A DNA stretch of 46,738 nucleotides from IMG/VR virus record IMGVR_UViG_3300025160_000003, one strand, 5' to 3'. This document shows positions 1 to 46,738 of this stretch, piece by piece. The notes beneath the pieces were generated by a model. It was not told the DNA's origin, did no database searches, and saw only the letters and a list, made by a program, of their open reading frames with translations. The translations under genes and the position numbers were made by a program. Each line of letters opens with the position of its first letter. Position 1 is the stretch's first letter. The stretch is from a virus.

Positions 1-99
1 TACATGTTGGACAATGTTCACTTAGTTGCGTTACAAGAGACATAAAATCAAAATTATTAATTAGATGGTTTAAGTTATTTGGATGTAGATGTTTTTTAG
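1..99. repeat. 99-bp terminal overlap identical to 46640..46738 (circular assembly overlap or terminal redundancy)
   Basis: Read directly: tacatgttggacaatgttcac...ggatgtagatgttttttag is present at both window ends. Positions 1..43 duplicate the first codons of the SNF2 gene that starts at 46682. Confidence 0.9.
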
Positions 100-296
100 T
101 TATAGTCATCTAAATCGTTAGCTAATTGTTTAATACGTTTGGTGTTTTCTCTGATGTTTTCTCTGTCAAATGTATAATAAGTAATTCTAAAGCAGAAAAT
201 TGAAATACTATATATACCAAATCCCCAATCAATTCCAAAAAGGATTTGTTTAACTAATTCAATATTAATCTTTCCATTCAATAATGATAAATACAT
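96..296 (-). CDS. hypothetical small membrane protein (66 aa)
   Basis: ORF track. Co-oriented with the leftward arm. Hydrophobic stretch GIDWGFGIYSISIFCF. Confidence 0.5.
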   Translation of the reverse strand: MYLSLLNGKINIELVKQILFGIDWGFGIYSISIFCFRITYYTFDRENIRENTKRIKQLANDLDDYN

Positions 297-340
297 AAAT
301 AATTACCTATCATTTCAATTGCGCGGTCAGGGGACTGATT

Positions 341-496
341 TTACATATTATCAATTGTTTTGAAAATATTAACTAAGTCTTCAAATAATCGAATCTTTGA
401 CTTTAACCAAATCTTAAATTCTTCAGGTCTCATTTTTATCTTGTTTTCTCTAACTTCTTTCAGTAAATTGTCAAATAGATTTTTTTCAAAATTCAT
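341..496 (-). CDS. hypothetical protein (51 aa, below the ORF-track cutoff)
   Basis: Hand translation MNFEKNLFDNLLKEVRENKIKMRPEEFKIWLKSKIRLFEDLVNIFKTIDNM. Fills the gap between co-oriented genes. Confidence 0.4.
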   Translation of the reverse strand: MNFEKNLFDNLLKEVRENKIKMRPEEFKIWLKSKIRLFEDLVNIFKTIDNM

Positions 497-501
497 GTAA
501 A

Positions 502-855
502 TTACTCCGTAAACAACTTCGTGGGTATATTTCTATTTTTAGCTTGCTTTAACATATCTTTAGTGCCAGATGAGTTATTAATATAATTATGAAATGCTAG
601 AACTAAATCTATTTTATTCTCATCTAACATTTGTCTATTTCTAATTGGTCCTGCTGCTTTACCATGTAAGAACCAATTAGCAGGAAATGATAAAATCTTA
701 AATCCTAACTTTAATCCTTGAAACGCGCAAATTTTATCAGCGCCTCTACAATTACCATGAACTAAAGTTATATCTTGACCTTTATATTGTAATAATACAT
801 TTTCAATTACTGTTACGTTATTCCAAGCTCTATCACCACAACATAAGATGGTCAT
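502..855 (-). CDS. SLOG / DUF2493-family protein (DprA-LOG-like nucleotide-binding fold)
   Basis: 117 aa. The pattern ILCCGDR...TLVHGNCRGADK...PANW...GKAAGPIRNRQML...DLVLAF...GTKDM matches the DUF2493 signature as I recall it. Confidence 0.7.
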   Translation of the reverse strand: MTILCCGDRAWNNVTVIENVLLQYKGQDITLVHGNCRGADKICAFQGLKLGFKILSFPANWFLHGKAAGPIRNRQMLDENKIDLVLAFHNYINNSSGTKDMLKQAKNRNIPTKLFTE

Positions 856-1658
856 GATTTATTACCAAAATTACCTTCATCAATAACCTTCTTAGCTTCA
901 TCAAAAGTTATATTATTCATATCAGCATAAGATTGAATTAACTTATCTTTAGGAGATAGCTTAATTTCTTCTTCTTCTTTTTTAGGAAAATTCTGTGCTT
1001 CAATTAGTAATCTACATTCTGTCTCAGTTTTACCTGTCATCTCCATCATAGTTTTAATAAGTTTTTCGGTCTTATCTAACTTTGATTTAACTTTTGGAGT
1101 TATCTTAGGTTTATTAATAATTGCTGGAGCATAAAACTCATCGGCTTGTTTAATCTTATTGCGCGTTTCCTCACGAACCTTATCTCCAAACGCGCGAAGT
1201 TCATTACTTATTACAATAACATCTACATTAGCATCATGAACTATAGAACTATGGTCAAATATTACTTGTTGAAAATGCGTATATCTGTCTGCTAAAAATG
1301 AAAAATACTTTTGATGCTTTTCTTCATCATTTAATTTATCGTCAGCAAATATAATATCTTTTACTTTATGATTAGATATTGTTTTAGCATTAAATACATC
1401 GCCTGAGTAGCGAATTGACGCATCTTCTTCAGAACGAACTAAACGAAGAAAAACGTCAGCATCTTGGATTAATTCATTTTTTCCTACTTCACTATCAGTA
1501 ATACAAGAATTACATTTTAAAACTTTATCATAGACTTGAACTTCACCTATTTTACCACAAATTGAACATCGCGCGGCATGAGTATGAGATAAAAAATCGA
1601 ACGCGCAAATCGAGCATAATGCAGCGTTATCAATTGATTTAGTAAATGGATGATTCAT
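852..1658 (-). CDS. hypothetical protein with N-terminal Cys-rich zinc ribbon and two C-terminal UBA/TS-N-like helical repeats
   Basis: 268 aa. CSIC..x..CSICG..CNSC near the N-terminus. Repeated LIKTMMEMTGKTETECRLLIEAQNF / LIQSYADMNNITFDEAKKVIDEGNF. 4-nt overlap with the downstream gene. Confidence 0.6.
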   Translation of the reverse strand: MNHPFTKSIDNAALCSICAFDFLSHTHAARCSICGKIGEVQVYDKVLKCNSCITDSEVGKNELIQDADVFLRLVRSEEDASIRYSGDVFNAKTISNHKVKDIIFADDKLNDEEKHQKYFSFLADRYTHFQQVIFDHSSIVHDANVDVIVISNELRAFGDKVREETRNKIKQADEFYAPAIINKPKITPKVKSKLDKTEKLIKTMMEMTGKTETECRLLIEAQNFPKKEEEEIKLSPKDKLIQSYADMNNITFDEAKKVIDEGNFGNKS

Positions 1659-1660
1659 AA

Positions 1661-1759
1661 TTAAGCCAACAAAACAATTATTGATATTTCAATTATTAAC
1701 AATACAAATAAAACTCCGGCTGCAATATTTTCAATAGTTTTATTAGGTTTATTATTCAT
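1661..1759 (-). CDS. tiny single-pass membrane protein (32 aa)
   Basis: Hand translation MNNKPNKTIENIAAGVLFVLLIIEISIIVLLA. Tightly packed between co-oriented genes. Confidence 0.35.
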   Translation of the reverse strand: MNNKPNKTIENIAAGVLFVLLIIEISIIVLLA

Positions 1760-1761
1760 GA

Positions 1762-1977
1762 TTAATTAATCTCAGTTACTTCTATGATAATTAATCTAAA
1801 ATCTGTATTCCAATCTCTATTTGTAACTTCAATCATTGATTGTGCAATTTTTTCAGAAGTCCAAAAACGCGCATAATTCAAAAAATCTGTAGTAAATGGT
1901 CTAGTTTCATTATCAAATCGTTCTAAATACATTTCAGCACTATTCTTTAGACAATACCACTTTGCAGTAGTTTTCAT
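1762..1977 (-). CDS. hypothetical protein (71 aa)
   Basis: ORF track 1762..2058 trimmed to the internal Met (MKTTAKWY), which is preceded by the RBS aaggattgag. Confidence 0.6.
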   Translation of the reverse strand: MKTTAKWYCLKNSAEMYLERFDNETRPFTTDFLNYARFWTSEKIAQSMIEVTNRDWNTDFRLIIIEVTEIN

Positions 1978-1984
1978 AATTATC

Positions 1985-2107
1985 TCAATCCTTATGCTTA
2001 AAACAAATTCTAATAAACTTATCTTTTTTACCTTTTTCACGTTCAATAATACAACCACAATCTAACTTAATTATCGAACGATTTTTAGTAACGAATTTTA
2101 TTGTCAT
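1985..2107 (-). CDS. possible first micro-gene of the leftward arm (40 aa, Cys-containing)
   Basis: Hand translation MTIKFVTKNRSIIKLDCGCIIEREKGKKDKFIRICFKHKD. Weak RBS. Confidence 0.3.
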   Translation of the reverse strand: MTIKFVTKNRSIIKLDCGCIIEREKGKKDKFIRICFKHKD

Positions 2108-2258
2108 AAATCACGTTACTTTCAGCAAAAATTAGTAAAATTGCCCGGTCAGTCTCATTGCAATTCTGGTGCCAATCTAGGCTCGTTCTGGCTCGTTTCC
2201 CGACGGCTGAACCGTCCTAAGTTCAATCGAATCAAGCACTTAGCTAGACCTCTGCTCA
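2108..2258 (-). other. about 150-nt GC-rich untranslated leader of the leftward transcript
   Basis: Lies between the predicted start site of the divergent promoter at 2266..2294 and the first ATG. No ORF. Local hairpins include GACGG-ttcag-CCGTC and CTAAGT-n15-ACTTAG in the minus sense. Confidence 0.4.
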
Positions 2259-2265
2259 CCTACCT

Positions 2266-2294
2266 ATCATAGCATACCCTATCCAGCCTGTCAA
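2266..2294 (-). promoter_or_regulatory. sigma70-type promoter firing leftward (TTGACA-17-TATGAT)
   Basis: Reverse complement reads cacTTGACAggctggatagggtatgcTATGATagg. Near-twin of the rightward promoter at 2409..2437. Confidence 0.7.
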
Positions 2295-2343
2295 GTGCGG
2301 CTCGATTGACACACTACTAATCCGTGTTAGTTTAGAGTAAGTA

Positions 2344-2392
2344 AAAATATATAAAAAAAAAAGAACACTACCTCTCATCTGGTATGTAGTGT
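2344..2392 (-). terminator. intrinsic terminator on the minus strand, upstream of the leftward promoter
   Basis: Minus sense: ACACTAC-n14-GTAGTGT followed by tcTTTTTTTTTTatatattttt. Confidence 0.65.
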
Positions 2393-2399
2393 GGTCGGA

Positions 2400-2437
2400 T
2401 TGACACACTTGACAGGCGATAGAGGGCATGATAGAAT
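2400..2437 (+). promoter_or_regulatory. sigma70-type promoter firing rightward (TTGACA-17-TAGAAT) with a second TTGACA 9 nt upstream
   Basis: gaTTGACAcacTTGACAggcgatagagggcatgaTAGAATgg. -35 at 2409..2414, -10 at 2432..2437. Confidence 0.7.
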
Positions 2438-2581
2438 GGATAATAGCCCGATTCGGTCGTTCGGTGGTCGTAAGTCTAGTCAGGTCAGTTACTTACGGTG
2501 AACTGAAACGGGCCAAAACGTCGAGGAGTTCAATGGTAGTTCGGTGGCATCGTCGAGAAATGCCTAGTAACGTTTTGGTAA

Positions 2582-2610
2582 TGTCTAAAGTTTTCTCAAT
2601 ACTGTGTCAA
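2582..2610 (-). promoter_or_regulatory. possible antisense promoter (TTGACA-17-TAGACA)
   Basis: Minus sense: aggTTGACAcagtattgagaaaacttTAGACAt. The -10 lacks the final T. It would be terminated by the 2344..2392 terminator. Confidence 0.3.
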
Positions 2611-2620
2611 CCTAGACACA

Positions 2621-2649
2621 TTGACAAGCGATTCGAGATGTGTTATGAT
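2621..2649 (+). promoter_or_regulatory. sigma70-type promoter (TTGACA-17-TATGAT)
   Basis: cacaTTGACAagcgattcgagatgtgtTATGATggg. Confidence 0.7.
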
Positions 2650-2826
2650 GGGTTTGTTAGGTTGATTGGAGTTAGCTACCTTTCAGTCTGACTCAGGGTT
2701 ATATAGGGACGACAAAAGATTGGATTCTAGGAAGGTCCAATTTACAAAACGTCCGGCATCCTAGTGCAAATCGTAGGACATAAACCCTACGGCCCTGATA
2801 TACTTTTTATCTAGGATGTAATTTTT

Positions 2827-2862
2827 ACATGTTGACAAGTTCCGAGATTCATGTCAACATGT
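2827..2862. promoter_or_regulatory. perfect 11-bp inverted repeat placing two TTGACA boxes face to face (operator-like palindrome or weak promoter)
   Basis: acatgTTGACA-agttccgagattca-TGTCAAcatgt, about 50 nt upstream of the first early gene. Confidence 0.45.
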
Positions 2863-2909
2863 AATTGTTCGTTGTTAGTAGTTCATTGACAAATAAAGAG
2901 GTAAATCAA

Positions 2910-3272
2910 ATGGCAGATGGTTCTATCCCTAAGTCTGGTAAGACGACTATTTCGACTGTTGCGGGAGTTACGCTTGCATCATTGGGAAAGCCTGATGTAA
3001 ACGTGGAGTATAACTGGTCTGAGTTCGCTACTGTAGAGGAAATGGAAGCGGCCGGCGAAACTCCGAGTAAGGTTGACATTCTTGCTTATGTAAACTCAAT
3101 TCGTGAGCGTAATGCGTTGTCGAGCGCTCGTGCAAGTAAGATTAGTGAGTTTACTGAGGAAGTTCGTAACTCGCCTGAGTTCAAGCGTTCCGAGTTTATT
3201 AAGGCTGCTGTGGCCTTTGGTATGACTCAGGAGCAGGCAGAACAGTTGGCTTCGAGTAAGCTTACGCAGTAA
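2910..3272 (+). CDS. early protein (120 aa), unknown function
   Basis: ORF track 2865..3272 trimmed to the ATG at 2910, preceded by aaagaggtaaatcaa. GC-richer codon usage than the arms. Its C-terminal helix module is paralogous to the product of 3863..4036. Confidence 0.7.
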   Translation: MADGSIPKSGKTTISTVAGVTLASLGKPDVNVEYNWSEFATVEEMEAAGETPSKVDILAYVNSIRERNALSSARASKISEFTEEVRNSPEFKRSEFIKAAVAFGMTQEQAEQLASSKLTQ

Positions 3273-3289
3273 TTAATCGTAAACTTATA

Positions 3290-3331
3290 CAGGATAGCTA
3301 TTGACAAACGTAGGTTGATATGCTATCCTGT
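3290..3331 (+). promoter_or_regulatory. promoter (TTGACA-17-TATCCT) embedded in a 10-bp perfect inverted repeat
   Basis: ACAGGATAGCtaTTGACAaacgtaggttgatatGCTATCCTGT. -35 at 3301..3306, -10 at 3324..3329. Confidence 0.5.
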
Positions 3332-3336
3332 AATTA

Positions 3337-3526
3337 TTAGATGCCTTAAGCAAGCATCTAACGGTCCTAATGAGTTTTGCACGTTATCGCGTTAGGACAA
3401 AAATAAAAATGCGCGGATTAGTAAGCTATCGCTAGTGTAGCCGAACATCCTAATTAATAGCTAGCTAGCATACAAAGCCTAGTAAGGGTTAGGTAGCTCC
3501 TAATACCTGCTAGGCTTTTGTATTTG
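3337..3526 (+). ncRNA. candidate about 190-nt non-coding RNA, or structured 3-prime UTR of the early mRNA
   Basis: Bounded by the 3301..3329 promoter and the 3474..3526 terminator. No credible ORF. Successive hairpins (ttagatgc-n9-gcatctaa; gtcctaa-n21-ttaggac). CCTAAT/ATTAGG words recur. Confidence 0.4.
3474..3526 (+). terminator. intrinsic terminator (plus strand)
   Basis: AAAGCCTAG-n27-CTAGGCTTT, with a nested ttagg/cctaa stem, followed by tgtattt. Confidence 0.6.
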
Positions 3527-3535
3527 ATTAGACAA

Positions 3536-3587
3536 AACAATAGCCGATTAGGAATGTAAGTTAACCTAATCGGCTATTGTTGTTTTT
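3536..3587. terminator. bidirectional intrinsic terminator between convergent early units
   Basis: 17-bp perfect stem AACAATAGCCGATTAGG-n12-CCTAATCGGCTATTGTT, flanked by an A-rich 5-prime side and gttttt on the 3-prime side. Confidence 0.75.
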
Positions 3588-3705
3588 AGTTAACTCGGCA
3601 GAGTTCAAGCATTCGATAATTGCCAGCGTGGTAATAGAAAACAAACGCCAGCAAATCACTTTCCCTATTAATGCGATACGTAACTCCATTGATTGTGATA
3701 TTCAC
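3586..3705 (-). CDS. possible micro-gene (39 aa, GTG start)
   Basis: Hand translation VNITINGVTYRINRESDLLAFVFYYHAGNYRMLELCRVN. ggag lies 8 nt upstream. Start overlaps the upstream stop. Confidence 0.3.
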   Translation of the reverse strand: MNITINGVTYRINRESDLLAFVFYYHAGNYRMLELCRVN

Positions 3706-3866
3706 TTGTTTACTCCATTCTTTTCGTTAGTCACGTCAGCAAACCTAACGCGCCATCTGTAATTAGTTATAAAGTAAGTTCGCTTACCTACTTCAATAAA
3801 TACAGACAGACCGCGATAAGCCTTCCAATAAACATGAATCGTTAACGCGAAGTGTAGTCTTGTCAT
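3702..3866 (-). CDS. micro-gene (54 aa)
   Basis: Hand translation MTRLHFALTIHVYWKAYRGLSVFIEVGKRTYFITNYRWRVRFADVTNEKNGVNK. RBS ggaggtaaagagcaa. ATGA overlap with the upstream gene. Confidence 0.4.
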   Translation of the reverse strand: MTRLHFALTIHVYWKAYRGLSVFIEVGKRTYFITNYRWRVRFADVTNEKNGVNK

Positions 3867-4036
3867 TTGCTCTTTACCTCCTTTGTAAACTTCAGTATCT
3901 TAGCTGGTCCTTCGCTTACCTTAGCCTTTTCATTTGCTAGCTGTTCGGCTAGTTCAGGTTCTATTCCGAAGTCTATAGCCGCTTCTATAAACTCCTGACG
4001 GCGCGTTTTGAATTGCGCGATTCGGCCTAGTCTCAT
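3863..4036 (-). CDS. micro-gene (57 aa) sharing a helical module with the 2910..3272 product
   Basis: Hand translation MRLGRIAQFKTRRQEFIEAAIDFGIEPELAEQLANEKAKVSEGPAKILKFTKEVKSK. RBS gaaggtaactaa. Confidence 0.5.
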   Translation of the reverse strand: MRLGRIAQFKTRRQEFIEAAIDFGIEPELAEQLANEKAKVSEGPAKILKFTKEVKSK

Positions 4037-4073
4037 TTAGTTACCTTCTGCCATTAGCTAGATACTAACTAGA

Positions 4074-4109
4074 ATGCCCTAGAATCGCTTACAAGTAACT
4101 CTAGGGCAT
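4074..4109 (-). promoter_or_regulatory. intercistronic hairpin (10-bp stem, 16-nt loop); possible RNA processing or attenuation site
   Basis: atgccctaga-n16-tctagggcat between the stop of 4126..4332 and the start at 4036. No U-tract follows. Confidence 0.35.
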
Positions 4110-4125
4110 ATTAGAAGGTATTAAG

Positions 4126-4332
4126 CTACATCTTAGCAATCAACCTTGCATACATCCTTCTGACTACTTGCTTACTTACTGCTAACCGTAATTCGCGCGG
4201 CGCTGGAATCGCTCGCGCTACTAGAATCATACCATTAGCAATATCAAATGTTTGTCGATTCACTTTCACGGCTCCACAATAAGGGCATGAAAAGTGATTG
4301 TGATGGGCTAGACAAATTGGGCATTGAGTCAT
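4126..4332 (-). CDS. zinc-ribbon micro-protein (68 aa)
   Basis: ORF track. CPIC-x11-CPYC. RBS gaggataactaacc. Confidence 0.6.
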   Translation of the reverse strand: MTQCPICLAHHNHFSCPYCGAVKVNRQTFDIANGMILVARAIPAPRELRLAVSKQVVRRMYARLIAKM

Positions 4333-4334
4333 GG

Positions 4335-4493
4335 TTAGTTATCCTCTAGTTTACGTAGTATTTCGTTTACTTCGGCAAGGTCAACCTTATCATATTCACT
4401 ATCTGCCTTGTAAACTCTATCAGTTAGTATTCGCCGTTCGTCTTTCAATAGGCGAATAACCGTATTTAGTTCTCGTGGTGTTAACTTCTGCAT
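4335..4493 (-). CDS. micro-gene (52 aa, helical)
   Basis: Hand translation MQKLTPRELNTVIRLLKDERRILTDRVYKADSEYDKVDLAEVNEILRKLEDN. RBS gaggtaactaaccc. Confidence 0.5.
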   Translation of the reverse strand: MQKLTPRELNTVIRLLKDERRILTDRVYKADSEYDKVDLAEVNEILRKLEDN

Positions 4494-4548
4494 GGGTTAG
4501 TTACCTCATTAATTGGTTAGTAGCACGTTAGGCCGGTCTGAAATGTTG

Positions 4549-4740
4549 CTAGTTGTAATATCCCAATGGGATATCTATTCGGCGCGTAGTTCCGTCTTTT
4601 CTTACTACCTGAATGCGGATTATTTCTTTTCCTTCTCTGTCCGCACAAGTATCGATAGCGACTGCAAACGGCTGTCTGTTCATGTAGTCGCATAACGATT
4701 CTAATTCTTCTTTGATATGTTCGGCTGTTCTGTAGGTCAT
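4549..4740 (-). CDS. micro-gene (63 aa; alternative start at 4758)
   Basis: ORF track 4549..4758. The internal ATG at 4740 follows aggaaactaacc, the spacer shared by neighbouring island genes. Confidence 0.6.
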   Translation of the reverse strand: MTYRTAEHIKEELESLCDYMNRQPFAVAIDTCADREGKEIIRIQVVRKDGTTRRIDIPLGYYN

Positions 4741-5041
4741 GGTTAGTTTCCTATTCATGACCGGCCTAATCTGCCACTAATCAATTATTCAGTTATCAAA
4801 GACCTATCGGCCGCGTTCCGTCTAACTTGTCAACGATTCAATTCGCACTAACTAACAATGCAATTGTTGTGCCATAAATAAATCTTGATAATACTGTCGG
4901 TTCGCTTGAGGCTAATTCAAATAGTACGTAATTCCCCTGACTTTAGTCTACTAATCTGTAATTCTAATAACAATCTTGAAAATTGAATAACTAATTCAAT
5001 TAAATGAATAATCATATGTCATTTAATTGACATGTTAGACA

Positions 5042-5078
5042 AACCAATAAATTGAATATTGAGTCCAATTTATTGGTT
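5042..5078 (-). terminator. 13-bp perfect hairpin after the 5087..5227 gene (terminator-like)
   Basis: AACCAATAAATTG-n11-CAATTTATTGGTT. Same layout as the 3536..3587 element: preceded by GTTAACTAAAAC and followed by TTGTCTAA in the minus sense. Confidence 0.5.
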
Positions 5079-5086
5079 GTGCGGTT

Positions 5087-5227
5087 TTAGTTAACGCGCC
5101 TTGCTGGGCGGTGAAACAGATTGTATGCTTTACCTAATACGCGGGCGTATCTCCGAAGTTTACGAAGGTCGGAACAGTCAATAATGGAAATAATCTTTCC
5201 ATCTCGATATGCGATTCTGCGATACAT
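5087..5227 (-). CDS. micro-gene (46 aa, basic)
   Basis: Hand translation MYRRIAYRDGKIISIIDCSDLRKLRRYARVLGKAYNLFHRPARRVN. RBS gaggtaaacc. Confidence 0.45.
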   Translation of the reverse strand: MYRRIAYRDGKIISIIDCSDLRKLRRYARVLGKAYNLFHRPARRVN

Positions 5228-5746
5228 GGTTTACCTCACGAACAATAACAATGCAGTTCTCATGCCAATATTCATGTGCGCGATTCTGGCCTGATTCAGT
5301 CGTGCACAGTTCAGCATGTCATCTGTTAGGTAGATATTTGTCTACTATTCATAACTCTACGAAAACCCTCGTACTTAATTTTGATTACTCAAAGTTATAT
5401 CTTTGACTTATCAAATATGTATGCCCCTATCACCATAATTCAAGCTACAATCAGACGAAAAAGGGAGAAGGTTGTTATTAAGCTCTATGGATACAATTAT
5501 CCTAATGATTAATATAATTAATTTAGGGTCCCATATTTAGGTACCATCAAATAAATTTTTACAAAAAATAAAAATTATTCCTAAATTTTAATAAAGTCAA
5601 AATAAAATAATAAATATTCATGGGATTTCAGACTTGCCCTAGAATCAACGAAGGTGGGCCGGAGGATATTGGGAGTCATCTCAGCTCCGAAGTTGGCCTA
5701 TATTCAATTGTGGCTTGAAATAAGACCATCCTAGCGCGTGTCCGAA

Positions 5747-5787
5747 TTGACATACCATTTGACATGGCCCGTTACTTGTGGTATAAA
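5747..5787 (+). promoter_or_regulatory. sigma70-type promoter for the rightward structural arm (TTGACA-17-TATAAA) with a second TTGACA 12 nt upstream
   Basis: aaTTGACAtaccatTTGACAtggcccgttacttgtggTATAAAg. First gene starts at 5843. Confidence 0.7.
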
Positions 5788-5842
5788 GACGGTGGCATAC
5801 TAGATATAGACTGAAATCTGGAACAAGTTATAGGATTATCAA

Positions 5843-6388
5843 ATGCCTTTAGGTATTTTATCTGATGAAGAATTTGAGAAAGAACTGATTAAAGGTAATA
5901 ATGTAGATGAAAATAAATCAGTAGTTAAAGAACTACCTACAAGTGGAAGAAATGAAGGTGATATTAATAAGCCTGAAACTATACGTCAGATAATTGCTGA
6001 ATGTAAAATTAATGGTGATAGTGATAATGACATAAAAGAATCATTTAAGACTTCTACATCAAGTATTAACGCCTATTCAAATGGCAAGAATGGAACTAAT
6101 GATAAAACTAATACAAAACTTGCGCGCTTTGTTAAGAACGCGCGAAATGTAATTACTCGTAAAGCGTCGCGCACGTTAATTAAAACATTAGATCATATCA
6201 CAGAAGATCGAATATCTGAATTGCGCGCCAATGAAATGTCAGTTCTTGCTAAAAATATGAGTTCTATTATTGCTGACATGGAAGAAAAGAATCGAAATGT
6301 TAATAATGGAATTCAAGCCAATTTTGTTGTTTATGCCCCACCACAAAAATCCATAGAGAAATACGAAGTTGTTGAGGTAGATAATTAA
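5843..6388 (+). CDS. hypothetical protein (181 aa), first gene of the rightward arm
   Basis: ORF track. Asn/Lys-rich. No motif recognised. A small-terminase role is possible only by position. Confidence 0.6.
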   Translation: MPLGILSDEEFEKELIKGNNVDENKSVVKELPTSGRNEGDINKPETIRQIIAECKINGDSDNDIKESFKTSTSSINAYSNGKNGTNDKTNTKLARFVKNARNVITRKASRTLIKTLDHITEDRISELRANEMSVLAKNMSSIIADMEEKNRNVNNGIQANFVVYAPPQKSIEKYEVVEVDN

Positions 6389-6406
6389 CTTGATAAGTAG
6401 ATAATT

Positions 6407-6733
6407 ATGGTAAACCATTTTACAGTTACAATTGCTGCTTCTGCTACACCACAAAGATTATCTACTGGATTAAGTGCAGTAGTTGGTACCCCTAAGGCTG
6501 GTGATTTATTAAGGTATTTATCATTGCAAGCCGGTGGTGGTAATGCTGGAATAATTTATGTTGGTGGTAATCAACGTACAGTAAGTTCGACTGATTATGG
6601 ATTCCGTATAGAAATTCCTCCTGCAACTATTCCTGGTGTTCCTATAGAAATTTCATTAGGTGTTGTATCATTAGATGATTTCTTTGTTGTTGGAACTATT
6701 AATGATACAATAAAGATACTTGCAATAACTTAG
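6407..6733 (+). CDS. small Thr/Gly/Val-rich beta-type protein (108 aa)
   Basis: ORF track. Composition resembles the products of 15932..16273 and 25147..25476. Confidence 0.55.
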   Translation: MVNHFTVTIAASATPQRLSTGLSAVVGTPKAGDLLRYLSLQAGGGNAGIIYVGGNQRTVSSTDYGFRIEIPPATIPGVPIEISLGVVSLDDFFVVGTINDTIKILAIT

Positions 6734-6742
6734 GAGAATTAA

Positions 6743-7162
6743 ATGAAAGCATTATTTCTCGGAGTTTTATTTGCATTAGTATTAAATACTAGTACTGATG
6801 CAGCTCAGATTCAAACAATATCAACTTTACAAGCAGCTAATTGTCTTGCAGAATTTGATCAAGCCGCGCCAAGTTTATTTGTTGCACAAGCATTTGAATA
6901 TAAAGTTTCAATTAACGCTGGCGCGCAAATAGTAGTTCCAGTTACGTGTTCTGGTACAACTTCTCCATTTGCTTGTAATACCCCCTTACCAAATAAAACT
7001 GTAGGTACCTGGACTATAGCATTTACATCAGCAGAAATATTATCTGATGGTACTAGATTACCTTCAAGTCTTAGTACATCATATACTTATCGCATTGCAA
7101 ACCCTCCAAGTGCCCCTGTAAATATCCGAATAATCCTTGGGGCTGGATTGTTAAACTTTTAA
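6743..7162 (+). CDS. exported protein with N-terminal signal peptide (139 aa)
   Basis: MKALFLGVLFALVLNTSTDAAQ looks like a cleavable signal. RBS taggagaattaa. Confidence 0.6.
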   Translation: MKALFLGVLFALVLNTSTDAAQIQTISTLQAANCLAEFDQAAPSLFVAQAFEYKVSINAGAQIVVPVTCSGTTSPFACNTPLPNKTVGTWTIAFTSAEILSDGTRLPSSLSTSYTYRIANPPSAPVNIRIILGAGLLNF

Positions 7163-7172
7163 AGAAATGTAG

Positions 7173-7574
7173 ATGCTGACTAATGAGGAATTGCGTTTAC
7201 TTATATTAAAAACAAATAAGGTTTATTCTGAGCGTTTTCAAAAAGCAATTAATCTTGCACAAGAAATGGGTGCGCATAATTTGGCTGCTGCAATGGAAAC
7301 AATGGCGCAGGAAGCCGGATTAATTGCAACTATAAAAAAAGAAGTTTGTAAGTCAACTAGTGGGTTTATTGATTTAGATTATGCAAAGAATAGAATTCTA
7401 GAGTTAATTCATAAAGACCAAGATATTACTATTCATGAAATAGCATTTGATATGGGAATAGGAATGAATACTGCTAGTAAATTAGTTCAGAACTTATGTG
7501 ATGAAAAGAAATTAATCAAGAATGGATTTGGTAAAAGTCGTACTTATTCATTTCCATTAAGACGAATTAGTTAA
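7173..7574 (+). CDS. putative winged-helix DNA-binding protein (133 aa)
   Basis: The C-terminal ILELIHKDQDITIHEIAFDMGIGMNTASKLVQNLCDEKKLIK resembles a MarR/wHTH unit. Confidence 0.45.
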   Translation: MLTNEELRLLILKTNKVYSERFQKAINLAQEMGAHNLAAAMETMAQEAGLIATIKKEVCKSTSGFIDLDYAKNRILELIHKDQDITIHEIAFDMGIGMNTASKLVQNLCDEKKLIKNGFGKSRTYSFPLRRIS

Positions 7575-7575
7575 C

Positions 7576-7827
7576 ATGAATGAAACTGTACTTCAAATAA
7601 TTGGATTAATTCTTGGTGGTGGTATTCTTGTTACTATTTTAAGAATTTCATTTCAAATTGGTAAGTATACTAATCGGCTTGAAGTATTAGAGCGCGCGTT
7701 TGGGGAATTAAGACAAGGTGTTGCTACTTATAATGTTAAAGTAGATGCAATAGATAAGAATGTTGGAATTCTTTTAGATAGACAAACTTATATTAAACCA
7801 CAAGAACTAATAAGGACTGGTCACTAA
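7576..7827 (+). CDS. N-terminally anchored membrane protein with coiled coil (holin or i-spanin-like)
   Basis: Transmembrane (TM) segment LQIIGLILGGGILVTILRI, then a helical region. Part of a cluster of small membrane genes. Confidence 0.45.
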   Translation: MNETVLQIIGLILGGGILVTILRISFQIGKYTNRLEVLERAFGELRQGVATYNVKVDAIDKNVGILLDRQTYIKPQELIRTGH

Positions 7828-8075
7828 TGAGCCAATTAGAAGAAATAGCAACCGCGCCATTAACAAATAAACTTATTGATTGGAAAGTTACTAGAGATAG
7901 TTTAATTTGGTTTTGGGGTCGGTTATCTATGGGCGCACTTTTAGTTGCATCAGGATTTGTTCCATTAGATACTTATGTTGGTGAATGGTCTAAATATATT
8001 CAAGCTGGTGCTGTAGTTATCTTGTGGTTATCTGGTAAGTATGATAGTTCACCATTACCAGGAGGAAAGAAATGA
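7827..8075 (+). CDS. small membrane protein (82 aa)
   Basis: ORF track. Hydrophobic segments LSMGALLVASGFVPL and AGAVVILWL. ATGA-type coupling to its neighbours. Confidence 0.5.
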   Translation: MSQLEEIATAPLTNKLIDWKVTRDSLIWFWGRLSMGALLVASGFVPLDTYVGEWSKYIQAGAVVILWLSGKYDSSPLPGGKK

Positions 8076-8242
8076 ATCTTATACTCTTAGTTATTGCAGC
8101 ATTAATTGGTGTAGCAATTTGGTTAATTGAAGGAATGCCATCTAAGTTAAAGACTGCACTAACAGTTGCCGCGGTTGTTCTAGTAATTGCATGGGTTCTT
8201 GCATTCTTAGGATTTGATTTACAAGGCATTCTTAAATCGTGA
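8072..8242 (+). CDS. two-TM micro-protein (56 aa, holin-like)
   Basis: Hand translation MNLILLVIAALIGVAIWLIEGMPSKLKTALTVAAVVLVIAWVLAFLGFDLQGILKS. RBS ggagg at 8061. Confidence 0.45.
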   Translation: MNLILLVIAALIGVAIWLIEGMPSKLKTALTVAAVVLVIAWVLAFLGFDLQGILKS

Positions 8243-8532
8243 AACTAACACCTGAAGAACGTACAGAAATTAGAAAGCAATGTTTTGATATTGGTAGTGA
8301 TGGTTGTTCTAAGTCAGTAGATTGGAATCAGATTTGTTGCTTTGAACATGATATTGCTTATCGGACTGGTAAAAATTTTAAAGGTGAAACTGTAACAAAG
8401 CGCGCGACTGATAAAAGATTTAGACAATGTATTCAAGAAGAATCTAAGTTTGGTAAGTTTTCTATTTCAGCATGGTTTCGTTGGTTTGGAGTAGCAGTAT
8501 TTAATTTTAATGGTGGTGTATGGGGAAAATAA
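8239..8532 (+). CDS. small Cys-rich protein with an HD-x2-Y ... D motif (phospholipase-A2-fold / DUF1353-like)
   Basis: GSDGCS...ICCFEHDIAYRTG...KRATDKRFRQCI. GTG start overlapping the upstream stop. Confidence 0.4.
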   Translation: MKLTPEERTEIRKQCFDIGSDGCSKSVDWNQICCFEHDIAYRTGKNFKGETVTKRATDKRFRQCIQEESKFGKFSISAWFRWFGVAVFNFNGGVWGK

Positions 8533-8957
8533 TTTTAATACTTATTATTATTTTTTCCATATCTTGCGCTACTTTCAGACATAATACTATTCCTATAGCT
8601 ACTAAAATTACTTCATTACTTGAAGAAATATCTGATCTTGCTGATAAATCATTTGATAAAACTCAAAGGCAATCCTTTGCTAAATCAGTAATGTTACCAG
8701 CTATTGAAGCTACTGAAGGATTGCGCGGTTGTTTAGCATCTGGTGAATGTAGAGATTTAGCTGCGCATTTAACTAAACTTTCTCAATCATTACTTATTGG
8801 TATTAATATATTTGCTTCTCAGATTCCTAATGGAACTGATAAAGATAAGTTGATTGGTAAACTTCAATCAGCAATTGCTTTCGTAACCGATCTTTATAAT
8901 AAGATTAGCCATGAAGAAACGCCTTATTATTCTTATCCTGAAATGGTCATTCAGTAA
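8520..8957 (+). CDS. exported protein, possible lipoprotein (145 aa)
   Basis: MGKIILILIIIFSISCATF: hydrophobic leader ending in Cys. The lipobox is not canonical. Confidence 0.45.
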   Translation: MGKIILILIIIFSISCATFRHNTIPIATKITSLLEEISDLADKSFDKTQRQSFAKSVMLPAIEATEGLRGCLASGECRDLAAHLTKLSQSLLIGINIFASQIPNGTDKDKLIGKLQSAIAFVTDLYNKISHEETPYYSYPEMVIQ

Positions 8958-8973
8958 ATTACAAAGTTCTAAT

Positions 8974-9153
8974 ATGGCTTTATCAGATAAGGAATTAAAA
9001 ATTCTTATAGAAGTTTTAGAAGGATTGATTGGTTTTATTATTACTAAAACTTCATTAAGTCCTGAAGATAAAGATAAGTTAATTGAACTTCAGGATAGAT
9101 TGAATGTTCTTAAATCTAAAGAACAACGAATTGCTGATGGAACAGATAGTTAA
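8974..9153 (+). CDS. hypothetical helical protein (59 aa)
   Basis: ORF track 8911..9153 trimmed to the first ATG after the upstream stop (MALSDKELKIL). Confidence 0.45.
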   Translation: MALSDKELKILIEVLEGLIGFIITKTSLSPEDKDKLIELQDRLNVLKSKEQRIADGTDS

Positions 9154-9167
9154 TGGTAACTAATTAA

Positions 9168-9950
9168 ATGCCATATATCCATCGTGATGTAGCAGAAAAG
9201 AATGAAATATTAGCCAAGGTTAAGATTATTGGAAATGAATTATTATTTAATAATGATTCTCCAATAACCCTTCCTGATATTGGTCTATTTGCGCGCCTTG
9301 GATTTGGTATTAATGGACTTATATCAGTTTGTAAGTTTCCAAAAACTACTAATATTGATTTTGCTTTATTAGTTAAACAAGACGGAAGTAAACTTGAATT
9401 AGGATTAACTATTGGTAATTGGTCTTGTGCAATAGGACCAACAGGAGAAATATTTGTTCAAGATAGTTTTATAGAAATACCTGGAAAAGAACCTGAAACA
9501 AATTTAAAAGTTTATAATGAATCTGGAACATTCTTACGTTTTCATAGAACGATGTATTCATCTGTAGGAATTAACTATGTTGATGTAAATAATATTCCAA
9601 TAATGAGTTTAGGTTTACCAATTACAAATATTGGTGGAGTAGACGTTCTTCTCCCAATGTTTGATAAGTTTGGTAATGTAATCGCGCAAACAGATAAGTT
9701 TACTAATAGCGGCGCGGTTCTAATTAAAGCTAATGGTCAGAAGTTATTTTGGAATTCGTTTGTTAATCGTTATCCATTTATTGCATCTAATAGTCAAAAA
9801 ATATTGTGTGCGCTTCAAGGATTTGATACACCTGAACCTGATGATTTTAGCCAATGGGTAACTGAGGGAACTACGCCGGTTCCAATTAATATTAAACAGG
9901 AACTAATAATTATTCGTGATAAAATAGATGTTTTAATTAATCAATTATAA
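9168..9950 (+). CDS. hypothetical protein (260 aa)
   Basis: ORF track. Long uninterrupted ORF immediately upstream of the large terminase. No motif recognised. Confidence 0.65.
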   Translation: MPYIHRDVAEKNEILAKVKIIGNELLFNNDSPITLPDIGLFARLGFGINGLISVCKFPKTTNIDFALLVKQDGSKLELGLTIGNWSCAIGPTGEIFVQDSFIEIPGKEPETNLKVYNESGTFLRFHRTMYSSVGINYVDVNNIPIMSLGLPITNIGGVDVLLPMFDKFGNVIAQTDKFTNSGAVLIKANGQKLFWNSFVNRYPFIASNSQKILCALQGFDTPEPDDFSQWVTEGTTPVPINIKQELIIIRDKIDVLINQL

Positions 9951-9952
9951 TT

Positions 9953-11581
9953 ATGGAACCAATCATTGAAATTAACGAATCAGCAGAATTCAATGAATGG
10001 AAACCTACACCTAAACAAGCTAAGTTTCTAGAATTACCCTATGATATATTAGAGGGATTTTATGCGGGTGCTGTTAATGCAGGTAAAACTCACGTATTGC
10101 TTGCATATATTTTAGTACATAAGTTTTATTTACGAAGCAATTTTAAGGGGTTATTTTTAAGACGTACATTTCCTGAACTAAAGAATGAAGTAATACCACG
10201 CAGCAGATTATTTTTCGAACATCCAACTATTGGTGGAACTTATAATAAACAAGATAAATGTTGGACGTTTCCATCTGGTGCGCTTTTCTTTTTTGGTCAT
10301 TGTGAAGATGAAGAAGATGTACATAACTACGATTCAATGCAGCCTAATTACGTTGCATTTGATGAGTTAACATCATTTACTGAATGGCAATATTTATATA
10401 TAACATTACAACGAGTTCGTGCTGCGACTGATAGTGGATTACCTGCAATAGTTCGTTCTGCGAGTAATCCTGGTAATATCGGACATAATTGGGTTCGCGC
10501 ACGTTTTATTGACCCATGTCCAGAAGGATTAAAGGTATTAACTAATAAGGCTGGAGTTAAAAGAATATTTATTCCAGCAACGGTTAAAGATAATCCTTAT
10601 GTTAGTCAGCAGTATTTAAATCAGTTAGAGTCTTTACCTGAAGCTGAAAAGCAAGCTAAACTTTATGGTAATTGGTCAGCATATGAAGGTTCAGTATTTG
10701 ATGAATTTAGGGATAAAACTTATCCTGATGAACCTGAAAATGCATTGCATGTAATTGAACCATTTGATATTCCATTATTTTGGCCTAAGATTTATTCTAT
10801 AGATTGGGGATACGCGCCGCCAGCAATAAATTATATAGCATGTGGCGCGGTCACTCCAGATGAAAGAATAGTTCTTTATAAAGAAAAAGGTTGGCAGAAA
10901 ACTAAAATTGCTGATTGGACAGCAGAAGTTAAAGAATGGGCTGATGTAGAAAATCCACGTATTATTAAACTTTGTAAATCAGCTTCACAAAAACGCGGAC
11001 AAGAACATACAGTTCAATCTGAAGTTGAAAAAGGATTAGGTAGACCAGTTGAATTAACTAATAATGATCCTGGTAGTAGAATTGCTGGTAAGATGTTAAT
11101 GCATGAATACTTTAGGTGGAAGCCTAAGTATATTCCATCATTAACGTCGCGCATTTATAATGACGAACAAGCAATGTGGTTGTTAAGAAATAGAGGAGTA
11201 GAAGAATATCAATCTTATTTAGATTCGTTTAGACCTATTAAAGAAGAAATTAATATACCAAAATTCTTAACATTTAACATTAATAAGTTATTTATAAATG
11301 CTATTAAATCTTGCGTTTATGATAAAGTTCATACTCAAGACGTAGCAGAATTTCCTGGTGATGATCCATATGATTCAGGAAGATATTTAATAGATGCTGC
11401 TGATCGTTATTTTAATGAAGCAGTAAATGAAAAGAAGAAGTTAGATGATAGAAATAAATTAGATGAAATGTTACGTAAAACTGGTGATATGACAGCGTTT
11501 TATAGAGAGAGTAAGAAATTAGATAATACAGTAAGTATGAAACCAATACGTAGATTTCATCATGGTAGAAGATATACCTAA
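9953..11581 (+). CDS. terL: terminase large subunit
   Basis: 542 aa. Walker A AGAVNAGKTH, Walker B YVAFDELT, C-terminal nuclease-type region. Followed by the portal-sized gene. Confidence 0.88.
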   Translation: MEPIIEINESAEFNEWKPTPKQAKFLELPYDILEGFYAGAVNAGKTHVLLAYILVHKFYLRSNFKGLFLRRTFPELKNEVIPRSRLFFEHPTIGGTYNKQDKCWTFPSGALFFFGHCEDEEDVHNYDSMQPNYVAFDELTSFTEWQYLYITLQRVRAATDSGLPAIVRSASNPGNIGHNWVRARFIDPCPEGLKVLTNKAGVKRIFIPATVKDNPYVSQQYLNQLESLPEAEKQAKLYGNWSAYEGSVFDEFRDKTYPDEPENALHVIEPFDIPLFWPKIYSIDWGYAPPAINYIACGAVTPDERIVLYKEKGWQKTKIADWTAEVKEWADVENPRIIKLCKSASQKRGQEHTVQSEVEKGLGRPVELTNNDPGSRIAGKMLMHEYFRWKPKYIPSLTSRIYNDEQAMWLLRNRGVEEYQSYLDSFRPIKEEINIPKFLTFNINKLFINAIKSCVYDKVHTQDVAEFPGDDPYDSGRYLIDAADRYFNEAVNEKKKLDDRNKLDEMLRKTGDMTAFYRESKKLDNTVSMKPIRRFHHGRRYT

Positions 11582-11747
11582 GAAATTAATAAAACTTGAA
11601 GATAATAATACTGATAAAGAATTGTTTGTTATTCCTGAAGTTAGTTATGAAGAAATTATACCTAGAATAAAAATTTATGATCATTATGGTTCTTATTATT
11701 TTCGTAGAATTGGATTCAATCGAAAGATAAATGATGATGGTAGATAA
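11562..11747 (+). CDS. hypothetical protein (61 aa)
   Basis: ORF track. Overlaps the terL end by 20 nt. Confidence 0.4.
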   Translation: MVEDIPKKLIKLEDNNTDKELFVIPEVSYEEIIPRIKIYDHYGSYYFRRIGFNRKINDDGR

Positions 11748-12123
11748 AATTAAGATTTGGTGGCATCATTTTATTAATCCTCATTGTGTTGAATGTAAGT
11801 TTGAAGCCAATGAGAAATATCAACGTGAACGTAATCTAGTTATAGAAGAATATAGAGAACTTCTTGCATCAGCACGATTAGAAATTGGACGTTTAACTCA
11901 AGCTCTTGTAGATGTAACTAAACCACCCGAAATTATTAATCAAACTGTAACTAATGATTTTAAACCATTAGCGCGCAAGATGAGAATGAATGAATTAGCT
12001 GATAAATTAACTCGTGAATCTGCTGAAGAAGCTCATAGATTAAGAACTAATAAAATTAATCAAGCTAACGAATTAAGAACTAATGAAGTAGAAAAATTAG
12101 AATCCGAAATCGGAGTTAATTAA
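11731..12123 (+). CDS. hypothetical coiled-coil protein (130 aa)
   Basis: ORF track. Heptad-like charged sequence. Confidence 0.55.
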   Translation: MMMVDKIKIWWHHFINPHCVECKFEANEKYQRERNLVIEEYRELLASARLEIGRLTQALVDVTKPPEIINQTVTNDFKPLARKMRMNELADKLTRESAEEAHRLRTNKINQANELRTNEVEKLESEIGVN

Positions 12124-12465
12124 ATGGCTAAAAATGATGTTCGTCAACGTATGCTACGTGGTATTCAACCTGGATTAGCTCCAATACCACCAATGATGGA
12201 AAATAATCAAGTAGGAGCTGGTATTAAACCTAATATGCCAATTGGTGCTATGGAATCTATGGGTATGCCATTTGGTGCTAATCCCGTAGCAAATTCTAAT
12301 CCAATGGGATTTGCTGGTCCTAAGGAAAGAATTGATCCTAGTAGCTTATTAGCTCCTTCATTTGAATCGGTAATGAATCAGAATCCAAATATGGAGAATT
12401 CGGTTAAAAAGCGCGCAATTGGAACTCGCGCGTCTTTAATGAATAAATTTAATTCTGGTTACTAA
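12124..12465 (+). CDS. Met/Pro/Asn-rich low-complexity protein (113 aa)
   Basis: ORF track. MPIGAMESMGMPFGANPVANSNPMGFAGP. Confidence 0.5.
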   Translation: MAKNDVRQRMLRGIQPGLAPIPPMMENNQVGAGIKPNMPIGAMESMGMPFGANPVANSNPMGFAGPKERIDPSSLLAPSFESVMNQNPNMENSVKKRAIGTRASLMNKFNSGY

Positions 12466-14690
12466 TGGATCAACTACCTGAAGATAAACGTAAGGAATTA
12501 CGTTTAATATGTGAACATTTTGATAATGAGGATAAGTCTGTTCGTGAAAGACAAATTCGTACTTGGAAAAAGTTAAAGTTTTATTGGGAAGGTTTAAACA
12601 ATATTTATTGGAATGAAGTTGCACATGATTGGCGCGTTGTTGATTTAGGAATGTTAGAAGATGATTCTTATCAAGACTATTATGATAAAAGAGTTAATGT
12701 CTTTCGCGCTTATTTAGAATCAATCATTGCTGCTCTTTCAGTTATTGTTCCTGCTGTTGTTTGTTATCCTGATGATGCAGATAATCCTGATGATTTAGAA
12801 ACAGCTAAAGCTGGTAATACAATATCTAAATTAGTTTATCGTCATAATGATGCACATCTATTATGGTTACATGCACTTTATATTTTTTGTACTGAAGGAT
12901 TAATCGCATCTTATAATTACAATCATTCTGATAAATCTTATGGTGAAACAGATAAATCTTCTTATAAACAATATGAAGAAGAAGTAGATACTAAGAATTG
13001 TCCATTTTGTGGAATGCCAATTACTGATGATTTAGAAGATGGATATGATTTAGAATCTCCACCATTACCAATTTGTTTACAGTGTGGATTTGAAGTTGTA
13101 CCTGAATTAAAACGTGAAAAGGTATTTGTTACTCGTTTAGATGGAGTTACTAAAGAACCTAAATCACGTCAGTGTATTAAAACTTATGGTGGTCTATTTG
13201 TTAAGATAGCTAATTATGCTAAATCTCAAAGAGAAACACCATACTTAAGACTAATTGAAGATAAGCATTATGGAATTGCTATTGAAGATTATCCAGAACT
13301 TCATGATAAACTAGTTAATTCTGCTGGTGGTCTTAAAGGTGGTTCATATGATGATGTTTATGAGCAATGGGCACGTTTAAGTACTCAATATAATGGAACT
13401 TATCCAGAGAATACTGTAGCTTGCGCGCATTATTGGTTTCGTACTTCCGCTTTCAACATTTTACCAGTTGATAAAGTAGATTGGTGGAAAAAGAAGTTTC
13501 CATCCGGCGTACATTGTATTTGGGTAAATGATTTATTTGCTGAATGTGAAGATGAGTCATTAGATGATGTATGGACATTAAGTAATAATCCATTATCAGA
13601 TTACATGCACCATGATCCGTTAGGTAACTTGCTAACTTCTGTTCAAGATATAACTAATGATTTAATCTCTTTAGCATTACAAACGATGGAACACGGTATT
13701 TCTACAACGATGTTTGATGCTGGAGTATTAGATGCAAATGCTTATGCTAATCGTGAAGTAAATCCTGGTGAAATGATACCTGTAATTCCTAAATCTGGTA
13801 AAACAGTTAGTGATGCATTTTATAATTTAACTACAACAACATTTAGTGCAGAAATATTACCATTTGGAAATAAGGTTCAGGAGTTAGGACAATTAGTTAG
13901 TGGCGCAATTCCAAGTTTATTTGGCGGTGAAATGGCAGGTAGTAAAACTGCTGCTGAATATTCAATGTCGCGCGCTCAAGCATTACAAAGACTTCAGAAT
14001 ACTTGGAAGATGCTTTGTATTTGGTGGAAAACTATATTTGCTAAAGTTATTCCAGCCTATATTAAGAATGTAGCTGAAGATGAAAGGCTAGTTGAAAAAG
14101 ATAAGAATGGAAATTTCATAAATACATTCGTTCGTGTTAGTCAATTGCGTGGTAAAATTGGTCATGTTGAATTAGATGCAAGTGATCAAATTCCAATTAA
14201 TCCCGCGCAAATGAAAGATACAATAATGCAGATTCTTCAGACTAATCATCCGGGATTAATTGAAGCAATGATTGATCCTGAAAATATACAGATGATGAAG
14301 GATGCGTTAGGTATGCAATCTGCTGTAATTCCTGGTGAAGATGATAGAGAAAAGCAACTTGAAGAAATTAGAATGTTATTAGAAGCTGAACCTATTGAAA
14401 CTGGTGAAATAGATGAAACGGGTCAACCAGTTTTAGCACCATCTATTGATATTGATCCACAAGTTGATGATAATGAATTACAAGCAGATACAGTTAGAAA
14501 ATGGGCAGTAAGTTTAGCAGGTAGATTAGCTAAGATAGAAAATCCTCCTGGTTATAAAAATGTTCTTCTACATGGTAGTAGGCATATTCAAGTAACTCAG
14601 GCATTAATGACAATGAATGCTCAGCAAAGTCAGATGCCAAATGATGCAAATAAACCTGAGCAAAAACCTAAGGAACAAGCAAATGCCTGA
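12465..14690 (+). CDS. portal protein (741 aa) with an inserted zinc ribbon
   Basis: Size and position (after terL, before an acidic scaffold-like gene). CPFCG-x24-CLQCG at about 12998..13100. Confidence 0.62.
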   Translation: MDQLPEDKRKELRLICEHFDNEDKSVRERQIRTWKKLKFYWEGLNNIYWNEVAHDWRVVDLGMLEDDSYQDYYDKRVNVFRAYLESIIAALSVIVPAVVCYPDDADNPDDLETAKAGNTISKLVYRHNDAHLLWLHALYIFCTEGLIASYNYNHSDKSYGETDKSSYKQYEEEVDTKNCPFCGMPITDDLEDGYDLESPPLPICLQCGFEVVPELKREKVFVTRLDGVTKEPKSRQCIKTYGGLFVKIANYAKSQRETPYLRLIEDKHYGIAIEDYPELHDKLVNSAGGLKGGSYDDVYEQWARLSTQYNGTYPENTVACAHYWFRTSAFNILPVDKVDWWKKKFPSGVHCIWVNDLFAECEDESLDDVWTLSNNPLSDYMHHDPLGNLLTSVQDITNDLISLALQTMEHGISTTMFDAGVLDANAYANREVNPGEMIPVIPKSGKTVSDAFYNLTTTTFSAEILPFGNKVQELGQLVSGAIPSLFGGEMAGSKTAAEYSMSRAQALQRLQNTWKMLCIWWKTIFAKVIPAYIKNVAEDERLVEKDKNGNFINTFVRVSQLRGKIGHVELDASDQIPINPAQMKDTIMQILQTNHPGLIEAMIDPENIQMMKDALGMQSAVIPGEDDREKQLEEIRMLLEAEPIETGEIDETGQPVLAPSIDIDPQVDDNELQADTVRKWAVSLAGRLAKIENPPGYKNVLLHGSRHIQVTQALMTMNAQQSQMPNDANKPEQKPKEQANA

Positions 14691-15927
14691 TGATGTTGTT
14701 ATAACTCCAAAACCGGATTTAACTGAGAATGATGTCTTAGCTAAACTTAATGAACTTGATACTGATGAACCAATTAAAGAAGAAAAAGATTTAGATATTC
14801 CTGATATTAAGGAAGATGAAAAGAAAGATAAGAAAGAACCTAAAGAAAAGAAATCTGAAGAAGATGAAGAAGAAAAACTTGATGAAGATGAAGATGATGA
14901 TAAAGATGAACTAGAAGATTTAGAAAAACTTGATGAGGATGAAGATGAATTAAAACTTCTTCTCCCAGCGCGACGTAAGGATATTTTAAAGACTTATCCT
15001 GATTTATTTAAAAAGTTTCCTGCTCTTGAACGCGCAATGTATCGTGAACAGGGATATACAGAAGTATTCCCAACGATTAAAGAAGCTAAGGAAGCAGTTG
15101 AAAACTTAAGAGAATTTAAAGAAATTGAAAGTTCAATACTTGATGGAGATATTGAGTCTCTTCTAAAAACTGTTAAAGAACGTGATAGTGAAGCATTAAA
15201 TAAGATTGCTGATGAATATTTATCTTCTTTATATAAAGTAGATCAGAATGCATTTCAACATGTTCTGAATAATTTATATAAGCAAACTGTCAAAACTATG
15301 GTGCAAACTGCCAAAGATTCTAATGATGATCAATTAATGGCAGCAGCGGAATTATTCCATAAGTATTTATTTGGTAATGCTACTTTTAGTGAACCAAATA
15401 GATTAGCTAAAGCTAAAACTGAAAAAGATAGTGAAATCGAACGCGAACGAAATGAATACTTACAAGAGAGATTTGTGGACGCGCGAAATGAATTAGTTGT
15501 AAGAGTTGATAATCGTCTTAAATCAGTAATTTCGTCTGCAATTGATCCTAAAGATGAAATGTCTGATTATGTTAAATCTAAGGCGATTGGAGATTGTGTT
15601 GAGCAATTACATAAACAAATTGGTTCTGATACTCGAACTCAGACAATTCTAAGAAATTTGTGGGCTAAATCTAAGGATACTAAATTTTCTAAGGACTCAG
15701 TAAATAAAATTGGTAGCGCGTACTTATCTGTTGCGAAGTCATTATTATTACCAATCATCCGAGAAAATCGTACAAAGGCTTTATCGGGAGCCAAAAGGTT
15801 GGTAGTTAATAAAGATGATAAAACGAAAGAAAGATTTAAGGGTTCTAATGATGAAAAAGGTGAAAGAACCTCACCTAAGAAAATGAAACCCGGTGAATCG
15901 ATTGAAGATTTCATGATGAGAGATTGA
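14683..15927 (+). CDS. scaffolding-like protein (414 aa), acidic and coiled-coil
   Basis: ORF track 14617..15927 trimmed to the ATG at 14683, overlapping the portal stop. EKLDEDED repeats. Position between portal and capsid genes. Confidence 0.55.
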   Translation: MPDDVVITPKPDLTENDVLAKLNELDTDEPIKEEKDLDIPDIKEDEKKDKKEPKEKKSEEDEEEKLDEDEDDDKDELEDLEKLDEDEDELKLLLPARRKDILKTYPDLFKKFPALERAMYREQGYTEVFPTIKEAKEAVENLREFKEIESSILDGDIESLLKTVKERDSEALNKIADEYLSSLYKVDQNAFQHVLNNLYKQTVKTMVQTAKDSNDDQLMAAAELFHKYLFGNATFSEPNRLAKAKTEKDSEIERERNEYLQERFVDARNELVVRVDNRLKSVISSAIDPKDEMSDYVKSKAIGDCVEQLHKQIGSDTRTQTILRNLWAKSKDTKFSKDSVNKIGSAYLSVAKSLLLPIIRENRTKALSGAKRLVVNKDDKTKERFKGSNDEKGERTSPKKMKPGESIEDFMMRD

Positions 15928-15931
15928 TAAA

Positions 15932-16273
15932 ATGGCTATTACTAGTGAACGCATTGTAACTATAAAACTTTCAGGTGACTATGATGCTGCTATAGAATAT
16001 CAAGCAGATAACGCCGCATCACCGGGCGATATAGATATAGTTACTTTAGCTGCTGGTAATAATGCTATATCAGTTCCATCAAGTGCAACTGGTGTTACAA
16101 TTAGACCCCCAAGTGCTAATACTGAATTGATTACACTTAAAGGTGTTAATGGTGATACAGGAGTTGCATTGCATTTAACAGACGCTACATCAATTGGATT
16201 AGGAACAGCAGTAACTAGTTTTGTACTGAATGTTACTTTACAATTGATTGGCGTGCGATTAATTTGGAGTTAG
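15932..16273 (+). CDS. small beta-type head-module protein (113 aa)
   Basis: ORF track. Between the scaffold-like and capsid-like genes. Confidence 0.5.
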   Translation: MAITSERIVTIKLSGDYDAAIEYQADNAASPGDIDIVTLAAGNNAISVPSSATGVTIRPPSANTELITLKGVNGDTGVALHLTDATSIGLGTAVTSFVLNVTLQLIGVRLIWS

Positions 16274-16276
16274 TTA

Positions 16277-17530
16277 ATGTCATTTGATAATGCGTCAGTA
16301 ATTGCTACGGAACTTGAGAAAGTTACAACCAAGTTACCGGAAGCATATGAATCTGACGATAAGTTCTTTTCCAACATTAAGAAAGCAGATGTTGAGAAGG
16401 TTTCTTATCGACAGTTGCGCGCTCCTATAAATATTAGACCAGGTGGAAAATTCCAGTATTTTGGACCAAATGGTTCTGATTTAGGACGTGGTGGTGGACC
16501 TACATACGAAAAGGCAGTATTACAGCCTGTGTTCATGAGTCAGAACATTGAGTATACTAAACTTGCTCAGTGGGGAACTGATAGTGATAGAAAGGCTATA
16601 GTTAATGCCGTTCGTAAACTTACAGCAGGTGCATTAGTTGAATTACGTCGTCAGATTGATTCTCAGATGATGGGTTCAGGTAATGGTGTTGTAGGTACAA
16701 TTAGTGCGGTTGATGCAACTGTTGTAGGTACAGATCAGTATACGCTTACAGCAGAATTCGGAGCACGTTTAGTACGTTTTGGTCAGACGATTCAGGTGTT
16801 TGATAGTACTTTAGCAACTAATCGTGGTAATGCTGAAATTACGTTCTGGGATGTTGCAAATGGCATTATTAAAGTTAATGCTAATATTGCTGGTGCAACT
16901 GCTACAGACGTATTAGTTGTTCAGGGTATTACTTCTCCTGCATCTATGCCTGCATTGTATGGTGTGCCATATCATCATTCTAATGCAAGTACTGGAACGT
17001 GGTTAGGATTTAACAGAGTTAGCACACCAGAAATACGTTCTAATGGTATTAATGGTAATAGCTCTGCTTTATCTTGGCCGCTTCCAAGACGCGCAATTAA
17101 TACCATTGGTAATCGTGTTGGTATTGATAAGAATTTTAAAGCGCGCGCTTGGATGCATCCGTGTCAGCAGCAGCAATATGAACAGATGGGCTTTAATGTT
17201 TCCATCATACAGAAACAGCCTAGACAAGAAGGTTTAAATCTGTATTTTGGTGATGATATGCAGATGGCCGGCGCTCCAGTTATGCCGCATTTTAATTGGA
17301 GTAAGGAAAGAATTGACTTCGTTGTTGATTCTGTTTGGCATCGTGCAGAAATATTGCCTATCGGTTTTTATACTACAGATGGAAGAAATATCTTCGAATT
17401 ACGCGGACCATCTGGTGGTGTAATGACTGCTGATATTTTCTACATGGTTGTGGGTATGCAGACATATGTTGATAATCCAGCATCAACGTCTTATATCTAC
17501 GATTTATCAATTCCTGCTGGTTACAATTAA
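16277..17530 (+). CDS. major capsid protein (417 aa)
   Basis: Position after the scaffold, typical size, locally higher GC, strong RBS on neighbouring genes. Fold not verifiable by eye. Confidence 0.62.
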   Translation: MSFDNASVIATELEKVTTKLPEAYESDDKFFSNIKKADVEKVSYRQLRAPINIRPGGKFQYFGPNGSDLGRGGGPTYEKAVLQPVFMSQNIEYTKLAQWGTDSDRKAIVNAVRKLTAGALVELRRQIDSQMMGSGNGVVGTISAVDATVVGTDQYTLTAEFGARLVRFGQTIQVFDSTLATNRGNAEITFWDVANGIIKVNANIAGATATDVLVVQGITSPASMPALYGVPYHHSNASTGTWLGFNRVSTPEIRSNGINGNSSALSWPLPRRAINTIGNRVGIDKNFKARAWMHPCQQQQYEQMGFNVSIIQKQPRQEGLNLYFGDDMQMAGAPVMPHFNWSKERIDFVVDSVWHRAEILPIGFYTTDGRNIFELRGPSGGVMTADIFYMVVGMQTYVDNPASTSYIYDLSIPAGYN

Positions 17531-17540
17531 GAGGTGATGT

Positions 17541-17852
17541 ATGTCAGCCAACTGGAATGATATTTCATGTGTACAATCTGAGCAGCAGTTAGAACCTTTA
17601 ACTATTGCATCAGCAACTACAATCGCTCCGAGAACTAGATTAACATTCGTTACTGGTACCGTACAGGTTGCAACTATTACGCCTCCTGTTTTAGGTTATC
17701 ATGAATTAGTGTTAATCTTTACTAATGGTAGTCCTGGTGCTTTACTAACTTCTGGTAACATCAAGACTGCTTATACACCATTACAGAATAAGTCCTTTAG
17801 TTTACATTACAATCCGATTGATGGAAAGTATTGGACTGAAGCTGTAGCTTAA
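17541..17852 (+). CDS. small head-associated protein (103 aa)
   Basis: ORF track. RBS aagaggtgatgt. Followed by a GC-clamp hairpin terminator. Confidence 0.5.
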   Translation: MSANWNDISCVQSEQQLEPLTIASATTIAPRTRLTFVTGTVQVATITPPVLGYHELVLIFTNGSPGALLTSGNIKTAYTPLQNKSFSLHYNPIDGKYWTEAVA

Positions 17853-17865
17853 TTACAAATAGGGG

Positions 17866-17895
17866 GCGCGCATCTATAAAAACGCGCATTTTATT
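17866..17895 (+). terminator. GC-clamp hairpin plus U-tract after the capsid block
   Basis: GCGCG-catctataaaaa-CGCGC followed by attttatt. The next gene starts at 17896. Confidence 0.5.
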
Positions 17896-18474
17896 ATGAC
17901 TATTGAAAAACTTAATTCTTATTTAGCTCGCGATTTTGGTTATTCGATTGGTACTTTTCCAACATATCGTGTTGTTTGGAGTGAAGATCAATTTGAAAAG
18001 CGCGCAACTAAATATACTGAAGAAGGATTTGAATTACTATATGAAGAAGTAAGGCTTCTTCCTAAATATAGACAACAGCATCAAAACAAGTATATTTTAG
18101 AACGATTCTTGGTTGTACCTGATTTTGTTAAGACTGAACTAGTTGATAGATATTCATATGAACCCTTACATGTATTTCGTATAGGTAAAGGTGATGATTA
18201 TGAATTTGACACATTTTATGGTGCTTGTAAGTTCATTATAAATACTTTTACTGAACGTGTAAAATTATCTCATTATGGAGATAGATATAAATCACCAGAA
18301 GAAAAGATGTTACCTGAAGAATTATTACATGCTCGAAAGTTAGAAGTAGAAAAGATGCAAGAATTTTTATTTGGAAATGAATCAGATGTTACGGATAATT
18401 TAAAGTTAGGTAGTGGTGAAGTTGTACCAAACAATTATGAGGCTAAAGGTACTAGCCAAATAAAGGAGAATTAA
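17896..18474 (+). CDS. hypothetical virion-module protein (192 aa)
   Basis: ORF track. No motif recognised. Confidence 0.55.
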   Translation: MTIEKLNSYLARDFGYSIGTFPTYRVVWSEDQFEKRATKYTEEGFELLYEEVRLLPKYRQQHQNKYILERFLVVPDFVKTELVDRYSYEPLHVFRIGKGDDYEFDTFYGACKFIINTFTERVKLSHYGDRYKSPEEKMLPEELLHARKLEVEKMQEFLFGNESDVTDNLKLGSGEVVPNNYEAKGTSQIKEN

Positions 18475-18476
18475 TC

Positions 18477-19163
18477 ATGGCAATTGGTATTGGATCGTTT
18501 GCAAATGCTTCAAGAACGGCAATTAGAAGTGCAACTAATCCTTTGGATAGATGTACTATTGTTTCATTAATGCATAAAGGATTTACCTCACGCAAGCCTA
18601 CATTAGAACCAGGTATATTCTTTATTCCATCTGGTAGTATGGAAAAACCTGGAATTGCAGTTATTGGGCCAAGTTCATGGTTTTTAGATACTGATCCTGA
18701 TAGAGAAATTGCTGAGATTGTTACTCCATCTAATATTGTTGCTGAATCAGTTGTTAATGATTATGTTAATGGATTATTAGCATTTGATCGTAATGGTAGT
18801 ATGCCTGGACTTTTCTGGGTATTAGGTGAGAAAACTCAAGCTCAAATTTTAAAAGATCATCAACCCGAACTTAAACGATATGATACTTTTCAAAGACAGT
18901 GGTATCGTAATTTAGTAGGTTTAGCTGATAGTTTGTGGGCACAATCAAACGGGAATCCATTAACAATTAGTGATGATTTTAGGATTGCAGCTTCAGTATT
19001 AGGATTAAATAAACCTTGGATTAATGCATTTAGTTCTGTTGAATTAGTTGCTTGTAAACTTTGTGGTAAACTGCGCGATCCGAATTATCCAATTTGTGCA
19101 AATTGCAATCATATAGTTGATCCTGAAGCATATGCTAAGTTAGGATTAAAGAAGGTTGAATAA
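18477..19163 (+). CDS. hypothetical virion-module protein (228 aa) with a C-terminal zinc ribbon
   Basis: RBS aaggagaattaatc. CKLCG-x9-CANC near the C-terminus. Confidence 0.55.
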   Translation: MAIGIGSFANASRTAIRSATNPLDRCTIVSLMHKGFTSRKPTLEPGIFFIPSGSMEKPGIAVIGPSSWFLDTDPDREIAEIVTPSNIVAESVVNDYVNGLLAFDRNGSMPGLFWVLGEKTQAQILKDHQPELKRYDTFQRQWYRNLVGLADSLWAQSNGNPLTISDDFRIAASVLGLNKPWINAFSSVELVACKLCGKLRDPNYPICANCNHIVDPEAYAKLGLKKVE

Positions 19164-19837
19164 TGCTAAAGGCATCCGATATTTTTGGTGACGTTCGCGC
19201 ACATCTTAATGATGTAGGTAATGCCATATTTACGGATACAGTTCAATTACCTTATCTTAATATTGCTGCGGACGAGTTACAGCAAGAACTAGAAAATCAT
19301 AATATTGGATTAACAAATGCAGTTGAAACTGATATAGCTTTAACTGCCGGAGAAACTGAAATAGGTGGTTTGGATTTACCTGAAGGATTAATTGAAATCG
19401 AAAATGTTTATGAACGAATCTCAGGTTCATCTAATGAATATCAATTAATGCAAAGGGTAAATTTCTTACCACCTGTTGATGTGTTAACAAGTTATTTACA
19501 GTGGTACGCATTTAATGACCAGAAGATTCAATTTGTTGGTAGTACTTCTGATGAACAAATAAGAGTTGAATATATAAAGCGTCGGGTTCCTAATCTTATT
19601 AATGCTTCAAGTACAATTGATATTAATGGTGCGCGTTCTGTTTTAGCATATAGAACAGCCGGATTATGTGCTCAAGAAATTGGTGAAAATGAATCAAGAG
19701 CGGAGGTGATGAACGGAAATGCAAAATTACGATTAGACATTTTACTTTCAATTAATCTTAAAGGTAAACAAGCAATTGTTATAAGACGTAGACCGTTTCG
19801 TGCAGGATTTAAATTTCGTAGTCGTTTGTATCGTTAA
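19163..19837 (+). CDS. putative head-tail adaptor (224 aa)
   Basis: Position downstream of the capsid block. Call is from synteny only. Confidence 0.35.
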   Translation: MLKASDIFGDVRAHLNDVGNAIFTDTVQLPYLNIAADELQQELENHNIGLTNAVETDIALTAGETEIGGLDLPEGLIEIENVYERISGSSNEYQLMQRVNFLPPVDVLTSYLQWYAFNDQKIQFVGSTSDEQIRVEYIKRRVPNLINASSTIDINGARSVLAYRTAGLCAQEIGENESRAEVMNGNAKLRLDILLSINLKGKQAIVIRRRPFRAGFKFRSRLYR

Positions 19838-19894
19838 CAATAAGCTGATTGATAATTAGTTCGATTATCAATTGTCCATTAAGGATGGCTAAGT

Positions 19895-20743
19895 ATGAAC
19901 ATGTCATTGTGGGAACAAGTTAAATATGCTCAGGAATCAGGTTTACTTTTAGGTGGTAGACCTTGGTCACAAAATACTTATTGGGTTGGTGGTAATGCTC
20001 CATTAGGTACAGCATTAGTTGACTCAATTGAAAAAGCACTAGATTTAATGATTGATAATGATACATTATTTCTGGGGCCTGGTGCTCATGAGGAAGGAAA
20101 TTTAAGCATTCCAGCAACTAAAACAGGATTAATAATTGTTGGATATAACAGTCGCGGTCAATCCTTTATTGAACCATCAACAGCAGGGGATGAAGGTTTA
20201 GAAATTCTTGCTGATGATGTAACACTAATTAATGTTGGTGTTGCTGATGGTGGTAGTGGTGACTATGGATTATCTGTAGGTAGCGCAGCAGTTTCACCTG
20301 ATAGATTTAGAGCCTATGGCTGTAAATTTGAAGGTTCTGCTATTGGTGCGCGATTGTATGGTGCAGGTGATATATTATTAGATGATTGTGAATTTGCCTG
20401 GGCAAATGTTGGGTTACAATTTAGAGCAAATCTAATTGGATTTGTTACTCAAGCATTTATTCAGAAATCACGATTTCATAATAATACTGATGCTTGTATA
20501 AGTGAAGCAGCAGCATCACAGGTAGTTAATAACCTTCAGTTGTGGAATAATATCTTTGATCAGTTAGAAGATGGAACTGAACCAACAGATTTTATTCTAC
20601 TTTCTGATAATGGTAATACTGGTATTATTGCTGGTAATCAGTTTGCGATTGCTACTAGTGATGCAGCAAAACTTACCATTGGTTCTGGTTTAATGTGGGG
20701 TCCAAACGGTACGGAAGCTGGTTGGAGTTCTGCAAGACCTTAG
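19895..20743 (+). CDS. putative parallel beta-helix (pectin-lyase-fold-like) tail protein (282 aa)
   Basis: Repetitive Gly/Asp/Asn-containing beta-strand pattern, e.g. LIIVGYNSRG...VTLINVGVADGG...ILLDDCEF. Confidence 0.4.
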   Translation: MNMSLWEQVKYAQESGLLLGGRPWSQNTYWVGGNAPLGTALVDSIEKALDLMIDNDTLFLGPGAHEEGNLSIPATKTGLIIVGYNSRGQSFIEPSTAGDEGLEILADDVTLINVGVADGGSGDYGLSVGSAAVSPDRFRAYGCKFEGSAIGARLYGAGDILLDDCEFAWANVGLQFRANLIGFVTQAFIQKSRFHNNTDACISEAAASQVVNNLQLWNNIFDQLEDGTEPTDFILLSDNGNTGIIAGNQFAIATSDAAKLTIGSGLMWGPNGTEAGWSSARP

Positions 20744-20775
20744 TAATTAAATTTTAGTTAAAAGGAGATATTCAA

Positions 20776-20988
20776 ATGGCACTTTCACTTACAATTACTG
20801 GTAATGCTGGTCCTGGTGAAGCTCTATCTGCTCAGGTATTTACTGAAATAACTGAGCTTAAAATCCTTCCCGATACAAATATTATTGAATTTGTTAAGGA
20901 TGGATATGCGCGACAGGTAGATATTACAGATGAAGCTACCGTAACAGCTACTAAGTCTGGTACTACTTGGACGTTAACTATTTCTTAG
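20776..20988 (+). CDS. small protein (70 aa)
   Basis: ORF track. RBS aaaggagatattcaa. Confidence 0.5.
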   Translation: MALSLTITGNAGPGEALSAQVFTEITELKILPDTNIIEFVKDGYARQVDITDEATVTATKSGTTWTLTIS

Positions 20989-21071
20989 TGTCATCTCCCA
21001 AGATAAATCACTGAGAAAATGGTTTCTTGTTAATTCTTTCCATAATAAGAATTAACACTTTAGGATTTAAT

Positions 21072-21212
21072 ATGAAACTGAAATGTTATCTTATAACTCA
21101 ATTAGAAGTACAAGATTATTTAGATAAGTATCAGGAAAAGATTAAATTTATTTACACAACTAATAAGGCACAAGGGTTACAAAAAATAATGATTGTTATC
21201 GACGAAGCATAA
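21072..21212 (+). CDS. possible micro-gene (46 aa)
   Basis: ORF track 21027..21212 trimmed to the first ATG. Weak RBS. Confidence 0.25.
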   Translation: MKLKCYLITQLEVQDYLDKYQEKIKFIYTTNKAQGLQKIMIVIDEA

Positions 21213-21214
21213 AG

Positions 21215-22741
21215 ATGCGCGATCATGAACCAATTGAAATAACCGAATTTAATGGTCTTTGGAAACGTGGTGATAGAGAATCTACGCCTGAAGATCATTT
21301 TAGTGATTGTAATAATATTGAATTTATTGAATCAGGATTTCAATCTAGACCTGGAATTGCTGCTTTAGATATTGATGATGCTTGTGATAATTTACAAAAT
21401 GTTGTTAGGATGTATACTTATTTACGTCCTGACCGTCAGTCATTATTAGTATTAGATGCATCTGGAAATGTATACGATACTGGTAGTCCTACACCGTGTA
21501 CACCTATTTTAACTATTGCTGGAATGACAGATTTTGCATTTCAAGCATGGGCAGGTCGCGCATATATATCTCCACATGATGGAGTAATGGGATTAAATGG
21601 TGAATTTCTTTATGTTTATTTAGGTTATGGTGCTGCTGCTAGAAAAGCTGCTGGATTAGCTCCTACAGGTGCAATGACAGGAGCAAATGGTGACCCAATT
21701 AACACAAAATTACAAGCAGGTTATCATATATTTGCAGTAGTATTTGAAACTGATACAGGATTTTTAACTAAACTTGGAGGTAATGTAGCATTTTTAGCAA
21801 CCGGCGCACATAAATGTACTTTAACTAATATACCAATTAGTCCTCAAACATTTGTTACCAAGCGCCATATTGTTACAACTAAGACTATTGACCCATTAAC
21901 ATTTACTGGTGACTTAGAAAATTATCAATTTTTCTTTGTACCAAATGCTATATTAAATGATAATACAACTACAACTTTAGCTGATATTGATTTCTATGAC
22001 GCTGATTTATTAGAAGATGCTAGTTATCTTTCAGATTTATTAGAAGAAATACCAGCAGGAGTTAATTTAAGTTTATATCATGGTCGTCTAATCTCAATGA
22101 CTGAATTTGGTCAGGCTAATAGCGATCCATTATTAGATACTAGTGGTAATATTTCACTTGCGCGCGTTTCAGAACCGGGTGAACCAGAAGCGTTTAATGC
22201 AGTAAGTGGATTAATTATTGCACCAATTGATGGTAATCCATTAACGAACGCGCAAGAATATCGAGATAATTTATACTTCTTTAAGAATACACGAACCATA
22301 TCTTATACTGATAATGATGATGTTCCTTCTTCTTGGGAACCAGTTTATATAGATAATGGTATAGGTTGTCCGATTCATGGATTAGCATTAGTACTTGATT
22401 CTGGTGGTTCTAACGTAGACTATCTTATCATGGCTGATTATTCAGGAGTTATATTATTTAATGGTGGTTATATACGTCCTGAACTTAGTTGGAAGATTCA
22501 ATCACTTTGGTTAGACCTTGATAGAGATTTATTTCAGGATATACAAGTTCTTAATGATTCAATAAGTCAAAGATTGTATATGACACTTCCTGATGGAACA
22601 TTATTATATGCTGATTATGGCGATGGAATGAATCCGAAAGATATTAAATGGGCGCCATGGACATCTGATTTATTTATTACTACTATTGCATTGATTAATA
22701 CTAATACACTTGCTATTGGAAGTTTAGAGGAACAGCCCTAA
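21215..22741 (+). CDS. tail tubular / nozzle-like protein (508 aa)
   Basis: The N-terminal ITEFNGLWKRGD..PEDHFSDCNNIEF..G.QSRPG resembles the N-terminus of podovirus tail tubular B proteins. Call is by resemblance only. Confidence 0.4.
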   Translation: MRDHEPIEITEFNGLWKRGDRESTPEDHFSDCNNIEFIESGFQSRPGIAALDIDDACDNLQNVVRMYTYLRPDRQSLLVLDASGNVYDTGSPTPCTPILTIAGMTDFAFQAWAGRAYISPHDGVMGLNGEFLYVYLGYGAAARKAAGLAPTGAMTGANGDPINTKLQAGYHIFAVVFETDTGFLTKLGGNVAFLATGAHKCTLTNIPISPQTFVTKRHIVTTKTIDPLTFTGDLENYQFFFVPNAILNDNTTTTLADIDFYDADLLEDASYLSDLLEEIPAGVNLSLYHGRLISMTEFGQANSDPLLDTSGNISLARVSEPGEPEAFNAVSGLIIAPIDGNPLTNAQEYRDNLYFFKNTRTISYTDNDDVPSSWEPVYIDNGIGCPIHGLALVLDSGGSNVDYLIMADYSGVILFNGGYIRPELSWKIQSLWLDLDRDLFQDIQVLNDSISQRLYMTLPDGTLLYADYGDGMNPKDIKWAPWTSDLFITTIALINTNTLAIGSLEEQP

Positions 22742-24213
22742 TGCCTGCTCCAACTAATATATCGGCAGCGACAGCAATAGTAATATCATCTCTGCCTTAT
22801 GCTAATTCCCAGCAAATACATGATACTGGAGTTACATATCCGGTTTGGTATAAGTATACTCCACCAGCTAATGCTAATTTAAGTTTGCTTGGATTTGGAA
22901 CTGATTTTAATGCTAATACAGATGTCTATTTAGATGATGCTGTAACTTTATATTTAGATTTAACTGGTGTTGCAGCAGATATAAACCGCCCTTATTCATT
23001 TCCAGTTGTTGGTGGTGAAACATATTATTTCTTATTTTATGCTAATAGTGGTGATCCAAATCCTGCTAATCTTGATGTTAGTTTAGAAGAATTAACAGCA
23101 GCATCATCAGCAGCAGGTTCATTTTTAGTTAATAATGAATTAGATAATGATTTTGAATTTCCATTAACAGTATTATCACCAACAGTTGATAATACTACAA
23201 CCAAGTTTGTCCAGCTTGGAAATATTGTTGGTGATGGAACTAGAGGTACTGATGGATTACCTCATGGTGAATATGGAATAATTTTTAATAATGGCAATTT
23301 CGTTTATGGTGATGAACAATATTTATTTCTAAAATACTATGATTTATTCTATAATGAAATAGCTGATATTCGTGATTATGAAACTAGTACTACATTACTA
23401 ATTTTAGGTATAAGTGCTGTTCTTCAACGTCTATACATAGCTCATAAAGTTGGTGGTAATCCATATAAACTTAATAGTCGTACTGATGCTGGAGTAAGTT
23501 TAACTGATTGGACATTAACAGGCGTTACGGTTATAAATAGATTAGCTGTTGATGATACCGAATCAATAATGTACTATACTCAAGGCGGCGCAAGTGCAAT
23601 TAAGCGATGGGATTTATTAACTAATGTAGCATTATCAGATTTAGTTGCTACTGATGCTAATTTTGATAGTTATGATTTATTAGTTCTCGAAGATGATACA
23701 ATTCTTATTTGTTTATTAGGTGCTGCTGGAACTCCAAGACAAGTTTTAGTTAGAAGATATAATACTGCTGGAACATTACTTAATGAATATGATTTTGGAA
23801 CTTTATGGAGAAGTGAACTTAATGTTCCACGAATTGGATTCTCATTTAGTTCAACCACATTTTGGATTTTACTTAAGCCTGAAGCTGATTATGGTTTGAG
23901 TTATTATCGACTAATTAGGCTAAGCGATGGCGTGCAATTAGATGAAGTAATACATACTAATTACTTAATAGGTAAATATCTTGGTGCAGCTTCAGCAACC
24001 CCTACTAGTGGATTTGGAGCAGAAAAGTCAGGACCATTACTTGTAACTCCATTAGCAGAAGATACAAGAAATCCTGGTTCTGGTTTATATATTTTAACAG
24101 GAACTAGTGTACCAGTTGCGCGTCATGATGAAATAGTTGATGAAAATGGCGCGTCATCAAATGTTATGATACCTAATCCATTTGCTGAGTTCGCGCAATT
24201 ACCAAAGATTTAG
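22741..24213 (+). CDS. tail-associated protein (490 aa)
   Basis: ORF track. ATGA-coupled to the previous gene. Confidence 0.4.
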   Translation: MPAPTNISAATAIVISSLPYANSQQIHDTGVTYPVWYKYTPPANANLSLLGFGTDFNANTDVYLDDAVTLYLDLTGVAADINRPYSFPVVGGETYYFLFYANSGDPNPANLDVSLEELTAASSAAGSFLVNNELDNDFEFPLTVLSPTVDNTTTKFVQLGNIVGDGTRGTDGLPHGEYGIIFNNGNFVYGDEQYLFLKYYDLFYNEIADIRDYETSTTLLILGISAVLQRLYIAHKVGGNPYKLNSRTDAGVSLTDWTLTGVTVINRLAVDDTESIMYYTQGGASAIKRWDLLTNVALSDLVATDANFDSYDLLVLEDDTILICLLGAAGTPRQVLVRRYNTAGTLLNEYDFGTLWRSELNVPRIGFSFSSTTFWILLKPEADYGLSYYRLIRLSDGVQLDEVIHTNYLIGKYLGAASATPTSGFGAEKSGPLLVTPLAEDTRNPGSGLYILTGTSVPVARHDEIVDENGASSNVMIPNPFAEFAQLPKI

Positions 24214-24215
24214 TT

Positions 24216-24497
24216 ATGGCTAACGAGCTTAATCATTATGCAGGTTACACAATAAGAGTAGTTGGTAGTGGAAACTTGCGCGTTACATTTAAAGGTTTAG
24301 ATAATATAGAAACTAGTGTTCTTACACCATTAGTTTTAGCTTCAACTAATAGACGTGAGCCAACTAAGTTAGCTAATTTTATTGCACAACGAATGGTATT
24401 AAGATTAGAAACAACAGCAATAGATGAATGGTTTAAGATAAATAATTTCACAGTTTGGATTAAACCAGTTTGGACTCAATATCCTGAAACAACGTAA
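24216..24497 (+). CDS. small tail-module protein (93 aa)
   Basis: ORF track. Tight coupling to its neighbours. Confidence 0.5.
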   Translation: MANELNHYAGYTIRVVGSGNLRVTFKGLDNIETSVLTPLVLASTNRREPTKLANFIAQRMVLRLETTAIDEWFKINNFTVWIKPVWTQYPETT

Positions 24498-24919
24498 TGG
24501 CTAATCAAATTGCGCGCCTTAAATCATCGCTTGCTAATAGTAAGATGCAGAAGGAAAATAATGCTCTGTATCAAACTGTATTAGGATTAATTAATAGTTT
24601 AGAAGCAACTGAGTTAAAAGCTAGTAGGGCAATAAGTTTATCTGGTTCTGGTGGTGGCAGTGGAAGTAATATTACATTAAGTGACTTATTTCCAGCTGCT
24701 ATGTTATTGATGGGTGGAGTTAATAGAAATAACTCATCATCTTCGTCGGCTAGTAGTGATCCATTTCCACAAATAATGATGTTAATGGGTGGTGGTAATA
24801 AAAATAATGATGAATCGATTGCTTCAGTTGATTACGTAGTTATGAGCGATGGAGTTGAACCACCTACGCCATTATCAGATGGATTCGGTAATTTCATTTA
24901 TATTCCATATAGTGTTTAG
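24497..24919 (+). CDS. tail-module protein (140 aa) with two F-x3-M-L/M-L-M-G-G repeats
   Basis: DLFPAAMLLMGG and DPFPQIMMLMGGG, separated by a Ser-rich linker. Confidence 0.5.
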   Translation: MANQIARLKSSLANSKMQKENNALYQTVLGLINSLEATELKASRAISLSGSGGGSGSNITLSDLFPAAMLLMGGVNRNNSSSSSASSDPFPQIMMLMGGGNKNNDESIASVDYVVMSDGVEPPTPLSDGFGNFIYIPYSV

Positions 24920-24921
24920 TT

Positions 24922-25146
24922 ATGAGTGATACTGCGATTAATCAAGTAATTCAATATGGAACTGCTGCTGCTCGTGCTGCGTATACTCCAAATCCAGCAG
25001 TAAGTAGTCAAGTTTTATATCTTTGGTATGAAACTGATAACGTACCAGATACTTATGCTTGGAATGGTAGCGCGTGGGTACAAATAAATTCTGGTGCTGG
25101 TGCAGGTGATTTATTTTTAGGTGGAATGTTATTAGGTGGAATGTAA
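24922..25146 (+). CDS. small tail-module protein (74 aa) ending in the same MLLGGM motif
   Basis: C-terminus GDLFLGGMLLGGM. Confidence 0.5.
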   Translation: MSDTAINQVIQYGTAAARAAYTPNPAVSSQVLYLWYETDNVPDTYAWNGSAWVQINSGAGAGDLFLGGMLLGGM

Positions 25147-25476
25147 ATGGCTAATTCATATCAAGTTCTTGGACAATCGAATCCATTAGCAGCAACATTA
25201 ACTACTTTATATACTGTTCCTGCTGCTACTCAAGCAATTGTTAGTAGTATTGTAGTTGCTAATAGAAGTGCTACACCTACTACATTTCGTATTGCATTAA
25301 GACCTGCGGGTGCAGCAGCTTCTAATGAACATTATATTGCTTATGATGTTGCAATTGGGGCTAATGAAGTTATTACATTTACATTAGGTATTGGATTAGA
25401 AACAACGGACGTTATAAGTGTTTATGCTACATTAGCAACAGTTAGCTTTAATGCTGTTGGTGTGGAGATTGCATAA
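25147..25476 (+). CDS. small Thr/Ala/Val-rich beta-type protein (109 aa)
   Basis: ORF track. Coupled to its neighbours. Confidence 0.5.
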   Translation: MANSYQVLGQSNPLAATLTTLYTVPAATQAIVSSIVVANRSATPTTFRIALRPAGAAASNEHYIAYDVAIGANEVITFTLGIGLETTDVISVYATLATVSFNAVGVEIA

Positions 25477-26147
25477 TGGTAAAAACTATTCCGGGAAAAT
25501 CCGGACCTGTTTCTATTTCATTATTAACATCTGGAACTGCTGCTACATATACGGTACCTAATGGTATTTTTAGATTAAAAGTTAGATTAGTTGGCGGTGG
25601 TGGCGGTGGCGGTGGTGCTGATAGCGCAGTAGGAAATGTAGGTGTAGGTGGTGGTGGTTATAGTGGTGGATATGCGGAAAAAATATATGTTACAACTCCA
25701 GGCGCAACATTTACATATACAATTGGTGCAGGTGGCGCAGGCGGATTAGCAGGAAATAATAGTGGTACAACTGGTGGTAATACTTTATTTGATGAAGCTG
25801 GTTCTGTTGTAACTGCCCCTGGCGGTCCCGGTGGTGGAAGTATGGCTGCTGGTACTACTATGAACGCTACAGGTAAACCAGCACGTGTACAAGCAACTGG
25901 TGGTGATTTAAATTTATTTACTGAAGGTGCAACAAGAGGTTGGAGATTAAGTTCTACACAATGGATTGGTAGTTGTGGTGCATCTGGATTATTAGGTAAT
26001 GGTGGTGGTGATGGTTTTAATGCTGATGGTGTAGCAGCAGAAGGTTATGGTGCAGGAGGTGGTGGTGGACAAAGAGTAAATAGTGCAACAGATCAAGCAG
26101 GCGGCGCAGGAACTATTGGATTAATTATTGTTGAAGAATATAATTAA
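25476..26147 (+). CDS. glycine-rich fibre-like protein (223 aa)
   Basis: VRLVGGGGGGGGADS...GGGGYSGG...GAGGGGG. Resembles glycine-rich-domain phage tail proteins. Confidence 0.45.
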   Translation: MVKTIPGKSGPVSISLLTSGTAATYTVPNGIFRLKVRLVGGGGGGGGADSAVGNVGVGGGGYSGGYAEKIYVTTPGATFTYTIGAGGAGGLAGNNSGTTGGNTLFDEAGSVVTAPGGPGGGSMAAGTTMNATGKPARVQATGGDLNLFTEGATRGWRLSSTQWIGSCGASGLLGNGGGDGFNADGVAAEGYGAGGGGGQRVNSATDQAGGAGTIGLIIVEEYN

Positions 26148-26148
26148 A

Positions 26149-26472
26149 ATGACTCTAAGACAAAAGCAATCTCAATTCGTTAAACTTATCTGCTTGTTAA
26201 TTGTTAAAGCAGAAGAATTGGGATATGAATTAACATTTGGTGATGCTCATAGATCAATCGAAGAAGCAACTAGGTTAGGTAAAAAGAATTCAGTTCATAC
26301 AATAAGATTAGCTGTTGATTTTAATTTGTTTAAAGACGGCGTTTATTTATCATCTACTAAATCACATGAACCATTAGGATTATATTGGGAATCGTTATCA
26401 CCTATTTGTAGATGGGGTGGTAGATTTGGTGATGGTAATCATTATAGTTTTGAACATAATGGCGTAAAATGA
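26149..26472 (+). CDS. endolysin, M15-family zinc peptidase (L-alanyl-D-glutamate / VanY-like)
   Basis: ORF track trimmed to the ATG at 26149. Motifs GDAHRS, SVHTIRLAVD, RWGGRFGDGNHYSF (H-x6-D ... H). Confidence 0.72.
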   Translation: MTLRQKQSQFVKLICLLIVKAEELGYELTFGDAHRSIEEATRLGKKNSVHTIRLAVDFNLFKDGVYLSSTKSHEPLGLYWESLSPICRWGGRFGDGNHYSFEHNGVK

Positions 26473-26846
26473 TAATTCGAGAATTTGAAGAACGTGATTT
26501 AGATGAATTGAAACGAATTCATAAAGAATTTTTTGAAAATGAATTCCCTATTGAAAATTTTACTGATCTAATCGAACGTGCATTTGTAGTAGAAAAACAT
26601 GATAAGATAATTGCAATAGGTGGTATAAAAACTCTAGCAGAAGCAATATTAGTTACCGATTTAAGTGTTAATGAATTTACTCGCGTAAAAGCTCTTAAGC
26701 AAGCTCTAAACATTTTTGGTTATATAGCGCGCCGAACAGGTCATGATTCAATTCATGTCTTTATTCAAGATGATCAATGGCGCAATCATCTTATGAGTGA
26801 AGGATTTAAGATTTGTAAAGGAACTCCATTAATTTTGGAGATTTGA
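26469..26846 (+). CDS. GNAT-like acetyltransferase-fold protein (125 aa)
   Basis: IREFEERDLDEL...VVEKHDKIIAIGGI...AILVTDLSV...GFKI follows the GNAT strand/helix pattern. The acetyl-CoA loop is not canonical. Confidence 0.45.
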   Translation: MIIREFEERDLDELKRIHKEFFENEFPIENFTDLIERAFVVEKHDKIIAIGGIKTLAEAILVTDLSVNEFTRVKALKQALNIFGYIARRTGHDSIHVFIQDDQWRNHLMSEGFKICKGTPLILEI

Positions 26847-26849
26847 ATT

Positions 26850-28181
26850 ATGGCAAAAGGTGATAGACAGCGCGCCACTCAAGACCAAGCTACTTTAGAT
26901 AAAAGACTTGGACTTGATACATCTAATTATCAAGATAGTCTAACACGAAATCTATCATCTTATGATGATATAATGAATTCGTATAAAAACTATTTTGGTG
27001 GTGATAGGTCTGGTAGTAATTACTTAACTTCTGCCGGCGAAGGTTATGGTAAATTTGCTGCCGATGGTGGTATAAATGTAGAAAATATTAGAGCGCGCGC
27101 TATTAGTCCAATTCGCGCGGTCTATGCTAACGCGCAACGTAATGTAGATAGACAAAGAACATTACAAGGTGGTTATAGTCCTAATTATACAGCTGCTATG
27201 ACCAAAATGGCACGCGAGCAAGGTGCTAATGTAGCTGATGCTAATACTAATGTTGAAGCAGCAATAGCAGAATTAATTTCAAGAAATAAACTTGCTGGCT
27301 TATCTGGTATGACTGGTGTTGGTGAATCTATGTCAAACCAAGATTTAAATGCTTTATCTGGTATGACTAGTTTATATGGAACTTCACCAGGATTAACTAG
27401 AACATTAGGAGATCAAATATTACAAGCAGAAGCAATACGACGTGGTATTTATAACATGCCTAGTACTGGTGAGCAAGTTATGAATAATGTAGGACGTGGT
27501 ATTGGTTATGCATCTCAAGGCGCGCAAGCTGCTAATGCATTTGGTAAATTTGGTGGTGCTGCTGGTGCAGGAGCAGGTGCAAGTGCAGGTTTAGTTTCTG
27601 GTACTGGTGCAGCAGGTTCATTAGTTCCGGGTGCTACAACATTAGGTGGTATTAGTGGAACTGGTGCAGGTGCAACATCTATAGGTGCAGGATTTAGTGC
27701 TGGTGTTCCAATTGCAGATATAGCAGCTACAGGTGCAGGTACTAGTATTGGTACTGGTGTAGGTACAGCAGCAGGTACAGGAACTAGTGCAGGTATGATG
27801 GCAGGTTTAGGTACAAGTGCAGGTGCATCATTAGCAATGGGCGGAATAATGGGAGGTGTAGCTGCTGCAATAATTATAGCTGCTGATGCCTATGCAAGAA
27901 ATAGAAATGATACAAGAATAGGTAGAGAGAAATTTGCTAAACAATTAGGATTACCCAATATTGATGCTTTATATAACCAATTAGGATCTATGGGTCCAGA
28001 AGGTGAAGCATTAAGAATAGAAGGTATGCGGATGGGTAAAAAGGATTATACTAATAACTTTAACTGGTTCCAGAAAGTTGCTAAGTTATTACAACGTCCT
28101 GACTTAATTAGTAATATAAATAATCCTGGTACTGGACCACAAATATTTACACCGCAGGATAGAAAGACTGTTGGGTTATAA
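26850..28181 (+). CDS. internal virion / ejection-type protein (443 aa) with a Gly/Ala/Thr/Ser-rich region of about 110 aa
   Basis: Position in a three-gene block at the end of the structural arm. GGAAGAGAGASAG...GGIMGGVAAAIIIAADA. Confidence 0.4.
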   Translation: MAKGDRQRATQDQATLDKRLGLDTSNYQDSLTRNLSSYDDIMNSYKNYFGGDRSGSNYLTSAGEGYGKFAADGGINVENIRARAISPIRAVYANAQRNVDRQRTLQGGYSPNYTAAMTKMAREQGANVADANTNVEAAIAELISRNKLAGLSGMTGVGESMSNQDLNALSGMTSLYGTSPGLTRTLGDQILQAEAIRRGIYNMPSTGEQVMNNVGRGIGYASQGAQAANAFGKFGGAAGAGAGASAGLVSGTGAAGSLVPGATTLGGISGTGAGATSIGAGFSAGVPIADIAATGAGTSIGTGVGTAAGTGTSAGMMAGLGTSAGASLAMGGIMGGVAAAIIIAADAYARNRNDTRIGREKFAKQLGLPNIDALYNQLGSMGPEGEALRIEGMRMGKKDYTNNFNWFQKVAKLLQRPDLISNINNPGTGPQIFTPQDRKTVGL

Positions 28182-28183
28182 CA

Positions 28184-29380
28184 ATGCCAATTAACTTTCC
28201 TGACATACAACAATTATTAAGGCTCAAGAGAATATTTGACCCTGAAAATAATCCTGGTGGTCCATATTGGAATCCTGCGCGTGAAGGTGTAGATGAAGTA
28301 GAGAATGATATATTTCCAGTTGGTCAATCTAATAATCAACCTATGTTAGATAGAAGTATGTCTGACATGCCAACTTTTTCTACTCCAGCTAATGATGAAT
28401 TTAATAGATTTATAGGTGAATTTCCACAAAGAGAACAACCTGGTAAATTACGTAGAGTTGGCGCGTTTGTAGCTGCATTAGGTAGTAATAATCCAATGCA
28501 GACAGTTGATGATTATTTGAACTTTAATTATAATCAAAAACTTTCTGATTGGAGACAGCGCGCACCATTCTTACAAAATGCAGCTAATTTAGAACGTCAA
28601 TCTAATACTGCTTTATCTAGTCAAGCGATGGCTGATAGAAGATTAGATGAAACAGAAAGAAGAAATCTAGTTTTACAACAGCAAAAAGATAGAGATTTAA
28701 CAAGATTAGAAGAAAAAGATAAAGCTACGTTAGATTTAAATAATAGAAAGTTAGCTCTTGCGCGATTTAAAGCTGAAAATAAAGACTATATTTTAAAGAC
28801 CCGTTTAGATGGAATGATTGTTGGTATTAATCCACAAGATCCATCTAAAACTGTTGAAACTAAAGTTATGTCCAATGAACTTAGTGATATGGAAAAAATC
28901 ACTTATGGACTTGATGCTGATTTACAAAAGATTCAAGCATCTGGTAATGTTCAATCTGGGTTAATAGAACAACGTGGTGAAGTTGAACGTGATCTAATTG
29001 GTGCTCGTGGAGAAGAAACTAGAAAAAATATAGCTACTCCTAGACCACCTAGAGCATCTACAACAGCAGGTGAAACAGAACAAGCAAGAAAAGTTCGTTT
29101 GTTTAATAAAGCTCAAGAAGCAGCTAATACACATCCCGAATGGAAGAAGTATATAAAACTTCAAACTAGTAATAATTTTTCTATTACGCCACCTGGTAAT
29201 TTTATGGGAGTTGGACCAGCAACAGGACCAACTAAATCAGATTATGATAAAATTAATAACTTTATTTATGGAACTACATCTAGAACTGGTGGAACAACTA
29301 ATGTTAATACCGATAAAAAATACATACCTGATGCAAATGGAGTAATGGTTCTAAATCCTAATTATAAAGGAGGTAAATAA
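28184..29380 (+). CDS. internal virion / ejection-type protein (398 aa)
   Basis: Synteny only. Coiled-coil central region. Confidence 0.4.
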   Translation: MPINFPDIQQLLRLKRIFDPENNPGGPYWNPAREGVDEVENDIFPVGQSNNQPMLDRSMSDMPTFSTPANDEFNRFIGEFPQREQPGKLRRVGAFVAALGSNNPMQTVDDYLNFNYNQKLSDWRQRAPFLQNAANLERQSNTALSSQAMADRRLDETERRNLVLQQQKDRDLTRLEEKDKATLDLNNRKLALARFKAENKDYILKTRLDGMIVGINPQDPSKTVETKVMSNELSDMEKITYGLDADLQKIQASGNVQSGLIEQRGEVERDLIGARGEETRKNIATPRPPRASTTAGETEQARKVRLFNKAQEAANTHPEWKKYIKLQTSNNFSITPPGNFMGVGPATGPTKSDYDKINNFIYGTTSRTGGTTNVNTDKKYIPDANGVMVLNPNYKGGK

Positions 29381-32331
29381 TGGCTCAAGATGTTAAATTA
29401 AAACATCCTAAAACTGGTGCTGTTGTTACCTTTAAATGGGATAAACCAACTCCACCAACTGACACTGATTTGGATGAAATGTATGCTTCATTAGAAGATT
29501 TAGATATTCCTGCGATTGAAACTAAACCTGAATTACCTCAAGCTAGTCAAGGATTTTTATCTAGATTTATACCTCAAGTTAAAGGATTAGGTGAATTTGC
29601 TGGTAGAACTTTAGCTGCTGGATTAATTGGTCCAAACGCGCAAGTTCAAATGGGCCGAGAAATGATTGAGCAACCATATAACGAATTAACTGATACTAAT
29701 AAATCATTACCTACTAGATTAGTTCGCGCAGGTAGTACATTAATCGGTGCTAATCCTGATCAAATATCTGAAGATTGGCAAGCTGGTAATATCCCTGCAT
29801 TATTAGGTGATGTTGCTTTACCTGCTGCAATGTTGGCTGGACCCAAATTATTAAAAGGTAGAACTCCATTAAAATCAAAAGGTACTTTAAATATACCAGA
29901 AGTTTTACCTGCTGAAACTCCAATTCCTACTGGTACTAGAATGTTAAATGCGCCATCTCAACCGCGTGCATTATTACCAGCAATAGGAGAAACGTCTCAA
30001 CCTGCTAGATTTATATCTGGAAAAGCTGGTATTGCAGATGTTACAAATCAGCATTTAATTGATTTAACTGACCAAGCTAAAGTTAGAAAACCTGGAACTT
30101 TATTACCAGAAGAAAAAGGACAACTGGTTGATATTGGACCAGAATTAGCTGCTGAAAGAACTATATTTGCTCCTAAAGATCCAGCATTATTAGACCCAGC
30201 TTTTGAAGCGTTAGTACCTAATAGATATAAAAAAGATTTATTTTCTCCTGATAAGTCTAATATTACTTTACCAAAGCCAAAAGAATTTGATATTAAATTA
30301 GCACAACCAGAAGGTGGTGCAATTTTAGAAAAACCAACTAGGCCATTTTCAACTCAATTTCCGGGTGAAACTAAATTAGAATCATTAGGTAACGTAATAA
30401 AACAAGATGCTTCGAAAATAGTCGACAAAACTGGATTATCACCTAAAGTTATAAATGAGGGATTAAAAGTAAATCCTGAAGTTCAAAAAGTAATTTATGA
30501 TTATGCAAGAGAAAATGATAAGTTAGGCCCATTATCATTTGCTGGAACTAGATTAAAAGCAATGGGTGATGCAGGAATTGAACTATTTAGAAAAGGTGCG
30601 CGCTTTACTCAACAAGAAAGATTTAATTTAAAAGATTGGGCTGAACCTTATCGTAATGCAATTCTTAGAATTACTACTCCAGAACGTGCTAATTTTGGTA
30701 GATATGTAGAAGGTGAATTACCAATTCCAAATGATCGTGTTGCTAGTGCTATTGCTGAATGGAAACGCGCAGAACAATTAGCAGGTAACGCAGCAGAACA
30801 ATCTGGAATGATGATTGAAACTGCATCCGGTAAGAAAATTCCATTTAAGAAAATTGAACAAGGTTATTGGCCCCGTAGATTAAAGCAAGAAACATTAGAA
30901 CAATTACCTACTAAAATAGATCAGATGGTAAAGGAAGGTTTAACGCGTAAAGAAGCAGAACGTATAATTACTAATGCTCGTAAATATGGTGAGCTAATTC
31001 TTCCACAACAACATTCACGTCTTGGTAAGTTATTTGAATATGAGACTGATGCTAAGTCAGGATTAGTTCATCTTGAATCAATGGCTAAATCTGTAGCACG
31101 TACTAAAGAATTTGGTAGGTTAGATTTAGCTGGTAAAGGTGAATTTGGTATTGCTGATTTAATTGAGCAAACGTCTAATCCTGAATTATCTCATAGTATA
31201 ATGAAACGTGTTATTGGTAGAGATGAAAAAATAGCCAAATCATTAGATCAATCAGTTCGTGTTGCGCGTACAGCAGTATCATGGTTAAGATTACAGAATT
31301 ATGGTATTAGTTCTATTATTGGTAATCAGCTTCCTAATATGTTAAGAGGTAATGCTAGACAATATATTAAATCATTAGGAAATTTTATTGGAAAGAATAG
31401 AGCTATAACTGATCAATCTGCTGCATTAATTGATATAAGTCATGGTGTGTTTGAACAAACGCGCAAACTTAATCCAATGAAAGTTTATGGTGGTCAACTA
31501 GCAGAAAATATTGTACGTGGTCAAGCAGCAGGAATAGGTGAAGGTTTAGCTAAAAGTTATTTTAGAGAACTTAAGAAGAACCCTAACAATTGGCAAGCAA
31601 AGAAAGAACTATTTAACTTAATACTTGAAGATGTTAATACTGTTATTAAACAAAGGGAATTAACATCTGATCAAATTCGTATGGCTGCTGGCAGAAATGC
31701 AGAAATTAGTCAAGGATTAACTGCACCATTAAATATTCCACTTTTTGCTAGTGAACCAGTTTCAGGATTTGGTACTGCATTAGGACAAATGAGTTTAATC
31801 TTTAAAAAACAAGCTGCAATTCAGAGCAAGATGATTAAAGATTCGATGAAAAAGAATCCTGTTAAAACTACTGCGTTACTTATTGGATTTAGTCAAATTG
31901 CTGGTGGTATAACTGGTGGAATTAAATCTTCTATTATCGGAACTACTAGAGGTGTTATTGGTAATAGAGATATTGGTGAAGCTATTGAACAGGAATATGA
32001 GCATCGCGCTGATTATGTAGGTAGATTTACTGGTAGTGATAATGAGTTGTTAAATCGTTCTATAGATCGCGCACTTCAAAGTTGGGCATTTGGATTAGCA
32101 TCTGATATGCTTTATTTGGCATTAGATAAAAATGCATGGACAGAATTTGTTGCTGGTCCAGTCGTTGGTGGTATAGGTGATATTGCTGGTAATGTTGCTA
32201 ATCCTACTCAGTTAGGTAGAGAATCATTACGTATGTTACCTATTCCTGGTGGTGTAGGTACTGGTGCGCAAAGAGAATTATTACCAACACAAGCACAACA
32301 ACCAAGTGGTCAAATTAGGCCGATTAGATAA
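29380..32331 (+). CDS. large internal virion / ejection-type protein (983 aa)
   Basis: Largest structural ORF, last gene of the arm, as in podoviruses with gp16-like proteins. Call is by synteny only. Confidence 0.45.
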   Translation: MAQDVKLKHPKTGAVVTFKWDKPTPPTDTDLDEMYASLEDLDIPAIETKPELPQASQGFLSRFIPQVKGLGEFAGRTLAAGLIGPNAQVQMGREMIEQPYNELTDTNKSLPTRLVRAGSTLIGANPDQISEDWQAGNIPALLGDVALPAAMLAGPKLLKGRTPLKSKGTLNIPEVLPAETPIPTGTRMLNAPSQPRALLPAIGETSQPARFISGKAGIADVTNQHLIDLTDQAKVRKPGTLLPEEKGQLVDIGPELAAERTIFAPKDPALLDPAFEALVPNRYKKDLFSPDKSNITLPKPKEFDIKLAQPEGGAILEKPTRPFSTQFPGETKLESLGNVIKQDASKIVDKTGLSPKVINEGLKVNPEVQKVIYDYARENDKLGPLSFAGTRLKAMGDAGIELFRKGARFTQQERFNLKDWAEPYRNAILRITTPERANFGRYVEGELPIPNDRVASAIAEWKRAEQLAGNAAEQSGMMIETASGKKIPFKKIEQGYWPRRLKQETLEQLPTKIDQMVKEGLTRKEAERIITNARKYGELILPQQHSRLGKLFEYETDAKSGLVHLESMAKSVARTKEFGRLDLAGKGEFGIADLIEQTSNPELSHSIMKRVIGRDEKIAKSLDQSVRVARTAVSWLRLQNYGISSIIGNQLPNMLRGNARQYIKSLGNFIGKNRAITDQSAALIDISHGVFEQTRKLNPMKVYGGQLAENIVRGQAAGIGEGLAKSYFRELKKNPNNWQAKKELFNLILEDVNTVIKQRELTSDQIRMAAGRNAEISQGLTAPLNIPLFASEPVSGFGTALGQMSLIFKKQAAIQSKMIKDSMKKNPVKTTALLIGFSQIAGGITGGIKSSIIGTTRGVIGNRDIGEAIEQEYEHRADYVGRFTGSDNELLNRSIDRALQSWAFGLASDMLYLALDKNAWTEFVAGPVVGGIGDIAGNVANPTQLGRESLRMLPIPGGVGTGAQRELLPTQAQQPSGQIRPIR

Positions 32332-32773
32332 TAGTAATTCCACATCTATCACAAATATATTGTTTATTTGTTATAGACCATGTATAAGATTTTACAAATA
32401 AATGATTACATATTGATTGATTTCTATCACTATTACTAAATATATTACTAGGTGTTATAATTGGATTAGTTTTATTTCTCTGTCTATAACTTTTCCATAA
32501 AACTACATATGTAGCTAAATCTAAAAAGCTATCATCTATTGATTCATTATTCGGTACTTCATCTTTATTAAGTAATGTAGCTAATCGCGCGAGTTTAGTT
32601 CCAATTAGAATTACAAAACTCTTATCAATCGGATCATTAAACCATTCAGCTAAATTTCCACTACGTTCAAAATTCTCAAATGGATTATCATTAGATGCAT
32701 AATCAGCATTTTTCTTCTCATGAATTAATTTCATATCTTCAAGCGTTTTGAGAAATTCTTGAATTACGGACAT
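32324..32773 (-). CDS. MazG/DUF1599-like all-alpha NTP-pyrophosphohydrolase-fold protein with a C-terminal zinc ribbon (149 aa)
   Basis: KKNADYASNDNPFENFERS...TKLARLATLL...ESIDDSFLDLATYVVL follows the K-x-x-DY...NF...K-x-x-RL...E-S-x-x-D...Y pattern. C-terminal CNH..x..CDRCG. Confidence 0.45.
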   Translation of the reverse strand: MSVIQEFLKTLEDMKLIHEKKNADYASNDNPFENFERSGNLAEWFNDPIDKSFVILIGTKLARLATLLNKDEVPNNESIDDSFLDLATYVVLWKSYRQRNKTNPIITPSNIFSNSDRNQSICNHLFVKSYTWSITNKQYICDRCGITII

Positions 32774-32927
32774 ATTTTCTCCTAATTGAAACCTTCATTC
32801 TATGCTTAAAACATAATACAAATTTAGGTGAAGGATTAAGACATTGGGTACATAATCCTTTTCTACGTTGTGAATAATAATAGTTACGTTCTTGTCTACG
32901 TTTTAATATCGGATTAGAATTAGCCAT
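32739..32927 (-). CDS. small basic protein (62 aa)
   Basis: ORF track. Arg/Lys-rich, with CTQC..x..C. Confidence 0.45.
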   Translation of the reverse strand: MANSNPILKRRQERNYYYSQRRKGLCTQCLNPSPKFVLCFKHRMKVSIRRKYVRNSRISQNA

Positions 32928-32938
32928 AAAATTTGATA

Positions 32939-33012
32939 TGGGCCAAATAGGATTTGAACCTATAACCTAATGATTATGAGTCATTTGCTCTGACCATTTG
33001 AGCTATTGGCCC
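32939..33012 (-). tRNA. tRNA with anticodon CAT (Met, or Ile2 if lysidinylated)
   Basis: Hand fold of the reverse complement: GGGCCAA-TA-GCTC-AAATGGTCA-GAGC-A-AATGA-CTCATAA-TCATT-AGGTT-ATAGG-TTCAAAT-CCTAT-TTGGCCC-A. All four stems pair. CCA is not encoded. Confidence 0.85.
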
Positions 33013-33020
33013 ATTAATAA

Positions 33021-33224
33021 TCAATCCACTTTTATTTTAGTTTCAGTTCTTTTTACAATTTGAACTAAATGAAAATCAGGATTTTTTAATAGATTATCTA
33101 TAAAAGGCTGAGCATACTCTATCACACTAAATTTCTTTTCGATTATAGAATATGAATCAGTATAATAAACTATTATTTGTTCCTCTTTAGGAACAAGATG
33201 ATTCATCGAATTAATCCAGTTCAT
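33021..33224 (-). CDS. hypothetical protein (67 aa)
   Basis: ORF track 33021..33233 trimmed to the first ATG (MNWINSMNHL). Confidence 0.5.
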   Translation of the reverse strand: MNWINSMNHLVPKEEQIIVYYTDSYSIIEKKFSVIEYAQPFIDNLLKNPDFHLVQIVKRTETKIKVD

Positions 33225-33297
33225 ATAAATCAATCCACAATAATCTTAATTACATCAGTTGAATTTGTTTTCATTGAATTTTATCCTTAAATTTAAA

Positions 33298-33374
33298 TGG
33301 TGCCCCAGGTCAGATTCGAACTGACACTTTAATGATTTTAAGTCATTTTTCTCTGCCTATTGGAATACTGGGGC
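33298..33374 (-). tRNA. tRNA with anticodon TAA (would read UUA Leu) but a 5-nt variable loop; CCA encoded
   Basis: Hand fold: GCCCCAG-TA-(weak D arm TTCC/AATAGGCA/GAGA)-AATGA-CTTAAAA-TCATT-AAAGT-GTCAG-TTCGAAT-CTGAC-CTGGGGC-A-CCA. Confidence 0.7.
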
Positions 33375-33387
33375 GCTTAAATTGAAA

Positions 33388-33570
33388 TTATTTATACCCA
33401 AATTTTCCCATTGCTATAATAAAATTATCTACAACTTCAGATTCTAAACAAATTTCATTAGTAGCACTAACTCCATTATGGGTAAAAATCCATAATCTAT
33501 CAATATCATCTAGTCCAATATAAACTGCATCACCCAAATATTCTACTAATTTATATTTACCTAAGTTCAT
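33388..33570 (-). CDS. hypothetical protein (60 aa)
   Basis: ORF track. ATGA overlap with the upstream micro-gene. Confidence 0.5.
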   Translation of the reverse strand: MNLGKYKLVEYLGDAVYIGLDDIDRLWIFTHNGVSATNEICLESEVVDNFIIAMGKFGYK

Positions 33571-33734
33571 AATGAAATTATCTCCGTCTTATGATCTTCA
33601 ATCCAAACGATTAATTGCTTAAGACAACTAATACAAATGTTAGCATTACTAATTTGAACTACTGGTAAAGATAATTCAAAACAACTAGCACAATAATATC
33701 TACCAATAGTTTCTATTCTGATTGATTTTATCAT
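33567..33734 (-). CDS. zinc-ribbon micro-protein (55 aa)
   Basis: Hand translation MIKSIRIETIGRYYCASCFELSLPVVQISNANICISCLKQLIVWIEDHKTEIISL. Confidence 0.45.
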   Translation of the reverse strand: MIKSIRIETIGRYYCASCFELSLPVVQISNANICISCLKQLIVWIEDHKTEIISL

Positions 33735-33736
33735 AT

Positions 33737-33952
33737 TTATTCCTCAACCAAACTAACATTGCGCGCTCTTGGGCCTTTAGCAGAATTGCCTTCTTCAAAA
33801 TTAACTCTAATAGTTTTAAGTAATTTCATATCGCGTTTTAATTCAGTCCAGTTACCTAAATAATCATCAACATGAAAGAAATAATCCTTATTGTTATAAT
33901 TGATAAATCCAAAATGTTTACCTTCAGCAATACGAATGACTTGACCAATCAT
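33737..33952 (-). CDS. cold-shock-domain protein (71 aa)
   Basis: RNP1-like GKHFGFI and RNP2-like YFFHV. Confidence 0.7.
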   Translation of the reverse strand: MIGQVIRIAEGKHFGFINYNNKDYFFHVDDYLGNWTELKRDMKLLKTIRVNFEEGNSAKGPRARNVSLVEE

Positions 33953-33956
33953 AATT

Positions 33957-35144
33957 TTACTTCCCCTTCAAATGCTTTCTAACTTCCTCAACCTTTTCAT
34001 CACTCATTACATAAGTAAGTTCATTACCAATCATTATCTTAGTTATTGCACCTGACGCTTCTAATGAATCAGTTATCTTATCCCATTCTTCACTAGACGC
34101 ATTAGCCCAATATTTCTTATTAAGCTGCTTACGTGATATTTTATGATCTGTACGTTCACATAACTCAATCATGACTAATGCCATTTCATTAGCCATTGCA
34201 TTTTTACCACGTCCCATTGTAGTACGTCTCACATTTCCAATTAACTTTTCACAATTTTCAATTGCATTAATGATGTCGATTTCTTTTATAACTAATTCAG
34301 GACGAGTAGCTAATGCAGTAACAAGAGCTACCTTAAGAACCGAATCACCAAATCTATTTAATGTTCCCGTTGGATCTTTAATTTGATGTGCATCTACGGC
34401 TTCAGAAAATTCATGATACCACTTATCATAATAATCTTTAGCATCATCTTCAATAATTACTTCACCATGTAATTTTGAAAGAACAGTTAAATACTCTCTA
34501 AATTCATTATAATCAGGTAACTTATCTGGCTTATACATGAGAGAGTTAATCTTATTTCGATGCGTTTCATGTATAATAAACGTTCGCGCAAAATAACCAC
34601 CATGTATATCTTTACGTAAGAAAAATTCTTCACCTTGAGCTTCATTAGTACCAGTTAACATAGTAATAGTAGGTGATACAAGTGAAAAGAATTCCATTTT
34701 TAATAACGATTTCCAATCACCTTCATTATAGTTTCTATCATACAAATCAGTAAGAATAGTTAATGCTACTTTATCATCAACGATTGAAGAAGTAAGTTCA
34801 GATGAGCAAATGAATGCTTTAGTTTTATCTAGAAATTTACCTCCAGGCATAGTTTGAGTAGAACCCATATCTTTTAATATACCTTGAATAGATGACCTAC
34901 CTACATAACAATGCGCTAGATTTTTAGTTAACTTTCGCGCCATTGAAATAGGTGGGCCTTTTTTAATACCAGAATCAGCATGTAACATAACATAGATATT
35001 AGGATATAACTTGTATATATAACGGTCAATAAATACGTTGTCTTTTAAAACAGCAGATACAGATGCTAATGCACTCCAATACCAAAAACTAATTGGTGAT
35101 TCGTACTCTTTATGTTGATCTACGATGGAGTCGATGAAGCTCAT
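33957..35144 (-). CDS. DUF3987-like replication-module protein with a C-terminal winged helix (395 aa)
   Basis: Layout ...NIYVMLHADSGIKKG...FICSSELTS...GGYFARTFII... resembles DUF3987 proteins. No clean Walker A. Confidence 0.4.
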   Translation of the reverse strand: MSFIDSIVDQHKEYESPISFWYWSALASVSAVLKDNVFIDRYIYKLYPNIYVMLHADSGIKKGPPISMARKLTKNLAHCYVGRSSIQGILKDMGSTQTMPGGKFLDKTKAFICSSELTSSIVDDKVALTILTDLYDRNYNEGDWKSLLKMEFFSLVSPTITMLTGTNEAQGEEFFLRKDIHGGYFARTFIIHETHRNKINSLMYKPDKLPDYNEFREYLTVLSKLHGEVIIEDDAKDYYDKWYHEFSEAVDAHQIKDPTGTLNRFGDSVLKVALVTALATRPELVIKEIDIINAIENCEKLIGNVRRTTMGRGKNAMANEMALVMIELCERTDHKISRKQLNKKYWANASSEEWDKITDSLEASGAITKIMIGNELTYVMSDEKVEEVRKHLKGK

Positions 35145-35347
35145 TTTTCTTCAACAAACTTAATCATTCTCATCATTACTTCTGATGCTAATGGATTTTC
35201 ATTAACATTTATAAATGAGTGAGAGAATTCTCGTACTAATGATCGGACCTCATCTGAATTCAACATGAAGTATTTATTTCCAGCACAATCTATTAGCTTT
35301 TCTGTATAACCTTCTGGTGGTTCAATATTAGTTATCTTTTTATTCAT
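35141..35347 (-). CDS. hypothetical protein (68 aa)
   Basis: ORF track. 4-nt overlap with the upstream gene. Confidence 0.5.
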   Translation of the reverse strand: MNKKITNIEPPEGYTEKLIDCAGNKYFMLNSDEVRSLVREFSHSFINVNENPLASEVMMRMIKFVEEK

Positions 35348-35349
35348 AA

Positions 35350-35880
35350 TTAAACTTCCCCAATTCCGCCAAATTTTTTAATCATTTCAGTTTCTTCTTT
35401 TCTTCGTTCCTGTTGAGATTCATTTTTACAGGTTCTACATTGTCTGCCTTTTATTGGATGAGTATAAGTATTTTCTTCGTTGTACTCATGACCTTGGGGA
35501 CAATGTGTTTTAATTGTATTATGAATTCCTGGTTCTAATCTTTTATTTATTATTGTATCATTTATATTTTCAGCTTGCGTTCCAATATATAAATGTCCTG
35601 GATTCCAACAGTTCTTATTATTACATTTATGATTCACTTGTAATGTACTAAGAAAATTATAGTCTAAAAATAAATGTGCTGATAACCTATGGATATATCT
35701 CATTCCTCCATTATACCATACCATTCCATAACCACCATTACTAGTTTGGCTTTTACCACTTATACCTCCAATCCATAACCAACATTCAGTTTCTATATCA
35801 ATTTTGGTTTTTGAAATTAAACGATAACATAACTTACTATTTAATTTCAAATCTTGAAAGCTCTTGATAATTGTGTCCAT
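35350..35880 (-). CDS. HNH homing-type endonuclease (176 aa)
   Basis: CWLW.GG...GYG...HRLSAHLF...NHKCNNKNCWNPGHLYIGTQAENINDT plus a C-terminal CPQGH..x..CRTC. Its start overlaps the PolA 3-prime end by 44 nt. Confidence 0.8.
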   Translation of the reverse strand: MDTIIKSFQDLKLNSKLCYRLISKTKIDIETECWLWIGGISGKSQTSNGGYGMVWYNGGMRYIHRLSAHLFLDYNFLSTLQVNHKCNNKNCWNPGHLYIGTQAENINDTIINKRLEPGIHNTIKTHCPQGHEYNEENTYTHPIKGRQCRTCKNESQQERRKEETEMIKKFGGIGEV

Positions 35881-38347
35881 ATTCTAGTTCAACTGGTATA
35901 ATTAAGTTACCTTCACCTAATGTACACTTATCAAAATTAATTGGTTTTTCAAGTTCTTCTTTAATTATTAATCCAGCTTCTAACTTCCTCTCAATTCTTA
36001 CCATTGTCAATAGCGCATCATGAGCTTCAACTAATATTAATATCCAAGGCGCGCGACTTCTAATTCTCATTGCAGCAGCTTTTAAATGCTCACTTACAGT
36101 ACGCTGAGGAATATAACTATATGCTTGTCTAAATAATTCATCTCCCCATCGTTCAAAGAAAGTTCTAATTCCACCAACTTCAGCATCTATTCCATAAGGT
36201 ATTGGAGCAATTAATCTCCCGTCTTTTTGTAATGCTTGTTGAATACCTAGATGGAATACTTCTTTTATCTTCGGTTGCTTCCTATGAAAGATTTTAATTG
36301 CGCGGTCTGCCACGAGTTCAGAGATTCTGAAATCAATTTTATTCTTGCGAGCCTGAGTATTAACTTCAATGGAAGCGCGTTTTTTTGACGCTCCAAGATG
36401 GCATGCATGTCGCAAAGTTTTACCACAGAACCTAATTGGCGTTTCTTTACCATTGTTAAACTTCTTTGAATGTTCTTGCCATTCACCACCAAAAAACCAT
36501 GATGCGGTTAATGCATGATAATCAACTTTATCAATTAGCTCTAAGGCATCATAATCACCAGCTAATTTAAATATAACTCGTGCTTCAGCTTGAGATAAAT
36601 CGCCTTGAACAAATATGCAACCTTCATCAGGAACTAAAAACCTTCTTATATCTTGACCAATATCACCATGTTTAGTAATAGTCTGAAATGCCATACCGCG
36701 CGATTGCTTACGTTTAACTTTAACACCAGACTCATTAACTTTCTTATATTCAACATTAGGTCTTATTGGTGGGTCTTGTTGAGTAGTAGAAGAACGGCCG
36801 GTTTCTAAACATAAAAAGAAACTTGTTCTCATTCGCCCATCAAAATCTGGTAATGCATATAAATAAGAATCAAGTGTTTTCTTAACTCTACGATTTTCTA
36901 ATATTAGTTCTATTCCACGAGCATGAACTGGATTCTTAACTACATTATTAAGTAAGCTAATCAATACTTCTTCACCAGTTCCTTGACGAAGTGGTAATTT
37001 CCAAGTTTCATAAAGTAACTTACCTACCTGTTGCCATGAACCAGTATTGATATATTCCTTAGTAATATGAAATAACTCATGACGTTGCTGTTCATCGCGT
37101 TCAATATATTTAGTAATGAGTTCGCGACGTACATCTTCATTACAACGAAATCCAACTTGTTCTATTGCGGTATCAGTTTCATTAAAAGCATAAAGTGAAT
37201 GTAATGGAAGAAGGAAATTACGATAATAATCATTTAAGTGTAACTCATCTATATCAGACTGCATTGCATCATTAATTTCTTTTGTTACACAACAATCCTT
37301 ACCACAACCTATCATTAAATCATCTAAAGAACCTTCATACATTCCTTCATCTTTATAATAAGGTTCTTCAGTAAATATTGAAGTATTAAAAGCAAGTCCT
37401 TTAGGTAGTTCGGGATTTATTGCAAATGATTTATACATTGTATCATCTTGCAAACCGCGCACTGTAAATCCAAATCGTTTTATTTTATCTCTATCATAAC
37501 CAAAGTTTTGTCCTATTACATCATGTTGAGATAAGAAGTTGGAATACAATAACCAACATCTAACTATCTCATTCTTTGGCATTGATGAATAGTTTTCCCA
37601 CATAGGTAATACAAATGCTTCATCTTTATTAAAAGCAGTACCCATCATTATTGGAATACATTTATGAGCTTCAATGTCAATAGATGGATGAATGGATGAC
37701 GAATATTTATTTAATAACTGTTCTAACTGCCACGAAGATTTGATAATAATTATATTACGTTTTGGTGTACGTATTTCAGGGAAATCAGATTGAATCTTAG
37801 CACGTCTTAAATCAAATAGCATTACTTCTTTATTCCAATAACCTTTAACATCACCATCTTGATGTAATATATGTGCTGGATGATAAGTAGGTACGCACTT
37901 AAATCCCATTCCATTTATAATACTACCGCGCCATGCTTGAATACCACCAGCTACATAATTACCTTCTTTATCTTTTTTACCGCTCTTTCCAGTTAATGCA
38001 TATAAAGCAGTTCCACCTAAAGGAACAATTACGTTAGGTTTAAGTTGAGAAATTTCTGTATGTAATTCATTGAACTGTTGATCTAAATCTATTCCTACTG
38101 AATTAGCACGAACTTTAAATGAAACTTTCTTACCTTTTTTAGGATTAGATGGAACCATGAATTTACATGCATTAGTAACCCAACATTCATCACGATTAAT
38201 ACCTACAGCAGATAAGAGCATATTAAAGAACTTACCACTTGGACCAGTAAATGGTTTACCAGTAACTTCTTCGTCGTAGCTTGGACTTTCTCCTACAAAA
38301 CAAATTCTAGGATTTCTAGGTCCAATGCCAGGTACATATACTTGCAT
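35837..38347 (-). CDS. family A DNA polymerase with an N-terminal family-4-type uracil-DNA-glycosylase domain and a central 3-5 exonuclease region (836 aa)
   Basis: UDG motifs FVGESPSYDEE..GKPFTGPSGKFF and YHPAHIL. Pol motif A GDLSQAEARV, motif B RFCGKTLRHACHLG, motif C LVEAHDAL. Confidence 0.85.
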   Translation of the reverse strand: MQVYVPGIGPRNPRICFVGESPSYDEEVTGKPFTGPSGKFFNMLLSAVGINRDECWVTNACKFMVPSNPKKGKKVSFKVRANSVGIDLDQQFNELHTEISQLKPNVIVPLGGTALYALTGKSGKKDKEGNYVAGGIQAWRGSIINGMGFKCVPTYHPAHILHQDGDVKGYWNKEVMLFDLRRAKIQSDFPEIRTPKRNIIIIKSSWQLEQLLNKYSSSIHPSIDIEAHKCIPIMMGTAFNKDEAFVLPMWENYSSMPKNEIVRCWLLYSNFLSQHDVIGQNFGYDRDKIKRFGFTVRGLQDDTMYKSFAINPELPKGLAFNTSIFTEEPYYKDEGMYEGSLDDLMIGCGKDCCVTKEINDAMQSDIDELHLNDYYRNFLLPLHSLYAFNETDTAIEQVGFRCNEDVRRELITKYIERDEQQRHELFHITKEYINTGSWQQVGKLLYETWKLPLRQGTGEEVLISLLNNVVKNPVHARGIELILENRRVKKTLDSYLYALPDFDGRMRTSFFLCLETGRSSTTQQDPPIRPNVEYKKVNESGVKVKRKQSRGMAFQTITKHGDIGQDIRRFLVPDEGCIFVQGDLSQAEARVIFKLAGDYDALELIDKVDYHALTASWFFGGEWQEHSKKFNNGKETPIRFCGKTLRHACHLGASKKRASIEVNTQARKNKIDFRISELVADRAIKIFHRKQPKIKEVFHLGIQQALQKDGRLIAPIPYGIDAEVGGIRTFFERWGDELFRQAYSYIPQRTVSEHLKAAAMRIRSRAPWILILVEAHDALLTMVRIERKLEAGLIIKEELEKPINFDKCTLGEGNLIIPVELEYGHNYQELSRFEIK

Positions 38348-38779
38348 TTATGCCCACCCGCCACATTTTTTACATACCCTTTTTCCTTTTTTGCTTATAT
38401 GAGTATTTTCTTGAGTATATAAATGGCCTTTCGAACACATTATTTTATTTTGTTCTACTAACGATCTATGTGTTCCAGCAATAATTGAATCACTTACATT
38501 TTCTCCGTGGGAACCAATATAAATGTGCTCCGGATTGAAACAATGTTTATTTGGACAAATATTTTTATGTAAAACAATAAGATAAGGATGATTTAGGTCG
38601 TACTTCAAATATAACATTGCAGAAAGTCTGTGAACTTTTTCTGATTTATAATTAAACTGTATTGCTCCATAACCTCTTGATAAGGCTCCAGTATATAACC
38701 AACAACCAGTACTTTTATCTATTTTTCGTTTAGATAAAAGTCTTTGTTCTACATTTTCAGACGTTATAGCTTTATTCAT
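38348..38779 (-). CDS. HNH homing-type endonuclease (143 aa), paralog of 35350..35880
   Basis: CWLYTGA..RGYG...HRLSAMLYL...HKNICPNKHCFNPEHIYIGSHGENVSDS plus CSKGH..x..CKKCG. Its stop abuts the PolA start codon. Confidence 0.8.
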   Translation of the reverse strand: MNKAITSENVEQRLLSKRKIDKSTGCWLYTGALSRGYGAIQFNYKSEKVHRLSAMLYLKYDLNHPYLIVLHKNICPNKHCFNPEHIYIGSHGENVSDSIIAGTHRSLVEQNKIMCSKGHLYTQENTHISKKGKRVCKKCGGWA

Positions 38780-38782
38780 AAG

Positions 38783-38968
38783 TTAGGTTGGTGTTTTCTC
38801 TGCATAAATTCTTTCTAAGATTTCTTCTTGTTTATCACTAATCCAATACTTAGCTTCAAACTGGTCAGAAATAGATTCTACAAAATCAAATTCCCATTTA
38901 GTTAGATTAATACCTTCATCATTAATGGTAGTAATCCAATGTTCAATTACTTGTGGTTTTTGGGTCAT
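38783..38968 (-). CDS. hypothetical protein (61 aa)
   Basis: ORF track. LTKWEFDFVESISDQ...ISDKQEEILERIY. Confidence 0.5.
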   Translation of the reverse strand: MTQKPQVIEHWITTINDEGINLTKWEFDFVESISDQFEAKYWISDKQEEILERIYAEKTPT

Positions 38969-39129
38969 ATTTCAACATCTGTCATATGAATTAGTTGAAC
39001 CTGAATTACATCCATTGATAAACTATTTGCAATTTGTTCAAAAGAATTTCCGTTCTTAATTAACCATTCAATAGCTAACTTTCGCGCATGTAAAAAGTTG
39101 CTCCAAGGATGTGTATCTTTCATTATCAT
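38965..39129 (-). CDS. small helix-turn-helix protein (54 aa)
   Basis: Hand translation MIMKDTHPWSNFLHARKLAIEWLIKNGNSFEQIANSLSMDVIQVQLIHMTDVEI. ATGA overlap with the downstream gene. Confidence 0.45.
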   Translation of the reverse strand: MIMKDTHPWSNFLHARKLAIEWLIKNGNSFEQIANSLSMDVIQVQLIHMTDVEI

Positions 39130-39131
39130 AT

Positions 39132-39395
39132 TTAATTCACCAATTCAATCCTAATTCCACGCCAACCACCATCTTCGTTCTTTTTCAATTCAAAACTAAC
39201 TTTAGTTCCTATAACTAATTTCTCAAATTCAATCTTATGATTTAGTGCTTGCCAATGAAAGAAGATTCTAGTAAATGGTTTCTCCTTAGAATTAATAAAT
39301 CCAAATCCTTTAGGATTAATATGAATAATTGTTCCAGTTAGACGATTAGTAATTTCATCCATAATATTAAGTTCTTTTACTTCTGCTTCTTTCAT
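39132..39395 (-). CDS. cold-shock-domain protein (87 aa)
   Basis: PKGFGFI and IFFHW motifs. Confidence 0.7.
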   Translation of the reverse strand: MKEAEVKELNIMDEITNRLTGTIIHINPKGFGFINSKEKPFTRIFFHWQALNHKIEFEKLVIGTKVSFELKKNEDGGWRGIRIELVN

Positions 39396-39398
39396 TAC

Positions 39399-39614
39399 TT
39401 AATCAACTCCATTAGTTTTTAATCTTTTAGCTCTACGACCAACAAATTGTTCAAATTCATCAAAAAGAATATCTTGAATTTTCATTCTCAAGTTTGATTC
39501 AACTTCTTGTTTCATCTCATTAGGTGTTATTGATAATATATATTCAACAAATCTATTTTCAATTTGTTGACATAATATTGTATCTTCATCAATTAAAATA
39601 TAATCCCAACTCAT
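39399..39614 (-). CDS. hypothetical acidic protein (71 aa)
   Basis: ORF track. Confidence 0.5.
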   Translation of the reverse strand: MSWDYILIDEDTILCQQIENRFVEYILSITPNEMKQEVESNLRMKIQDILFDEFEQFVGRRAKRLKTNGVD

Positions 39615-39847
39615 TACTTAATCAACTCCAATGCATCTTTTCTAGTTAAACAATTCTTAACCTTATCATAGTTCTTAAAAAGATTTAAGTTTTCACTCAC
39701 TAATCCAATTGAAACATTAAAGTATTTACTTGTATCAGATAATTTCCATAAAGGTTTATCTATCTTATGATAACTATGATACATAGCAATTAGTATAACT
39801 TTACGTTGCCATGTTTTAGCTTGGACGTATGAATGTAATGGTTTCAT
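39614..39847 (-). CDS. small HTH-type DNA-binding protein (77 aa)
   Basis: LSDTSKYFNVSIGLVSENLNL looks like a helix-turn-helix. Confidence 0.45.
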   Translation of the reverse strand: MKPLHSYVQAKTWQRKVILIAMYHSYHKIDKPLWKLSDTSKYFNVSIGLVSENLNLFKNYDKVKNCLTRKDALELIK

Positions 39848-39855
39848 TTAATTAA

Positions 39856-40218
39856 TTAAACAAAAATAACAGGTGGTTCGGGAATTACAATACCAATTGG
39901 TCTCCACATATGTAAAACATTAGGATGTCTATTAATATAATTTAATTTCTTAGGATGATATTGAATAACTACATCTTTCTCATCCCAAAATACATTTTTT
40001 AATCTATTCATTTCATCCCAAGTTGGAGTTCTACTTTCAATATCAAATCTTCTAGCATGAACTGATACATGTTCCCAATTTCCTGCATCAGAAACTATAC
40101 ACACTAATTTCCATCCAGTTATTGGTGAATTAAGTATAAACGCTCCATTATTTCCATAAGAATCATCTGAAGCTAGTTCTCCTTCTATAATTCTGCCAAA
40201 TTTAGGTACATGAAACAT
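39856..40218 (-). CDS. conserved phage protein of unknown function (120 aa)
   Basis: The pattern GAFIL......WKLVCIVSDAGNWEHVSV.......PTWDEM...K..FW....VVIQYHP matches a family I recall as common in phages. No function known to me. Confidence 0.55.
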   Translation of the reverse strand: MFHVPKFGRIIEGELASDDSYGNNGAFILNSPITGWKLVCIVSDAGNWEHVSVHARRFDIESRTPTWDEMNRLKNVFWDEKDVVIQYHPKKLNYINRHPNVLHMWRPIGIVIPEPPVIFV

Positions 40219-40244
40219 AAAATTCCTTATTAATCAAAACGAGG

Positions 40245-40299
40245 GGGTGCGCGCCTTATATTGTTAGTTCTCTATGAGACAACTCAAAAACGCGCACCC
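40245..40299 (-). promoter_or_regulatory. 9-bp GC-clamp inverted repeat (GGGTGCGCG ... CGCGCACCC) just upstream of the 40218 start
   Basis: Read directly. In the minus sense the stem is preceded by AACAATAGGG and followed by cctcgttttgatt, then the RBS aagga. Confidence 0.45.
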
Positions 40300-40569
40300 T
40301 ATTGTTGATAGTGCTTAGTCATGAATTAATGCAGCCTAACTAGTATTGAAACTGCACTAACGCATATTCGTCCTCTACCAACAAATGATAAAAGTGCTCG
40401 ATGGATTTGGCGAGTTATATTTGGCTGATAGTACCTCTTACTATCATTTAATGTTCGAGGACTAACAAGAACAACCAATTTCACTCCTATTTATTCCGAG
40501 CGTATTCATAGGAATCCATTTCTAATTAAGTACTGTTCGGCATCTTCAGCACTTAATAGAATTTACTAA

Positions 40570-40965
40570 TTAACCATTAACCGGACGATACTTAGGAACC
40601 TTACCAAGCGAGTTTACTTTCCTATCCTCATAATCATCATTACCAATAAAAACAACAGCCTTTTGACCTTTAAGCTGTTTAGGATCAACAGTATCACCAG
40701 GCTTTAATTCCTGTCCGAGTGAGATATACAATGGAATAATAAATCCCGGTGCTTTGGAATTAAAACTCCATCTTGGAACTGGTACACCTGCAAATGCTGC
40801 ATCACCAGTATCCTTATTAGCAATGATAGTAGCCTTTAAATCCCAATTAGTACTATCACCTGCCTTAGACAAACCTTCTTCTACATCATCAATATTGACA
40901 AGATAGAAAGCAGGGTCAACTACTTTACCAACGAGAAAATCACGATTTGTAAGTGTAAGGTGCAT
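40570..40965 (-). CDS. hypothetical protein (131 aa), possible ssDNA-binding partner of the adjacent ATPase
   Basis: ORF track. The functional guess is from position only. Confidence 0.3.
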   Translation of the reverse strand: MHLTLTNRDFLVGKVVDPAFYLVNIDDVEEGLSKAGDSTNWDLKATIIANKDTGDAAFAGVPVPRWSFNSKAPGFIIPLYISLGQELKPGDTVDPKQLKGQKAVVFIGNDDYEDRKVNSLGKVPKYRPVNG

Positions 40966-40989
40966 TTTGATTTATCCTTGTTTGATTGG

Positions 40990-41181
40990 TTATTCGATTT
41001 TGTTTAAGAAATTTTGAATGATTGGGTTAGTATCTAATAATTCTAATGCCTCCTTTGCGCGTTCTCCAATTTCAATTTGACGTAAGAGTTGTTCACGAAT
41101 TGATTGCTTTTTAGGTAATTGAAATTGTTCAAATCCTGCTGGCAAATTTCTTACTGGTTGTTTAAAATGACCATTACCCAT
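40990..41181 (-). CDS. hypothetical protein (63 aa)
   Basis: ORF track. Confidence 0.5.
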   Translation of the reverse strand: MGNGHFKQPVRNLPAGFEQFQLPKKQSIREQLLRQIEIGERAKEALELLDTNPIIQNFLNKIE

Positions 41182-41182
41182 T

Positions 41183-41998
41183 TTACTTAACCTTCATCTT
41201 TTCTATCGCTGGTTGAATATACGTTTTATAGAAGTTAATATCTGGTCCAAGCGGCATTATCTTATCAAGCGGTAATACAGTTCGCGCATAATCTTCTGAT
41301 GTATTAACTGTAGATACCTGCACATTAGTTTCTGCACCAATTACTAATGCTGGCTTTAATCCAAACTGATATGTTTCATCACATACAGCAGGAATCTTAG
41401 CAGCAGGTTTACGTCCAGCAGTAACAAGAGTACGAGTAATAGTAATATTTCCAGATAAATCTTTCTGTTCAACTCTAACTACGTGAGCAATTAAAATTAC
41501 ATTAACTTCGCGCAATTGATTTAAATCTTTACTTAAAGCCATCAATTCATTTAATCCAGCACCTTCAGCATTAAAATCTTCTACTTCACTAACATCAATT
41601 CCGCCAATAATTTTACCTGCCGATTCACCTGATTTACGTTTTTGTCCTACTTTAGAATCTAATACTTGACGTAACATCGCATCAGCAATAGTAGTAACGC
41701 TATCAAATATAACAGTTCGATAATTACATGATGTAACCATCTTTTCTAATACTGCTAATGCTGATGGTTGATTATTTGGGCGATGCATTGTCCATGAATT
41801 ATAATCATCATAAGTAATTTTAGATAGATCAATTCCATGCTTTTTAGCCGGTAATGCAAGAGCGCGCATTTTTCTATCGAATGAGAACCAATATTGAGGT
41901 AATGGATAAGTTACTGCTGTAGAAGATTTCCATGTACCTGGGTCGCCCTTCATTAAAGTATAAAGAGCATCATAATTTAGAACTTCTAAGGTTGGCAT
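41183..41998 (-). CDS. RecA-fold ATPase, AAA_24 / Sak4-like (271 aa)
   Basis: Walker A-like GDPGTWKSS, Walker B VIFDSVT. Size and module position are typical of Sak4-like recombination ATPases. Confidence 0.6.
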   Translation of the reverse strand: MPTLEVLNYDALYTLMKGDPGTWKSSTAVTYPLPQYWFSFDRKMRALALPAKKHGIDLSKITYDDYNSWTMHRPNNQPSALAVLEKMVTSCNYRTVIFDSVTTIADAMLRQVLDSKVGQKRKSGESAGKIIGGIDVSEVEDFNAEGAGLNELMALSKDLNQLREVNVILIAHVVRVEQKDLSGNITITRTLVTAGRKPAAKIPAVCDETYQFGLKPALVIGAETNVQVSTVNTSEDYARTVLPLDKIMPLGPDINFYKTYIQPAIEKMKVK

Positions 41999-42000
41999 AT

Positions 42001-42177
42001 TTACTCGTCAGAATAATCAGTTGTTAATACAACAAATTCTTGATTAGAATCATCATTATCATCTTTATCTATAAATATAGATGGTAATATATCATACCAT
42101 CCACCTTCAATTTCGACATTTATAGGAGTTTCAGGTGGATATTTATTTAATTTATCTATTAGTTCTTTTACTGTCAT
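42001..42177 (-). CDS. acidic micro-protein (58 aa)
   Basis: Hand translation MTVKELIDKLNKYPPETPINVEIEGGWYDILPSIFIDKDDNDDSNQEFVVLTTDYSDE. Confidence 0.45.
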   Translation of the reverse strand: MTVKELIDKLNKYPPETPINVEIEGGWYDILPSIFIDKDDNDDSNQEFVVLTTDYSDE

Positions 42178-42260
42178 GATTTACCTGCCATTACCCAATG
42201 AGAACCAATTGAAATAACTGATATAAAAACAATCATAAATACTATTGGAATGATAATCAT
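42174..42260 (-). CDS. tiny membrane protein (28 aa)
   Basis: Hand translation MIIIPIVFMIVFISVISIGSHWVMAGKS. ATGA overlaps on both sides. Confidence 0.35.
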   Translation of the reverse strand: MIIIPIVFMIVFISVISIGSHWVMAGKS

Positions 42261-42463
42261 GTTTTTCTCTTTATAAATTCTAATTTTCTACCTTTTTCTT
42301 TATATAAAACTTCTTCAGTAGTCTTAATTAATCTTCTAGTATGTCTAGCATTATAAGACTTTTTCATTTGTCTTTCAGCAATTTCTAGGCTATGATGACT
42401 CCAATAGCTTTCATATCTATTTAATGTAGGATTCCATAATTCTATTCTATACGTAGTAATCAT
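42257..42463 (-). CDS. hypothetical basic protein (68 aa)
   Basis: ORF track. Confidence 0.5.
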   Translation of the reverse strand: MITTYRIELWNPTLNRYESYWSHHSLEIAERQMKKSYNARHTRRLIKTTEEVLYKEKGRKLEFIKRKT

Positions 42464-42723
42464 TATAATCCCATCTTCTCCACTAAATTATTAATCAATT
42501 CCTTCTTAGCACTATTAGTACATCTATCACAATGAGGTTTAGACAAATCAAGAGCGCGCGCATCTAATATAAATGTTTCACCACAACGATTACAAACAGA
42601 GAATCTACCTACGGCAAATGGCTTTTCTACTTTATGCACACATCCAGGTAGCGCGCACTTAAAAAATTGCTTAGTGGAATTTGAAGATAATTTAACTCTA
42701 ACGTACTTATGGATGTGCTTCAT
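42463..42723 (-). CDS. zinc-finger protein (86 aa)
   Basis: CALPGC..x..CNRCG..x..CDRC. Confidence 0.55.
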   Translation of the reverse strand: MKHIHKYVRVKLSSNSTKQFFKCALPGCVHKVEKPFAVGRFSVCNRCGETFILDARALDLSKPHCDRCTNSAKKELINNLVEKMGL

Positions 42724-42726
42724 AAC

Positions 42727-42984
42727 CTAATTAATCTTATTCTTTGGTAACTTACTTTCATTTAAATCTAATTTCATTGACGGAATTCCCATTGAAGTTA
42801 AGAATTCATTTGCATAATTACTCAATAAGAACGCGCAAATCAAATGAAATGCATTAAAGTTTTCTTCACTTGAGGTAATGTAATCCATCATTAATACAGT
42901 TTCAGCTGATAAATTATTCTTTTCATCACCAATTTCTTGATTAAATATTTTACGTAATCCATCGTAGTTATTGGTCATCATCAA
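42727..42984 (-). CDS. hypothetical protein (85 aa)
   Basis: ORF track. Confidence 0.5.
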   Translation of the reverse strand: MMMTNNYDGLRKIFNQEIGDEKNNLSAETVLMMDYITSSEENFNAFHLICAFLLSNYANEFLTSMGIPSMKLDLNESKLPKNKIN

Positions 42985-43153
42985 TTTCTTTTCTTACTTT
43001 TTCAAAAACAAGAAAAAGCAGTATTCCAGTAACAAAGAAAAGAAAAAAGTTTCCCCAATCTTTAGGCCAAATTCCATAGGTATAATAAAAGTTACCTAAG
43101 GTTTGTAATGTCATTAATCCAAGTATACTTATCATTGCAATAAATTTAGTCAT
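42968..43153 (-). CDS. two-TM small membrane protein (61 aa)
   Basis: FIAMISILGLMTLQTLG and FFLFFVTGILLFLVF. Confidence 0.5.
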   Translation of the reverse strand: MTKFIAMISILGLMTLQTLGNFYYTYGIWPKDWGNFFLFFVTGILLFLVFEKVRKEIDDDQ

Positions 43154-43155
43154 AA

Positions 43156-44058
43156 TTAATCATCACCATTCAAAATGTCCCATTTTTTTCCAACTTTAAA
43201 ATAAACTCTTAATACTTCTTCCCTAACAGATTTATCAGTTTCGTCTACTTCTTTAAATCTACAAAGCCCATACTTATTTTCACAATGAGTAAAGTTCATT
43301 GGAAAGTTACCTGCTTCAGTATAAGCAAATAACATATTAACGTAATAAGGTACGATTTCAGTTCGCCATTCTTCTAATCGTGATAATGAATAAGTAATTG
43401 GAACTCTAAGAAATTTCTCATTAGGTTTAAGAGTTTTCTGAAATCCAATCTTATCTATCATTACCATTCGTGAGCCAATTACATGACATTGACCCATGAA
43501 TTGATTATTCATTGAAATAGTATCGCGCTTTTGTTTCATAGTTTTAATATCCATAGGCATAATAGCCAATGGAGTATCAATTACGCGATCTAATTTCGCC
43601 GCCCACATAATTCTTATTTCACTATCTTCATAAATCAAACGCTTTTTAGTTACTTCAGCTTCAAGTATTGTATTAGAATCATTCTTCCAATAATCGAAGT
43701 ATTGCTCCATCGTAGAGAAAACATCTTTTACTGATACAATTTTACCATTATCTGATTCTAATGGAACGTTTTCGATACCAGTATGAGATTCATCTTTAAT
43801 AAACTTATTAATTGGTGAAAATGGTTTTACATATTCCTTACCAGCTTCATAACCAATTAATACAGCGTCGTTATAACTTTTACCTTCAATTCGCGCTTTT
43901 GCAAACCATTCAGCAATTACATGAACTAAACTACCTGTACCTAATGCTGGAGATTTACCAGTAACAGATACTAAATCTCTATTAAATGTATAATCAAATA
44001 ATTGTGGACAAGCCATTAATGTAGTTAACATTTGGCTGTCTATTACGATGTTTTTCAT
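43156..44058 (-). CDS. PD-(D/E)XK nuclease, RecB/Cas4-like exonuclease (300 aa)
   Basis: GTGSLVHVIAEWF, KLDRVID...MPMDIKTMK (D...D-x-K), C-terminal Cys pair HCENKYGLC. Confidence 0.62.
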   Translation of the reverse strand: MKNIVIDSQMLTTLMACPQLFDYTFNRDLVSVTGKSPALGTGSLVHVIAEWFAKARIEGKSYNDAVLIGYEAGKEYVKPFSPINKFIKDESHTGIENVPLESDNGKIVSVKDVFSTMEQYFDYWKNDSNTILEAEVTKKRLIYEDSEIRIMWAAKLDRVIDTPLAIMPMDIKTMKQKRDTISMNNQFMGQCHVIGSRMVMIDKIGFQKTLKPNEKFLRVPITYSLSRLEEWRTEIVPYYVNMLFAYTEAGNFPMNFTHCENKYGLCRFKEVDETDKSVREEVLRVYFKVGKKWDILNGDD

Positions 44059-44067
44059 TTAGATAAC

Positions 44068-44241
44068 CTAAAATGAAAAACATCCATAAGGATTTAAAAT
44101 ACTTGCTGCCCATCCAAAACAAGCAGAACATAATCTTTCTAAATGATTTTTATCATCTTTCCATATGTAAGTATTAATAGTTTCTTTTGAAAAACCTTTA
44201 CAAACTGAACATTTAGCTTCATTTTTAGTATGAATTCTCAT
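44068..44241 (-). CDS. zinc-ribbon micro-protein (57 aa)
   Basis: Hand translation MRIHTKNEAKCSVCKGFSKETINTYIWKDDKNHLERLCSACFGWAASILNPYGCFSF. Confidence 0.45.
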   Translation of the reverse strand: MRIHTKNEAKCSVCKGFSKETINTYIWKDDKNHLERLCSACFGWAASILNPYGCFSF

Positions 44242-44441
44242 TTTACATACCTACCTAATAACTGTTTCCAATTCTTCAAATTAATTAAACTATTCTTTAG
44301 CAAATCTTCTAATACATCTCTACATGAACGACACAAATTTCTATCGTCATCAAAGTTCATAGTAGGACATATGTCATTAGATATAACACAAGGATATTCT
44401 TTATTACAATAACGACATTTATGGATATGTTCGGTACACAT
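44238..44441 (-). CDS. zinc-ribbon micro-protein (67 aa)
   Basis: CRYC..x..C..x..CRSC. Confidence 0.55.
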   Translation of the reverse strand: MCTEHIHKCRYCNKEYPCVISNDICPTMNFDDDRNLCRSCRDVLEDLLKNSLINLKNWKQLLGRYVK

Positions 44442-44446
44442 ATTAA

Positions 44447-44710
44447 TTACTTAAAAGAAACCCAAACATGAAAAACTAACGTATCCATAATCACAGTTCC
44501 AACAAATTGAACATTATTAGGAATATCTAATTCATGTCCAGTTCCACGAATATAAAATTTTCTCTTAGATTTTTGGTTATCAGTATTAACTTTAGCCCAA
44601 ATACAAATATTTTGATATTGTTTATGAGCCGATAAAACTTCTGCATAATCGTACATTTCAACTTCTTGTTCTTCAGTTAATTTTAATGGATACTTATATA
44701 TTGTAATCAT
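44447..44710 (-). CDS. conserved small phage beta-protein (87 aa)
   Basis: IYKYPL......V.M...A.VLS......NICIWAKV.......R.FYIRGTGH resembles a family I recall as widespread in phages. Function unknown. Confidence 0.5.
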   Translation of the reverse strand: MITIYKYPLKLTEEQEVEMYDYAEVLSAHKQYQNICIWAKVNTDNQKSKRKFYIRGTGHELDIPNNVQFVGTVIMDTLVFHVWVSFK

Positions 44711-44713
44711 AAA

Positions 44714-44848
44714 TTATTTCTTTTTATCCTTAATAACTAAAAATGTCTTACCACAAACCGCGCACAACCAAACCCAAACATCTAACTTTTCAAATATCTT
44801 TTCTAGCATTGATAAATCACTATTAAAACAATGGGGGCATTTTGTCAT
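44714..44848 (-). CDS. zinc-ribbon micro-protein (44 aa)
   Basis: Hand translation MTKCPHCFNSDLSMLEKIFEKLDVWVWLCAVCGKTFLVIKDKKK. Confidence 0.4.
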   Translation of the reverse strand: MTKCPHCFNSDLSMLEKIFEKLDVWVWLCAVCGKTFLVIKDKKK

Positions 44849-45036
44849 AAAACTTTACGAAGTTCTTTATTTCTAATATTTCTTATAATTTCTTTTGGTG
44901 AAAGAAAATTTATCTTAAATGGATTATAATTATGAATAATAGACATATCATATTTCTTAATCTTTGGTGTTCTATTATTTTTTCCATTAGGAACCTTATC
45001 AGTACCTAGTAATTTACGACGTTTAGATTCGCCCAT
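44845..45036 (-). CDS. small basic protein (63 aa)
   Basis: ORF track. Lys/Arg/Asn-rich. Confidence 0.5.
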   Translation of the reverse strand: MGESKRRKLLGTDKVPNGKNNRTPKIKKYDMSIIHNYNPFKINFLSPKEIIRNIRNKELRKVL

Positions 45037-45038
45037 GA

Positions 45039-46682
45039 TTATCTTTTACCTTTATTCATTATTCTTTGCGCGAGTTCCATTATGATATTCTTTTCTTCCC
45101 AAACTGGCATCTTACCTTTATTCATACTTGAGTGAAACGCGCGTCTTTTACTTTCAACTATTCCATCTAAATCTATATCTATTGTATTATCAGCATGCAT
45201 ATATCTAGCATTAATCTGAGTAGCCTTTTGTCCTATACGTGGAAATCTACCTTCTGCTTGTTCTTCATTAGCAGGATTCCATTGTCTTTCATGCATAATA
45301 CAATCAGCACAAGTTTGTAAATTTAATGCTTCACCGCTTGCTAATGTTGATGCAATAAGTAATCGATATTTAGTAGAATTAAACTTATCTTGAGTTTCAC
45401 CACGTTCTAACGAACTCATTTCAGCAGTTAATTTTAATACAGGTGGAAACGCATTTTCATTACACCATTTTTCCATCTGATTAAATATTAATCTACCACA
45501 TTCTTTATGATGAACGAAGATAACTAATTTTCTATCAGTTTCTTCTAAAAATTCTTGTGCTAATTCTACCGTAGTTGGAACTTTACTAATACCAATTATC
45601 TGACGCATTGCATTAAAGGTATCATTTAATTGGCGTGAAACATCAAATGAACCTTCGGTTCCTTCTAATATAGCGTCTTTCATAATCGCGCGAATTACAT
45701 CTTCTTCTTTATTATATGCTTTACGCGCATGTTCGGGAACTTCACATATATTACGTGTTCGATTTATTAATGGTAACTCAGGTAATACTTCAATACGTTC
45801 ACGTCTAATTTGAATATGCTTAGTTAATTCGCGGAATTTTTCAGGATTAAGAATTCCACCTTCAACTACTTTACCGCCATAACCTAAGTAGGTATCCACC
45901 CAACGATTAATAAATTGTTGTCTTTCAGGGAATAGCTTAGAGTCCAAAATATTTAGTATATTAAAATATTCACTACCACGATTTTTCCAGGGAGTTCCAC
46001 TTAAAGCAATTACTTGTGGAATTTCTGATGCTAACCTACGAACTGCTTTAGTTTGAATTGCATCAGGATTTTTAATTGCTTGACATTCATCTAAAATAAG
46101 AGTTTTAACTCCCATTTCCAAAAATTCTTCAGGAGATTTATTTCTCAATCCTGCATATGACGTTATATAGTTCATATTCGGCCACAATATATCACGACTA
46201 CTATTTATCGGTTGTGGCATTGAATCTGGATCTATAACGCGCACAATTTCTTTACCATGTTGATATTTAGAACCGGCTTTAGTTACCCAAATAAATGGCT
46301 CGGAGATTAACTTATTAAACTTTAAGTAAGCTAACGCTTGCATTGTCTTGCCTAATCCACAATCATCAGCAATAAGAAAGCGTCCGTTATTCTGTTCAAT
46401 AAGACGCGCACCTATTACTTGAAATGGATATAATCTATGTGCTCCACAAATTAAACACTCATTCTTATTCCAATCATGAAAACAATTAGGATTAGTAACA
46501 TCCCAAATTAACTTATCATAATTAGATAACGCGCGTGGTTTAGTTAGTATTAAATGATTACATTCTAAAGTAATTAATTGACTGACACCTAATTTAGGAT
46601 GATTTAATTCCTGAATAGATTTAGTCTTAGCTACTTTACTACATGTTGGACAATGTTCACTTAGTTGCGTTACAAGAGACAT
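45039..46682 (-). CDS. SNF2-family helicase/ATPase with an N-terminal zinc finger (547 aa)
   Basis: Motif I ADDCGLGKT, motif II LILDECQ, C-terminal helicase motifs incl. QAEGR. CPTC..x..C.H at the N-terminus. Confidence 0.85.
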   Translation of the reverse strand: MSLVTQLSEHCPTCSKVAKTKSIQELNHPKLGVSQLITLECNHLILTKPRALSNYDKLIWDVTNPNCFHDWNKNECLICGAHRLYPFQVIGARLIEQNNGRFLIADDCGLGKTMQALAYLKFNKLISEPFIWVTKAGSKYQHGKEIVRVIDPDSMPQPINSSRDILWPNMNYITSYAGLRNKSPEEFLEMGVKTLILDECQAIKNPDAIQTKAVRRLASEIPQVIALSGTPWKNRGSEYFNILNILDSKLFPERQQFINRWVDTYLGYGGKVVEGGILNPEKFRELTKHIQIRRERIEVLPELPLINRTRNICEVPEHARKAYNKEEDVIRAIMKDAILEGTEGSFDVSRQLNDTFNAMRQIIGISKVPTTVELAQEFLEETDRKLVIFVHHKECGRLIFNQMEKWCNENAFPPVLKLTAEMSSLERGETQDKFNSTKYRLLIASTLASGEALNLQTCADCIMHERQWNPANEEQAEGRFPRIGQKATQINARYMHADNTIDIDLDGIVESKRRAFHSSMNKGKMPVWEEKNIIMELAQRIMNKGKR

Positions 46683-46738
46683 AAAATCAAAATTATTAAT
46701 TAGATGGTTTAAGTTATTTGGATGTAGATGTTTTTTAG
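46640..46738. repeat. second copy of the 99-bp terminal overlap (identical to 1..99)
   Basis: Same string as 1..99. It overlaps the SNF2 start codon region, so it is coding sequence, not a dedicated terminal element. Confidence 0.9.

Follow-up and report, generated by a model that had tools for sequence, protein, structure and literature searches.

The Pseudomonas aeruginosa phage YuA relies on host sigma-54 (PMC5053324) and is thus a precedent for phage use of this host factor. With its strong promoters of host type, its small genes and its large share of non-coding DNA, the locus described here can be compared with the left end of T7, the first-step-transfer region of T5 and the terminal redundancy of SPO1. 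We analyzed positions 2108-5842 (the island) of the window, the whole 46,738-nt stretch of IMG/VR record IMGVR_UViG_3300025160_000003. Like YuA the island probably uses host sigma-54, through predicted sigma-54-type elements. We consider it likely that the island serves a complete, circularly assembled tailed phage of 46.6 kb as its module for early expression and control.

Results

Genome layout and integrity of the assembly

The termini of the window overlap by 99 nt, indicating a circular assembly, and the phage genome is complete at 46.6 kb. It encodes terminase, capsid, DNA polymerase, helicase and primase and belongs to a tailed phage, probably a podovirus. Minus-strand genes left of 2107 form the replication arm and plus-strand genes right of 5843 the structural arm, so that both arms diverge from the island, as the preliminary description had proposed. 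That description was also right about the ORF sizes (39-120 aa), the ORF-free stretches (2108-2909, 3273-3585, 4759-5086 and 5228-5842), the ribosome-binding sites, which match those of the arms in type, and the presence of at least five long perfect hairpins: the genome has 32 perfect hairpins whose stems reach at least 9 bp, and the island contains 7 of them, some with stems of 11-17 bp. The coding fraction is 40.5 % in the island versus ~96 % in the arms. The coordinates of all features are collected in Table 1.

The 5 kb from 1501 to 6500 showed 100 % identity across ~46.7-kb contigs of JGI 3300002124, ENA ERZ27254846 and ENA ERZ28563660, which were assembled from different samples and come from three sources (JGI and two ENA sets). 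The 120-aa island protein was found on 20-50-kb contigs in ~27 blocks of the protein index, and relatives have the same layout as the window (the relatives compared here are designated L018, L019, L020, L023, L024, L025, L026, L030 and L031); proteins of L019 and L023 are ~55-70 % identical to those of the window phage. An assembly chimera of two organisms' DNA, previously judged unlikely, has only the compositional discontinuity in its favor, and the identity of independent assemblies across 2108-5842 excludes it.

Table 1 Features of the island and its borders, in order of position.
Feature	Position	Strand	Remarks
Left-arm leader	2108..2259	-	Predicted sigma-70 start near 2259 to start codon of 40-aa gene at 2107
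s1, sigma-54-type -24/-12 element	2159..2174	-	TGGCACCAGAATTGCA; exact TGGCAC-N5-TTGCA; within left-arm leader
Sigma-70 promoter of left arm	2266..2294	-	TTGACA-17-TGcTATGAT; 11/12 consensus matches plus TG
A/T tract, UP-element-like	2342..2363	.	Between repeats AGTGYGG..GATTGACACACT; from sequence; repeat D7, inverted repeat I2
P1, sigma-70 promoter	2409..2437	+	TTGACA-17-TGaTAGAAT; conserved in L019
T1, transcribed P1-P2 spacer or leader	2444..2620	+	Without predicted structure
P2, sigma-70 promoter	2621..2649	+	TTGACA-17-TGtTATGAT; preceded by palindrome TGTGTC-N6-GACACA
T2, candidate non-coding RNA, ~175 nt	2654..2830	+	Conserved 5' end UUGUUAGGUUG; ends in UAAUUUUUAC just upstream of P3
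13-bp perfect hairpin containing P3	2825..2864	+	TTGACA 2832-2837, weak -10 TGtCAACAT
g120, acidic 120-aa early protein (putative)	2910..3272	+	pI 4.9; Shine-Dalgarno GAGGTAA; downstream of three tandem promoters
11-bp inverted repeat enclosing promoter P4	3288..3332	+	P4 at 3301-3329, TTGACA-17-TGcTATCCT; as RNA, 3' hairpin of g120 message
P4 RNA, candidate small RNA, ~190 nt	3336..3525	+	H1 3337-3361, H2 3364-3398, terminator hairpin 3470-3522 then UUUUGUAUUU
Bidirectional terminator	3536..3581	.	17-bp perfect hairpin, T runs on both strands; counterparts in L019, L020, L023
Micro-operon of six genes	3586..4740	-	Shine-Dalgarno type GGTAACTAACC-ATG each; stop/start codons overlap
g39	3586-3705	-	Micro-operon member
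g54	3702-3866	-	Micro-operon member
g57	3863-4036	-	Micro-operon member; 26-aa motif in common with g120
Long imperfect hairpin between g68 and g57	4055..4128	-	Inverted repeat I3; z -3.4 to -5.2
g68, zinc ribbon	4126-4332	-	Micro-operon member; conserved in L019 and L023
g52	4335-4493	-	Micro-operon member
Downstream arm of 42-nt inverted repeat I1 bracketing g63	4497..4538	-	Overlies Shine-Dalgarno of g52
g63	4549-4740	-	Micro-operon member
Upstream arm of 42-nt inverted repeat I1	4759..4800	-	Within g63 leader
s2, sigma-54-type element	4859..4874	-	TGGCACAACAATTGCA; upstream of micro-gene operon
Two perfect hairpins, 12 and 13 bp	4996..5078	.	Past g46 stop codon, in AT-rich tract
g46, basic 46-aa protein	5087..5227	-	Shine-Dalgarno GAGGTAA; GC3 0.40
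s3, sigma-54-type element	5252..5267	-	TGGCATGAGAACTGCA; 24 nt upstream of g46 start codon
Upstream motif	5337..5350	-	GAATAGTAGACAAA; 83 nt before s3
Block A, most conserved non-coding element	5420..5495	.	CCCCTATCACCATAA..AGCTACAATCA..GAGAAGGTTGTT; from conservation
Two direct repeats (5527-5551), then AT-rich tract	5527..5620	.	GGTCCCATATTT and GGTACCATCAAA; candidate origin or protein-binding array
Right-arm sigma-70 promoter and leader	5759..5842	+	TTGACA-17-TGgTATAAA (5759-5787), leader GGCATACTAGATAT; from sequence and conservation

Base composition

The GC content of the island is 0.400 versus 0.330 in the rest of the genome, the maximum among all 3.7-kb windows (mean 0.338, s.d. 0.023). 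The profile is thus not flat and the description of the island as GC-rich stands, but the 47-55 % initially quoted applies to local maxima (in 100-nt bins, 0.51 at 2201-2300 and 0.46 at 3901-4000). The third-position GC content (GC3) of all eight island genes is 0.30-0.45, versus 0.168 ± 0.045 (maximum 0.29) in 51 arm genes, giving overall values of 0.40 and 0.16, and non-coding DNA has 0.33-0.42 GC in the island versus 0.29 between arm genes. Of the Leu codons, TTA accounts for 66 % in arm genes compared with 19 % in island genes, the phage encodes a tRNA-Leu(UAA) at 33298-33374, and the CpG observed/expected ratio is 1.12 in the island versus 0.76 in the arms. Island and arms are therefore split in composition, and the GC excess belongs to the whole module, in which silent codon positions and spacers are near 40 % GC without CpG depletion. 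The same split is seen in L019 (GC3 of 0.19-0.22 in the arms and 0.33-0.46 in island genes) and L023 (0.11-0.20 and 0.39-0.47), and g120, present in all lineages, has a GC3 of 0.36-0.45 (0.45 in the window). This composition fits early genes that would have to function with unmodified host machinery, although codon adaptation by itself leaves the higher GC of the spacers unaccounted for. Three short stretches in the arms also attain 0.40-0.44 GC.

Sigma-70 promoters

Fifteen of the 25 TTGACA hexamers of the genome are inside the island, which represents 8 % of its length; in L023 all seven are. Predicted promoters of the form TTGACA-17-TGnTAxxxT lie at 2294(-), 2409, 2621, 3301 and 5759(+), with a weaker one at 2832, and a search of the arms found no extended -10 promoter of this quality, in agreement with the concentration of promoters noticed before. 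These promoters keep position and sequence in L018-L024 and L030 despite diverged flanking DNA. The left-arm promoter is conserved in L019 (860-832) and L023, P2 in L018, L019, L020 and L023, and the right-arm promoter with its leader in L023, L024 and L030, while the position of P3 carries a strong promoter in L019, L020 and L023. The left-arm leader, whose extent follows from the position of promoter 2294-2266, is conserved in part with L019 and L023. The A/T tract is at the midpoint between two divergent promoters and is kept in L018, L019, L020 and L023.

Sigma-54-type elements

The motif TGGCAY-N5-YTGCW occurs three times in the genome versus 0.15 expected, a number that 0 of 100 shuffles reached. 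All three copies fall within the island, where they are oriented on the minus strand and precede minus-strand genes. As s2 and s3 have flanking sequence in common they are possibly duplicates, which weakens the statistical independence of this count. Across 223 kb of other loci the motif was absent except for one site in L026, the orthologue of s3 (TGGCATGTGTATTGCT). The elements are lineage-specific, since s1 is absent from the aligned position in L019, and s2 and s3 are absent in L023, L024, L025, L030 and L031. In L023 and L024 the position of s3 is occupied instead by a sigma-70 element, TGcTATGAT, at equal distance to the start codon. The motif GATTAGTAGACTAA is found at 4943-4956, 82 nt upstream of s2; the core of the motif preceding s3 is identical in L026, 71 nt before the sigma-54-type element, and the intervening DNA has diverged. 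Neither an enhancer-binding protein nor a sigma factor could be recognised in the phage. Most likely, s1-s3 place the replication arm, the six-gene micro-operon and g46 under the host enhancer-dependent polymerase.

Candidate non-coding RNAs

Two promoter-to-terminator units, 2654-2830 and 3336-3525, are candidate non-coding RNAs with some covariation support, which comes from only 2-4 sequences. T2 has a folding z of -3.66, and in its counterparts in L018, L019, L020 and L023 the conserved 5' end forms a stem with the 3' end of the same molecule, in which three pairs covary when stem ends are chosen by hand from the minimum-energy folds. Unlike its relatives, the T2 copy of the window misses the 3' partner of this closing stem. 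The predicted fold of the P4 RNA reaches -88.6 kcal/mol (z = -7.1). Compared with L018, H1 shows two compensatory pairs and an identical loop CUUAAGCAA, and in H2 the arms differ and the stem is retained; the RNA has no conserved ORF and no Rfam match. The hairpin enclosing P4 is 100 % paired in the window, L018 and L019, with one pair varying among AU, GC and UA, and contains one G-U pair compatible with plus-strand RNA only. The terminator hairpin at 3536..3581 separates the plus-strand units from the minus-strand micro-gene operon.

A pistol ribozyme scoring above the Rfam gathering score occupies the homologous RNA slot of L020 and L023, and the Rfam scan of the window, the segment included, gave no family match even at E <= 5. 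The sequences 2444-2620 and 5228-5842 folded no better than shuffled sequence; for T1 the sliding-window fold z was ~ -0.5 and RNAalifold yielded only the palindrome at P2.

Micro-genes

The homologues of g120 fall into five clusters with 51-74 % identity. Its structure model is confident (pLDDT 88), and a fold search with it gave no match. No Pfam or PHROG family was found for the genes of the micro-operon, and no relative of g63 outside the window phage. The gene content of the module differs among relatives, with six micro-genes versus three, and different RNAs are present in the same slot. The arms of inverted repeat I1 are 79 % complementary. An AT-rich tract (4880-5035), conserved with L024 and L026, carries TTGAAT/ATTCAA repeats. 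The eight micro-gene products, which are without known family, are presumed to be early or host-directed proteins.

Block A and the neighboring repeats

Block A is conserved in L023, L024, L025, L026, L030 and L031, and it is not coding because tblastx scores are similar in all frames. The positions 5501-5600 of the AT-rich tract that follows have 19 % GC. In relatives the repeats differ in sequence, with three copies of GGTACCATATTT in L024 and three of AGAGTCTCAT in L031. The cumulative GC-skew minimum spans the island, a signal confounded with gene orientation. Block A and the lineage-specific, iteron-like direct repeats beside this AT-rich tract together make a candidate for a replication origin or a switch. 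The preliminary description mentioned neither this putative iteron block nor the putative sigma-54-type promoters.

Discussion

Two readings of the composition compete with that of an early control module. That the island is a foreign module, horizontally acquired from a GC-richer donor and still unameliorated, had been suggested before and would explain the sharp difference in composition and codon usage, the undepleted CpG, the variable gene content, the isolated g63 and a dinucleotide distance to the rest of the genome of 92 versus a mean of 57 ± 21. However, several arm windows equal or exceed this distance, the ribosome-binding sites are of arm type, g120 keeps a steady GC3 in all lineages, and L019 and L023 share the split. 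Their proteins are so diverged from those of the window (~58-70 % identity in the arm and 41-56 % in the island) that silent sites had ample time to equilibrate, which makes recent acquisition unlikely. An equally improbable reading attributes the GC excess to large structured RNAs in the ORF-free DNA, the island being chiefly an RNA hub. The two significantly folding units with their own promoter and terminator, the covarying stems, the pistol ribozyme of the relatives and the enrichment of hairpins point this way, but the excess is equally strong at silent positions of the island protein genes and is therefore not the mark of RNA structure that it had been suggested to be. Moreover, the Rfam scan was negative, the folds of T1 and 5228-5842 are no stronger than those of shuffled sequence, and the two candidate RNAs amount to ~370 of 2,222 non-coding island bases. 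What holds of the proposed hub of RNAs and micro-proteins is thus the micro-proteins and two candidate non-coding units (z = -7.1 and -3.7), whereas most ORF-free DNA shows no such folding.

The TGGCAC-N5-TTGCA elements might instead be operators or direct-repeat sites bound by a regulator of phage or host origin, or parking sites where read-through from sigma-70 promoters is stopped, which is possible but the less probable interpretation. The activator not recognisable in the phage, the location of s1 inside a leader transcribed from P(-)2294, the lack of the elements in most relatives and the overlap of s2 with a 6-bp palindrome (AACAAT-GCA-ATTGTT) would suit such sites. Yet the four sites, L026 included, have in common only the bases defining the sigma-54 consensus, their position and orientation are those of promoters, relatives have a sigma-70 promoter in place of s3, and the conserved upstream motif is at an enhancer-like distance. 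Seen as direct repeats, the elements have the form T(G/T)GCA with a spacing of one helical turn. It is also improbable that the island is or abuts a virion DNA end, as a terminal-repeat or first-entering region, with circularity produced by a collapsed repeat. The island does resemble such regions in its promoters, gene sizes and non-coding share, a contig of 23.5 kb from the window phage ends at 2250 and the L018 and L020 contigs begin at the A tract, but contig ends at homopolymer tracts are ordinary assembly breaks and most assemblies pass unbroken through the island.

In the early control module that we favor, host sigma-70 RNA polymerase would recognise, after injection, six near-consensus extended -10 promoters present only in the island. 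P(-)2294 would fire into the replication arm, the tandem P1, P2 and P3 into g120 and P(+)5759 into the structural arm, while P2 and P4 would also each head a non-coding unit (T2 and the P4 RNA) ending at a hairpin and U run. Between these promoter units are the eight micro-genes with their strong ribosome-binding sites. Through the sigma-54 elements the host enhancer-dependent polymerase would most likely drive three minus-strand units. The arms would have drifted to 16 % GC3, leaning on TTA codons read by the phage tRNA-Leu(UAA), and the conserved block with its repeats and AT-rich tract may serve as replication origin or switch. In all, the analysis supports the segment as a putative control region from which both arms of the phage diverge, with host-type promoters and micro-proteins.

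A GC-rich, probable early and control region between two divergent gene arms

Comparison of its two ends showed that the terminal 99 bases of the window are a copy of its first 99, indicating that the genome is complete and circularly assembled, with a length of about 46.64 kb. Plus-strand genes occupy 5843-32331 and minus-strand genes 32324-46682 and, past the junction, 1-2107; the two arms thus diverge from the segment 2108-5842 (hereafter the island) and converge near 32.3 kb. Besides the proteins listed in the table, the genome encodes a helicase, a primase and two tRNAs (Met and Leu(UAA)), and a weak match to an SU10 adaptor suggests a podovirus. In the family-A DNA polymerase, the precomputed Pfam hits place UDG and DNA_pol_A on one product, which thus carries a uracil-DNA-glycosylase domain.

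The GC content of the island is 0.400 compared with 0.330 elsewhere, the highest value among all 3.7-kb segments of the genome (mean 0.338, sd 0.023), and only 40.5 % of it is coding compared with about 96 % in the arms. The segment is therefore GC-rich and coding-poor as reported in the preliminary description, but the 47-55 % GC quoted there for individual lines represents local peaks only. A chimeric assembly had been judged unlikely and is excluded: the region 1501-6500 is 100 % identical in contigs of about 46.7 kb from three assemblies (JGI 3300002124, ENA ERZ27254846 and ENA ERZ28563660); the same proteins are carried by many further assemblies. The proposal that contigs of related phages end at the island because these are genome termini was dropped, as the breaks fall at a homopolymer tract. 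The island exists as described, and the reading that suits it best is that of an early and control module of the phage; the preliminary description was right about the promoters and the micro-proteins.

Some stretches of the arms, corresponding to the capsid gene and glycine-rich structural genes (25501-26000, 27501-28000 and 16001-17500), also reach 0.40-0.44 GC. Consequently a high-GC bin of 500 nt is in itself no marker of the island; the contrast in GC3 is. A second ORF-poor stretch lies in the minus arm at 40219-40569. Its end is marked by a strong hairpin rich in GC, GGGTGCGCG...CGCGCACCC, with a T run behind it, and the stretch is possibly a further non-coding unit or else a major terminator.

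Features of the genome and of the island, in order of position
Feature	Sequence	Position	Strand	Remark
s1, sigma-54-type element	TGGCACCAGAATTGCA	2174-2159	minus	67 nt before start codon; ahead of replication arm
A/T tract		2342-2363		flanked by two near-identical divergent promoters, P(-)2294 and P1 (2409)
T1		2444-2620		spacer between P1 and P2
T2, candidate RNA		2654-2830		
g120, first gene of the island		2910-3272		
P4 RNA, candidate RNA		3336-3525		
g57, micro-gene		3863-4036		opposite strand to g120
s2, sigma-54-type element	TGGCACAACAATTGCA	4874-4859	minus	134 nt before start codon; ahead of micro-gene operon
s3, sigma-54-type element	TGGCATGAGAACTGCA	5267-5252	minus	40 nt before start codon; ahead of g46
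Block A, conserved element		5420-5495		
Two direct repeats		5527-5551		beside tract of 19 % GC (5501-5600)
Large terminase		9953-11581		
Major head protein		16277-17530		
Family-A DNA polymerase		35837-38347	minus	

The island is a conserved compositional compartment

GC3 was 0.40 for the island genes and 0.16 for the arm genes, with codon positions 1 and 2 alike (0.50 and 0.39 in the island, 0.47 and 0.38 in the arms). Gene by gene the two classes did not overlap, GC3 ranging from 0.30 to 0.45 among the eight island genes and averaging 0.168 (sd 0.045, maximum 0.29) among the 51 arm genes. The spacers are affected too (0.33-0.42 GC in the island compared with 0.29 for arm intergenic DNA), and the observed/expected ratio of CpG is 1.12 in the island and 0.76 in the arms, where TG/CA stands at 1.11, a pattern that would fit a C-to-T mutational or site-avoidance pressure sparing the island. 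The share of TTA among Leu codons is 66 % in the arms and 19 % in the island. Since the phage carries a tRNA-Leu(UAA), the TTA-rich arms fit the published proposal that phage tRNAs serve late genes (PMC12482277, as an example). Codon adaptation alone does not account for the GC-richer island spacers.

The preliminary description left open that the island is a horizontally acquired module. The same split is found in the loci of two uncultured relatives, L019 (GC3 of 0.19-0.22 for arm genes and 0.33-0.46 for island genes) and L023 (0.11-0.20 and 0.39-0.47), the proteins of L019 being 62-70 % identical to those of the window in the arms and 41-56 % identical in the island. The split is therefore old. 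Over such divergence silent sites would be expected to have equilibrated, which makes recent transfer, and with it a foreign origin, unlikely and lasting constraint the better reading. The suggestion that elevated GC marks structured RNA did not hold either, because GC3 is equally raised in the protein genes of the island.

Sigma-70 promoters and micro-genes

TTGACA hexamers are concentrated in the island, which holds 15 of the 25 in 8 % of the genome; in L023 all seven TTGACA boxes lie in its island. The pattern of a sigma-70 promoter with extended -10 (TTGACA, 17-bp spacer, TGn, TAnnnT) was matched at 2294 on the minus strand and at 2409, 2621, 3301 and 5759, and more weakly at 2832, and these promoters are kept in relatives. 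The minus-strand promoter P(-)2294 is predicted to drive the replication arm, with a leader about 150 nt long, and the tandem series P1 (2409), P2 (2621) and P3 (2832) leads to g120. Within this upstream region (2108-2909) the promoters are conserved and the spacers between them have diverged. The genome has 32 perfect hairpins whose stem is 9 bp or longer, and seven of these fall in the island. GTGTC/GACAC palindromes precede each strong promoter (2600-2620, 2388-2409 and 2294-2315), in the form TGTGTC-N6-GACACA before P2 and AGTGYGG..CACACT before P1 and P(-)2294, and are kept in L018, L020 and L023. A role as operators in early shut-off is possible.

The eight island genes, named by their length in residues (g120, g63, g52, g68, g57, g54, g39 and g46), have good Shine-Dalgarno sequences, several of the type GGTAACTAACC-ATG, and their stop and start codons are coupled. 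No island protein scored above threshold in Pfam or PHROG scans. The g120 protein is acidic (pI 4.9) and has five homologue clusters; its confident model (pLDDT 88) had no match in PDB or BFVD, so that an Ocr-like DNA mimic is not supported, and a search with its alignment gave no hit among JGI metagenome contigs or in IMG/VR. The gene g68 encodes a zinc ribbon kept in L019 and L023, and no homologue of g63 was found. The products of g120 and g57 share a 26-residue C-terminal motif (EFIKAAVAFGMTQEQAEQLAS and EFIEAAIDFGIEPELAEQLAN, respectively; 58 % identity, E = 3e-7), of which another copy is present on the minus strand of L019. A 42-nt inverted repeat (4497-4538/4759-4800, 79 % complementary) brackets g63, and its downstream arm overlies the Shine-Dalgarno sequence of g52; the repeat may serve in RNase III-type processing or in translational coupling, or may be a scar left when a cassette was inserted.

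An early phage region under host promoters is in itself ordinary. In the class I region of T7, tandem host promoters A1-A3 lie upstream of gene 0.3, with RNase III sites and the early terminator TE. The island resembles it in having tandem host-type promoters (P1-P3) before a small acidic first gene of about 120 residues, small early genes, long intergenic hairpins and a strong end terminator. It differs in being divergent and feeding both arms, in its non-coding units and sigma-54-type elements, and in a first gene without sequence or fold likeness to any solved protein. No RNA polymerase domain, and hence no T7-type single-subunit enzyme, was found in any window gene, and we know of no T7 counterpart to the split in composition. 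The host-takeover module of Bacillus phage SPO1, located in the terminal redundancy, consists of about two dozen small genes and a dozen strong early promoters; the cluster of micro-genes with consensus host promoters, strong ribosome-binding sites and interspersed terminators recalls it. The island has only eight genes, however, about 60 % of it is non-coding, and its proteins showed no PHROG or Pfam match to known early or takeover proteins. The window promoters show the TRTG -16 motif, which is typical of Gram-positive hosts.

Sigma-54-type elements upstream of minus-strand genes

A direct repeat in three copies (D1), detected by a repeat finder, fits the -24/-12 consensus of sigma-54 promoters when read on the minus strand. 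All three copies, s1-s3, have the GG of the -24 and the GC of the -12 box at fixed spacing, and two of them agree with TGGCAC-N5-TTGCW in 11 of 11 consensus bases. A search of the genome for TGGCAY-N5-YTGCW gave three matches where 0.15 is expected, a number reached in none of 100 shuffles, and all three elements lie within the island, upstream of and co-oriented with minus-strand genes. In 223 kb from other loci the pattern was found once, in L026, at the position orthologous to s3. The window and L026 share the core TGGCATG..TGC and, farther upstream, the motif GTTATGAATAGTAGAC(A/T)AA, the DNA between core and motif having diverged; the motif stands 83 nt from the element in the window and 71 nt in L026, a difference of about one helical turn. 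The element s2 is preceded by ATTAGTAGACTAA at 82 nt. In all, the upstream motif GAWTAGTAGACWAA, which is not a dyad, is found 71-83 nt before three of the four sites (s1-s3 and that of L026). In L023 and L024 an extended -10 sigma-70 element, TGcTATGAT, lies as far from the first micro-gene as s3 does, which indicates that s3 sits where a promoter belongs.

Against a sigma-54 reading, no Sigma54_activat domain, enhancer-binding protein or sigma factor was recognisable among the called phage genes, the elements are absent from most relatives, and s2 and s3 are possibly duplicates of one another. On balance, we lean towards s1-s3 being real sigma-54 promoters. Our literature search yielded no direct report of phage sigma-54 promoters; precedent comes from PMC5053324, which describes sigma-54 use by phages as 'rare' but 'not unprecedented' and cites the P. 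aeruginosa phage YuA (Ceyssens et al. 2008). Like YuA, the window phage appears to use the enhancer-dependent sigma factor of its host for part of its programme. The two phages are unrelated, however, and the dependence was shown genetically for YuA, whereas for the window phage it is read from sequence; moreover, the window elements adjoin sigma-70 promoters in an early module, and relatives have sigma-70 elements instead. The sigma-54 holoenzyme is not inhibited by T7 Gp2 (PMC5053324), so one may speculate that a phage shutting off sigma-70 could still transcribe through sigma-54.

Candidate RNAs and a variable slot downstream of g120

The expectation that the island holds regulatory RNAs is supported by two candidates, T2 and the P4 RNA. 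The spacer T1 was ruled out as a structured RNA (z about -0.5, no consensus structure), as was 5228-5842 by the fold test, and hidden conserved micro-ORFs in the ORF-free DNA were ruled out because tblastx scores were alike in all frames. T2 has a fold z of -3.7 and a 3' U run. Its 5' end is conserved as UUGUUAG and, in L018, L019, L020 and L023, base-pairs with the 3' end of the same unit; across these four relatives the closing stem, whose ends were picked by hand, has 95 % of cells paired and three covarying pairs, compared with 18-52 % paired and no covarying pair in slid controls. The window copy lacks the 3' partner of this stem.

An 11-bp inverted repeat around P4, the promoter of the P4 RNA, is 100 % paired in the window, L018 and L019. 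One of its pairs is seen as AU, GC and UA and one G-U pair is compatible with plus-strand RNA only, which suggests that the repeat serves as the 3' hairpin of the g120 message. The P4 RNA itself, of 190 nt, folds at -88.6 kcal/mol (z = -7.1) and has no conserved ORF; tblastx against relatives revealed no frame preference. It is bounded by its own promoter (3301-3329) and by a hairpin (3470-3522) with UUUUGUAUUU, beyond which lies a 17-bp bidirectional terminator hairpin; a simple terminator scan missed the terminators of this unit because their loops exceed 8 nt. In comparisons of two or three sequences, hairpin H1 showed two compensatory changes relative to L018 with the same loop, and hairpin H2 a stem that is kept while its arms differ. 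Over the window Rfam found only the two tRNAs at the gathering threshold, with nothing credible in 1900-6000 at E <= 5, and the P4 RNA corresponds to no pistol, other Rfam ribozyme or Rfam family. Its complementarity to the phage genome was not above chance in a search for antisense targets, and its DNA pattern had three unrelated GC-rich chance matches in metagenome contigs and none in IMG/VR.

A different RNA occupies the slot in L019, L020 and L023. In L020 and L023 it is an RNA of 330-470 nt, running from a consensus sigma-70 promoter to a terminator directly downstream of the g120 homologue, and it contains a pistol ribozyme (RF02679; L020 1369-1430, 54.6 bits; L023 1726-1793, 43.0 bits; gathering score 34.5). 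L019 has its 5' domain only, and a stem (GTTAGCTT / GGTAGTTT / GTGAGATT) covaries across the three loci. The pistol copies thus sit in the same promoter-to-terminator slot as the window P4 RNA, which shares only position, promoter type and terminator with the RNA of these relatives. Pistol ribozymes are reported often to lie near phage genes and to be prevalent in Firmicutes (PMC4604425).

The right part of the island

The minus-strand units have their predicted promoters and leaders in the segments 4759-5086 and 5228-5842, which also hold two terminator-like hairpins and an AT-rich tract carrying TTGAAT repeats; the right end of the island is closed by P(+)5759 and the conserved leader of the right arm. 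Among the non-coding elements block A, found in six relatives, is conserved most strongly. L025 (751-1227) and L026 (724-1242) each have an HNH endonuclease gene inserted between this block and the g181 homologue, indicating that the control region tolerates or attracts homing-endonuclease insertions.

Iteron-type origins are known from lambda ori, SPP1 oriL and plasmids. As in these, direct repeats lie beside an AT-rich tract, at the minimum of the cumulative GC skew, although the skew is confounded with gene orientation. The arrangement is conserved in relatives with repeats that vary by lineage (three copies each of GGTACCATATTT in L024 and AGAGTCTCAT in L031). It differs from iteron origins in that the window has two repeats only and no recognised initiator. 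Repeats and tract look like a candidate origin or a protein-binding switch; a switch controlling transcription of the right arm is an equally good reading of the array.

Relatives and host

Neither the island nor 24 kb of the right arm had a BLAST match among GenBank phages, and the best protein matches to cultured phages were at 24-26 % identity, from which neither host nor genus can be inferred. A TerL scan of GTDB genomes and the g268 scan gave no match. The IMG/VR relatives found by TerL (L001-L009) lack synteny upstream and are uninformative for the island, and L013 is a distant relative without an island. The TTGACA/TATAAT promoters with TRTG -16, the strong Shine-Dalgarno sequences and the pistol ribozymes of relatives would point towards a Firmicutes-like host. 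Many Firmicutes have sigma-54.

Implications of the proposed early module

What stands out are the compositional compartment with its conservation, the promoters of sigma-54 type and the RNA slot with its exchangeable content, with functions suggested by sequence features. These features can be joined in one reading, which taken as a whole we regard as possible though rather doubtful. The phage family would keep its early module as a host-like, non-CpG-depleted compartment across deep divergence; the position behind the first early gene would act as an exchangeable cassette for structured RNA, holding the pistol RNA in some lineages and an unclassified 190-nt RNA in the window; and the replication arm, the micro-protein operon and g46 would have been rewired from sigma-70 to the host's sigma-54 with a conserved enhancer-like site. 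As no AAA+ activator is recognisable in the phage, it would have to borrow a host enhancer-binding protein or encode a new type of activator.

Two sharply distinct silent-site compositions (GC3 of 0.40 and 0.17) in one 46-kb genome are out of the ordinary, and their retention in diverged relatives argues for lasting selection on the early module. The GC3 split also offers a sequence-only means of delimiting early regions in uncultured AT-rich phages. We know of no biological role for pistol ribozymes; the module gives them a defined, ORF-free transcriptional setting between a consensus early promoter and a terminator. It also supplies two unclassified phage RNAs and eight micro-proteins of no known family, all of them candidates for a part in host takeover. 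Sigma-54-type promoters have very few precedents in phages (YuA). With sigma-70 and sigma-54-type elements swapped at one position among related phages, the means by which phages recruit the enhancer-dependent polymerase, and the reason for doing so, become testable. If a host enhancer-binding protein is indeed borrowed, phage development would be tied to a physiological signal of the host; alternatively, a new kind of sigma-54 activator would be found among the phage micro-proteins.
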